Translations under genes and position numbers: made by a program
Shown here: positions 1-32,000 of the stretch, one piece after another
Numbering within the stretch: the first letter of the stretch is position 1
Layout: each line of letters opens with the position of its first letter
Notes under the pieces: model-generated
Databases searched by the model: none
What the model was told of the DNA's origin: nothing
Seen by the model: only the letters and a program-made list of their open reading frames with translations
Source of the DNA: Tannockella kyphosi
GTDB lineage: Bacteria > Bacillota_I > Bacilli_A > Erysipelotrichales > Coprobacillaceae
Length of the DNA: 32,000 nucleotides
NCBI RefSeq assembly: GCF_021054785.1
Contig: NZ_CP088239.1
Coordinates: 750,001 to 782,000, forward strand
Direction: 5' to 3'

Positions 1-555
1 AAGTAAATTTTTTGCAATCTTTAGTCTTGGATACATCATATTAAGCCAGTTTGCGTGGTATTTGTTTTTTGATTTTTCGTTTTTTTGTAGTGGGTTTCCG
101 TCCTCGTCTGCCACACCCTCTGCAACATCACTTTCTTTTTTATCCATTGCGAATTTATCGTTATATACAAAGTCATTACCAGTGTTATATGGTGGGTCTA
201 TGTATATCATTTTGATAGAACCATAGTAATTTTGGCGAAGAAGTTTCAGCACTTCAAGGTTATCGCCCTCAATATATAGGTTTTCAGTTTCTAGTGGGTT
301 TTTGCTACCCGCGGCTATATATTTTAATGTTCTGTTATAAACATCTTCTTGTGATATTTTCTTTGCAGATTGTTTGCCCGACCAAGTAAGCTCGTACTTT
401 TCGCTGTCCACTTCCTCAATCTTCCCCAGTTCTTCCTTTAATGCCTCAACATCAAGCATTCCGTCCTTAACAGCACTAGGGAAAAGCTGTGCTAAGGCTT
501 TTAGATTGTCACCGACAATGTTGTTTATTCCTTGTGGTATTTTATTGTTTTCCAT
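1..555 (-). CDS. Type III-like (Mod) N6/N4 DNA methyltransferase, N-terminal 185 codons; continues beyond the window start
   Basis: Hand translation of the minus strand from the ATG at 555 gives MENNKIPQG...YELTWSGK...LYIEGDNLEVLKLLRQNYYGSIKMIYIDPPYNTGNDFVYND...HANWLNMMYPRLKIAKNLL. The DPPY motif IV and surrounding pattern are typical of Mod-type methylases. The ATG directly abuts the TAA of the upstream gene (553-558). Confidence 0.8.
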   Translation of the reverse strand, partial: MENNKIPQGINNIVGDNLKALAQLFPSAVKDGMLDVEALKEELGKIEEVDSEKYELTWSGKQSAKKISQEDVYNRTLKYIAAGSKNPLETENLYIEGDNLEVLKLLRQNYYGSIKMIYIDPPYNTGNDFVYNDKFAMDKKESDVAEGVADEDGNPLQKNEKSKNKYHANWLNMMYPRLKIAKNLL

Positions 556-1269
556 TTATTTTTTCTCCTTTAATTTTAACAAAATGGTATTTGTTTCTTT
601 CAATTTCTCCTCTAGCATATCTTTAAGTCTTACTATTTCGGGTTTATAGTCAAGTATGGCTGATTTATACAATGACATATCAAAACAAAAATCGAGATTA
701 TGCTCCTTATTTCGTTCATCTATAAAATTACAATTAATTCGTACATCAGTGGCATTCACAAACTTCTTGTCTGAGCTTTTATATTCCGTATCTATTATAT
801 CGACATAAATTATATATTGTTGTTTCGGTGGCAGTGAAATAGGGGTTTGTTCTAATTTTGATATATGTTCAAAGAAAATTTCTTTATATATGCATTTTTT
901 TGCTTCTTGATTAAATTTGATTTTTAATTCTTTAGCACTTGAAATTCCCGTATTTTCAACAATAAAAGCTAATCTACTTTCAATAAATTTAAAATTTATA
1001 ATTATATTAGGCTTGTTCATTTCATCATAAAGTCTGAAGTTTTGCCAAAGTGCCAACGCTCCTAAACAAACAGTTCCTATAAACGTCAAAAAACTACCAT
1101 AAAATGATAACAACTCATAATCTTTAAAAGATGTTACGGTGAAACAAAACCCCTTCATAGGGTATATAAGGTTAATTATTTGTGGAATAAAAGCTGAAAT
1201 AATTATAATAACTACTATAACTATAATCCAAAACCACCATTGTTTATAAAAAGGTTTTTTCTTATTCAA
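556..1269 (-). CDS. Hypothetical 2-TM membrane protein (237 aa), paralogous at its N-terminus to the neighbouring 307-aa protein
   Basis: ORF with a TTG start at 1269 and a GGAGG 7 nt upstream, inside the last codons of the preceding gene. Two hydrophobic helices are present (WWFWIIVIVVIIIISAF and FYGSFLTFIGTVCLGALALW). No recognisable enzymatic motif. Confidence 0.6.
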   Translation of the reverse strand: MNKKKPFYKQWWFWIIVIVVIIIISAFIPQIINLIYPMKGFCFTVTSFKDYELLSFYGSFLTFIGTVCLGALALWQNFRLYDEMNKPNIIINFKFIESRLAFIVENTGISSAKELKIKFNQEAKKCIYKEIFFEHISKLEQTPISLPPKQQYIIYVDIIDTEYKSSDKKFVNATDVRINCNFIDERNKEHNLDFCFDMSLYKSAILDYKPEIVRLKDMLEEKLKETNTILLKLKEKK

Positions 1270-1271
1270 AT

Positions 1272-2195
1272 CTAATCCTCCTCAAATTTCAATTCGTTTT
1301 CATGTCCATAAGAGCATTCTGATATATTTTCATTATTCACGCTAACAGTTATATATTGTTTGAACGATATTCCGGTGATAGTAGTATTAGTGATATATAG
1401 TCTGAAGCATAAACCTCCTAGTGGTTTTTCCCAAAAGTCTTTGTATGTTTCATTCTTAAAATATATAAACATACAAAACAACTCATCTTCATGTTGGTTC
1501 AAGAGTGTTGAGATCCCTGCTTTAGGATGGTTTTGATTAAAACAAACAGCTTGCTCCACCGAAACAGTATCGGTTTTAATGCCTACGATTTCAATTCTAT
1601 CAAATGCTATATGCCTTATAATGGCTTGTGACGTATTGGCAAGTTTGAAATTAACAACTTTACAATATTGCTGAATTTCATAATCTTTCTCATTGTCAAT
1701 ATCGATGTTCAACGTTATATAGTTATTCTTTAATTCCACTGTTTCGCCTGTATGAACACTATTAATTTTATTATGAGATTTAGAAAAATAATACCTTTCC
1801 ATTGGAGCTGTGATAGATGTTGAATTTCTTGCACAGAATGTAGTCTGTCCAATTACAACATCTACAATCTTTATCACGGGTAATAAACTTTGTGCATTGA
1901 TTTTTTGAAAGTAATTATTTTCTTTACTTAGGTTCTCATTGATTTTATTTAGTTTCTTATTTTGATAAAAAGCCAATGAACCCAAGGTAACAGTTCCAAT
2001 AAAAGAAAGTATAGAGCCATAAAATAATATCATATCACTTGCAGAAAATACTGTGTTTGGTAGCCCGTCGGCTGTACCCTTTAAGTATGTATAGTTTATA
2101 ATAAATGGAGTTGCTACAAGTACAAGTATAGTTGCTACTACACTTAGCCAAAACCACCATTGCATATAAAATATTTTTTTATCTTTATTCATCAT
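1272..2195 (-). CDS. Hypothetical 2-TM membrane protein (307 aa), paralogous at its N-terminus to the 237-aa protein
   Basis: The N-terminus, FYMQWWFWLSVVATILVLVA ... FYGSILSFIGTVTLGSLAFYQN, aligns with the 237-aa protein. The C-terminal ~210 aa is unrelated and looks beta-rich. The start lies 9 nt after the stop of the upstream gene. Confidence 0.6.
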   Translation of the reverse strand: MMNKDKKIFYMQWWFWLSVVATILVLVATPFIINYTYLKGTADGLPNTVFSASDMILFYGSILSFIGTVTLGSLAFYQNKKLNKINENLSKENNYFQKINAQSLLPVIKIVDVVIGQTTFCARNSTSITAPMERYYFSKSHNKINSVHTGETVELKNNYITLNIDIDNEKDYEIQQYCKVVNFKLANTSQAIIRHIAFDRIEIVGIKTDTVSVEQAVCFNQNHPKAGISTLLNQHEDELFCMFIYFKNETYKDFWEKPLGGLCFRLYITNTTITGISFKQYITVSVNNENISECSYGHENELKFEED

Positions 2196-2204
2196 ATACC
2201 ATAT

Positions 2205-3017
2205 TTAACCTTTCATTATTTCTTCTTTACTAACAAAGTATTCTTTGTGCATACTTGCGTTATCATCCAATCTTAAAATAGGATTCTCATGGTCGTAAAT
2301 ATATCTTGAATTGTATTCATAAATTCGTAAACACACTTTTTCTATTAGAAACAACACTTTTTCGTTATCTGATAATTTGTCATTGTTATCAAACATTACT
2401 TCAGATAAAGGAACGAGATATTCATAACAGTAATACGTGCTGTTTTTTGTATAGTCTTTTAATACACTAGGAAATTTCAAAAAAACAGCTAAATCGCTTA
2501 TAAATTCAGGAGCAGAAAACAACGCAGTATAGTAACTGTTTTGATGAAGTTGATCCTTTAGAGAAAATCCATTAAAACAATAATCTTGTCTATCTTGATA
2601 GTATCCTAATCTAACTTTTAGACGAGCTACATTAGCTGTGCTAGAGTAGTTGTCAAGATCCAACTCTTGCAATACCCCTTTATAGTAGATCTCGATATAA
2701 TTATTATTTTCTTGAAAAGCGATTTTGTATGAAGCTAAATAATCACTCAATGCTGTTTTATTTAATAGCAAATCCCTTAAATTCAATCCGTTATCATTTA
2801 TATCCGAATTCAATCTTCTACCTAAATGAAAGAATAAAATCTTATCTAATTTCTTTACAGGTCTACACTGCTTTACAAATTCTTTAATGCCTTGGCAAAA
2901 AATATCAGAACTCATAGCAGCACTGCTTATTTGATGTAAAAGACTTTCTTCGGAAACATCTAAGTATCTACAAAGAGAGTCTATCATAGTTTCTTTTGTA
3001 TATGTTTGTATATGCAT
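2205..3017 (-). CDS. Hypothetical protein (270 aa), no recognised domain
   Basis: The ATG at 3017 immediately follows the TAA of the DUF4391-like gene, with a GGAGG 8 nt upstream. The only motif-like element I see is RYIYDH (an Rx4H pattern) near the C-terminus, which is weak on its own. Confidence 0.55.
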   Translation of the reverse strand: MHIQTYTKETMIDSLCRYLDVSEESLLHQISSAAMSSDIFCQGIKEFVKQCRPVKKLDKILFFHLGRRLNSDINDNGLNLRDLLLNKTALSDYLASYKIAFQENNNYIEIYYKGVLQELDLDNYSSTANVARLKVRLGYYQDRQDYCFNGFSLKDQLHQNSYYTALFSAPEFISDLAVFLKFPSVLKDYTKNSTYYCYEYLVPLSEVMFDNNDKLSDNEKVLFLIEKVCLRIYEYNSRYIYDHENPILRLDDNASMHKEYFVSKEEIMKG

Positions 3018-3734
3018 TTAACACTCCTCCAAGCAACTAATATGATTTTTTATCTTTTTATTTAGCTTTACTTTCTCGATATTTCCACTAGCTTTTACTA
3101 AGCTAAGTTTAAGTAATTCCAACCCTCTCAAATTAGCATACAGCTTACGAACTTTACTTTCACTATACCAAATATCCTTGCGCATTAAAAATTCTTTACT
3201 GTTTGCATACACCTTACTATTTGTCAAAATATATGCCTTAACATACATTTCAAGGTAGGTAGTAACTTTGTTTTGCTTGCCAATAAGATTATCTAGTGCT
3301 AGGTGGTTTTCCAGTTCCTTTTTATCAGTGCTAGTGATAGTGGTATAAAAATCACTTGTCACTAGAGTATCAGTCACTACAATTTGTGTATTATCTGTTT
3401 GGCTAAGTCTTTTAAGTGCGAAAGAGTAAACCTCTTTGCTATTGTCGTGTAGCCTTAATACACAAGGTGATTTGATGATAGTTTGATACATATTAGCTAA
3501 AAAAGTAGCCTTTTTAATATCTACGAGTTCAAGGTCATAAAACTGAATTGTCCACACATTATATTCATCATTTATCACCGATGGAATTTCTTCGCCAATA
3601 ATCTGATATGAAAGTGTGCAGCTCTTAACATTGTCTTTGATTTTCTTTTTAACGGCAGGCTTTAGTTCCTTTGGAATAAAGTCTTTCATTGGGAGCTTTA
3701 TATCGACTTTGTACTTATCATCTAGTTTTAGCAT
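3018..3734 (-). CDS. DUF4391-like protein (238 aa), helicase/methylase-associated
   Basis: Its size, its position between an SNF2 helicase and a Mod methylase, and the N-terminal pattern (...KDFIPKELK...) match my recollection of DUF4391. This is not HMM-verified. The start overlaps the helicase stop (TAATG at 3732-3736). Confidence 0.5.
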   Translation of the reverse strand: MLKLDDKYKVDIKLPMKDFIPKELKPAVKKKIKDNVKSCTLSYQIIGEEIPSVINDEYNVWTIQFYDLELVDIKKATFLANMYQTIIKSPCVLRLHDNSKEVYSFALKRLSQTDNTQIVVTDTLVTSDFYTTITSTDKKELENHLALDNLIGKQNKVTTYLEMYVKAYILTNSKVYANSKEFLMRKDIWYSESKVRKLYANLRGLELLKLSLVKASGNIEKVKLNKKIKNHISCLEEC

Positions 3735-6700
3735 TATTCCACCACCAAAAATGAGATAAGCTCAAAATCGTCCGTTGTATCATCAGCAAAAGCATTATTA
3801 AAACCACCAAAGTCAAATGACATGGAAATAGCTTTTTCTTCTTCAACACCCTTTATCGATTTCACAGCCTTATTTAGCAAGTCAGAGTAGAACGACATAT
3901 TATTGGTGTGGCTTGTTCGGTTAAGAAACTTGTCGAAATATTCTTTCATTGGCTGGCTTTTGCCATAGCATAATTTACGGAACACTTTTAAAACTTCTCT
4001 AGCTTGACTGTTTCCATATAAGATTTCCCCATCATTACTAATATAGATCGTGTAGTATGGATAGAGAGATGAGTCGGATTTTGGTTTGTCGCTTAAATTG
4101 CTATGCTTAAAGCAAAGCAACACACCATGATTTTCTCCATCTGTAACGGAATAAATTCCATTAGGGACTTTTTTAAGTTCAGCATGATTGCTTATATAGG
4201 AAGAAAGCTCGTGTAGATACTCATTCATATTTAGGTCAGATAGAGATATGTTTTCATTTGCGTCATCAATATCTATCACTTCATCTTTCAGTCTTTCAAG
4301 CTGTCTTTTTCTGAAATTAAAATCATTCATCTCGGGAGTTAGGACATCTTCATCACCAGTAGAAACAAGGTTGAGTGTAGTCATTTTACCTTTTACTCGT
4401 TGCTCTAATCCAAGATACTCGTTTAATTCCATGTTAGGGAAGAAGTTTATCATTTGTATCTGTTCGTTTGTGCTACCGATACGATCAATTCTACCAAATC
4501 GCTGTATCAGTGATACAGGATTCCATTGAATATCAAAGTTGATAACAGTATCGCAGTCTTGTAAGTTCTGTCCCTCTGAAATACAATCTGTACCAATAAG
4601 AATATCTATTTGTTCTTTGTGTGGTATTTCTTTCTTCGTTTTAGATTTAGGAGAGAAAGCACACAAGACATCATTAAACTTAGCATCTATTAATTTGTTG
4701 GTGGTTTTAGCACCTTTACCAGTAACAACAGCAGAATGAATATTATTGCTTTTTAGCTCACTTGCGATTTCTTTATAAATATAGTCAGCAGTATCAGAAA
4801 AAGCAGTGAAGATTAGTAACTTTCTATTACCTACGTTATAAGGTGTTGTAGTGATTTTCTTAATAATAATTTCTTTAAGTTCTTCTATTTTAGCATCTCG
4901 GTTTAAGTCCAAAATTTGCTTTGCTTCAGCATAGATTTTTTTCAATATGATTTTATCACCTTCGAGATCGTTTAAATAATCTACAATACGCAAATGTTTT
5001 ACTTCAATTTCATACTTGCCTTCAAGATATGGATATTCTTCATCACCAAAATCACCTTGTTCTTCATCTACATATCCACCATTTTCAAGCCGATAAATTG
5101 TATTATCAATCTTTTCAAGTAGTCGTCTTAAAGTTTCAGCGAATGAAAATACAGAACTTTCAAGTCTTTTAAATAGATTAAATCTATGCAAGACTACCAT
5201 ACCTTTTGATTGAGTATCAAAATCCATCTTACCACCACGTTTACCAGTTAATTTGTACTTTTCGAGGTATATTTTTTGGAACTCTGATTTAATATATTTA
5301 GTTGGAGTATAAACCGATAAGTTTAATACCTCTAGTAACTCGTTAGTATCCTCAAATTTCAGCAAAATAGACATTGTATCTATGTCATTGCGAATAGTAT
5401 CGGGTTTATTCTTTTCGGGAAATTTACCGACGCTGCTGCTTCCATAAAATCCAGTAATGTGTTTTCTACTTCGTGATATGGTCAGTATTTCCAGTAGTTT
5501 ATAAAAATCTGATGGCAAGCTATCTAGCAATAAATTTTTGTTTTTACTATCTTCTCTTTCCCAAAGATTGATAGCAGCAGAAGTCTTTCTAAGTAGATTA
5601 TCCACACTAGAAATACCCTCACCTTGGAATGCAAAATCTTCATCTCTTGAAATAATGCTTATCTGATTTTTCAAGTCTACTAAACTGTTATTTACTGGAG
5701 TAGCAGAGAGTAATAGCACCTTTGTACTATTCTTCCCCTTTTTGATAACATCTTGTAGTAGCCTTGCGTACCTTGTCATAATCAGCTGATCATTATCGTC
5801 ATATCTGTCTTTACGATTTCTAAAATTATGGGACTCATCAATTACAACTAAATCGAAATCGCTCCAGTTGAATTGTTTTAAATCATGTCCCGATGTAGAC
5901 ATACCCTTATATCTCGATAAGTCAGTATGAAACAGTATTCTGTAATTAAATCTTTCATTAAGGAAACTTCCTTTGTTATCCCCTTTAAAAGAATTCCAGT
6001 TATCATACAGTTTAGCAGGTGTTAAAACTAGAACATTATCCATTTTGATTTCAAAATATTTGATTACAGCAAGAGCTTCGAATGTTTTACCCAAACCAAC
6101 AGAGTCAGCAATAATACAGCCACCATATTTATGAAGCTTTTGAATAGCTGATACAACGCAATCTTTTTGAAAATCAAATAGTGCATTCCATATTTCTGTA
6201 CTTTTGAATTTTTGGCTATCATTTTCAAATCGCTCAACACCACTATCTAATTGATGTCCAAATAGCTCGTTTAGAGTGAAGTAATATAGAAACTCTGGCG
6301 AGTGGTCTTTATATATGTAAGCCAAACTTTGTAATAATTCCTGTTTATAATCAGCAGAATATTGTTCGTTATACCAAATTTGCTCAAAAACATTTTTAGC
6401 GTGGTTTATTTGTTCCTTATCTATACTGCCATTAAGCATAGTATCAAAATTAAAACTTTGTATGCCACGTTTTCTCTTGGGTGTAAGCTCTAATGACGAT
6501 GATCCTTGTATCATGAAGTCGTCATCTATAATTAAAACATTGCCACCAATATTAACTTTAGGATTAACTTTCTTTACATTAACATTTTTCTTTATGAAGT
6601 CGTGCATTGCTTTTGCTTTCGCAAAATGTTCTAATTTGTTTTTCTCTACAATGTCATAAGAGTTGTATAAAATATCATTCGGTGATATTTCAAACTCGTG

Positions 6701-6907
6701 GGATATTTCGGTCTTATCGGGTACGAATTTTGTATCTCTAATTATAAAATTAATTTCTTTTACATTTTTTAAGTTCTTTTCTAATAATGCAAACACCGAT
6801 AAAGTAAGTTTATCATTCACTATGTTTATCGTAGCATTAGTTTTAGTTTTAAGAACATCATTTATTTTTTCAATAAGATGCTCCGAATTGTTCACTACGT
6901 TACTCAT
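3734..6907 (-). CDS. SNF2-family (SF2) helicase/ATPase with an N-terminal PLD-like region
   Basis: Helicase motifs are present: ADSVGLGKTFEA (I), VVIDESHNFRN (II, DExH), LLLSATPVNN (III) and GTDCISEGQNLQ...QRFGRIDRIGS (V/VI). The N-terminal ~170 aa contains ...GGNVLIIDDDFMIQGSSSLE, resembling the GSxN half of a PLD fold without a clear HxK. The ORF is open to 6943, but the ATG at 6907 has the best RBS (AGAGGA, 8 nt upstream). Confidence 0.85.
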   Translation of the reverse strand: MSNVVNNSEHLIEKINDVLKTKTNATINIVNDKLTLSVFALLEKNLKNVKEINFIIRDTKFVPDKTEISHEFEISPNDILYNSYDIVEKNKLEHFAKAKAMHDFIKKNVNVKKVNPKVNIGGNVLIIDDDFMIQGSSSLELTPKRKRGIQSFNFDTMLNGSIDKEQINHAKNVFEQIWYNEQYSADYKQELLQSLAYIYKDHSPEFLYYFTLNELFGHQLDSGVERFENDSQKFKSTEIWNALFDFQKDCVVSAIQKLHKYGGCIIADSVGLGKTFEALAVIKYFEIKMDNVLVLTPAKLYDNWNSFKGDNKGSFLNERFNYRILFHTDLSRYKGMSTSGHDLKQFNWSDFDLVVIDESHNFRNRKDRYDDNDQLIMTRYARLLQDVIKKGKNSTKVLLLSATPVNNSLVDLKNQISIISRDEDFAFQGEGISSVDNLLRKTSAAINLWEREDSKNKNLLLDSLPSDFYKLLEILTISRSRKHITGFYGSSSVGKFPEKNKPDTIRNDIDTMSILLKFEDTNELLEVLNLSVYTPTKYIKSEFQKIYLEKYKLTGKRGGKMDFDTQSKGMVVLHRFNLFKRLESSVFSFAETLRRLLEKIDNTIYRLENGGYVDEEQGDFGDEEYPYLEGKYEIEVKHLRIVDYLNDLEGDKIILKKIYAEAKQILDLNRDAKIEELKEIIIKKITTTPYNVGNRKLLIFTAFSDTADYIYKEIASELKSNNIHSAVVTGKGAKTTNKLIDAKFNDVLCAFSPKSKTKKEIPHKEQIDILIGTDCISEGQNLQDCDTVINFDIQWNPVSLIQRFGRIDRIGSTNEQIQMINFFPNMELNEYLGLEQRVKGKMTTLNLVSTGDEDVLTPEMNDFNFRKRQLERLKDEVIDIDDANENISLSDLNMNEYLHELSSYISNHAELKKVPNGIYSVTDGENHGVLLCFKHSNLSDKPKSDSSLYPYYTIYISNDGEILYGNSQAREVLKVFRKLCYGKSQPMKEYFDKFLNRTSHTNNMSFYSDLLNKAVKSIKGVEEEKAISMSFDFGGFNNAFADDTTDDFELISFLVVE

Positions 6908-6963
6908 TTGTTTCATCCTCTCATTTCTTGTTTGTACATACAAAATTAGCTGTGGAATGCCTT

Positions 6964-7179
6964 TTATTCATTAATTGTTTCTCGTACAACATCACATATA
7001 TCTCCAATGTTGCAATTTAAGTAATCACATATTCTGATAAGAACTGATAGTGAAACTTCTTCACTCTTATTTAATTTGTTCAAAGTGCCTGTCGCTAAAT
7101 TTAAATCTTTTCTCATTGTTGGTTTTGAAATATTTTTCTCAATAAGTAAAATCCATAGCTTTTTATAGCTTATCTTCAT
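6964..7179 (-). CDS. Small XRE/Cro-type HTH regulator (possible controller protein of the downstream operon)
   Basis: The ~71-aa sequence MKISYKKLWILLIEKNISKPTMRKDLNLATGTLNKLNKSEEVSLSVLIRICDYLNCNIGDI is a typical short HTH_26/XRE protein. The ATG at 7179 has a GAGGTG RBS 7 nt upstream. The ORF track starts at a TTG at 7185. Confidence 0.75.
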   Translation of the reverse strand: MKISYKKLWILLIEKNISKPTMRKDLNLATGTLNKLNKSEEVSLSVLIRICDYLNCNIGDICDVVRETINE

Positions 7180-7232
7180 ACTCAATCACCTCGTTTTTCT
7201 TTTTCGTTTTACGCAAAATCATCTTATCCTAT

Positions 7233-7261
7233 ATTATATCACAAAGATATCTAAAGCACAA
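7233..7261 (-). promoter_or_regulatory. Sigma-A-type promoter for the XRE-helicase-methylase operon
   Basis: The minus strand reads TTGTGC (7261-7256), a 17-nt spacer, then TGaTATAAT (extended -10, 7241-7233), about 45 nt upstream of the XRE start. Confidence 0.4.
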
Positions 7262-7275
7262 TAAAACCTACCTTC

Positions 7276-7309
7276 TTTTTATCAAAATAATGCAACTTCT
7301 TGATAAAAA
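7276..7309. promoter_or_regulatory. Perfect 10-bp inverted repeat (TTTTTATCAA-N14-TTGATAAAAA), candidate operator
   Basis: Read directly from the sequence. It lies just upstream of the predicted -35 of the minus-strand promoter. Confidence 0.35.
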
Positions 7310-7576
7310 TTATTATCCTGTTGTAATTTTAATAAGATCAAGTGGCACGAGTATAAAAGCATTTTTTTGCTTACAAGTCATTTTCCTTCAAGCATAAACA
7401 AGTTTTGCCTTGCTATGAAAGCGGTATTTGTAATTTTATAAGAGCTTTTTACACAGCTTGTCGATACAAATTACATTATTTTATCTTTCAACAGTATATG
7501 ACAAATTCTGCCATTACATTGTTGTATTATAGGTTTATGGCTATAAAGGTTAGCCTATTAACACAATAGATGTGAG

Positions 7577-7942
7577 GTGAGAGAAATTAGTGGTGATAAA
7601 CCGATTTACAAGAAACTGATAGGTATTATCGAAGATGATATTTTAAATGAAACGTACAAGGAGGATGAAATTATTATTTCAACAACACAGATTAGCAAAC
7701 AGTATGAAGTAAACTCAACAACAGCAATGAAAACGATTAGTGTATTAAAGGAAAATGGAATTATTTATAAGAAACGAGGAATTGGAATGGCAGTTACAAG
7801 TAATAGCAGGAGCATTATTTTAAGCAAACGAAAAATGATGTTCATGGATCAATTACTACCGGAACTTATTTTAGAAGCAGGTAAGTTAGATATATCGAAA
7901 AAAGAATTAGCGACTTTGATATTGAAAGGTGAACTTTATTAA
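7577..7942 (+). CDS. GntR-family (YtrA-like) transcriptional regulator
   Basis: A winged-HTH pattern is present: PIYKKLIGIIEDDILNETYKEDEIIISTTQISKQYEVNSTTAMKTISVLKENGIIYKKRGIGMAV. The short C-terminal tail is typical of the YtrA subfamily. GTG start. Confidence 0.75.
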   Translation: MREISGDKPIYKKLIGIIEDDILNETYKEDEIIISTTQISKQYEVNSTTAMKTISVLKENGIIYKKRGIGMAVTSNSRSIILSKRKMMFMDQLLPELILEAGKLDISKKELATLILKGELY

Positions 7943-8112
7943 GAGATACATTTGCCAATAAATGTAGTAATTATCTACTGTTGTATAATGAAATTTCAGA
8001 ACATGAAAGTATCATCTATTATTATTTAACACAGCTATGTGGGGTAATACTATGAAGTACACATTATTAGATAACGACGATAGTATACATAAAACACTAA
8101 AATACATTGAAA

Positions 8113-8144
8113 GCAGTAATCCGAAAAGGGTTACTGCTTTTTTT
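8113..8144 (+). terminator. Rho-independent terminator
   Basis: GCAGTAA-N11-TTACTGC stem followed by T7. Confidence 0.5.
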
Positions 8145-8164
8145 ATAAGTTGCGAATTTTGTAG

Positions 8165-8214
8165 AAAAAGGCGATTTTTTGACACGTACAGTGTTCAAAA
8201 GGTCGCCTTTTTTT
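8165..8214 (+). terminator. Rho-independent terminator (long imperfect hairpin)
   Basis: AAAAAGGCGA ... TCGCCTTTTT outer stem with an inner TTTTGACAC/GTGTTCAAAA pairing, followed by a T-run. Confidence 0.5.
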
Positions 8215-8329
8215 GTTACATAAATAATTTGATTTTAATTTCAAGAAGATGGGAGTGCTACAAGCTCAAGTATCCGTAATTTTTTAATTTTTGACAAACA
8301 ACAAATTAAAAAATTAAAGGAGAAAGAAA

Positions 8330-8812
8330 ATGAAAACACCCAAAGAATTTGATTATGACTTATGGAAAGATGAAACAGGAAGAGGTTTTATCAGAGTAAA
8401 ACGAACTGGAGAGGTTTGTGAGGTAAATGATGATACATTTAGAGTTTTAAGAAATGAAGCGATGGCGATCTATCGCAATAACAAAGGTGTTCCAGTCTAT
8501 GGAGTTGAAAATGGTAAAAGTGTAGTAGTTCGTTATACTACCAACTTAGCTTTATACATAGAGGAAGGCAATGAGGATATCGGTGCAGACTGGAACATTG
8601 ATAAAACAGACTTAGAAAATGAAATACTAACAAAATTACTTATAGAAGATTTTTGTGAATTACTTACGGACAAGCAGTTAGATGTATTGGAGCAATGTTT
8701 AAAGAAAGGTATGCTTCCGGCTGAGTATGCAAAAGAAAAAGGAATTAGCAAGCGTGCTGTCGGGTACACGATTGAGGGGATTGAAAAAAAAGCAAAAAAG
8801 TTTTTTGACTGA
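8330..8812 (+). CDS. Sigma-70 region-4-like HTH protein (mobile-element regulator)
   Basis: The C-terminus, LTDKQLDVLEQCLKKGMLPAEYAKEKGISKRAVGYTIEGIEKKAKKF, resembles a sigma-70 r4/LuxR-type HTH. Good RBS (AAAGGAG). Such proteins commonly sit upstream of serine recombinase modules in clostridial elements. Confidence 0.6.
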   Translation: MKTPKEFDYDLWKDETGRGFIRVKRTGEVCEVNDDTFRVLRNEAMAIYRNNKGVPVYGVENGKSVVVRYTTNLALYIEEGNEDIGADWNIDKTDLENEILTKLLIEDFCELLTDKQLDVLEQCLKKGMLPAEYAKEKGISKRAVGYTIEGIEKKAKKFFD

Positions 8813-8889
8813 TACTTCACTTTCGTTCATGTTTTGTAGGTTGTTAAGTGAAAGGGATATATAACGACCCTTTATGTTCTTTGACAACC

Positions 8890-9330
8890 GAATATACAGT
8901 ATTGCAAATACTTTCCGTTTAAGTCGAGCAACAAGGATTAAGTCGCCATGACCTCATAGAGTAATTTTAGTGTGCAACTAATTTTATATAAAGAATAACA
9001 CTAAATGACCTTTATGTGATAGCGAGAAACTGAGTTCCGAAACAAACAATGTGGTGTTGTTTGTTTGCCAAGAAACCTAAACGTAATAATGATACTCCTG
9101 TCCAGCCAATAGCTCGAGCGTGATGAAACCGTCGCAAGCAATGGAGGCAGCTACGAGAAATCCTCGCAGGGGTTAGATTCCCGTGATGCCAACCAATGGC
9201 AGTTTGCAGTATTCCCTACATCAACGAGAGTTGATATTGACAGGGTTGTTGAGAACAAATATGTCAAATAAAAACAAACCAATAAAATTTTAAGTAGCAG
9301 AATGTAGAAATATGTTCTGCTACTTTACAT
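8890..9330 (+). ncRNA. Candidate structured non-coding RNA or long structured leader upstream of mazF (family unknown)
   Basis: No ORF of 60 aa or more on the + strand in this ~440-nt interval; the only track ORF reaching it is the rejected minus-strand ORF ending at 8887. I counted 80 G+C in the 160 nt of 9091-9250 (50%), against 21/90 (23%) for 9261-9350. Several clean hairpins are present: 8898-8912, 9040-9066 (10-bp stem), 9220-9235 (6-bp stem with a GAGA tetraloop) and 9292-9325 (11-bp stem). A long-range CCTGTC/GACAGG pairing links 9097-9102 and 9239-9244. Confidence 0.3.
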
Positions 9331-9349
9331 ATTATGAAAGAGGTAAAAA

Positions 9350-9715
9350 ATGCAGAAAAGTAGAATATATCGTGGAGATATTTATTACTGTGACTTAGAG
9401 CCAGTAAAAGGTTCTGTACAAGGTGGTGTAAGACCAGTGTTAATCATTCAAAATCAAATAGGTAACGATTATGCTCCTACACTAATAGTTGCAGTTATAA
9501 CAACTAATATGAAGAAATTAAATCAGCCTACGCATATCGTAATAGGCAAGAATTATGGACTTGAAGATCCGTCAATGGTTATGCTAGAGCAGATTAAGAC
9601 TATTGATAAAAGTGAGCTTAGAAGCTATGTAGGAAGAATTAGCGAGCCTTTTACCATTCAAAAAATAAATCAAGCCTTAGAAATCAGCTTAGGATTAAAA
9701 AATGATGGAATATAG
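9350..9715 (+). CDS. mazF: MazF/PemK-family endoribonuclease toxin
   Basis: The sequence RGDIYYCDLEPVKGSVQGGVRPVLIIQNQIGNDYAPTLIVAVITT...THIVIG...SMVMLEQIKTIDKSEL is the canonical PemK pattern. RBS AAGAGG. Confidence 0.85.
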   Translation: MQKSRIYRGDIYYCDLEPVKGSVQGGVRPVLIIQNQIGNDYAPTLIVAVITTNMKKLNQPTHIVIGKNYGLEDPSMVMLEQIKTIDKSELRSYVGRISEPFTIQKINQALEISLGLKNDGI

Positions 9716-9776
9716 TTTTTGCTCTGTCATAACCCTTTGTCCCAAATCATACTATGAAACAGGAGGTGCAGAAACT

Positions 9777-10019
9777 ATGGTGAATTTAGATGATTTAAAG
9801 AATGTTGACCCACGAACAGTGGATAGAAGTTCTCTTGTGGAGAGAAGCTCCGTGAAAATAGACCCTAATGCTACAAAAGAAGAAAGATTAAGTGAATATA
9901 TCAAGCAAATTAAAAATCCGTATTGTTATCTCGATGGAAAGACTGTTGTTAAAATTAGCTTTGCAAATACGGATACTTCTATTGAAGATTGTATTTCTAA
10001 TTATTTAAAAGGTGTATAA
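9777..10019 (+). CDS. DUF6870-like small protein (80 aa)
   Basis: The sequence MVNLDDLKNVDPRTVDRSSLVERSSVKIDPNATKEERLSEYIKQIKNPYCYLDGKTVVKISFANTD... matches my recollection of the small IKNPYCF-motif proteins found next to serine recombinases. An AGGAGG RBS lies at 9761-9766, so the start is taken at 9777 rather than 9702. Confidence 0.55.
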   Translation: MVNLDDLKNVDPRTVDRSSLVERSSVKIDPNATKEERLSEYIKQIKNPYCYLDGKTVVKISFANTDTSIEDCISNYLKGV

Positions 10020-10113
10020 GTCAAGTGTGTCTACATAAAATCGACATCGTGGATTTTGAAACAAAAATTATATACACTTTAGATGGTAAAAATGAATTTA
10101 GGAGGAAATAATA

Positions 10114-11745
10114 ATGCCGAAAAAAGTGTATAAGGCAGTAGTCTATTGCAGGCTTTCAAAAGAAGATGGCGATAAAGTAGAAAGTAATAGTATTCGTGGA
10201 CAAAGAGCTTTTTGTGAAGAATTTATATCTAAGCAAAAAGATATAACAATTGTTCATGATCCTATTGTTGATGATGGTGTGAGTGGTGTTTCTTTTGAAC
10301 GAGCTGGATTTAAAGAGCTTGAAGAAGAAATCAAAAAAGGAAAAGTAGATTGTGTTGTAGTGCGTGACTTATCGAGGTTTTCTAGGAACTATATTGATGC
10401 AGGAAGATATTTAGAGAAAATCTTTCCCAATCTAGGTATTAGGTTTATAGCTATCAATGATAATTATGACAGTTTAACCAGTGACCCACAATCAGATGCT
10501 TTTGTTTTACCATTCAAAAATCTAATCAATGACACCTATTGTAAAGATATTTCAGTTAAAATTCGTTCTAGCTTAGAGATTAAGAAAAAGAATGGAGATT
10601 ATGTTGGTCCATTTTGTCCTTATGGATATAAGAGAGATGAAATAGAACGACATAGATTAGTAGTTGATGAAAACACAAGAGAAACAATACAGATGATTTT
10701 TTCTTTGTTTAAAGATGGCATGAGTATCGGGAAAATCAAACAACGACTAAATGCCACTGGTATATTGCCACCAATGGATTATAAGCGATCTACGGGTGTT
10801 AATTTTGAAACTGTATTTAAGACAAGCGATACAGCAAAATGGGAATACAATACTGTTAAACGCATTCTCACTAACGATTGTTACATAGGTGTCCTAACAC
10901 AAGGAAAAAGAGGGACACCAAACTACAAAGACCGTAGAACCAAAAACAAAGATGAAAGTGAGTGGGTGAAAATTGAAAATTCCCACGAAGCTCTTATTTC
11001 TTATGAGGATTTTGTAGCAGTAAATAGTCTATTAGCTAGAGATATGCGTTCAACAGTTGATGATAGCGAAAATTCATTATCGGGATTTGTGTTCTGTGCC
11101 GATTGTGGAGCAAGTATGATACGCAAAACTGTTCCATCAAGAGGGAAAAAATATGTATATTATATTTGTTCAAAAAACAAAAAGCACAAAGTTTGTAGTA
11201 CGCATAGCATGGCATTAGTTGAAGTAGAAGAAAAAGTACTAAATGGAATTAGAGATCAAGTAGAACTTGTTGTTAATCTTGAAAAAGCACTTGAACTTAT
11301 AGATGAAACACCTAGTAACAATAGGCAGATATTTAGTTATGAAAAACAGATTGATACATTGAAAGCTGAAATAGAGAGATACCAAAAACTTAAACTTAGG
11401 CTGTACGAAGATTATAATGATGAAATAATCACGAAAGATGAGTATTTTGAATTCAAGAAAATCTACACTTCTAATATAGAAGAAAAAGTAAAGACAATTA
11501 AGCAACTTGAAAAAGAATGTTCACAAGCAATAGGCACTGTTAGTTCTTCAAAAACATGGATAGCAATATTTAAAGAGTATGAAAATTTCATAGCACTTAA
11601 TCGAAGGGTACTATTATCGTTGGTAGATAAAATACTGATTTATGAAAATCATGTTATTGGAGTTGTATTTAAGTACAAAGATGAATACGAAGAAACTTTA
11701 GATTTTATTTTAAAGTTCGAGAATAAAGAAAAAATTGCAGGATAG
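10114..11745 (+). CDS. Large serine recombinase 1 of 3
   Basis: N-terminal resolvase domain (VVYCRLSKEDGD ... VVVRDLSRFSRN), recombinase domain, zinc ribbon (CADCG...YYICSKNKKHKVCSTH) and a C-terminal coiled coil. Confidence 0.9.
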   Translation: MPKKVYKAVVYCRLSKEDGDKVESNSIRGQRAFCEEFISKQKDITIVHDPIVDDGVSGVSFERAGFKELEEEIKKGKVDCVVVRDLSRFSRNYIDAGRYLEKIFPNLGIRFIAINDNYDSLTSDPQSDAFVLPFKNLINDTYCKDISVKIRSSLEIKKKNGDYVGPFCPYGYKRDEIERHRLVVDENTRETIQMIFSLFKDGMSIGKIKQRLNATGILPPMDYKRSTGVNFETVFKTSDTAKWEYNTVKRILTNDCYIGVLTQGKRGTPNYKDRRTKNKDESEWVKIENSHEALISYEDFVAVNSLLARDMRSTVDDSENSLSGFVFCADCGASMIRKTVPSRGKKYVYYICSKNKKHKVCSTHSMALVEVEEKVLNGIRDQVELVVNLEKALELIDETPSNNRQIFSYEKQIDTLKAEIERYQKLKLRLYEDYNDEIITKDEYFEFKKIYTSNIEEKVKTIKQLEKECSQAIGTVSSSKTWIAIFKEYENFIALNRRVLLSLVDKILIYENHVIGVVFKYKDEYEETLDFILKFENKEKIAG

Positions 11746-11754
11746 GAGAAAACA

Positions 11755-13449
11755 ATGGCAAGAAAAAGTAGAGTAAATATTATGCTAGATGAAAACGCAG
11801 TAGTTCAGATGTCAAATAGATTTCCTACTGCAATTTATGCAAGGTTATCAGCAGAAAATAGTGGCAAGGGAACTGATAGAGATATTATCGCAAACCAAAT
11901 TGAAGTGTGTAAGAGTTATATAGGAGAAAACCCACATTTGGATTTAATGGATATATATACTGATGATGGCTACACAGGAACAAAGTTTGATAGACCGGCA
12001 TTCAATCGATTAATGGACGATGTTAAAAGTGGCAAGATTAAATGTATTGTAGTCCGTGACCTCAGTCGTTTTGGTAGAGATTATATAGAAACTGGAACAT
12101 ACATGGAGAGAATTTTTCCGACTCTAGGACTTAGGTTTATAGCTGTGAATGAACGATACGACAGCTTTGAAACCGACCATACAAACGAAGCCTTAATGAT
12201 ACCACTTCAAAATATGATAAATACTCTTTATGCAAAAGATATTTCACGTAAAATATCAGCTTCGCATAGGACAAGAATATTATCAAGGGATTTCAAAAAG
12301 AATATGATACCTTACGGTTATAAGTTAGATGAAACACGATATGAAGTTTCTATCGATGAAGTAGCAGCTCATTATGTAAGGTTTATATTCAATTGGAAGA
12401 TAGAGGGAAAATCTATTAAGCAAATGATTGTGATGCTAGAGGAAATGAACGCACCTAATCCTCATATAAGAAAAATTCAAACTGGATTACGAGGTGGTCA
12501 AGTAGAAAACTTTGGAGGTTGGCATTATTCTACCATTCAAAATATGCTTTGCAATCATGGTTATTTGGGACATACTGTATTCGGAAAAACAGAAATTGCA
12601 TTGTATAAAGGCATAAATAGGAAAGAGTATAGAGAACCCGATAATTGGGTTATATTAGAAAATACTCATGAGCCTATTATTTCGGAAGATGTCTTTAACA
12701 AAGTACAAGAAATAAGAAAGTTAGGAGCTGAAAAGAAACAGGAAAGTATTAAACGAACAGAAAAGAAAAGAGCAAAACTTATAGATTTGTTCAAGGGTAA
12801 GATTTTTTGTAGTGACTGTGGCAAAACGCTATCCTATATTAGAATGGTTGATGGAAATAACTTTGGTGCTTACTATACATGCCCAACTTACGCAAGAAAA
12901 AAAGTATGTACAAAACATAGCGTAAATTATTTAATAGTTAATGCAACGGTTCTCAAAGTAATTCAAACACAAGTTAAAGTAGCTCTTGATTATGAAGTTT
13001 TATTAAATAAAATAAAGCATAGTGAAAGTGATAAGAGCATTAGAGATAAGCAAAATGCTAATATTTCCAGTTTAAATCTTAAGATAAATGGTATCAGTAG
13101 AAAGCGAAGTCGGTTATATGAAGATTATGCTGAAGGGGTTTTAGATGAGGAAGAATATACTTTTGTGAAGCAGAGTTATGATGATGACTACAATAGTTTA
13201 AAAATGTTATTAGATGAAGCATTGCAACGTCGTTCTAAATTCAATGAAGCTATGTCTAGTGATAACAAATGGATCAGCTTAATGAAGTCTGTGAGTTCAG
13301 CTAAAATATTAACACAAAGTCTTGTAGACGAAGTTATAGAAAAAGTATCGGTACTTGAAGATGGAACACTAGATATTGCAATGAAATATTTCGATGTATT
13401 TTCTCTTATGCAAAATACTGTGGCAAAAGTGCAGGAGGTGACAGTATGA
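11755..13449 (+). CDS. Large serine recombinase 2 of 3
   Basis: AIYARLSAENSG ... IVVRDLSRFGRD, and zinc ribbon CSDCG...YYTCPTYARKKVCTKH. Confidence 0.9.
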   Translation: MARKSRVNIMLDENAVVQMSNRFPTAIYARLSAENSGKGTDRDIIANQIEVCKSYIGENPHLDLMDIYTDDGYTGTKFDRPAFNRLMDDVKSGKIKCIVVRDLSRFGRDYIETGTYMERIFPTLGLRFIAVNERYDSFETDHTNEALMIPLQNMINTLYAKDISRKISASHRTRILSRDFKKNMIPYGYKLDETRYEVSIDEVAAHYVRFIFNWKIEGKSIKQMIVMLEEMNAPNPHIRKIQTGLRGGQVENFGGWHYSTIQNMLCNHGYLGHTVFGKTEIALYKGINRKEYREPDNWVILENTHEPIISEDVFNKVQEIRKLGAEKKQESIKRTEKKRAKLIDLFKGKIFCSDCGKTLSYIRMVDGNNFGAYYTCPTYARKKVCTKHSVNYLIVNATVLKVIQTQVKVALDYEVLLNKIKHSESDKSIRDKQNANISSLNLKINGISRKRSRLYEDYAEGVLDEEEYTFVKQSYDDDYNSLKMLLDEALQRRSKFNEAMSSDNKWISLMKSVSSAKILTQSLVDEVIEKVSVLEDGTLDIAMKYFDVFSLMQNTVAKVQEVTV

Positions 13450-14996
13450 GTGTAGCTATGTATATTAGACTTTCCGATGCTGACGAAGATACTGGTTTTA
13501 GCAAAACAGAAAGTGATAGTGTTGTTAATCAAAGATTATATATCAATGATTATATTAACAAACAAACCTCACTTTCAAGACTTGCACGATTTGAGTTTGT
13601 TGATGACGGATATACTGGAACGAATGATGAACGTCCAAGTCTTAATAAAATGATGGAAGCTGTGAGGAGTGGAATTGTAAAAATAATTTGTGTGAAAGAT
13701 TTTTCACGGTTTTTTCGAGATTATATTGAAGCAGGAAACTATTTGGAGTGCGTTTTTCCATTCTTAGGAGTGAGATTTATTTCTATAAACGACAACTATG
13801 ATAGTGATGATTACAAAGGGACAACTGGTGGTTTAGAAATGGTAATGAGAAATATTATCTATACTGCTTATAGCAAGGATTTATCGCTTAAAGTATCCAG
13901 TGGTAAATTGGAGTTAATCAAGAAAGGTAAGTTTATAGGAAGTCACGCACCTTATGGTTATAAGAAAGATCCTAACGATAAAAACAAGATAATCATCGAT
14001 GATGAGTCTGCTAAAGTTGTTAGGTTAATATTTGACTCGGCTATGAACGGGAAAACTGTAAGAGAAATAACACTCATTTTAAATGAAAAGGATATACCAA
14101 CAAAAAGTCAATATTTCAAACTTAAATATCCCGACAGTAATAAGTATAACTATATGTATGAGAAAATACATTGGCAACCATCGAGGGTATACGACATCTT
14201 AAAAAACAGTCTATACAAAGGTGATATGGTGTCTTTAAGGAAAAAGAAAGTTAGCTTCAATTCAAAAAAACTAATAAAGCAAGACCCTATTATTATAGAA
14301 GATAATCATCAAGGGATTGTTACAAAACAAGAATTTGAAGAAGCTCAAAAGGTTATCAAAATATCAAAGCAAGCATCAAAGAAAAACTATATAGACTTTC
14401 CATTACGAGGGTTAGTTCGATGTGGTCATTGTCAATATTTAATGGACAGAGTGAAAAAACAAGGTGTGTTTTACTTTAAATGTAAAAGTGCCTTAAATGG
14501 AAAAATTGATGCCTGTAAAACCAATATTGATACAGATGAAGGAACGGTAGAGGGTGTTGTATTTCATGCGATTATGAACTTTATTGCATTTACTAAGCAA
14601 GAAGATATCAAACAAACAAAACCAACTTCTTATGATTTGACGATTCACCTCACAGAGCTTTCCAATAAGATAGCAGGACTTAAACAATCAAAACTTCGAC
14701 TTTATGAAAAATATACTTGTGATGAATTAACTAGAGAAAATTATATCAAGCAAAAACAAGAATGTGATAAGAAAATTAAATTAGCAGAAGAACAGATAAG
14801 CGAATATGAAGTAAAACTTAGGGAGCAGGCATATTCCGAAAAAGAAAAACCTGTTATTGGTATTTGTGACAAATATATATCGGAAAGCAAACTCACCAAA
14901 GAAATGGTAAACGCATTTATTAAAACAGTCTATGTTTTTGATAAAGATACAATTCATGTAGAGTTCAAATACAAAAATGTTTTTGAAGAAAGGTAG
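13446..14996 (+). CDS. Large serine recombinase 3 of 3
   Basis: AMYIRLSDADED ... ICVKDFSRFFRD, and zinc ribbon CGHCQ...YFKCKSALNGKIDACKT. The start overlaps the stop of recombinase 2 (ATGA). Confidence 0.9.
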   Translation: MSVAMYIRLSDADEDTGFSKTESDSVVNQRLYINDYINKQTSLSRLARFEFVDDGYTGTNDERPSLNKMMEAVRSGIVKIICVKDFSRFFRDYIEAGNYLECVFPFLGVRFISINDNYDSDDYKGTTGGLEMVMRNIIYTAYSKDLSLKVSSGKLELIKKGKFIGSHAPYGYKKDPNDKNKIIIDDESAKVVRLIFDSAMNGKTVREITLILNEKDIPTKSQYFKLKYPDSNKYNYMYEKIHWQPSRVYDILKNSLYKGDMVSLRKKKVSFNSKKLIKQDPIIIEDNHQGIVTKQEFEEAQKVIKISKQASKKNYIDFPLRGLVRCGHCQYLMDRVKKQGVFYFKCKSALNGKIDACKTNIDTDEGTVEGVVFHAIMNFIAFTKQEDIKQTKPTSYDLTIHLTELSNKIAGLKQSKLRLYEKYTCDELTRENYIKQKQECDKKIKLAEEQISEYEVKLREQAYSEKEKPVIGICDKYISESKLTKEMVNAFIKTVYVFDKDTIHVEFKYKNVFEER

Positions 14997-15063
14997 GTAG
15001 CGATGAGGAAAACAAACCGGATTAGAGATGATACAAGGGTTTATATTTTTTTAGTCCTTAGTT

Positions 15064-15082
15064 TACACAATCAGATTGTGTA
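15064..15082. repeat. Palindrome TACACAAT-CAG-ATTGTGTA at the element/spoIVA junction; candidate attR core
   Basis: Perfect 8-bp arms read from the sequence. The right arm encodes the D-C-V codons where SpoIVA homology starts. The left arm belongs to sequence with no SpoIVA homology. Confidence 0.45.
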
Positions 15083-16261
15083 GGATTTCTGGTAGATGGG
15101 GCTAAGGGATATGAAGATGAACAGGGGATAAGATATGTTAAAACACCCTGGTTTCTAGAATCTATTCCTTTTGATAAAGCAGCTGAAGTTGGAACAAAGA
15201 AGGTTATACAGGATCATTCTACAATAGGTATTGTAGTAACATGTGATGGAACAATTAGTGATATTCCTGAAGAGAATTATCGAGAGGCTACTAATGCTGT
15301 TATTGAAGAATTACAAGCAATAGGGAAACCATTTATTGTATTAGTAAATAGTATTTCTCCAACAAGTAGAAAGTGTAATGATGTTGTTAGTAGTTTAAAA
15401 GATAGATATGATGTACCTATTCTAGCAATGAATATTAATGAAGTGGAAGAAGAAGATTTAGCTATTGTATTAAAAGAGTCATTGTATGAATTTAGTATTA
15501 GTGAGGTAAAAATTGAGGTTCCTAAATGGCTTGCAATGTTATCAAATAATCATTGGTTAAAACAAACATTAGATAGTTCTTTAGAAGAATCTATGCAATC
15601 TATTAAGAAATTCAAAGATGTTGAAATTATTGCAAATGCTATTAGTCAATATGATTTTGTAGAAAAAGCATATTTAAGTGGTATTGATACAAGTACATCA
15701 AGTGCAACATTAAAGATAATAGAAAAAGAAGGTCTTTATAATAGTGTTGTTGAAGAAATAGTAGGAGATAAAGGTCTTGATCAAGCAACGTTCTTACATT
15801 TTATACAAGAGTTAGTAGATATAAAACAAGAATATGAACGATATGCTAGTGCATTAAAAATGGTAAAACATACTGGTTATGGCTATGCCATTCCGCCATT
15901 AAAAGACATTCAATTAAGTGATCCTGAAGTAATTAAACAAGGACCTAGATATGGTATGAAATTAACTTCTAAGGCTAGTACAACATATATGATTAATGTC
16001 GATATAGAAAGTACATTTGAACCGATAATCGGTTCAAAACAACAAGCAGAAGCATTTATACAATATGTTAAAACAAATGGTGAAGATAAAAAAGCAGTGT
16101 TTGATTGTGATGTTTTTGGTAGAAAATTAGGTGATTTAATTGAAGAAGGTCTATATATTAAAATAGATGCTATTCCTGAAAGTGCTAGTCAACGTCTACA
16201 TGATATTTTATATAAAATAGTAAATAAAGGAAAAAGTAATGTCATTGCAATTGTTTTATAG
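15074..16261 (+). pseudogene. spoIVA: Stage IV sporulation protein A, 3' segment only (about residue 97 to the end); gene split by the mobile element
   Basis: Translation from 15074, in frame with the track ORF at 15428, gives DCVGFLVDGAKGYEDEQGIRYVKTPWFLESIPFDKAAEVGTKKVIQDHSTIGIVVTCDGTISDI...ALKMVKHTGYGYAIPPL...NKGKSNVIAIVL. It is collinear with B. subtilis SpoIVA from ...DCVGYTVPGAKGYED to ...GGLIAIIL, as I recall that sequence. An in-frame TAG lies at 15059-15061, and no Walker-A N-terminal part is present. Confidence 0.85.
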
Positions 16262-16379
16262 ATTCATAAAAAATCTATAAATAGTAAGCAAAAATGAACT
16301 AAAAGTAAATGTTTTTACAACTATTTATATTGAATTTTAAAAAGTATAGTAATTTGGTGGGAATTTAGGTTTAAATGTC

Positions 16380-16408
16380 TTGTATAGGATGTCGTTTTTT
16401 GTTATACT
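16380..16408 (+). promoter_or_regulatory. Sigma-A promoter of hup
   Basis: TTGTAT, a 17-nt spacer, then TGtTATACT (extended -10), about 30 nt upstream of the hup start. Confidence 0.45.
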
Positions 16409-16439
16409 ATCAAAGAATTAGATATAGGAGGAATCAAAA

Positions 16440-16712
16440 ATGAACAAAAAAGAATTAGTAGAAAGTTTATCTGAAAAACGTAATATCACGAAAAAAGAAG
16501 CTGAAGTATTCGTAGATACTATTTTCGATACAATCACAGATCAATTAGTAGCCGATGAAAAAGTATTGATCTCTGGTTTTGGAACTTTTAAAGTAAACCA
16601 TAGAAATGAAAGAAAAGGTGTATCTCCTAAAACACAAGAAGTGATGACGATACCAGCAAGCAGTACAGTAAACTTTAAACCAAGTAATCGTTTAAAAGAC
16701 GCAATGAATTAA
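16440..16712 (+). CDS. hup: DNA-binding protein HU
   Basis: MNKKELVESLSEK...ISGFGTFKVNHRNERKGVSPKTQEVMTIPASSTVNFKPSNRLKDAMN is the canonical HU/IHF fold sequence. Confidence 0.9.
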   Translation: MNKKELVESLSEKRNITKKEAEVFVDTIFDTITDQLVADEKVLISGFGTFKVNHRNERKGVSPKTQEVMTIPASSTVNFKPSNRLKDAMN

Positions 16713-16727
16713 TGCGTCTTTTTTTAA
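16694..16727 (+). terminator. Rho-independent terminator of hup
   Basis: AAAAGACGCA-loop-TGCGTCTTTT stem overlapping the stop codon, followed by a T-run. Confidence 0.6.
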
Positions 16728-16773
16728 TTATACACATGATATTCCCATAATTTCGTGTATAATAGATAGAGAG

Positions 16774-17493
16774 GTGATAAAGGTGTATAGTTATTATTAT
16801 ATGTACAACAATCCTTATTATTTAATCGGAATGGGATTAGTAATGATAGGTGTTGTATTAATGTTAATTGCGCAAGCAAAAGTAAAATCAAGTTACAGTA
16901 AATATTCAAAAGTAGCAAATAGTAGAGGAAGTACTGGTTATCAAATAGCAAGAGATATGTTAGATAACAACGGATTACGTGATGTTAGTATTAATATGGT
17001 AAAAGGAACAATGACAGATTTTTATAATCCGAAAGATAGATCAGTAAATCTTTCAACCAAAGTGTATAATGATGCTACAATTGCTTCTTTAGCAATTGCT
17101 GCCCATGAATGTGGTCATGCGATTCAACATAACGAAGGATATCAACCATTAGTCTTTAGAAATACTATTTTACCAGTATGTAATATTGGTCAAACAGTAG
17201 GGTGGATTGCAGTAATAATTGGTCTTTTGTTTAGTAATTTATCGATAGCATGGTTTGGTGTTCTAGCAATGTCTGGAATTTTATTGTTCCAAGTAGTTAC
17301 TCTACCAGTAGAATTTGATGCATCAGCTAGAGCATTAGAAATTCTAAAAACTAGATATTTAACAACGGATGAATATGGTGGAGCTAAAAAAGTTTTATCT
17401 GCTGCAGCATTAACATACGTCGCAGCAATGCTTGCAACATTAATGAGTTTATTGCGTATTGCTTTATTAGTTGTAGGATCAAATAGAGATTAA
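16774..17493 (+). CDS. YugP-like membrane zinc metallopeptidase
   Basis: HExxH motif (AAHECGHAIQH), an N-terminal TM helix and C-terminal TM helices; the layout is that of the Zn_peptidase_2 family. The exact start is uncertain (GTG at 16774 or 16783, or ATG at 16801). Confidence 0.7.
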   Translation: MIKVYSYYYMYNNPYYLIGMGLVMIGVVLMLIAQAKVKSSYSKYSKVANSRGSTGYQIARDMLDNNGLRDVSINMVKGTMTDFYNPKDRSVNLSTKVYNDATIASLAIAAHECGHAIQHNEGYQPLVFRNTILPVCNIGQTVGWIAVIIGLLFSNLSIAWFGVLAMSGILLFQVVTLPVEFDASARALEILKTRYLTTDEYGGAKKVLSAAALTYVAAMLATLMSLLRIALLVVGSNRD

Positions 17494-17553
17494 AGTGATT
17501 TAATGCTTTTTTCTCTTTTTTTTTTATAGTATAATGTTGTATGGAGGTGGAGT

Positions 17554-18033
17554 ATGGTAGTTTTGAGAAAACATCGTTTTAAGATTCTTTTTTCTTTTGT
17601 TTTAGTACTAGTTTTAGGCGCTTTTGCTTTTTTATATTGTGTCCACATTCCATATGTTGAAAATCAAAGCAATTTAATTACTATTCGTAATCAAATCTTA
17701 GAAGATAATCAATTAGTTTATGATGACTATTTTTATCAGTATAGTGATGAAAATATTTACTATATTATTCGTGTCCTTCAAAGTGATACAAGCACTTATT
17801 TAGTATATGATCAATACTTAAACGAATTGGATTCGTTTAGGTATGATGTAAAAGAAGAAAGCTTTATTCAAGAAGTATTCTTTTCACGTTATAGTGTTGA
17901 ATGTGGATCAATTGAAGTTGCATATGAAAATGAACGTTTTGTATATTTTGTAAAATATACAGGAGAGGAAGGGTTGATCTATGCGTATTATGATTTGTAC
18001 AGTGGACAATTCATAAAAGGTATTCAATTATAG
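17554..18033 (+). CDS. Membrane-anchored protein, possibly TseB/YpmB-like (PepSY-type)
   Basis: A single N-terminal TM helix, ~160 aa, located upstream of dnaD-nth like ypmB in B. subtilis. The assignment rests on size and synteny only. Confidence 0.35.
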   Translation: MVVLRKHRFKILFSFVLVLVLGAFAFLYCVHIPYVENQSNLITIRNQILEDNQLVYDDYFYQYSDENIYYIIRVLQSDTSTYLVYDQYLNELDSFRYDVKEESFIQEVFFSRYSVECGSIEVAYENERFVYFVKYTGEEGLIYAYYDLYSGQFIKGIQL

Positions 18034-18040
18034 GTGAGTT

Positions 18041-18625
18041 ATGATTAAATATATAAGTGATATTAAATGTATTGACTATTCAAAGTTATTAATGATGCGA
18101 GCAAAACAATTAGATATTCAAAGTGATGAATGTCTTGTGTTATTGTATTTGTTAGAGTTGAATGATAGTGGGATAAGAAGTATTACACCAGTTGTATTAG
18201 CAAAGTATGTAACTTATACAACAAAACAATTAGATGCTATTTTAAGAAGTTTAATGGTGAAAAAGTTAATAGTTAATAAGGGTGGAACAATTGAATTATT
18301 AAATCTAAATCAATTATTATTATCACAAGAAAAAGAAGTAGAAGAAGTAAAAGAAGATTTAATTAGTATTTTTGAATCTGAATTTGGAAGATCATTATCT
18401 CCTTTTGAATTAACATCAATAAGAGAATGGTTAATGGAAGAAAAGTTTGAAGAAGAAACAGTCTTATTGGCACTAAAAGAAGCAGTGAAGAGTAATGCTG
18501 TATCGTTACGATATATTGAAGCAATCTTACAAAATTGGAAGAAAAATGGTATCTCTAGAAGGTTTGTAGATCAACCTGAAAAAAGTATGGCACCAGTTAG
18601 TAATTATGATTGGATTAATAAATGA
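18041..18625 (+). CDS. dnaD: DnaD-domain replication initiation/membrane attachment protein
   Basis: The C-terminal DnaB_2/DnaD repeat FESEFGRSLSPFELTSIREWL...LRYIEAILQNWKKNGI, and its position before nth as in Bacillus. Confidence 0.7.
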   Translation: MIKYISDIKCIDYSKLLMMRAKQLDIQSDECLVLLYLLELNDSGIRSITPVVLAKYVTYTTKQLDAILRSLMVKKLIVNKGGTIELLNLNQLLLSQEKEVEEVKEDLISIFESEFGRSLSPFELTSIREWLMEEKFEEETVLLALKEAVKSNAVSLRYIEAILQNWKKNGISRRFVDQPEKSMAPVSNYDWINK

Positions 18626-19254
18626 GAAAAGTAGATGTTGAAGTAATTATTGATTATTTTGAAGAACTTTTTCCTGATGCTGATTGTGAATTAAATCATC
18701 GTAATAATTTAGAATTATTAATTGCTGTCATGTTATCTGCACAAACTACAGATCAAAGTGTTAATAAGTTAACAAATACTTTATTTGAGAAGTATCATAG
18801 TGCAAAAGATTATGCAAATGCTCCCATAGAACAATTAGAACAAGATATTAAATCAATTGGTTTGTATCGTAATAAAGCAAAGAACTTAAAATTAATGGCA
18901 ATCAAATTGTTGGAAGAATTTAATGGGGATGTTCCTAGTGATCATGAGGCTTTAACTAGTTTGCCTGGTGTTGGTCGTAAAACAGCGAATGTGGTTCAAT
19001 CAGTAGGATTTGATATTCCTGCTTTTGCAGTAGATACTCATGTTGAACGTATCTCAAAACGTTTAAAATTCGCTAAAAACACCGATTCTGTTTTAATGGT
19101 AGAAAAGAAAGTAACAAAAGCGATTCCTAGAGATAAATGGAATAAAGCTCATCATCAATTTATATTTTTTGGAAGATACTTTTGTAAAGCACAAAATCCT
19201 AATTGTAAAGAATGTAAAATAAGTGATTTGTGTCGTAAAAAAAATAGAATTTAA
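18622..19254 (+). CDS. nth: Endonuclease III
   Basis: HhH-GPD motif LPGVGRKTANVV and the C-terminal 4Fe-4S cluster CKAQNPNCKECKISDLC. Confidence 0.9.
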   Translation: MRKVDVEVIIDYFEELFPDADCELNHRNNLELLIAVMLSAQTTDQSVNKLTNTLFEKYHSAKDYANAPIEQLEQDIKSIGLYRNKAKNLKLMAIKLLEEFNGDVPSDHEALTSLPGVGRKTANVVQSVGFDIPAFAVDTHVERISKRLKFAKNTDSVLMVEKKVTKAIPRDKWNKAHHQFIFFGRYFCKAQNPNCKECKISDLCRKKNRI

Positions 19255-19282
19255 AACATACTAGTTACCTTGTATGTATGAT

Positions 19283-19313
19283 AAAAAACCCTCTATTCAT
19301 ATAGAGGGTTTTT
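19283..19313. terminator. Bidirectional rho-independent terminator between the convergent nth and ponA
   Basis: A6-CCCTCTAT-TCAT-ATAGAGGG-T5. Confidence 0.7.
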
Positions 19314-19318
19314 AAGGA

Positions 19319-22039
19319 TTAGTGAGTTGTATCTTGAGATGAGTCGTCACTAACTTCGTTTATTGTTACAGTAAAGTATTTTGTTGGAGCCCAAACAGTT
19401 CCACAACTTTCGTTTATTTCAATAGTATAAGTTCCAGCTGTATAGAATGTATGGCTATAGTCTGTATGAGTAGAAGATTCAATTAAAGTATTTGAGCTAT
19501 CAAATAAATCATAAGTGATGACACTATCATCTCTTTGAGTTACAACACTAAATGAAATTGAGTTACCAACTTCAATAGAGCTATCACTCGATAAGGCTGT
19601 TCCACCACTCGATACCGTCAAAAAAATGTCTTCTAAACTAAATAGTCCCTCCCCAACAGTAACTGTTATTGTATTTGAAGTTATGGAAGAAGAGTTTGCA
19701 TAACTGTAATATCCAGTTACTAATACTTCTGATGTAGGAGTATAATTAATAGTTCCCGTAGCTTGATTTAATGATTCTGTATATAAAGTTTCTAGTGTTT
19801 CACTATCTTGAACTGTAACAGTATAAACTACTAAACCAAAAGAAGAAGTATAAGAATTATAACTTTCATCCGTTGTCGCTTCAATTGGATCATAAGCACT
19901 AAATGTAACATCAATACCACTAGTACCAATACTAGCTTCAAATGTTTCTAATGTACCACAAGTTAAAGAATCATATGTAGTAGAAGGATAAGTCCCAGAC
20001 TTAAACCAACCAGAATAAACATCACTGCTAGGTGTATCATCTGTTGCAGCAACATAAGGATATAAACCTTTTACAATGCTACCGTATGTTAATCCAGGAT
20101 TACTTGGATAAGAATTTTCAACACCATCACTTGTTAATTCTTTCCACATTGCATTAGCAAACTGTCTTGCTAAGGTAGTATACCCATTCATAGATTGTGG
20201 ATTATCCGAAAGAGTAGTGTAGTCATAACCACACCAAACAGCCATTGCATAATCTGGGTTATAAGTAGCAACCCAACTATCTTTGGCACTACCTTCAGAA
20301 ATTCCATAATTATTAGAACCCCAGTTTGAAGTACCAGTTTTTGCACATATTTGGCCAAAATTAAAGTATGTTCCATAACTTCCAGTACTAGAATAGTCTG
20401 ACATCGTTTCTTTTATCATAAATGCAGTTTCATCAGAAATTGCTTCTGTTGCATTTGCTTGAACTTCTTCATCAATCATGATATCTTCATCACTATTAAC
20501 AATATCAATATAATTAATAGTATGTGATTCATAAGCAGTACCACCATTAGAAACAGTAGCATACATACTTGTTAACTCGATTGGACTTAATCCATTATTC
20601 CATCCACCAATAGCATAAGCGATATTAACTTCTTCACCAGTCATATCAATTTGGAATCCTTCTAAATAATCATAATATCCACTAGAACCAATTTGACTAA
20701 CCACCGAATCAAAAGTCCAAACAGCACATGTATTCCATGAACTATATAAAGCATCAGAAATAGTCATTTGACCATGCGTGCCACCCGATGTACCATCCCA
20801 GTTGCTAGGATTATAATTGTTCTTATCATATTCCAAATCCTCTACCGTATGAGCAGTAGACCAATCCAGGAATTCATAGGCCGCGCCATAATCAATAATT
20901 GGTTTCAATGAAGAACCAGGTTGCTGTTTTGTATCCGCACGATTATAATCAAAAACAGTATAATCACGTCCACCAATAACCGCAATAATTCTTCCATTAT
21001 CGACATCTTCTATTGATGCAGCTATTTGCATATCATCATTAGGGAAACTCAAATCATTTTCTACAATATCATAAGCATATTGTTGTGTTTCCACATCTAA
21101 ATACGTATAAATATTCATTTGTGTTTCTAATGGATCTAAACCAGTAGAATCACGAACTTCTTGATCCACTAAATCAATATAAGCAGCTAAGGCATTGTCA
21201 GAAGAATTGGAACCAGTATTATCTAACATGTTTTCCACACTTACCGCTTTTGCAAGCTCACATTCATCTTCCGTAATATATCCATGATATAACATTAAAT
21301 CTAAAATAATATCACGACGTTGAGTAGCTAACTCTAAATTATAATAAGGATCATAAGAACTTGGTGAATTTAATGTACCAGCAAGCAATGCAGCTTCTGG
21401 CAATGTTAATTCACTAACATCCTTATTAAAATAATAATTACTAGCCGCTGCAATACCAATAGATGATAACGAACGTCCATAATAAATACTATTTAAATAT
21501 AAAGATAAAGTTTCTTCTTTACTAATTTCTTCCGTTGCTTGAATTGCTAAGAACATTTCACTAATCTTTAATGTAATCGTTCTTGATTCACCATCATAAT
21601 AAGACTTCTTAATTAACTGTTGCGTAATAGTAGAAGCACCTCCACCACTTTCAAAGTTAGTTGCAATATTCGTAATTGCAGCAACTAATAAACGAGGTAA
21701 ATCAAATCCATTATGCTCAAAGAATCTTGAATCCTCTGCAGAAACAACCGCATCAATTAATACTTGAGGTAATTCATCATAAGTGACATTCACACGATCC
21801 CCATTGACATCATCACCATATGTATAAACTACTTCACCATCCTCATCATAAATCTTTGAGGCTTCTGCCGAATATAATTTTTCTACATCAAAAGCTTCTG
21901 TTTCTTGAATAACATTATAAGCAAAGTATCCAACAACACCACCGACAGCAATACACCCGACGATAAAAAGAAAAATGAAAATTCTAAGCCATTTCACTTT
22001 CTTTAAAAAAGATAAAAATTTCTTCCATATTTTTCCCAT
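19319..22039 (-). CDS. ponA: Class A penicillin-binding protein (PBP1A-type) with a long Ser/Thr-rich C-terminal extension
   Basis: Glycosyltransferase motif EDSRFFEHNGFD and transpeptidase motifs SSLKP (SxxK), SWN and KTGTS. The start is taken at the ATG at 22039 (GGAGG 6 nt upstream), rather than 22072. Confidence 0.9.
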   Translation of the reverse strand: MGKIWKKFLSFLKKVKWLRIFIFLFIVGCIAVGGVVGYFAYNVIQETEAFDVEKLYSAEASKIYDEDGEVVYTYGDDVNGDRVNVTYDELPQVLIDAVVSAEDSRFFEHNGFDLPRLLVAAITNIATNFESGGGASTITQQLIKKSYYDGESRTITLKISEMFLAIQATEEISKEETLSLYLNSIYYGRSLSSIGIAAASNYYFNKDVSELTLPEAALLAGTLNSPSSYDPYYNLELATQRRDIILDLMLYHGYITEDECELAKAVSVENMLDNTGSNSSDNALAAYIDLVDQEVRDSTGLDPLETQMNIYTYLDVETQQYAYDIVENDLSFPNDDMQIAASIEDVDNGRIIAVIGGRDYTVFDYNRADTKQQPGSSLKPIIDYGAAYEFLDWSTAHTVEDLEYDKNNYNPSNWDGTSGGTHGQMTISDALYSSWNTCAVWTFDSVVSQIGSSGYYDYLEGFQIDMTGEEVNIAYAIGGWNNGLSPIELTSMYATVSNGGTAYESHTINYIDIVNSDEDIMIDEEVQANATEAISDETAFMIKETMSDYSSTGSYGTYFNFGQICAKTGTSNWGSNNYGISEGSAKDSWVATYNPDYAMAVWCGYDYTTLSDNPQSMNGYTTLARQFANAMWKELTSDGVENSYPSNPGLTYGSIVKGLYPYVAATDDTPSSDVYSGWFKSGTYPSTTYDSLTCGTLETFEASIGTSGIDVTFSAYDPIEATTDESYNSYTSSFGLVVYTVTVQDSETLETLYTESLNQATGTINYTPTSEVLVTGYYSYANSSSITSNTITVTVGEGLFSLEDIFLTVSSGGTALSSDSSIEVGNSISFSVVTQRDDSVITYDLFDSSNTLIESSTHTDYSHTFYTAGTYTIEINESCGTVWAPTKYFTVTINEVSDDSSQDTTH

Positions 22040-22049
22040 AGTTTTCCTC

Positions 22050-22607
22050 CTAAAAGTAAATATTGTCAACAACCTTTAAATAATCCAGACGAGGATTATA
22101 TCCTTGACTAATTAAATGACCACAAGATTGGACAGTTTGATATGTAATATGTTTTTGTTCTTTAAAATACGCATCAATAATAAACGATGCATCAACTAAG
22201 TATACCTCATTTAGTGTAGTAAAAGCAATAATTACGAAAGCAATACCACCATGTTTTACAATATGAGATAAATGATTGATTTGATGAATTGATATATTTG
22301 AAAATGGAAAACTCATTTTCCTTGTTTCTTTTGCCTCAAAATCAATATATTTAGCTCGATAAATACCATTATAATCCGTTGTAGAAGGAGTTCGATAATA
22401 AGCTTCCACTATTTTTGCACTACTTCTAACAGGATAATCTACTTTTACTATTGAAACAGGTGTTGGCTTTTTATAGATAACTGCCTTATCAATTGATAGA
22501 TAATAACTATTCGTTAAGTTCAACTCTTCTTCTAAAGCCATCCCACGATGACTACTAGATTGTTTTGATGAAGCTATATTCTTTTTTGCATTTGGATAAT
22601 TTACCAT
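22050..22607 (-). CDS. recU: Holliday junction resolvase RecU
   Basis: VNYPNAK...HRGMALEEELNLTNSYYL...DFEAKET... is collinear with B. subtilis RecU. The start is taken at the ATG at 22607 (AAGGAG RBS). recU-ponA synteny is conserved. Confidence 0.9.
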   Translation of the reverse strand: MVNYPNAKKNIASSKQSSSHRGMALEEELNLTNSYYLSIDKAVIYKKPTPVSIVKVDYPVRSSAKIVEAYYRTPSTTDYNGIYRAKYIDFEAKETRKMSFPFSNISIHQINHLSHIVKHGGIAFVIIAFTTLNEVYLVDASFIIDAYFKEQKHITYQTVQSCGHLISQGYNPRLDYLKVVDNIYF

Positions 22608-22725
22608 TTCATCACTCCTTTGAAGCATTATAACATAATTTTATAAAAAGGAAAATTTAGCAATGAAATAATCCTTGCAATTTATGACATTTTTTGTAAA
22701 ATTATAGAGAAGGGGGATTTTAAAA

Positions 22726-23061
22726 ATGGAAAAAAATATTCAATTAAGTCCTAAAAAAATTGTCTCAAAAGAGTTTAAAATTGATTTTAAAGGTTATAAT
22801 GCAATGGAAGTAGATTTCTTTTTAGATACAGTTGTCAAAGATTATGAACTTTTTGCTGCAATGTTAAATGAATCATATGATAAAATAGATTCTTTAGAAG
22901 AACAACTTATTGCAAATAAAGCAGTAATTGCTGACTTACAAAAAGAAAAGCTTGTCCAAGAAGATAATATTCAAGCATTAGAAGAAAATATTTCTTCTAA
23001 CGTAGATATCTTAAAAAGATTATCTGCTTTAGAAAAAGCAGTATATAATCAAAATAGATAA
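22726..23061 (+). CDS. gpsB: Cell-cycle protein GpsB (DivIVA domain)
   Basis: KEFKIDFKGYNAMEVDFFLDTVVKDYE and the C-terminal DILKRLSALEKAVY match GpsB. It lies next to rnpB as in B. subtilis. Confidence 0.8.
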   Translation: MEKNIQLSPKKIVSKEFKIDFKGYNAMEVDFFLDTVVKDYELFAAMLNESYDKIDSLEEQLIANKAVIADLQKEKLVQEDNIQALEENISSNVDILKRLSALEKAVYNQNR

Positions 23062-23101
23062 AAAATCATTGTAATATTTTTATTATATAGTAAAATAAGT
23101 A

Positions 23102-23435
23102 ATGCTTATGAGAGTTGATTGCTACATTAGTAGAGGAAAGTCCGCGCATCCACAGACTGAAATGTTTGTAGTGTTTGTACTCAATCCAATAAATTGAGGC
23201 AGGTAACTGACGACAGGCCTAAGACCTAAGCGATAAAGTAAGGTTGTTAAGTCAAAAAGTGCCACAGAAACTATATCTATTTGAAAAAATAGGCTGAAAA
23301 GAGGTAAACTCTGCAAGGATGAAACCCAAATTTGGTAGGGGAATTAGGTAAAAGGAATAACAATGGATACCTAAATGCATTGCATAGATAAATAATCGAC
23401 TGAAAAACAGAACGCGGCTTATCAGAATAAGCATC
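23102..23435 (+). ncRNA. rnpB: RNase P RNA (bacterial type B), compact at ~335 nt
   Basis: The conserved P4 strands GAGGAAAGTCCG (23133-23144) and ACAGAACGCGGCTTA (about 23408-23422) are present, together with AAGTGCCACAGAAA and ACCCAAATTTGGTAGGGGAA elements. P1 pairs TGCTTAT (23103-23109) with ATAAGCA (23427-23433). Confidence 0.85.
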
Positions 23436-23439
23436 TATT

Positions 23440-23463
23440 AAAAGCTATTTTATAGCTTTTTTT
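23440..23463 (+). terminator. Rho-independent terminator after rnpB
   Basis: AGCTAT-TTT-ATAGCT stem flanked by an A-run and a T-run. Confidence 0.6.
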
Positions 23464-23535
23464 ATTATGTGAATAAAGAAATGAATAAAATTGTCTATTT
23501 ATACAAAAACTAGAATAAATACAACCTTCTTTAGG

Positions 23536-23563
23536 TTGTGAAAATAAAAAAACATGTTATAAT
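23536..23563 (+). promoter_or_regulatory. Sigma-A promoter of the rodZ-like/pgsA/cinA/recA cluster
   Basis: TTGTGA, a 16-nt spacer, then TGtTATAAT (extended -10). Confidence 0.45.
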
Positions 23564-23599
23564 TATTTTGAAAATTTATAAATTGTAGGAGGTAGAAGT

Positions 23600-24538
23600 A
23601 TGATCACACTTAGTGATAAATTAAAAAAAGCAAGAGAAGACAAAAAAATGACGGTTGAGGAGTTATCGTTATTAACACGTATTTCTGCTACCCAAATAAG
23701 ATCAATTGAATCAGGTAAGTCTGATTTATTTATAGGAGATGAACAATACTTAAAGATGTATTTAAAACGTATTGCCATTGCATTAGAATTAGACGAAGAT
23801 CATTTCTTTGATGAGTTTTATGCTTGGACACAAGGAGTTTCTTTAGAACAAATTGAAGAAGCTATTGCTAGTCAAGAGACAAAGAATGCACCTAAAGAAA
23901 AGAAACTAAGCGAACATGTTAATGAATCAATTCGTCATGCTAAGCAAAAACAAGCATATTCGAGAAATAAAACACATGTATATGAAGATAAATATATTAC
24001 AAGATTTTTAAAATATGCAGTGATTGGATGTTTAATTATTGCTTTATTTTTCTTGTTATGGAAAGTAGTTTCTTTAACAAATCAATTAGAAGCAGATTAT
24101 GTTGAACCAAATATTGGAAGTGTTGAAAACAATGATGAAGTAGAAGATATTATTCCTGAAGAAGAAACTGAAGTGGAAGAAGAGGATGATTTAGTATCAA
24201 GTAGTGTCACTATTAGTAGTGATGATGGAACTATATTCAATGTTGGTGGTATTTTAGAAGGAGAAATCTTCACATTAGAAATAACATTCCAAGAAGAAAC
24301 AGCATTTAGTTTATGGAATGGTGGGATGATTGACGGTTCTTATAAAGCAAATTATCAAATTGATGAGAAATATACATACGAAACTACTTGTGAACCAAAT
24401 ACTACTTATGTATTAAATTTCTGGTCTTTAGAAAATACAATTGTAAAAGTAAATGGAAATATTGTTGAATATGATGCAAATGATGTGGAAGTCCGTGATG
24501 GAGTATACTATTTAAGAATAGTATTAACAGGAGAATAA
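23600..24538 (+). CDS. RodZ-like HTH membrane protein
   Basis: An N-terminal XRE-type HTH (LKKAREDKKMTVEELSLLTRISATQIRSIESG), a central TM helix and an acidic linker. Its position before pgsA matches ymfM/rodZ in Bacillus. Confidence 0.6.
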   Translation: MITLSDKLKKAREDKKMTVEELSLLTRISATQIRSIESGKSDLFIGDEQYLKMYLKRIAIALELDEDHFFDEFYAWTQGVSLEQIEEAIASQETKNAPKEKKLSEHVNESIRHAKQKQAYSRNKTHVYEDKYITRFLKYAVIGCLIIALFFLLWKVVSLTNQLEADYVEPNIGSVENNDEVEDIIPEEETEVEEEDDLVSSSVTISSDDGTIFNVGGILEGEIFTLEITFQEETAFSLWNGGMIDGSYKANYQIDEKYTYETTCEPNTTYVLNFWSLENTIVKVNGNIVEYDANDVEVRDGVYYLRIVLTGE

Positions 24539-24539
24539 G

Positions 24540-25133
24540 ATGAATACTCCTAATAAATTAACGTTACTAAGAATTGCATTTGTACCATTTATAATTCTTA
24601 TTTATTTATTTCCTTATAGTAGTTTTGGAATCATTGTTCCAAATGTTGTAGTAGGAACAGTTTCTTTGAATATGATTAAATTAATTGTTTTTGTGTTATT
24701 TGTAATGGCTTCTTTTACTGATTTTTTAGATGGACATATTGCTAGAAAATATCATTTAATTACTACTTTTGGAAAGTTTGCTGATCCAATTGCAGATAAA
24801 TTATTAGTTAATACTATTTTGTTATTACTAGCAAGTGATCAAACGATACCAATTATTATTTGTATTATTATGATTGCTAGAGATATTGTGGTTGATGCTA
24901 TTCGTTTAGTTGCTAGTGGACAAAATCGTGTTTTGGCTGCAAGTAATTTAGGAAAACTGAAAACAGTGTGTCAAATGATTGCAATAGGATTGTTGTTATT
25001 AGACAATTTCCCATTTGTATTTTTAAATATTGAGATGGATTTAATTATGATATGGGTTGCTACTTTTGTTTCATTTTATAGTGGCTTTGATTATTTTATG
25101 AAAAATAAAGATATTTTAATGGAGACAATGTAA
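24540..25133 (+). CDS. pgsA: CDP-diacylglycerol--glycerol-3-phosphate 3-phosphatidyltransferase
   Basis: CDP-alcohol phosphatidyltransferase motif DFLDGHIARKYHLITTFGKFADPIADKL; multi-TM protein. Confidence 0.9.
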   Translation: MNTPNKLTLLRIAFVPFIILIYLFPYSSFGIIVPNVVVGTVSLNMIKLIVFVLFVMASFTDFLDGHIARKYHLITTFGKFADPIADKLLVNTILLLLASDQTIPIIICIIMIARDIVVDAIRLVASGQNRVLAASNLGKLKTVCQMIAIGLLLLDNFPFVFLNIEMDLIMIWVATFVSFYSGFDYFMKNKDILMETM

Positions 25134-25603
25134 TGGAAGCACTTGTCTCTTTATTGAATCAACATCATTTGAGTATTAGTAGTGTAGAAAGCTTTACAGT
25201 TGGTAAGTTTGCTAGTACATTAGGTGCAATACCTGGTGTTTCTAAGGTATACAAAGGGAGTTTTATCACTTATCAAAATCAATGTAAAGAAGAAATTTTA
25301 AAAATAGATGCTAGTGATATTATTCAATATGGTGTGGTTAGTAAAGAAATAGCACAGTTCATGGTTGAAAATGGGAATGAATTATTAAAGACTGATATTT
25401 GTGTTTCTTTTACTGGAAATGCTGGTCCTGAAGCAATGGAAAATAAACCAGTTGGTCGAGTGTATATTGGGATTATGTTTTTAGGTAAAGTAGAAGTATA
25501 TGAGCTTACTTTACAAGGAAGTCGTGAAAATATTCAAAATAGAGCAATTCAGTTTGTAATTGATACATTAAGTGATAAAATAAAAGAAATTGATAAAAAA
25601 TAA
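25133..25603 (+). CDS. CinA C-terminal-domain protein (PncC-type nicotinamide-nucleotide amidohydrolase); lacks the N-terminal MoCF domain
   Basis: ESFTVGKFASTLGAIPGVSKVYKGSFITY...FTGNAGP...PVGRVYIG, located immediately upstream of recA. Confidence 0.8.
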   Translation: MEALVSLLNQHHLSISSVESFTVGKFASTLGAIPGVSKVYKGSFITYQNQCKEEILKIDASDIIQYGVVSKEIAQFMVENGNELLKTDICVSFTGNAGPEAMENKPVGRVYIGIMFLGKVEVYELTLQGSRENIQNRAIQFVIDTLSDKIKEIDKK

Positions 25604-25631
25604 ACGTATAAATATATAGGAGGGGAAATAT

Positions 25632-26657
25632 ATGGCAGAAGCAAAAGATAAAACACAAGAGAAAAAACAACAAGCATTAGATGATGCAATTAAACAAATT
25701 GAAAAACAGTATGGGAAAGGATCAGTAATGCGCTTAGGTGATCGTAGTGCAGTGAATGTAGATGTTATTCCATCGGGATCTTTAACACTTGATATTGCAT
25801 TAGGAGTTGGTGGTTACCCTAAAGGGCGTATTGTTGAAATTTATGGTCCTGAATCAAGCGGGAAAACAACATTAACATTACATGCTATCGCAGAAGTTCA
25901 AAAACAAGGTGGACGTGCTGCTTTTATTGATGCAGAGCATGCTATTGATCCAGAATATGCTAGAAATTTAGGCGTGAATATTGATGAATTAATTTTGTCA
26001 CAACCTGATTCTGGTGAACAAGGTTTAGAAATAGCCGAAACATTAGTGCGTTCTGGTGCTATTGATTTAGTTGTTATTGATTCCGTTGCTGCGCTTGTAC
26101 CACAAGTTGAGTTGGATGGTGAAATGGGTGACTCACAAATGGGTCTGCAAGCTCGTTTAATGTCCAAAGCATTACGTAAGTTATCAGGAGTAATGAATAA
26201 AACAACATGTACTATTATCTTTATTAATCAATTAAGAGAAAAGATAGGAGTTATGTTTGGGAATCCAGAAACAACAACAGGTGGACGTGCATTAAAATTC
26301 TATTCTACGATTCGTATTGAAATAAGACGTAGTGAAGCAATTAAAATAGGAACTGAAATTACAGGAAATAAAACAAATATTAAGGTTGTTAAAAATAAAG
26401 TAGCACCACCATTTAAATCAACACAAGTTGATATTATTTATGGGAAAGGTATTTCACGTACTGGAGAGGTTATTGATTTAGCGGTTGATAAAGATATCGT
26501 TGATAAAGCAGGGGCATGGTATGCGTATAAGGGAGAAAAAATTGGTCAGGGTAGAGAAAATGCAAAAGCATTCCTTGAACAACACCCAGTAATTATGGAA
26601 GAAATTACAGATGCAATCAAAGCAACTTTTGAAATTGTTGAAGAAATCCAAGAATAG
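25632..26657 (+). CDS. recA: Recombinase RecA
   Basis: [23 protein letters not shown]...[13 protein letters not shown]...[11 protein letters not shown]-type motifs run throughout the sequence. Confidence 0.97.
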
Positions 26658-26677
26658 GAGTATTTACTCCTTTTTTT
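26656..26677 (+). terminator. Rho-independent terminator after recA
   Basis: AGGAGT-ATTT-ACTCCT stem followed by T6. Confidence 0.65.
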
Positions 26678-26733
26678 GTTGTAATAAGAAGGTATTTATG
26701 CAATAATATTCTAGCAAACCAAAGGAGGAAATT

Positions 26734-28332
26734 GTGATGATTACAACACAAAATGTATCACTACGTTATGGTGATCGTGCCTTATTCGAAAATGTTTCTG
26801 TAAAGTTTACAGAAGGGAACTGTTATGGTGTTATTGGTGCCAATGGTGCTGGTAAATCAACATTCTTAAAAATATTATCTGGAGAAATAGAACCTAATAA
26901 AGGGGATGTAGTAATTGAACCAGGAAAACGTTTATCTGTTTTAAAACAAGATCATTTTGCTTATGAAGAAAATGGAGTTATTGAAACAGTAGTAATGGGG
27001 AACAAAAGATTATTTGAAATAATGCAAGAAAAAGAAGTTTTATATGCTAAACCCGATTTTAATGATGAAGATGGAATTCGTTTAGGAGAACTTGAAGGTG
27101 AGTTCGCTGATATGGATGGATGGAATGCAGAAGTAGATGCTGAAATTTTATTAAATGGATTGGGTGTAACAACAGAATTTCATGAATTAAAGATGAAAGA
27201 TTTAGAAGGGGCTCAAAAAGTAAAAGTATTACTTGCGCAAGCTTTATTTGGTAACCCAGATATTCTTTTATTAGATGAACCGACAAACAATTTAGATTTA
27301 GATAGTATTCGTTGGTTAGAAAACTTTTTATTAAACTTTAGAAATACTGTGATTGTTATTTCCCATGACCGTTATTTCTTAAACAAAGTATGTACACATA
27401 TTGCAGATATTGACTATAGTAAAATACAGTTATATGTAGGGAACTACGATTTTTGGTATGAATATAGCCAATTACAAACACAGCAAGCAAAAGACTTAAA
27501 TAAACGTCAAGAAGCTAAGAAAAAAGAATTAGAAGACTTTATTGCTCGTTTTAGTGCGAATGCATCAAAAGCAAAACAAGCAACTTCACGTAAAAAATTA
27601 TTAGATAATTTAGAAATGGCAGATATAAAACCATCTCTTAGAAGATATCCTTTTATTGCTTTTAAAGCAGGTAGAGAAGTAGGGAATATTATTTTAAATG
27701 TAGAAGGTTTAACTAAAACTGTGAATGGTGTAAAATTAATAGATAATGTTTCATTCTCTATTAACGCTAATGAAAAAGTAGCAGTGGTCGGGGATGATAA
27801 TGCTGTTACTACGTTATTTAAAATAATTGAAGGTGAAATGGAACCAGATGCTGGTACATTCCAATGGGGTGTAACTACTTCACAATCTTATTTTCCAAAA
27901 GATAATTCAAGTTTCTTTAATGAATGTGAGTTATCATTAGTAGATTGGTTACGTCAATTCTCACCTGTAGATGCTTATGAACAAGATTTAAGAGGTTGGC
28001 TAGGTAGAATGTTGTTCTCTGGTGAAGAAGCGCTTAAAAAAGCGAATGTTTTATCAGGAGGAGAGAAAGTACGTTGTATGCTTGCTAAAATGATGATGCA
28101 AGATGCAAATGTTTTAGTATTTGATGATCCTACGAACCATTTAGACTTAGAAAGTATTCAAGCATTAAACCAAGGATTAATGCAGTTTAAAGAAAATATT
28201 TTATTTGCAAGCCATGACCATCAATTCATTCAAACGGTTGCAAATCGTATTATTGAAATTCAAGAAACTGGTGTTTTAGATCGTTTATCATCATATGATG
28301 AATATTTAGAATACAAAGATAATTTAAAATAA
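26734..28332 (+). CDS. ABC-F family ATPase (YbiT-like) with a degenerate second nucleotide-binding site
   Basis: Two ABC domains and no TM segment. NBD1 has Walker A GANGAGKST and Walker B LLLDEPTN. NBD2 has GDDNAVTT in place of Walker A and VFDDPTN in place of DEPTN, and retains LSGGEK. Confidence 0.85.
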   Translation: MMITTQNVSLRYGDRALFENVSVKFTEGNCYGVIGANGAGKSTFLKILSGEIEPNKGDVVIEPGKRLSVLKQDHFAYEENGVIETVVMGNKRLFEIMQEKEVLYAKPDFNDEDGIRLGELEGEFADMDGWNAEVDAEILLNGLGVTTEFHELKMKDLEGAQKVKVLLAQALFGNPDILLLDEPTNNLDLDSIRWLENFLLNFRNTVIVISHDRYFLNKVCTHIADIDYSKIQLYVGNYDFWYEYSQLQTQQAKDLNKRQEAKKKELEDFIARFSANASKAKQATSRKKLLDNLEMADIKPSLRRYPFIAFKAGREVGNIILNVEGLTKTVNGVKLIDNVSFSINANEKVAVVGDDNAVTTLFKIIEGEMEPDAGTFQWGVTTSQSYFPKDNSSFFNECELSLVDWLRQFSPVDAYEQDLRGWLGRMLFSGEEALKKANVLSGGEKVRCMLAKMMMQDANVLVFDDPTNHLDLESIQALNQGLMQFKENILFASHDHQFIQTVANRIIEIQETGVLDRLSSYDEYLEYKDNLK

Positions 28333-28334
28333 TG

Positions 28335-28361
28335 AAAAAAGCTATCTTCGGATAGCTTTTT
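28335..28361. terminator. Bidirectional terminator between the ABC-F gene and the convergent small ORF
   Basis: AAAAAGCTATC-TTCG-GATAGCTTTTT. Confidence 0.7.
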
Positions 28362-28623
28362 ACATATCATGTTTTACTCTTTGACTTTCTTCTGCTTTTT
28401 TAGCATCATTGAATCGGTCTACTGTTCCAACTAAGTATCCAGTGATACGACGAATTCTTTCGAATTTTTTGGGTTGCATAACATAATCTAAATCCACAAA
28501 TTCTCCATCTAATAAAATATTCAAAGATTTTAGTGATGAATTGGGGAATTTATCTTCTAAATATGCAACATATTGATCAATTTCATTTTGTTCTAAATAA
28601 CCATTTTTAACTTCTATTTCCAT
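28360..28623 (-). CDS. Small stand-alone protein with an NrdD-type C-terminal glycyl-radical motif
   Basis: The C-terminus, RIRRITGYLVGTVDRFNDAKKAEESQRVKH, resembles the C-terminus of class III ribonucleotide reductase NrdD (RRVCGYLG...FNAGKQEE...RVKH, as I recall it). RBS AAGGAG. Confidence 0.5.
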   Translation of the reverse strand: MEIEVKNGYLEQNEIDQYVAYLEDKFPNSSLKSLNILLDGEFVDLDYVMQPKKFERIRRITGYLVGTVDRFNDAKKAEESQRVKHDM

Positions 28624-28762
28624 AATGTCATCTCCTTGTTACTATTATAACAAATTTGTGATATAATGCATGAAATATGATTGATTACTTTTGTAATCGA
28701 AAATATTTGTAAACATCGATTATTTTTGATAAAATCATAAAAACAACTAGGAGGTAGATACC

Positions 28763-29614
28763 ATGAAATTACATTTTACAAAAATGCATGCAATTGGTAA
28801 TGATTATATATATTTTGATGGAATTAACCAAGAAGTACCAGTGGATAAAGAATTCATTAGTACGATTAGTGATCGTCATAAAGGAGTAGGAGGAGACGGT
28901 ATTATCGTTATTTTGCCTTCTGACAAATATGACTTCCGTATGCGAATGTTTAATATTGATGGTAGTGAAGCAATGATGTGTGGAAATGGAATTCGTTGTT
29001 TTGCTAAGTTTTGTTATGATCATCGTTTAACAGATAAAAAGATACTTTCTGTGGAAACAAAGGCAGGATTACGTATTGTTCACTTATTGTTTTCAAATGG
29101 AGAGGTAGTTGGTGCTAGAGTTGATATGCAAGAACCAATATTGACTGCAAAAGAAGTTCCTGTTATTTTTTCAAAAGAAAAAATGATTAATGAATTAATG
29201 ATTGTGGACAATAGAAAGTTCTATGTAACAGCTGTTTCAATGGGGAATCCCCATGCTGTTATCTTTGTTGATGACTTAAATTTTGATATTGAAAGAATAG
29301 GTCCACACTTTGAACATCACCCTTTATTTCCAGAATCTGTAAATACAGAGTTTGTTCAAGTGATTAATAAGCACTATGTAAAAATGCGTGTTTGGGAAAG
29401 AGGATCTGGTGAAACTCAAGCATGTGGTACTGGAGCTTGTGCTGTTATGGTAGCATCTTATTTGTTGGAAAAAACAGCAAATCAAGTGATGGTAGGATTA
29501 GAAGGTGGAAAACTGGATATTGAATATGTTGATGGACATGTTTGGATGGAAGGGGAAGCTGTCAATGTTTTTGAAGGAATTTATACATATGAAAAGGAGA
29601 AAGAGGAATGTTAG
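28763..29614 (+). CDS. dapF: Diaminopimelate epimerase
   Basis: [16 protein letters not shown] and both catalytic Cys motifs ([13 protein letters not shown] and [10 protein letters not shown]). Confidence 0.9.
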
Positions 29615-30312
29615 TAGATGCAAATGAAATTATTAAATATATTGGAAATGCAACAAAAGTTACACCTGTAAAACTATATGTAAATGGAACTGATTTACCA
29701 AAAGTAGAAGGTTGTAAATGTTTTGGAGATACAAATAGTTTAGTTATTATGGGGGATATTTTAGTTATCGAACAATATTTAGTGGATAACGCAAGTAAGA
29801 TTACAGAATCTCATTTAGAATATGATCGTCGTAATAGTGCGATTCCACTATTAGATACAACGCATATTAATGCCCGCATTGAACCAGGAGTATTTATTCG
29901 TGATCAAGTAGTAATAGAAGATAATGCTGTTATTATGATGGGTGCTGTTATCAATATTGGTGCTGTTATTGGAGAAGGTACGATGATTGATATGGGAGCT
30001 ATTTTAGGTGGCCGTGCTACGGTTGGAAAACGTTGTCATATTGGTGCTGGAACAGTATTAGCAGGGGTTATTGAACCACCTAGTGCTTCACCAGTTATTG
30101 TTGAAGATGATGTTGTTATTGGTGCAAATGCTGTTGTTATTGAAGGTGTTCGTATTGGAAAAGGTGCAGTAGTTGGTGCTGGAAGTATTGTTACCAAAGA
30201 TGTACCAGCTGGTGCTGTTGTAGTTGGTAATCCAGCTCGTATTGTAAAAGATTTAAAAGATGCTCAAACAGAGAGTAAAACAGAATTAATGGATGATTTA
30301 AGAAAGTTATAA
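29608..30312 (+). CDS. dapH: Tetrahydrodipicolinate N-acetyltransferase
   Basis: Nearly collinear with B. subtilis DapH/YkuQ as I recall it (DANEII...[11 protein letters not shown]...ARIEPG...hexapeptide repeats...VIEPPSA). Confidence 0.9.
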
Positions 30313-30322
30313 GAGGGTACAT

Positions 30323-31432
30323 ATGGAAGATGTAAAAACATGGAGACAATGTTTACATCAAATACCGGAATTAGGCTTAGAAGAATTTAAAACAACAGCC
30401 TATTTAAAAGAAGTTCTAACTTCATTAGGGTATCAACCTATTGATTTGCTAGAGACAGGTGTTTATGTGTTCATTGACAACCAAAAAGAAACAACACTAG
30501 CTTTTCGTAGTGATATTGATGCTTTAGCAATTCAAGAAGCAAATGATGTAGAATATGCATCGACTCATCAAGGGTATATGCATGCTTGTGGACATGATGG
30601 ACATATGGCAGCTTTGTTAGGGTTTGCTAAGAAGTTAAAAGAATCAAAAAATGATTTTGCTCATAATTTCTTATTGCTATTTCAGCCTGCTGAAGAGTCT
30701 CCAGGAGGAGCTAAATTAGTAGTAGAAACAGGTTTGTTATTAGAATATAATGTTCAAGCTATTTTTGGAATGCATTTAATGCCATTTATTGAAGAAGGAA
30801 CTATTGCTTGTAAAAGTGGTGCATTTATGGCTACGAATGGAGAATTGGATATTGAGATTATTGGTAAAAGTGCTCATGCTGGATTGTATCATCAAGGTAT
30901 TGATAGTATTGTGATTGCAACTCAACTAATAAGTCAATATCAAACTATTGTTAGTAGAATGCTTTCCCCATTTGAACCTAGTGTTATTCATATTGGAAAT
31001 ATTGAGGGCGGGAGTGCCCGTAATATTGTAGCTGATAAAACTGTTTTAAAAGGGACTATTCGTGCCTTTGATGAAAAAGCATATCAATTAATTGCCGATA
31101 AAGTTTTAGAAATAAATAAAGGAATGGAACAAGCATATGACTGTACAATTCATTGTACATGTCCTCCAATGTATCCTCCTGTTATTAATGATGAAAACTT
31201 ATATCTAAAATTTAAAGAAAATATGATAGGGAATTATATAGAACTAAAAGAACCATTTATGTTAGCAGAAGACTTTTCTTATTATCAAAAAGAAGTACCA
31301 GGAATATTCTTCTTTTTAGGAACAAAAACAGAACAATATACAAGTGGTTTACATACTGAAACATTTAATTTTAATGAAACTGTTTTAGAAAAAGCAATTG
31401 AAACATATTACCAGCTAGCTTGTAATATGTAG
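30323..31432 (+). CDS. dapL: M20-family amidohydrolase, probable N-acetyldiaminopimelate deacetylase
   Basis: M20 motifs (HACGHDGH, QPAEE) and a position directly after dapH, as for ykuR in Bacillus. Confidence 0.75.
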   Translation: MEDVKTWRQCLHQIPELGLEEFKTTAYLKEVLTSLGYQPIDLLETGVYVFIDNQKETTLAFRSDIDALAIQEANDVEYASTHQGYMHACGHDGHMAALLGFAKKLKESKNDFAHNFLLLFQPAEESPGGAKLVVETGLLLEYNVQAIFGMHLMPFIEEGTIACKSGAFMATNGELDIEIIGKSAHAGLYHQGIDSIVIATQLISQYQTIVSRMLSPFEPSVIHIGNIEGGSARNIVADKTVLKGTIRAFDEKAYQLIADKVLEINKGMEQAYDCTIHCTCPPMYPPVINDENLYLKFKENMIGNYIELKEPFMLAEDFSYYQKEVPGIFFFLGTKTEQYTSGLHTETFNFNETVLEKAIETYYQLACNM

Positions 31433-31445
31433 GGGGAGGATTTGA

Positions 31446-32000
31446 ATGAATTATTTGGAACAATCAAAAGAAGTGTTTTTACACGCTTATGGAAGATATG
31501 ATATTACTATGGATCATGGAAAAGGTGTTTATTTATATGATGTTAATGGAAAAAAATACTTAGACTTTTATTCTGGAATTGGAGTAAATTCTTTTGGTCA
31601 TGCTTATCCATTATATGTTGAAAAAATGCAAGAACAATTAACAAAAGTAATGCATGTATCAAATTATTTTAATACAGTTGTTTCTATTGATGCAGCCAAA
31701 GTAGTTTGTGAAACAATCGGAATGGATAAAATATTTTTTACTAATTCTGGTACAGAAGCTACGGAAGGTGCTTTAAAATTAGCACGTAAATATTATTATT
31801 TAAAACATCAAAAAACAGATAGTGAAATTATTTCTTTTCACCAATCATTTCATGGTCGTTCAACAGGGGCATTACGTTTAACAGGAAATGAAGGGTATCA
31901 AAAGGCTTTTGGTCCTTTAATTGATGGTGTTCACCATGCTATATTAAATGATATAGAAAGTGTAAAAACATTAATAAATGAACGTACTTGTGCCATTATC
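31446..32000 (+). CDS. Class III (ArgD/DapC-like) PLP aminotransferase, N-terminal 185 codons; continues past the window end
   Basis: YLDFYSGIGVNSFGHAYP...FFTNSGTEATEGALKLARKY...ISFHQSFHGRS is typical of acetylornithine-type aminotransferases. GGGGGAGGA RBS. Confidence 0.8.
   Translation, partial: MNYLEQSKEVFLHAYGRYDITMDHGKGVYLYDVNGKKYLDFYSGIGVNSFGHAYPLYVEKMQEQLTKVMHVSNYFNTVVSIDAAKVVCETIGMDKIFFTNSGTEATEGALKLARKYYYLKHQKTDSEIISFHQSFHGRSTGALRLTGNEGYQKAFGPLIDGVHHAILNDIESVKTLINERTCAII

Follow-up and report, generated by a model that had tools for sequence, protein, structure and literature searches.

The window analysed here, a 32,000-nucleotide stretch of DNA from Tannockella kyphosi, carries at its left end an operon of seven minus-strand open reading frames. 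A preliminary description had interpreted these as a candidate composite defence system, and re-reading the sequence returned all seven frames where it had placed them. Pfam domains across the operon are HTH_26, SNF2/Helicase_C/ResIII, DUF4391 and N6_N4_Mtase; a Pfam search with the three proteins inserted between DUF4391 and the methyltransferase (270, 307 and 237 amino acids) gave no match. From upstream to downstream, the features are:

7233..7261, minus strand: promoter-like sequence upstream of the XRE gene (TTGTGC, 17 nt, TATAAT with a TGn extension), found by eye and tentative
6964..7185, minus strand: small XRE/Cro-C1-type HTH regulator (HTH_26, 1.9e-17)
3734..6943, minus strand: SNF2-family helicase with an N-terminal PLD-like domain, core component (PADLOC PDLC01075 'HKD+Snf2', 4.6e-211, full length)
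3018..3734, minus strand: DUF4391 protein of 238 amino acids, core component (PF14335, 4.3e-35)
2205..3017, minus strand: p270, a soluble 270-amino-acid protein, embedded module 1 (family of 108 homologues)
1272..2195, minus strand: tm307, a 307-amino-acid protein with two transmembrane helices (2TM), embedded module 2a (AF2 model, family search)
556..1269, minus strand: 237-amino-acid paralogue, embedded module 2b (TTG start 2 nt after the 2a stop)
1..555, minus strand: type III Mod methyltransferase, first 185 codons, core component (PADLOC MTase_III, 1.2e-70; PF01555)

Only the N-terminal part of Mod lies in the window, as its gene exits at the left edge. Direct reading confirms the tight packing reported for these genes. 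Specifically, the helicase stop and DUF4391 start overlap (TAATG, 3736-3732), the DUF4391 TAA abuts the next ATG (3020-3015), a 9-nt spacer separates the 270- and 307-amino-acid genes, the TAG of the latter is followed after 2 nt by the TTG of the 237-amino-acid gene (with GAGGAGG within the last codons of the 307-amino-acid gene), and the 237-amino-acid TAA abuts the Mod ATG (558-553). Translational coupling had also been proposed between the XRE and helicase genes, but these two are not coupled: their spacer is about 20 nt long when measured to the first TTG and about 55 nt when measured to ATG 6907. The latter, where the PADLOC alignment begins, is the likely start of the helicase, which spans 1069 amino acids from the TTG. 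A terminator scan of positions 1-8400 returned one weak terminator-like site, within the 237-amino-acid gene (shuffles, mean 2.9), and thus no internal terminators above chance. We infer that the operon genes are co-transcribed.

The XRE frame encodes 73 amino acids from a TTG, although the protein is probably 71 amino acids from ATG 7179, and it has a VanU-like match (2e-20) that falls under the NCBIfam cut-off. This regulator heads the operon in the window lineage, as had been claimed, but it is not a conserved part of the core: a homologue lies directly upstream of the helicase in one of 41 loci with enough upstream sequence. The promoter-like sequence was not listed by a consensus promoter scan (its -35 has 3/6 matches), in which such sites are in no excess over shuffles. 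Three serine recombinases abut a truncated spoIVA, in agreement with the proposal that the locus lies on a mobile element.

The helicase carries SNF2-rel_dom and Helicase_C domains by Pfam, and GLGKT, DESH and SAT motifs are seen in its translation. As to the PLD half of its earlier label, 'SNF2/PLD-like', Pfam detects no PLD domain, and the N-terminal domain aligns weakly to the PLD of vaccinia F13. Its HKD motif has degenerated to GGN...D...GSSS, and each of the 54 full-length homologues likewise lacks the His and Lys. By the HKD criterion the SNF2-DUF4391 pair is not a nuclease, so it most likely acts as a DNA translocase or sensor. The DUF4391 gene directly follows the SNF2 gene in all 80 loci sampled, and a profile search for a PDB relative of its product found none.

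Mod carries the motif IYIDPPYNTG (N6-adenine, DPPY). A metagenome contig, L039, matches the 555-nt Mod fragment of the window at 99.6% identity and holds the full Mod (658 amino acids) followed by Res (1025 amino acids; REase_III, 3.9e-191), the gene that had been predicted to lie past the left edge. The order SNF2-DUF4391-Mod-Res is found in all 80 sampled metagenome loci where the contig is long enough, consistent with the earlier recognition of helicase, DUF4391 and Mod as a recurrent type III-like arrangement. The host thus looks like a common, widespread four-gene type III restriction-modification (R-M) variant, assisted by a helicase whose PLD-like N-domain would be inactive. Res proteins combine an SF2 ATPase with a PD-(D/E)xK nuclease. 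From what is known of these families, Mod would methylate an asymmetric site on one of its strands, leaving unmethylated DNA to be cut by Res. The SNF2-DUF4391 pair is a conserved accessory.

This host shares with classical type III R-M (EcoP15I-like Mod2Res) a Mod that matches type III models, a Mod-then-Res order on one strand and, in L039, a full-length REase_III match for Res, which has ResIII, DEAD and RE_endonuc domains. Unlike in the classical enzymes, which are not known to need either protein, an SNF2 helicase and DUF4391 always precede Mod here. A PLD-fold domain at the N-terminus of an SNF2 helicase, next to an N6-adenine methylase, also recalls Hma, 'type-2 BREX-related' (type-2 BR) systems and class 1 DISARM, and the helicase is partially matched by the DrmD, HmaA and BrxH HMMs. 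However, the HKD motif, which has been proposed as the main nuclease of type-2 BR systems (PMC12839542), here lacks His and Lys, and in place of DUF499/HmaC ATPase, DUF3780, DrmA/DrmB or PglZ the locus has DUF4391 and a type III Res. Defence genes are also known to be inserted preferentially in Hma, a hotspot for them (PMC11232893; PMC12839542).

Genes are inserted at two junctions of the host: DUF4391/Mod (junction A) and Mod/Res (junction B). Among the 80 metagenome DUF4391 loci, junction A is direct in 50 and holds inserts in 30, and junction B is direct in 32 of 51 and holds inserts in 19. When the loci were dereplicated at 95% DUF4391 identity, 43 clusters remained. At junction A, 27 of these have a direct junction, 11 have inserts and 3 are polymorphic; at junction B, the two genes are adjacent in 15 clusters and separated by inserts in 11. 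The inserted frames represent 29 protein families. Of the 78 that encode at least 100 amino acids, 75 (96%) lie on the core strand. Identified inserts include GmrSD, ThsA (SIR2-STALD) with a TIR ThsB (Thoeris), DUF2971 with AAA_15, YhcG/DUF1016, Abi_C, AbiH, SIR2 with HerA, AAA_5, and the PADLOC candidates PDC-S32 and PDC-S31. All annotated inserts at both junctions are defence genes or PADLOC candidates, and those tested included neither transposases nor metabolic genes.

The p270 protein matches nothing in Pfam, PADLOC, PHROG or NCBIfam. Its AF2 model (pLDDT 91.7) matches no PDB fold and gave one fold match, to an uncharacterised viral protein. The family has 23 invariant residues, including R68, R136, D145, C147, N149, D155, E171, C197, K220, R231, D242 and N245, and this set of invariant polar residues appears enzyme-like. 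Compared with close relatives, the p270 of the window has a 1-nt indel at 2209, with a C-terminus about five residues shorter, and a 24-nt deletion.

In 36 genome loci, p270 homologues have no DUF4391, helicase of this type or 2TM gene nearby. The family also adjoins Gabija and a type I R-M, and Shedu; within BREX, homologues are found singly, after BrxL and GmrSD and between PglX and PglZ. Neighbours within two genes on either side match mad2/3, HEC-05, NsnA, BrxL, SduA, LmuB and others. Further homologues occupy conjugative-element regions (LPD25 polyvalent protein, relaxase, DUF3991-Toprim), and one is a moron between the tail genes and the tape-measure gene of a Ruminococcus phage. Many p270 loci are in conjugative elements, which are a home of anti-defence genes as well. 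At one other locus (L044), p270 sits between DUF4391 and Mod with the 2TM genes absent. The closest p270 homologue (48% identity) follows DUF4391, so p270 may have a longer history here than simple cargo.

The AF2 model of tm307 (pLDDT 85.1) has helices at residues 13-38 and 52-102 and strands across 108-298, predicting that a 2TM hairpin at the N-terminus is joined by a long stalk helix to a C-terminal domain of beta strands throughout. The predicted N-in/C-in topology would place the beta-sandwich in the cytoplasm. Foldseek gives weak matches to ApaG beta-sandwiches and Kir-type 2TM channels (TM-score ~0.25). With 2TM Abi effectors and Kir/KirBac channels, tm307 shares two N-terminal transmembrane helices followed by a predicted cytoplasmic beta-sandwich, and weak full-length matches include Kir6.x, GIRK2 and KirBac (E ~2e-3, TM-score ~0.24). 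Unlike in Kir channels, a loop of just 13 or so residues connects the helices, and both the pore helix and the TxGYG filter are absent. The modelled likeness is one of layout and is not evidence of channel function. Pfam and PADLOC find no match of the 2TM proteins to SLATT or another effector family. The 237-amino-acid protein is 49% identical to tm307 over 83 N-terminal residues (E 3e-16), and this identity across the first 80 residues supports its TTG start. Its C-terminal region is shorter and different. The paralogy described earlier for the two proteins is clear only in their 2TM N-termini.

The tm307 family comprises 1462 cluster representatives, from which about five independent contexts were sampled. 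L125 has the order SNF2-DUF4391-2TM-2TM-Mod, a tandem pair without p270, and none of the 80 sampled DUF4391 loci holds a 2TM-family gene. In L139-143 a tm307-type gene follows a DrmD-like SNF2 gene, overlapping both neighbours (by 4 and 8 nt), beside a type III Mod (5.7e-204) and with DUF4391 absent. Its product is 31% identical to tm307 (residues 47-285 versus 50-307), despite a Mod only about 38% identical. In Faecalibacterium a 2TM-family gene follows AbiLi (1.6e-77) and AbiLii after a 152-nt gap, in a trio that stays constant while both flanks vary. A type III Mod-Res lies near the family gene in L137, L138 has one beside a ParA-like gene only, and three of four viral-contig matches lack an adjacent R-M. 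The occurrence of tm307-type genes beside SNF2/type III systems in three deeply diverged arrangements, those of the window, L125 and L139-143, exceeds what random cargo would give and could reflect a functional tie.

Taken together, the operon is best explained as a type III R-M host with two independent cargo modules at its DUF4391/Mod junction, a reading to which we give a probability of roughly 0.62. What is directly observed is the gene content, the conserved core, the insertion hotspots at the junctions, the ability of the modules to occur apart and the defence genes around them. The alternative that had been favoured, in which self/non-self discrimination by Mod, Res, SNF2 and DUF4391 signals to p270 and the membrane proteins as effectors or sensors, would equally be expected to show the five consecutive overlapping, abutting or ≤9-nt junctions, undivided by any terminator above chance. 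The entire arrangement is also kept in four related contigs, and p270 and the 2TM genes each occur once more at this junction in other DUF4391 lineages. However, those contigs are about 95% identical to the window and so are not independent instances; 50 of 80 core loci are empty at the junction and others are occupied there by unrelated systems known to be autonomous, Thoeris and GmrSD among them; p270 lies mostly far from any such system; and it is found together with the 2TM genes only in the window and its near-identical relatives. Integration is thus unlikely. The three genes are not one conserved insert and do not co-occur with helicase/DUF4391/Mod loci elsewhere. Singly, each module does recur (p270 in L044, the 2TM pair in L125), and the trio is two separable modules. 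The preliminary interpretation is partly supported, including its statement that the three genes match no named system (Pfam, PADLOC, NCBIfam, PHROG).

Somewhat less improbable, though still doubtful, is that p270 alone is cargo and the 2TM/beta-sandwich proteins are optional subunits recruited by NTPase-based DNA-sensing modules, where they might tether a complex at the DNA-entry membrane or be an NTPase-fired membrane effector. A sandwich on the cytoplasmic side by predicted topology would fit this role, as would the near full-length match of the L139-type protein and the position of 2TM genes, which directly follow an NTPase module in four unrelated settings (the window and L125, SNF2-DUF4391; L139-143; Faecalibacterium, AbiL; L137). 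Against it stand the 0/80 count in DUF4391 loci, the ParA-only neighbourhood of L138, the viral contigs without R-M, the gap after AbiLii and the small number of contexts sampled. It is least likely that the inserts have no part in defence, with p270 a conjugative-element anti-defence or establishment gene and the 2TM genes unrelated membrane cargo in a permissive 'genomic sink', an idea raised in discussing embedding (10.1101/2024.01.29.577857). Several p270 loci do lie in conjugative backbones by methylase-helicase polyvalent proteins, DUF6664, DUF3991-Toprim and relaxases, and the window itself is on a mobile element. Yet a cell that co-transcribed an anti-restriction gene within its own restriction operon would defeat itself, the annotated inserts are uniformly defence genes or PADLOC candidates, and p270, which also occurs on chromosomes in BREX and by Gabija or Shedu, is all but missing from plasmids (0/72,556) and phages (1/50,697).

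The host-and-cargo reading matches defence-system embedding ('guilt-by-embedding'), which Payne et al. 2024 surveyed in Hma, BREX, DISARM and type I R-M (10.1101/2024.01.29.577857) and of which PrrC in EcoprrI and BrxU in BREX are worked examples. In both cases co-oriented extra genes lie between core genes of a multi-gene methylation-based system (96% here versus 96.7% of published embedded genes; 10.1101/2024.01.29.577857), and the junctions here also hold autonomous systems (GmrSD/BrxU-like, ABC-ATPase modules, PDC-S31/S32). In contrast to the published cases, p270 and the 2TM family match no HEC/PDC model in PADLOC-DB 2.0.0, and whereas PrrC is functionally tied to EcoprrI, the link of cargo to host here is one of gene context. 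The host also differs, being a type III R-M with SNF2 and DUF4391, and the locus is thus a known phenomenon in a new host system. The cargo modules would ride on the host transcript and its translational coupling, where p270 would be an enzyme or a sensor and the 2TM pair would act at the membrane in abortive infection or exclusion; the biochemical activities of all components, host and cargo, are putative. Judged by guilt-by-embedding and genomic context, both modules most likely provide autonomous second-line functions against phages and other mobile genetic elements.

All seven open reading frames listed in the preliminary description are present on the minus strand of 1-7185. They encode an XRE regulator, an SNF2 helicase, a DUF4391 protein, a 270-aa soluble protein (p270), two proteins with two transmembrane segments (2TM) of 307 and 237 aa (tm307 and tm237) and a Mod methylase, of which the window holds the first 185 codons of a gene running past its edge. 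The domain calls made from sequence inspection were likewise recovered by model searches (HTH_26, SNF2/Helicase_C, DUF4391 at 4e-35 and N6_N4_Mtase). Near-forced co-translation had been proposed for the whole operon, and the five junctions from the helicase to Mod, read directly from the sequence, are as claimed:

3736-3732, minus strand, TAATG overlap of the helicase stop and the DUF4391 start
3020-3015, minus strand, DUF4391 TAA abutting the p270 ATG
p270 to tm307, minus strand, spacer of 9 nt
tm307 to tm237, minus strand, TAG, 2 nt and then a TTG start, with GAGGAGG within the last codons of tm307
558-553, minus strand, tm237 TAA abutting the Mod ATG

The XRE gene, however, is uncoupled from the helicase gene. 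Its stop lies about 55 nt from the ATG at 6907, the most likely helicase start because the full-length PADLOC alignment begins there. A terminator scan of 8.4 kb returned one weak terminator-like site, below the number obtained for shuffled sequence.

Exact-sequence look-ups of the window's own proteins returned no records, and the leftward extension was taken instead from a 98% identical homologue in the metagenome contig L039. This contig belongs to a set of relatives (L039-L042) with DNA about 95% identical to the window. It carries a complete Mod of 658 aa followed by a Res of 1025 aa with ResIII, DEAD and RE_endonuc domains (PADLOC REase_III, 3.9e-191), just where a Res gene had been predicted to lie off-window. 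The plasmid collection contained no match to the DNA of the region, DUF4391, p270, tm307 or P0221. Identity to these relatives varies along the operon as a mosaic:

DNA identity of the window to L039/L040, gene by gene
SNF2 helicase, 93.2% (1000-nt overlap with L040)
DUF4391 gene, 83.7%
270-aa gene, 92.8%
307-aa gene, 98.5%
237-aa gene, 99.7%
Mod, 99.6% (over the Mod fragment in the window)

The low value for the DUF4391 gene (3018-3734), compared with 99.6-99.7% in Mod and the 237-aa gene, suggests that its allele was replaced locally or that it is under strong diversifying selection. Relative to L039, the p270 gene of the window lacks 24 nt near 2907-2918 and has a 1-nt indel at 2209, close to its 3′ end. 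The protein is 270 aa in the window and 282 aa in L039, and the 9-nt spacer that follows its gene in the window is a 4-nt overlap with the next start in L039.

The backbone of the operon is a type III restriction-modification (R-M) system. The 185-aa Mod fragment matches MTase_III (1.2e-70, PADLOC) and PF01555 and contains a DPPY motif, which places it among the beta-class N6-adenine methyltransferases of type III systems, and L039 supplies the corresponding Res. As in other type III enzymes, hemimethylation of an asymmetric site would be expected, with ATP-dependent cleavage of DNA that has two inversely oriented unmodified sites. Scanning metagenome contigs with a DUF4391 alignment yielded 80 loci, in which gene order was mapped with the window proteins and the Mod and Res of L039. 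The order SNF2 helicase, DUF4391, Mod, Res is constant across all 80, and wherever the sampled sequence reaches far enough (51 loci) Res comes after Mod. In this variant the SNF2 helicase and DUF4391 form a conserved, uncharacterised accessory pair. A full-text literature search found no functional study of DUF4391, and its profile retrieved nothing meaningful from PDB sequences. The XRE protein had been described as a C-protein-like regulator, but among the 41 loci with enough upstream sequence just 1 carries a homologue immediately before the helicase gene. We reject it as a conserved controller on this count; the regulator is lineage-specific here.

The helicase matches PF00176 (2.2e-08) and PF00271 (3.3e-15), has GLGKT (Walker A) and DESH motifs, matches CHD1L, Snf2 and RapA in the PDB, and is already modelled in PADLOC as 'HKD+Snf2' (4.6e-211). 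Its N-terminal domain contains the motif GGN-VLII-D-DDFMIQ-GSSS (residues about 130-165, at about 6440-6560), and the window protein and 54 of 54 full-length homologues share the PLD signature (G/N)GN-[IV]LII-D...G-S-S-S, where catalytic members of the superfamily have HxK(x)4D(x)6GSxN. Despite the name of the PADLOC model, the catalytic His and Lys of HKD are both absent from all of these proteins, which have Gly and Asn instead. Pfam PLD models (PLDc) do not match the helicase, and the sole PDB similarity of the N-terminal domain is a marginal alignment to the vaccinia PLD-family protein F13 (E 0.019). A PLD-like fold is plausible for this domain, but it does not qualify as a catalytic PLD/HKD enzyme, and an active HKD nuclease in the helicase was rejected on the motif. 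Because these residues are missing, the nuclease of the system should be Res. Retention of the dead motif across the clade narrows the possible roles of the uncharacterised SNF2-DUF4391 pair.

The operon lies outside BREX and DISARM, to neither of which the preliminary description could assign it. None of the seven proteins matches PglZ, BrxC or PglX in PADLOC and, although p270 homologues occur within BREX loci elsewhere, the operon itself has no BREX core. DISARM is expected to include DrmA (a DUF1998 helicase) and the DUF1998-associated DrmB with DrmC or DrmD/DrmMI, whereas here the helicase lobes match DrmD partially (score 149 against the DrmD-like NCBIfam cut-off of 610) and the other genes match no Drm model. 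Unlike the Hma and type-2 BREX-related systems, the operon has no HmaC/DUF499 ATPase or DUF3780; its helicase matches HmaA (1.7e-27) in the C-lobe only.

Two junctions of the SNF2-DUF4391-Mod-Res core accept additional genes:

Between DUF4391 and Mod, genes directly joined in 50 loci, with inserts in 30 loci
Between Mod and Res, genes directly joined in 32 loci, with inserts in 19 loci

Dereplication at 95% DUF4391 identity gave 43 clusters. DUF4391 and Mod are direct neighbours in 27 of them, inserts separate the two in 11, and the junction is polymorphic in 3; Mod and Res are adjacent in 15 and have inserts between them in 11. The inserts represent 29 protein families, and 75 of their 78 open reading frames of at least 100 aa lie on the core strand (96% co-oriented). 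Every insert with an annotation, at either junction, is a defence gene. Between DUF4391 and Mod lie GmrSD, a Thoeris set (SIR2-STALD ThsA with TIR proteins) and DUF2971, alone or accompanied by an AAA_15 ATPase; YhcG/DUF1016 nucleases, Abi_C, AbiH, SIR2 with HerA and an AAA_5 protein occur between Mod and Res. The DUF2971 inserts match PDC-S31, and a recurrent 299-aa insert, likewise between DUF4391 and Mod, matches PDC-S32. Payne et al. described embedding, with a co-orientation of 96.7%, in Hma, BREX, DISARM and type I R-M (10.1101/2024.01.29.577857), and Hma has been called a defence-gene insertion hotspot (PMC11232893). The hallmarks used for guilt by embedding are all found here: inserts lie between core genes and are co-oriented with them, the core genes are adjacent elsewhere, and known systems occupy the same junction.

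Other cargo was seen between Mod and Res. A cassette of three proteins, of about 133 aa (with 2-3 predicted TM helices), about 177 aa and 197-203 aa, recurs in 5-9 loci (L076 6845-8747; L079 15152-16471; L069, L084, L095, L098, L102, L116 and L119); Pfam and PADLOC returned nothing for this cassette, a further embedded candidate. In L143, a ParE toxin/RelB antitoxin pair occupies 4288-4915 on the opposite strand, which is another kind of cargo at the Mod-Res junction of a distantly related SNF2-2TM-type III system.

The p270 protein shows 100% identity to a hypothetical protein of Tannockella kyphosi. It has 108 homologues of about 280 aa and belongs to no family in Pfam, PADLOC-DB 2.0.0 (including HEC and PDC; E <= 0.01), PHROG or NCBIfam; one uncharacterised viral protein matches it. 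Its AlphaFold model (pLDDT 91.7) has no significant PDB fold match, and a profile search found no PDB sequence relative. There are 23 invariant residues, including R68, R136, D145, C147, N149, D155, E171, C197, K220, R231, D242 and N245, and because these include Asp, Cys, Asn, Glu, Lys and Arg our guess is that p270 might be an enzyme or a sensor.

Many PADLOC families are matched among the two neighbours on either side of p270 homologues. One adjoins Gabija and type I R-M in Sporosarcina, and others adjoin Shedu, follow BrxL and a GmrSD protein, or are flanked by PglX and PglZ in BREX. Homologues are also found in conjugative-element regions with LPD25 methylase-helicase polyvalent proteins, DUF6664, DUF3991-Toprim, relaxases and serine recombinases. 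They are rare in viral contigs (6 loci). The homologue in Ruminococcus phage NatCom_2329 (L127 7001-7834; PV036414.1 35317-36150; 38.5% identity) is in a moron position, between tail genes and the tape-measure gene. The closest homologue (48% identity, contig L044) lies between DUF4391 and a type III Mod, without 2TM genes, and the surroundings of p270 in 36 genome loci contain no DUF4391, no helicase of this type and no tm307-type gene. The idea that p270 and an upstream partner of 500-600 aa form a two-gene system was rejected, the upstream genes being mutually unrelated (GmrSD, a kinase, a TerB-like protein and unknowns). A 293-aa 2TM neighbour of p270 in the BREX locus of L027 has no BLASTP similarity to tm307 and was dismissed as a relative. 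In L037 (3714-5701), the homologue downstream of BrxL and GmrSD is apparently split in two by a 366-aa open reading frame, possibly an insertion sequence. L037 and L023 have identical GmrSD_N scores for 599-aa proteins, though they are assigned to different phyla.

The two 2TM proteins had been called paralogues, which holds for their N-termini (49% identity over the first ~80 residues) but not beyond. Neither matches Pfam, PADLOC-DB 2.0.0 (including HEC and PDC; E <= 0.01) or NCBIfam, and PHROGs gave no family, with TM-segment noise alone for tm237. A word-indexed search found three relatives, whereas a full profile search extended the family to 1462 cluster representatives (411 at E <= 1e-10). 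Common to them are the 2TM N-terminus and an ENNxLQK helix, with C-termini that vary. For viral contigs the broad alignment was too diverse, and a narrower one yielded four loci. The family profile found nothing meaningful among PDB sequences. In the tm307 model (pLDDT 85), residues 13-38 and 52-102 form helices, and an all-beta domain comes after them. Because basic residues precede TM1 and follow TM2, both ends of the protein should be cytoplasmic. Foldseek returned weak matches, to ApaG-type sandwiches and, along the entire protein, to Kir-type 2TM channels (TM-score ~0.24). The likeness to inward-rectifier-type K+ channels is one of layout only, since the inter-helix loop has 13 residues (39-51) and no pore helix or TxGYG filter, and a channel of this type was rejected.

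Relatives of tm307 accompany several systems. In L125/L126, the SNF2 helicase (80% identical) and DUF4391 (74%) are followed by two tandem 2TM paralogues and Mod, with no p270. L139-L143 carry a DrmD-like SNF2 protein, a tm307 homologue (31% identity over nearly its full length) that overlaps both neighbours, a type III Mod (~38%), the ParE/RelB pair and Res, with no DUF4391. In Faecalibacterium (L144-L151, 6964-9876) an AbiLi-AbiLii-2TM block is constant while both flanks differ between strains and contain Wadjet, Schlafen/AlbA_2 or PTS genes. Further 2TM genes lie near a type III Mod/Res (L137) and beside a ParA-like gene (L138).

The preliminary description had joined p270, tm307 and tm237 to the methylation module as one composite system. 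That idea fails its own test of co-occurrence because the trio is confined to near-identical relatives (~95%), and the comparative data do not support an integrated new architecture. The best-supported reading is a nested locus, in which a common SNF2-DUF4391 type III R-M system holds two separable cargo modules, p270 and the tandem 2TM pair, at a DUF4391-Mod hotspot; both modules would be expressed through the host operon. Gene context suggests a defence role for each, and we would guess that the 2TM pair is a membrane-acting abortive-infection or exclusion module. The main rival is a mixed model in which the 2TM proteins are an optional accessory or effector of NTPase modules. It is kept because 2TM genes recur just downstream of such modules in deeply diverged systems, more than random cargo would predict; no tm307-family gene was found in the 80 loci with DUF4391 or the 36 with p270.

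A more ambitious version, which we consider unlikely, is that the 2TM/beta-sandwich family (~1,460 representatives) is a widely shared, hitherto unrecognised membrane effector or tether for NTPase-based modules that sense nucleic acids (SNF2-type III R-M with or without DUF4391, and AbiL), coupling DNA-level sensing to the membrane, and that p270 is an anti-phage enzyme with a new fold, encoded by a single gene and spread through its embedding in BREX and type III systems. If this were true, a single transcript of the operon would carry three layers of immunity, each with its own mechanism.

The nested locus resides on a mobile element, as had been proposed, with three serine recombinases to the right of the operon that abut a 5′-shortened spoIVA:

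7577-7942, GntR-like regulator, right of the operon
8330-8812, HTH protein, right of the operon
9350-10019, MazF/PemK-family toxin gene (5e-29) overlapping a downstream DUF6870 gene (3e-29)
10114-14996, three tandem large serine recombinases
About 15062 (open from) to 16261, spoIVA reading frame directly after the recombinases, with SpoIVA_middle and SpoIVA_C only

The MazF/PemK and DUF6870 proteins may form a toxin-antitoxin pair on the same element. This spoIVA presumably lacks roughly the first 90-95 codons, judging by the B. subtilis SpoIVA sequence. Because the recombinases adjoin a spoIVA frame without its first codons, the element that bears the defence operon seems to split spoIVA as a skin-type intervening element would. 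No report of a spoIVA-interrupting element was found in the literature searched.

Embedding has been described before, and the genes of the core, while uncharacterised, already have catalogue entries. What this locus adds is a further embedding host, the SNF2-DUF4391 type III variant with its two hotspots, together with two candidate families that lack annotation (p270 and 2TM/beta-sandwich) and the clade-wide loss of the HKD residues in the SNF2 helicase. The nested locus does not overturn current ideas, and the functions of its cargo are putative. The published embedding search strategy is nonetheless directly applicable to the SNF2-DUF4391 type III variant at its two junctions, and p270 and the 2TM/beta-sandwich proteins provide two testable candidate families.

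Follow-up and report, generated by a model that had tools for sequence, protein, structure and literature searches.

Upstream of a mazF gene in the genome of Tannockella kyphosi lies a non-coding interval that is rich in GC and dense in hairpins, which raises the question of whether it represents a structured RNA and, if so, what that RNA does. The interval occupies positions 8890–9330 of the window, by which we mean the whole 32,000-nucleotide (nt) stretch that was analyzed (NZ_CP088239.1, positions 750,001–782,000, forward strand; assembly GCF_021054785.1; window position 15074 is genome position 765074). The initial annotation, made from the sequence alone, had proposed a novel structured RNA here, and its description of the interval was largely accurate. 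Of the 160 nt at 9091–9250, 80 are G or C, compared with 21 of the 90 nt at 9261–9350 and a window mean of 31%, and no open reading frame (ORF) of at least 60 amino acids occurs on either strand of 8890–9330, the longest being 36 amino acids on the plus strand and 46 on the minus strand. The 10-bp stem at 9040–9066, the 6-bp hairpin with a GAGA loop at 9220–9235, and the GGG/CCC pairing of 9170–9172 with 9180–9182 that it had pointed out are present in the sequence. The palindrome at 9292–9325 is also present, but it forms a stem of 15 bp, including two G-U pairs, capped by a GAAA loop, rather than the 11 bp originally described. The helix proposed to enclose the core (CCTGTC at 9097–9102 with GACAGG at 9239–9244) was rejected: in the homologues, CUGUCC, the 5′ strand of helix P1, pairs with 9145–9150, and GACAGG is part of a separate downstream hairpin at 9237–9267.

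A 460-nt stretch was more stable than dinucleotide shuffles on both strands (z = −3.7 on the plus strand and −3.05 on the minus strand), so that stability alone cannot choose the strand. The plus strand is instead fixed by conserved U-G pairs, such as that between alignment columns 14 and 430, found in 24 of the 30 aligned sequences described below.

The core matches pemK RNA and canT of Tn916

A scan of the window with Rfam 15 gave two above-threshold matches, to pemK RNA (RF02913) and to class B RNase P RNA, the latter at 23106–23424 on the plus strand with 209 bits. The pemK RNA match, at 9086–9186 on the plus strand, spans the full length of the model (positions 1–61 of 61) and, at 59.7 bits (E = 4e-10), exceeds the gathering score of 34.8. 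The initial annotation had matched the region to no known family, whereas Rfam matches it well above threshold. No other Rfam family matched the region, and no other copy of RF02913 was found in the 2.26-Mb genome, so the window copy is the only one. It contains the three-stem junction, the one closing pair, the 5′ AUAAUGAUACU, and the 3′ UGA of the family, and carries a 38-nt insertion in the P1 loop relative to the model, with an insert of 41 nt between the P1 strands in the window. Rfam files RF02913 as 'Cis-reg', under a name taken from pemK and with no function assigned; the motif was reportedly proposed as a candidate by Weinberg et al. in 2017. Like the Rfam pemK RNA, the window copy belongs to a Bacillota genome and precedes a pemK gene.

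When the intergenic region was compared by blastn with plasmids and phages, the core alone matched, with approximately 76% identity over 105 nt, to the core of Tn916 canT. The best matches were all in Tn916/Tn925 copies (e.g., in pCF10), where the core occupies the orf8–xis interval, beneath the antisense 'orf5'. Nothing beyond this core of approximately 105 nt was alignable in a blastn comparison of the whole intergenic region with plasmids, phages, and 60 relatives. The RF02913 model in turn matched Tn916 between orf8 and xis (L002 4005–4105, 55 bits). The core is therefore not novel, being both a pemK RNA and the essential core of the already characterized canT.

In Tn916, canT (conjugation-associated antitermination RNA) was mapped by Wirachman and Grossman (2024) as an orientation-specific processive antiterminator, most probably an RNA, whose action is confined to cis (PMC11658703). 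In a lacZ reporter driven by a heterologous promoter, it works in the absence of conjugation genes and in a single orientation (PMC11658703). Antitermination is abolished by canT(S3), in which the ATA located at nt 283 past the orf8 stop codon is replaced by TGC, and likewise by the delta162 deletion (PMC11658703). On the Tn916 sequence, the S3 site corresponds to L002 4005–4007, the first three bases of the pemK motif, and because the RF02913 match begins at L002 4005, the Rfam model starts on the ATA that is altered in S3; delta162 (L002 3951–4112) takes out the entire motif. In the window, AUAAUGAUACU is intact, with AUA at 9086–9088 corresponding to the S3-critical bases. A 400-bp Tn916 fragment is still active despite the S3 mutation, which means that the relation between structure and function is not simple. 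Both pemK and Rfam go unmentioned in the 2024 paper (PMC11658703) and in the follow-up preprint of 2026.

A conserved fold extends far beyond the Rfam model

One genome per species was scanned for the exact pattern, which identified >80 loci carrying the motif's long form; these span many Bacillota, among them Streptococcus, Lachnospiraceae, Oscillospiraceae, Peptoniphilus, and Veillonella. Removal of near-duplicates left 38 representatives, and the 30 non-redundant ones with a detectable P0 helix were aligned. Conservation in the 38 representatives reaches far past the 61-nt model: the conserved, co-varying RNA measures approximately 240–350 nt, whereas the model, of 61 consensus positions, covers 101 nt in the window. 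Two long-range helices close the RNA, a kissing loop joins it, and compensatory changes occur throughout. Minimum free energy (MFE) folds of six homologues, made independently, agree on P0, P0b, H1, H2, H3, a three-way junction with an extended P1, and P4, and Tn916 canT has the same overall fold (P0, P0b, H1–H3, the kissing loop, and P1–P4). The closed RNA in the window occupies approximately 8898–9213 and probably runs on to around 9267.

All features of the fold lie on the plus strand. The whole RNA is closed by P0, a 12-bp helix between AGUAUUGCAAAU (8898–8909) and GUUUGCAGUAUU (9202–9213) that appears in the MFE fold of the window and links the bases immediately preceding a conserved AC(N)UU with those immediately following P4. 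This helix was located by an anchored ungapped search, RNAduplex between long flanks being too permissive. Although its sequence differs widely among the loci, an equivalent P0 occurs in 30 of the 38 representatives, and 10 of 10 counted pairs show double changes, a statistic that is inflated because the aligned sequences were partly picked for a visible P0. Inside it, P0b encloses the 5′ domain by pairing CGUUUA (8916–8921) with UAAACG (9078–9083), and in the homologues AUAAUGAUACU closely follows its 3′ strand. P0b is seen in the MFE folds of the relatives; in the window it has only 6 bp and is missing from the MFE fold. The H1/H2 domain (8935–9038) is formed by H1, which pairs GGA-UUAAGU-CGC (8935–8946) with GCG...ACUGAG-U-UCC (9022–9038). 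In the homologues, H1 encloses CGC-CAUGAC, the variable hairpin H2, and GAGCGA; in the window, the conserved blocks CAUGAC (8947–8952) and GAUAGCGAG (9018–9026) flank an expanded H2 (8955–9016) of 62 nt, compared with 17 nt in Tn916 canT. Columns 66–72 and 188–199, which form H1, are 87–98% paired, with 10–12 double changes per pair.

The H3 hairpin, with its 10-bp stem (9040–9066), is conserved in position, and its loop UGGU (9052–9055) kisses the loop ACCA (9192–9195) of the P4 hairpin (UGCCA/UGGCA, 9187–9201). RNAalifold applied to the 30 sequences paired the H3 loop URGC with the P4 loop GCYA; the columns involved (221–224 with 417–420) are 88% paired, and 4 of the 4 pairs show double changes. 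The UGGU/ACCA of the window is a compensated variant of the UAGC/GCUA, found in Tn916 canT, and of UGGC/GCCA. Between H3 and the core lies a single-stranded GCNAYGA block (GCCAAGA in the window, 9067–9073) with near-invariant G and C columns. The Rfam core (9086–9186) begins with AUAAUGAUACU at 9086–9096 and comprises the closing pair C9097–G9183, P1 (9098–9103 with 9145–9150), P2 (9151–9157 with 9163–9169), P3 (9170–9172 with 9180–9182), and the UGA at 9184–9186. The closing pair co-varies, being C-G in 21 sequences and U-A in nine. Many double changes occur in P1 and P2, where pairing reaches 99%, and P1–P3 are 99–100% paired overall.

To quantify the covariation, 43 hand-specified pairs from P0, H1, the kissing loop, the closing pair, and P1–P4 were counted on the MAFFT alignment. 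Standard pairs filled 88.4% of the cells, compared with 74.2% after shuffling (0 of 500 shuffles reached the observed value) and 37–42% when the partner was slid by 1–3 columns. Double-sided changes were found in 34 of the 43 pairs versus 22.3 in the shuffled alignments (again 0 of 500), and the covariation score was 0.461 versus 0.199. P0b, H2, and H3 were left out of this column-wise count because MAFFT misregisters the subfamilies (P0b and P4 are one column out). The long-range contacts were checked by permuting the partners of anchor-defined strands, and the others by local folding. In none of 5000 permutations were the cognate energies matched, with values of −11.4 versus −6.4 kcal/mol for P0, −11.6 versus −4.3 kcal/mol for P0b, −7.0 versus −5.3 kcal/mol for H1, and −5.35 versus −3.97 kcal/mol for the kissing loop. 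The RF02913 match, the co-varying fold, and the conserved G-U pairs support the original reading of the region as a structured, non-coding, plus-strand RNA; judged by sequence and structure, it is a real folded member of the already known pemK/canT family.

The region 3′ of P0 contains two further hairpins that distinguish the window RNA from Tn916 canT. P5 (9220–9235), with the GAGA loop, is optional in the relatives. P6 pairs UUGACA (9237–9242) with UGUCAA (9262–9267) around a loop that starts with GGG, and relatives linked to PemK or serine recombinases have a hairpin in the same place, with a loop of the GGG...AAUA type and stems that co-vary by eye (GCUCC/GGAGC and UUGUC/GACAA). In one RNA clade (L014, L026, L049, L054, L058, L077, L089, L093, and L122), a hairpin occurs 30–60 nt after P0 with a near-invariant 20-nt loop, GGGAAGUAGUGUCGAAUAGG, to which the P6 loop of the window, GGGUUGUUGAGAACAAAUA, bears only a loose likeness.

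On the 5′ side, a boxA-like element, UGUUCUUUGACAAC, lies at 8875–8888 on the plus strand, 9 nt 5′ of the closed RNA. With at most one mismatch, TGTTCTTTGA was found upstream of the RNA in 38 of 71 related loci, compared with one of 71 on the opposite strand, and the ten boxA-like bases searched for are identical in Tn916. The P0-closed RNA of Tn916 (L002 3864–4130) lies wholly within the active 452-bp fragment (3848–4299), which begins inside the boxA-like 14-mer and lacks its first 6 nt. Both the boxA-like element and the 3′ extension to approximately 9267 probably belong to the RNA. The boxA-like sequence of the host rrn operons, AGAUCAUUGAAAAC, matches at 10 of 14 positions and differs from the UGUUCUUUGA type of the element; it was found 119 nt upstream of each of the five 16S genes and in every 16S–23S spacer. 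A second near-match to the boxA-like 14-mer, TGTTCATTGACAAC, at 30468–30481 on the plus strand of the window, is inside an ORF (30323–31432) and is probably due to chance.

A conjugative element in spoIVA carries the RNA close to its right end

As the initial annotation had suggested among other possibilities, the RNA is associated with a large element. The spoIVA gene of T. kyphosi is split: positions 1–99 of the ATPase are encoded at genome 673438–673737, and positions 97–236 and the remainder from 765074, and both junctions (window 15060–15080 and L139 1720–1745) share ATTGTGTA. The intervening element is approximately 91 kb long and conjugative, and the RNA is situated 5.9 kb from its right end. 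Its plus-strand genes encode a VirB4-like ATPase, a CHAP/NlpC hydrolase, a topoisomerase, an ArdC/YodL protein, and a MobA/VirD2 relaxase, and it also carries restriction-modification cargo. Deep within it, a fourth large serine recombinase gene (with DUF4368) adjoins a topoisomerase gene, and genes for a D12 methylase and a FokI-like type IIS nuclease pair come next (L134 9593–11434 and 13919–17648); this group may represent a nested element or a cargo island. Within the plus-strand element genes at genome 673900–745300, UACAU, the Bacillus subtilis MazF/EndoA site, occurs 56 times in the sense orientation versus 116 times as the reverse complement and approximately 119 expected, a roughly two-fold sense-strand depletion for which the expectation was drawn from base composition, with codon effects uncontrolled.

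The element's right end is arranged as a GntR-like gene, a sigma-region-4-like gene, the RNA, mazF, DUF6870, and three large serine recombinase genes. The gene immediately upstream of the RNA (8330–8812, plus strand) encodes a 160-amino-acid protein with weak Pfam and NCBIfam matches to sigma-70 region-4/YlxM-like helix–turn–helix (HTH) proteins, and a BLASTP comparison of this protein with Orf7/Sig7 of Tn916 detected no similarity. In the related loci, the upstream gene was of the HTH_16 type, like Orf8/Sig8 of Tn916, in 43 of 66 cases and of the Sigma70_r4 type in 13, so that the two types together accounted for 56 of 66. Downstream, mazF/pemK (9350–9715, plus strand; Pfam) has no antitoxin gene upstream of it, and its end is overlapped by 14 nt by DUF6870 (9702–10019, plus strand; Pfam), a candidate downstream antitoxin for this antitoxin-less mazF. 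The three large serine recombinases, also assigned with Pfam, are encoded at 10114–11745, 11755–13449, and 13446–14996 on the plus strand.

No plus-strand terminator-like site was found between the RNA and the element's right end (9216–15074). At the left end, a very strong terminator with a 20-bp stem, a GAAA loop, and T6 is predicted on the plus strand (L139 1863–1906, genome 673863–673906). It lies approximately 120 nt inside the element, between the 5′ fragment of spoIVA and the first element gene, and the consensus prediction places no other plus-strand terminator-like site between it and the joint of the element. This makes it a candidate insulator like T1 of Tn916.

Gene neighborhoods and alternative functions

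The 'Cis-reg' class, the pemK name, and the absence of an antitoxin gene upstream of mazF would all suit a leader specific to mazF, that is, an RNA that senses a ligand or protein or is cut by MazF and controls mazF only, through the hairpin at 9292–9325 and the ribosome-binding site (RBS). This 15-bp hairpin is followed by UACAU (9326–9330), the RBS (9337–9343), and the mazF start at 9350; every PemK-linked relative has a strong hairpin just 5′ of the RBS, and L057 also has the order hairpin, UACAU, RBS. This layout may be a feature of MazF self-cleavage or mRNA stability. However, the hairpin lies outside the conserved closed RNA, and UACAU is not unusual here, with two occurrences in the leader versus 0.9 expected and 88 in the whole element. 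Of 74 non-identical long-form loci, only six have PemK as the product of the next gene, compared with 36 in which an excisionase or HTH_17 protein follows and five with a serine recombinase. The RNA is thus tied to the junction between regulator and recombinase genes in conjugative elements rather than to pemK as such, and the long-form members differ from the Rfam description in that most of them precede excisionase genes. Moreover, the Tn916 homologue has no mazF, and yet the RNA is essential for antitermination (PMC11658703). Because of these gene tallies and the Tn916 data, we regard a mazF-specific regulator, a role that the initial annotation had listed among its options, as unlikely. 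A riboswitch with a terminator/anti-terminator platform is likewise poorly supported: no terminator-like site was called on the plus strand of 8300–10200, the hairpin at 9292–9325 being passed over because of its poor U tract, and this hairpin does not cover the RBS.

Given that the host element is conjugative and that both strands of this hairpin-dense region fold better than their shuffles, the region might alternatively act as single-stranded DNA, as an oriT or a single-strand origin for conjugative rolling-circle replication. The conserved G-U (in DNA, G-T) pairs would become A-C mismatches on the opposite strand and so fix the strand of the structure, and the lacZ reporter in which canT is active in a single orientation measures pure transcription (PMC11658703). 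The map legend of Tn916 draws oriT and sso916 apart from canT (PMC11658703), and in the T. kyphosi element the relaxase gene is approximately 24 kb away (L135 13857–15257). Given wobble pairs that are specific to one strand, together with the reporter results, an origin of this kind is very improbable.

Still less credence can be given to a type III-like RNA antitoxin that neutralizes the orphan MazF in trans. A structured RNA does lie directly 5′ of a toxin gene that has no antitoxin ORF upstream, but no tandem repeats, by which type III antitoxins are recognized, were found in 8800–9400, canT acts exclusively in cis (PMC11658703), and most family members have no adjacent toxin gene; the overlapping DUF6870 is, in addition, an alternative antitoxin candidate. 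Finally, a decayed protein-coding remnant with chance hairpins, which the antisense 'orf5' long annotated over the Tn916 homologue might suggest, can practically be dismissed, since no ORF in the interval exceeds 46 amino acids, orf5 start-codon and stop mutants of Tn916 are wild type (PMC11658703), and the substitutions keep pairs rather than codons, contrary to the frameshifted, non-covarying remnant envisaged at the outset.

A putative processive antitermination leader

Taken with the fold, the homology to canT, and the gene order, these considerations argue that the RNA at approximately 8898–9213 on the plus strand is, with good probability, a pemK/canT-family leader that acts in cis to make RNA polymerase resistant to terminators, i.e., a processive antiterminator. 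We envisage that transcription would start upstream, no later than the sigma-like gene (8330–8812), and produce the RNA, which would fold and remain with the elongating polymerase. Once the approximately 91-kb element had been excised from spoIVA and circularized, the polymerase could cross the joint, pass the left-end terminator, and continue into the plus-strand genes for DNA processing and conjugation. In the integrated state, the same terminator would insulate the element from transcription driven by the spoIVA promoter.

This arrangement resembles that of Tn916 in several respects. The RNA follows sigma-type regulator genes (here only weakly sigma-region-4-like), precedes the excision and integration genes, with which it is co-oriented, and is near the right end, and a terminator just inside the left end (T1 in Tn916, a consensus prediction here) would be met after circularization. 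The elements themselves differ: Tn916 is 18 kb long and carries Xis/Int, whereas the present element is approximately 91 kb long, carries three large serine recombinases, and resides in spoIVA, and, unlike in Tn916, mazF and DUF6870 are interposed between the RNA and the recombinase genes.

Other processive antiterminator RNAs include HK022 put, the Bacillus EAR element, and the boxA-based systems of rrn operons and lambda nut. The T. kyphosi RNA is probably like them in being a nascent RNA that renders polymerase terminator-resistant in cis over long distances, a likeness in mode of action with no homology seen, and, as in the rrn and nut leaders, a candidate boxA-like sequence precedes it.

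A broader but distinctly tentative proposal is that all members of the Rfam pemK family are canT-type antiterminators. The functional unit would then comprise approximately 250–400 nt, with a boxA-like Nus-factor site and an RNA closed by P0/P0b and locked by the H3–P4 kissing loop, and it would be used together with a left-end insulator terminator by elements with either serine or tyrosine recombinases. In T. kyphosi, such a unit would keep a 91-kb element silent within an actively transcribed sporulation gene until excision.

For the window alone, the outcome is an ordinary annotation, for which pemK/canT-family leader RNA is the appropriate label. For the family, the link to canT attaches a tested function to a motif that had been an orphan in Rfam, and the recurrence of the logic of canT plus insulator terminator in so different an element, 91 kb long, equipped with serine recombinases, and inserted in spoIVA, suggests a general design of Bacillota conjugative elements.

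Follow-up and report, generated by a model that had tools for sequence, protein, structure and literature searches.

The essential sporulation gene spoIVA of the fish-gut bacterium Tannockella kyphosi is split by an element of at least 15 kb that carries a defence-like gene cluster, a MazF toxin gene and a DUF6870 gene with three tandem large serine recombinase (LSR) genes, and that has integrated site-specifically into the GAT triplet of codon Asp97. Judging from the junctions compared, one element family targets exactly this spoIVA codon in very different endospore-forming Firmicutes, and this element probably leaves the gene again when the cell sporulates, in the manner of elements in other sporulation genes. 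Developmental excision is also the whole explanation of the split gene towards which we cautiously lean.

The window, that is the whole stretch of 32,000 nucleotides that was analysed, holds only codons 97–491 of spoIVA:

15074–16261, plus strand: spoIVA 3′ fragment (WP_249030577.1), codons 97–491 and stop codon, open and intact according to translation, Pfam and tblastn

An earlier reading of the letters alone (the sequence-only reading) had claimed that no more than the last ~395 SpoIVA codons are present and that homology begins at 15074, behind an in-frame TAG at 15059–15061. Translation of 14999–16261 agreed on both counts, giving SpoIVA from DCVGF at 15074 to the stop codon at 16259–16261 (395 codons, no internal stop), with the TAG and, upstream of it, unrelated sequence on the 5′ side of the homology. 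The SpoIVA_ATPase profile of Pfam was matched from position 97 of 237 only, and SpoIVA_middle and SpoIVA_C were complete. Residues 97–491 of the closest full-length SpoIVA (P0001, 491 aa) aligned to 15074–16258 with 88% identity in tblastn, and the N-terminal part of the same query had no match anywhere in the window. GC content shows no contrast across 15074 that would mark an element boundary. Selection on the gene is strongly purifying (dN/dS 0.07 in the lineage), and no part of spoIVA is more conserved than the motif VRLVDCVG, in which Asp97 lies.

The missing 5′ half, which had been expected to carry the motif GxxxxGKS, was found in the same genome as a protein known from the same 2.26-Mb replicon (P0122, WP_318031845.1) with an intact Walker A motif (GPVRTGKS). 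P0122 ends in VRLVD followed by an element-derived tail, DCVIIGLNRKKP, that matches the reverse-strand reading of 15075–15034; this is its best tblastn match in the window, weak if taken alone (E = 0.42). The tail mirrors the right end, so the core is flanked by element ends that repeat each other imperfectly in inverted orientation, the arrangement of LSR attP sites. Joining P0122 and the 3′ fragment in silico restored the frame, as had been anticipated, and yielded the natural 491-aa gene of wild T. kyphosi (contig L114). Precise excision would thus rebuild a gene identical to the wild allele. The genome also contains a second 5′ copy of spoIVA elsewhere (P0139, WP_249029628.1), which was ruled out as the partner of the 3′ fragment because it is frameshifted and because the N-terminus of the natural intact gene is that of P0122. 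A second intact spoIVA, which the sequence-only reading had named as counting against itself, was not seen in the genome's protein record. The 5′ part is nearly identical to that of the P0001 gene; an att-mediated exchange was ruled out as the source, the breakpoint lying at about nt 240–246, ~45 nt upstream of the core, and the similarity is that of an ordinary homologous-recombination mosaic.

The insertion site could be defined from three metagenome contigs of wild T. kyphosi (L113–L115), which are 99.8–99.9% identical to the window from exactly 15074, show no mismatch across the 3′ fragment (100% identity) and carry an uninterrupted 491-aa spoIVA. Their intact gene fixes attB and the 3-nt crossover core:

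15074–15076, no strand: crossover core GAT (codon of Asp97), the sole stretch common to attB, attR and attL
15037–15073, plus strand: element-side (P) arm of attR, including the conserved half-site TTTAGTCCTTAGTTTACACAATCA at 15050–15073
15064–15082, no strand: perfect palindrome spanning the junction, TACACAATC / GATTGTGTA, 9+1+9 nt, 100% complementary
attB junction sequence: GGTTAGTGGATTGTGTAGG
attP junction sequence, predicted: ACACAATCAGATGATTGTGT
attR junction sequence: ACACAATCAGATTGTGTAGG

For T. kyphosi attL was read as codons (peptide VRLVD-DCV), and as DNA it was read in L082; the dinucleotide cleaved at the core is predicted to be GA or AT. The P arm is identical in L108, related in L109, L110, L116 and L111, and the mirror image of both the left arm of L082 and the P0122 tail. 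The palindrome reported at 15064–15082 is real, with arms slightly longer than first described. It had also been expected that joining the halves would restore it in attB, which is not the case: the sequence of the empty site, AAGGTAAGGTTAGTG-GA-TTGTGTAGG, forms no palindrome. The palindrome is, on this comparison, a hybrid of the right arm of the element and the spoIVA-side arm, both of which have the motif ACACAA/TTGTGT. The half-site pattern is unique within the window; in metagenomes the pattern TTTAGTCCNNNNNTTACACAANCA hit 25 loci, all of them chance matches with neither spoIVA nor a recombinase gene nearby.

Uninterrupted genes, which the sequence-only reading had suggested looking for in related genomes, were found in wild T. 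kyphosi and in 80 relatives, with none of the 80 relatives' loci interrupted at codon 97. The element was not detected in the wild T. kyphosi assemblies, and its proteins were found only in the isolate's NCBI record, which together mark it as a recent, unfixed acquisition. These data also bring in plain insertional inactivation, a reading to which we give a substantial chance, though one short of even, and which the sequence-only reading had itself named as its alternative, an asporogenous strain. It holds that a triplet-LSR integrative element, possibly conjugative or mobilisable, uses the highly conserved VDCVG stretch of spoIVA merely as a dependable landing site and excises only for its own transfer, so that carriers including the isolate cannot complete sporulation. 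The intact wild gene and the absence of the element from those assemblies fit this reading, as does the nature of the target: at the DNA level spoIVA is nowhere better conserved than in GATTGTGT, whose letters are the majority base at ~90% or more of nearly every position among the 80 relatives. In addition, another paper cites the description of T. kyphosi (type strain) among species “described as non-sporulating”, and disruption of the target gene is documented for triplet-LSR elements (Ambroset et al. 2016, PMC4701971).

The part of the element that lies within the window comprises the following features:

1–6943, minus strand: element cargo, a restriction/defence-like cluster
1–555, minus strand: DPPY-motif DNA methyltransferase of the cargo cluster, running off the window
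within 1–6943, minus strand: three genes of the cargo cluster without assigned family
3018–3734, minus strand: DUF4391 gene of the cargo cluster
3734–6943, minus strand: HKD+Snf2 helicase gene of the cargo cluster
6964–8812: putative element regulators (Pfam)
6964–7185, minus strand: Cro/CI-type HTH, putative regulator
7577–7942: GntR-like winged HTH, putative regulator
8330–8812: protein with a sigma-region-4-like HTH, putative regulator
9086–9186, plus strand: pemK RNA motif (Rfam RF02913), upstream of mazF
9350–9715, plus strand: MazF/PemK toxin gene (Pfam), which precedes the module in L116 and IMG/VR relatives as well
9727–9755, plus strand: promoter-like motif of the sporulation-sigma (sigma-E) type, TCATAAC-14 nt-CATACTAT, situated in the 61 nt that separate mazF from the DUF6870 gene
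9777–10019, plus strand: DUF6870 protein, 80 aa from an ATG behind AGGAGGTG, directly upstream of the LSR triplet
10114–11745, plus strand: SrA, LSR with YCRLS motif (Pfam domains)
11755–13449, plus strand: SrB, LSR with YARLS motif (Pfam domains)
13446–14996, plus strand: SrC, LSR with catalytic YIRLS motif (Pfam domains), nearest to the junction

The recombinase genes do sit at the junction, as had been noticed, the last of the three ending 77 nt before 15074. SrA, SrB and SrC each contain Resolvase, Recombinase and Zn_ribbon_recom domains, and the catalytic serine motif is kept in all three in every orthologue. Each matches the gene at the same position of other triplets best (61–65%, 52–59% and 47–53% identity, respectively), compared with 26–32% across positions. 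No plus-strand terminator-like site was found inside the DUF6870–LSR operon, and in all modules compared the DUF6870 gene directly precedes the triplet. Its position, size and co-conservation, and these only, make the DUF6870 protein a candidate recombination directionality factor (RDF); the predicted structure (mean pLDDT 58) was too poor to use. Phage genes were not visible in the 15 kb of the element within the window, nor were relaxase or type IV secretion genes seen in this right-hand part.

The DUF6870 and three-LSR module adjoins codon 97 of spoIVA in four other hosts (L108, L109, L110 and L116) whose SpoIVA proteins are 35–67% identical, so that the same codon, with a shared core of 3 nt, is struck in five hosts including T. 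kyphosi. ORFs that match the left junction were found in additional lineages (P0161/L082, P0364/P0366 and P0365). In L108, SrC is 86% identical and the P arm identical, whereas the host SpoIVA is only 35% identical. Since related elements occupy the same spoIVA codon in at least four other bacteria, excision in spore formation is probable rather than proven. The recurrence also makes an assembly artefact or a misjoin at 15074, in favour of which nothing was found, practically negligible as an explanation: the same junction architecture is present in four independent assemblies of other hosts, and the 5′ and 3′ proteins are called separately in the NCBI record of the 2.26-Mb replicon. A further reading is a relic that has lost the ability to excise, with the two 5′ copies of spoIVA left by old rearrangements and not by an active system. 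The frameshifted P0139 and the split SrB of L110 would suit a relic, but in the window none of the recombinases, DUF6870 or the two att arms is damaged, the 3′ fragment does not differ from the wild allele, and a right end with 82% nucleotide identity over 3.1 kb and an identical P arm is present in a distantly related host, which implies recent mobility. We regard a relic as very improbable.

Persistence of the family at one site across such divergent hosts, together with divergence of SrC down to 49%, implies a long association with spore-formers and speaks against mere inactivation, as does the absence of decay: all gene halves seen are intact, and neither the four complete 3′ fragments nor the partial one in L116 contains a stop codon. 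Intact halves would, however, also be expected if every observed insertion were recent. Close relatives of the module insert into recombinase genes and not into spoIVA, sister targets that have no developmental link and therefore favour inactivation. A scan of viral contigs with SrC as single protein gave no match, and an alignment-based scan of viral contigs (IMG/VR) recovered only relatives that are not inserted in spoIVA.

The sequence-only reading had proposed looking for sigma-E- or sigma-K-type promoters upstream of 10114. The sigma-E-like motif at 9727–9755 answers to this, and a pattern of [GT][AC]ATAnn, 13–14 nt and CATAnnnn lies 42–50 nt before the DUF6870 start codon in four of four spoIVA-inserted elements (background expectation 0.01 per 80 nt), a further point against mere inactivation. 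The same architecture precedes spoIVA itself in relatives from the Erysipelotrichales. Across the window, the motif class is not enriched (three found, 3.2 expected). Under the strict pattern, the promoter seemed confined to the spoIVA clade (4/4 versus 0/10), but alignment revealed a related block in the wider family: relatives outside spoIVA have a promoter-like block that contains CATAAGATG and, in its spacer, a conserved TTGTCCC, the upstream element in the wider family being kCATTTT or GTTCTAY. The block may be ancestral, or a different sigma factor or regulator may use it.

Many gut Firmicutes with full sets of sporulation genes are called non-sporulating only because they did not sporulate in culture, which weakens the type strain's reputation as an argument for inactivation. 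SpoIVA is a morphogenetic ATPase that appears early and depends on sigma-E; its role in the mother cell is established in B. subtilis and C. difficile. Developmental excision, the preferred reading, could proceed as follows. The 5′ fragment, trailed by TGATTGTGTAATTATTGG, would lie in the same orientation at a distance of one element length upstream. Growing cells would not suffer from the split, spoIVA being required in the mother cell only. During sporulation, a sigma-E-type factor of the mother cell would transcribe DUF6870, SrA, SrB and SrC from the promoter at 9727–9755; with DUF6870 acting as directionality factor, recombination of attL with attR by one or more of the three recombinases would rebuild spoIVA for expression, while the element would be retained in the forespore chromosome. 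The earlier “skin-like” interpretation, at whose centre stands excision in the mother cell, is partly supported as a whole; mother-cell excision itself is what we infer from the combined analysis. More tentatively, and with a somewhat greater chance of being wrong than right, the DUF6870 and triplet cassette may be a sporulation-sigma-controlled excision module of a large element family of gut Firmicutes that leaves only in the terminal mother cell, with one clade settled on spoIVA and DUF6870 constituting a new RDF family.

Elements known to be excised by serine recombinases in sporulation are skin (in sigK), SPbeta (spsM), vfbin (spoVFB), vrin (spoVR), gin (gerE) and yin (yabG); yabG belongs to the sigma-K regulon, and gerE and spsM are late mother-cell genes (PMC5595907, PMC4191935, PMC10747680). 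Our literature search returned no published report of an intervening element in spoIVA. We file the T. kyphosi element in the same class, with a triplet-LSR integration module: a mother-cell sporulation gene is interrupted, both halves are present in one genome with a restorable frame, and a serine recombinase gene lies beside an att site with inverted-repeat arms and a short core; for the module, three tandem LSR genes lie at one extremity, the insertion is in a coding gene with a 3-nt core, and orthologues cluster by position. Skin, SPbeta, vfbin, vrin and yin likewise interrupt mother-cell sporulation genes. Those genes are rebuilt in frame by LSR excision, with the recombinase or RDF under sporulation sigma control; the T. 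kyphosi counterparts of both the excision and its control are putative. In contrast, they are prophages or remnants with a single recombinase, whereas the T. kyphosi element has three LSRs and no phage genes in 15 kb.

The closest likeness in content is to gin of Bacillus cereus ATCC 10987, a non-phage-looking element in a mother-cell sporulation gene that has three serine recombinase genes and a restriction–modification cluster (here restriction/defence-like), recombines at a short core within an imperfect inverted repeat, and employs a small RDF, GirX, together with a recombinase (PMC5595907); the DUF6870 protein is the candidate counterpart of GirX. Besides the target (gerE instead of spoIVA), the two differ in that girA and girB form an operon, girC lies apart and only GirC and GirX are needed, whereas the T. 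kyphosi genes form one tight tandem operon behind the DUF6870 gene; moreover, excision of gin has been demonstrated experimentally (PMC5595907), while that of the T. kyphosi element is predicted from sequence. According to Ambroset et al. 2016 (PMC4701971), the triplet modules of streptococcal integrative and conjugative elements (ICEs) also consist of three LSR genes in tandem at one extremity and integrate site-specifically inside protein-coding genes, with a duplicated core of 2–8 bp (3 bp in T. kyphosi) and orthologues grouping by triplet position. Their targets in that paper (mutT, hsdM and traG) have no developmental role and are disrupted, and the text consulted mentions no DUF6870 partner. 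The T. kyphosi LSRs are only ~33–38% identical to the streptococcal examples, and a conjugation module such as those ICEs have was not seen in the right-hand 15 kb of the element within the window. SCCmec resembles the element in being mobilised by more than one co-operating LSR encoded in an operon (ccrA/ccrB), but has two recombinases instead of three, targets orfX/rlmH and has no sporulation context.

With attB, attR and the attP dyad defined, substrates for in vitro tests are at hand. Among coat-morphogenetic proteins, SpoIVA alone is conserved across all endospore-formers (bioRxiv 10.1101/2022.02.25.481979). If the element is not developmental, its family would be a horizontally spreading “sporulation killer”, with a bearing on the transmission ecology of gut anaerobes and on “non-sporulating” isolates. 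If it is developmental, the phenomenon would extend to Erysipelotrichales and uncultured gut Clostridia, a testable role would open for the uncharacterised DUF6870 family and for recombinase triplets, which are poorly understood, and spore morphogenesis would hinge on a rearrangement of DNA at the sigma-E stage, to our knowledge the earliest among such cases. The universal coat and cortex morphogenetic ATPase of endospore-formers would then, in the spoIVA clade, depend on a DNA rearrangement.

The spoIVA reading frame in the window is open from DCVGF (15074) to the stop codon at 16259-16261 (translation of 14999-16261) and is preceded by an in-frame TAG at 15059-15061. The Pfam match to the SpoIVA ATPase domain begins at profile position 97 of 237, and the middle and C-terminal domains are complete; residues 97-491 of P0001, the closest full-length SpoIVA (491 aa), align to the window at 88% identity (tblastn), and the same query did not find the N-terminal part in the window. 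Translation, Pfam and tblastn thus confirm the truncation proposed by the sequence-only reading, with homology from 15074 and the TAG upstream of it. The recombinase genes that it had placed at the junction do lie directly upstream of the spoIVA fragment, each encoding a large serine recombinase (LSR) with the catalytic serine motif present:

10114-11745, SrA
11755-13449, SrB
13446-14996, SrC

Downstream of the fragment follow hbs, genes for a zinc peptidase, dnaD, nth, a PBP, recU, RNase P RNA, recA and other ordinary chromosomal genes, in an order shared with the closest relative. The RNase P RNA gene is of class B and lies at 23106-23424 (+) between divIVA-like and HTH genes (Rfam RF00011, 209 bits). 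At NCBI, the 3' fragment is annotated as ‘stage IV sporulation protein A’ (377 aa, ATA start codon, 15128-16261) and the 5' fragment as a hypothetical protein of 128 aa; because neither is marked as half of a split gene, sporulation-gene surveys would score spoIVA as present.

Searching for the missing half with P0001 residues 1-96 matched two T. kyphosi proteins, both on the 2.26-Mb replicon to which exact protein matches assign the window. P0122 (WP_318031845.1, 127 aa, ‘hypothetical protein’ at NCBI) has an intact Walker A motif (GPVRTGKS) and is the expected 5' fragment; it ends in ...NAKVRLVD followed by DCVIIGLNRKKPVN.... This tail aligns with 15075-15034 translated on the reverse strand (DCV..GL.(K/R).KP), its best tblastn match across the whole window with a score that is by itself weak (E = 0.42), so the two element ends are imperfect inverted repeats around the crossover, the usual anatomy of a serine-integrase attP. 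The other protein, P0139 (WP_249029628.1, 101 aa), is a decayed second 5' copy that ends in VRLVDSVRF and whose Walker A region is wrecked by a +1/-1 frameshift pair; WP accession numbers follow gene order along the window, which would place it ~600 genes away. No further T. kyphosi SpoIVA C-terminal sequence was present among the best 120 matches listed, and no second intact spoIVA was seen.

With the neighbouring HU protein as query, we obtained three Logan metagenome contigs (L113, L114 and L115 from runs SRR26879383, -82 and -86, respectively) in which spoIVA is uninterrupted. From exactly 15074 onward their identity to the window is 99.8-99.9%, and all nine mismatches lie past 17060. In sequence, the 491-aa protein of L114 is P0122 residues 1-97 followed by the window fragment, showing that joining the halves restores the frame and yields a natural protein. 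The empty site, attB, reads AAGGTAAGGTTAGTG-GA-TTGTGTAGGATTTCTGG, the right junction, attR, TTTACACAATCA-GA-TTGTGTAGG, and the codons at the left junction, attL, are GTG GAT GAT TGT GTA. Since GAT is the only stretch common to all three, the cleaved dinucleotide is GA or AT, at 15074-15076. The junction palindrome at 15064-15082 (9+1+9 nt) is real; its supposed counterpart in attB is not, as attB of the empty-site contigs is not palindromic. The palindrome is explained by a recognition-like motif that occurs both in the element arm (…TTACACAATCA) and in the spoIVA-side arm (TTGTGTA…); attP is predicted to be a near-perfect dyad, TTACACAATCA-GA-TGATTGTGTAA.

Two further features concern the 5' side of the gene. 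L115 (1-78) differs from L113 and L114 by three synonymous SNPs over the 78 nt 5' of the att core and is identical to them downstream, which points to a second 5' spoIVA allele in the wild population. A comparison with the closest relative's gene (L114 3-1478 against L081 67-1542) shows that the spoIVA of T. kyphosi is mosaic, with 96% identity (dS 0.21) over the first ~240 nt and 83% (dS 1.06) over the remainder; the breakpoint precedes the att core by ~45 nt, indicating homologous recombination and not the element.

In the mechanism under consideration, the element would be precisely excised during sporulation and spoIVA would be rebuilt in frame. Alternatively, the element may plainly inactivate spoIVA, a serious possibility that we rate short of probable. 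The element's MazF, SrA and SrC are present only in the isolate's NCBI record and the flanking chromosomal proteins also in Logan assemblies, so the sampled wild population is without the element; this counts against developmental excision, as does a paper in which the T. kyphosi description is cited among non-sporulating taxa.

Four further junctions of the same kind were reached via SrC homologues.

Further spoIVA junctions and identity of their recombinases to those of the window
L108, ENA ERZ27277072: SrC 86%; element-side arm identical, 82% nt identity over 3.1 kb
L109, MAG GCA_964369475.1: SrC 52%, SrA 65%, SrB 59%
L110, MAG GCA_964370845.1: SrC 49%; SrB in two ORFs
L116, Logan SRR26879388: SrC 53%; contig stops within the spoIVA fragment

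After SrC, all four junctions read ...ACACA(A/C)NCA-GA-(T/C)TG(T/C)GT... and continue with SpoIVA from Asp97. Identity among the host SpoIVA fragments is 35-67%, and no fragment contains a stop codon. (In L110, SrB is broken at 8339-9999 into ORFs of 389 and 178 aa, either by a frameshift or through faulty assembly.) P0161/L082, P0364/P0366 and P0365 supply left-junction ORFs, which read VRL(V/I)D-(D/A)CVIIGL..., and the left arm of L082 as DNA, GA-TGCTTGTGTAATAATAGGACTAAAC, mirrors the right arm of the window. In related species, spoIVA is uninterrupted at this site in all 80 loci fetched, as it is in L113-L115; within the region examined in these 80 loci, no stretch is more conserved than the target DNA, GATTGTGT(N)GG. 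The spoIVA-splitting element is real and well defined, and is a member of a recurrent, previously undescribed family targeting spoIVA; full-text literature searches found no published report of an element in this gene.

The same module, a DUF6870 gene plus SrA-SrB-SrC, also occurs away from spoIVA in L111, L112 (Vescimonas fastidiosa replicon) and 24 IMG/VR contigs, with SrC 37-48% identical. Several of these relatives are inserted within another serine recombinase gene, in the stretch that codes for D(L/F)(S/T)R(F/L)GR. That triplet-LSR elements elsewhere plainly disrupt genes again speaks for inactivation and against developmental excision. Elements nested in this recombinase region lie at ~1700-1890 of L111, at 10590-12475 of L112 and after SrC in L132 and L136; the target DNA there, GATTTGTCAAGATTTGG, resembles the spoIVA site, GATTGTGTAGGATTTCTGG.

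The DUF6870 gene always lies directly upstream of the LSR triplet and encodes an 80-aa protein whose C-terminal half is strongly conserved. From its position, size and co-conservation we propose it as a candidate directionality factor; a single-sequence structure model was too poor for use, and the family went unmentioned in the literature searched. No plus-strand terminator-like site was found within DUF6870-SrA-SrB-SrC.

A search for sigma-E or sigma-K-type promoters upstream of 10114 had been suggested. The B. subtilis sigma-E-type consensus is kmATATT-14 nt-CATACAhT, and TCATAAC-14 nt-CATACTAT at 9727-9755, inside the 61 nt that separate mazF from the DUF6870 gene, fits it. The same architecture is found 42-50 nt upstream of the DUF6870 start in L109, L110 and L116 (background expectation 0.01 per 80 nt), and spoIVA itself lies behind promoters of like shape in Dielma, Holdemania, Breznakia and other Erysipelotrichales. 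Two observations temper this: the motif class is not enriched across the whole window, and in an alignment of the wider family a conserved related block (kCATTTT or GTTCTAY, followed after 15-16 nt that include TTGTCCC by CATAAGATG) is also present in members outside spoIVA. The putative promoter is thus probably ancestral to the DUF6870-triplet module, and another sigma factor or regulator could also use it, an ambiguity that counts against developmental excision. Many Coprobacillaceae spoIVA genes (L001-L035) have, ~50 nt upstream, a promoter-like GTTCTAA(A)-14 nt-CATATA(A/T)(A/T) in which the classical kmATATT -35 element is replaced. Upstream of DUF6870 in L128, L130, L131, L133, L134 and L140, TTGTCCC-N3-4-CATAAGATG(T)TGAAAG is conserved, and base pairing of GTCC(C/T) with a GGAC further downstream gives some members a hairpin with CATAAGATG in its loop; the block may be a regulatory element instead of, or besides, a promoter.

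Cargo in the visible 15 kb of the element
1-6943, minus strand, defence-like cluster: element methyltransferase with DPPY motif (runs past the window edge); three proteins without family match; DUF4391 and an HKD+Snf2 helicase (PADLOC candidate C3a139, E = 5e-211)
9086-9186, plus strand, pemK RNA motif (Rfam RF02913, 59.7 bits), upstream of the mazF/pemK toxin gene
visible 15 kb, three HTH regulators

No antitoxin gene is evident between the pemK RNA motif and mazF, and no phage structural genes were seen in these 15 kb. Elements excised at sporulation have been described in sigK, spsM, spoVFB, spoVR, gerE and yabG (PMC4191935, PMC5595907, PMC10747680). The closest system is gin in gerE, which likewise looks non-viral and has three serine recombinases and a restriction-modification cluster; in contrast, gin's three recombinase genes do not form one operon, and only GirC and the RDF GirX are required. 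Tandem serine-integrase triplets are also reported from streptococcal integrative conjugative elements (PMC4701971), where integration is site-specific, targets mutT, hsdM or traG and involves repeats of 2-8 bp.

On balance, we lean towards developmental excision of the spoIVA element. In-frame reconstitution is exact, spoIVA is required only in the mother cell, one target specificity is kept across deeply divergent spore-formers, and the gene halves are intact everywhere; strong purifying selection on spoIVA in the lineage (dN/dS 0.07), the putative sporulation-type promoter before the excision module and the uniform precedent favour it as well. The spoIVA element, which uses a triplet-LSR module, is best classed with the known sporulation-gene intervening elements, its developmental behaviour being putative.
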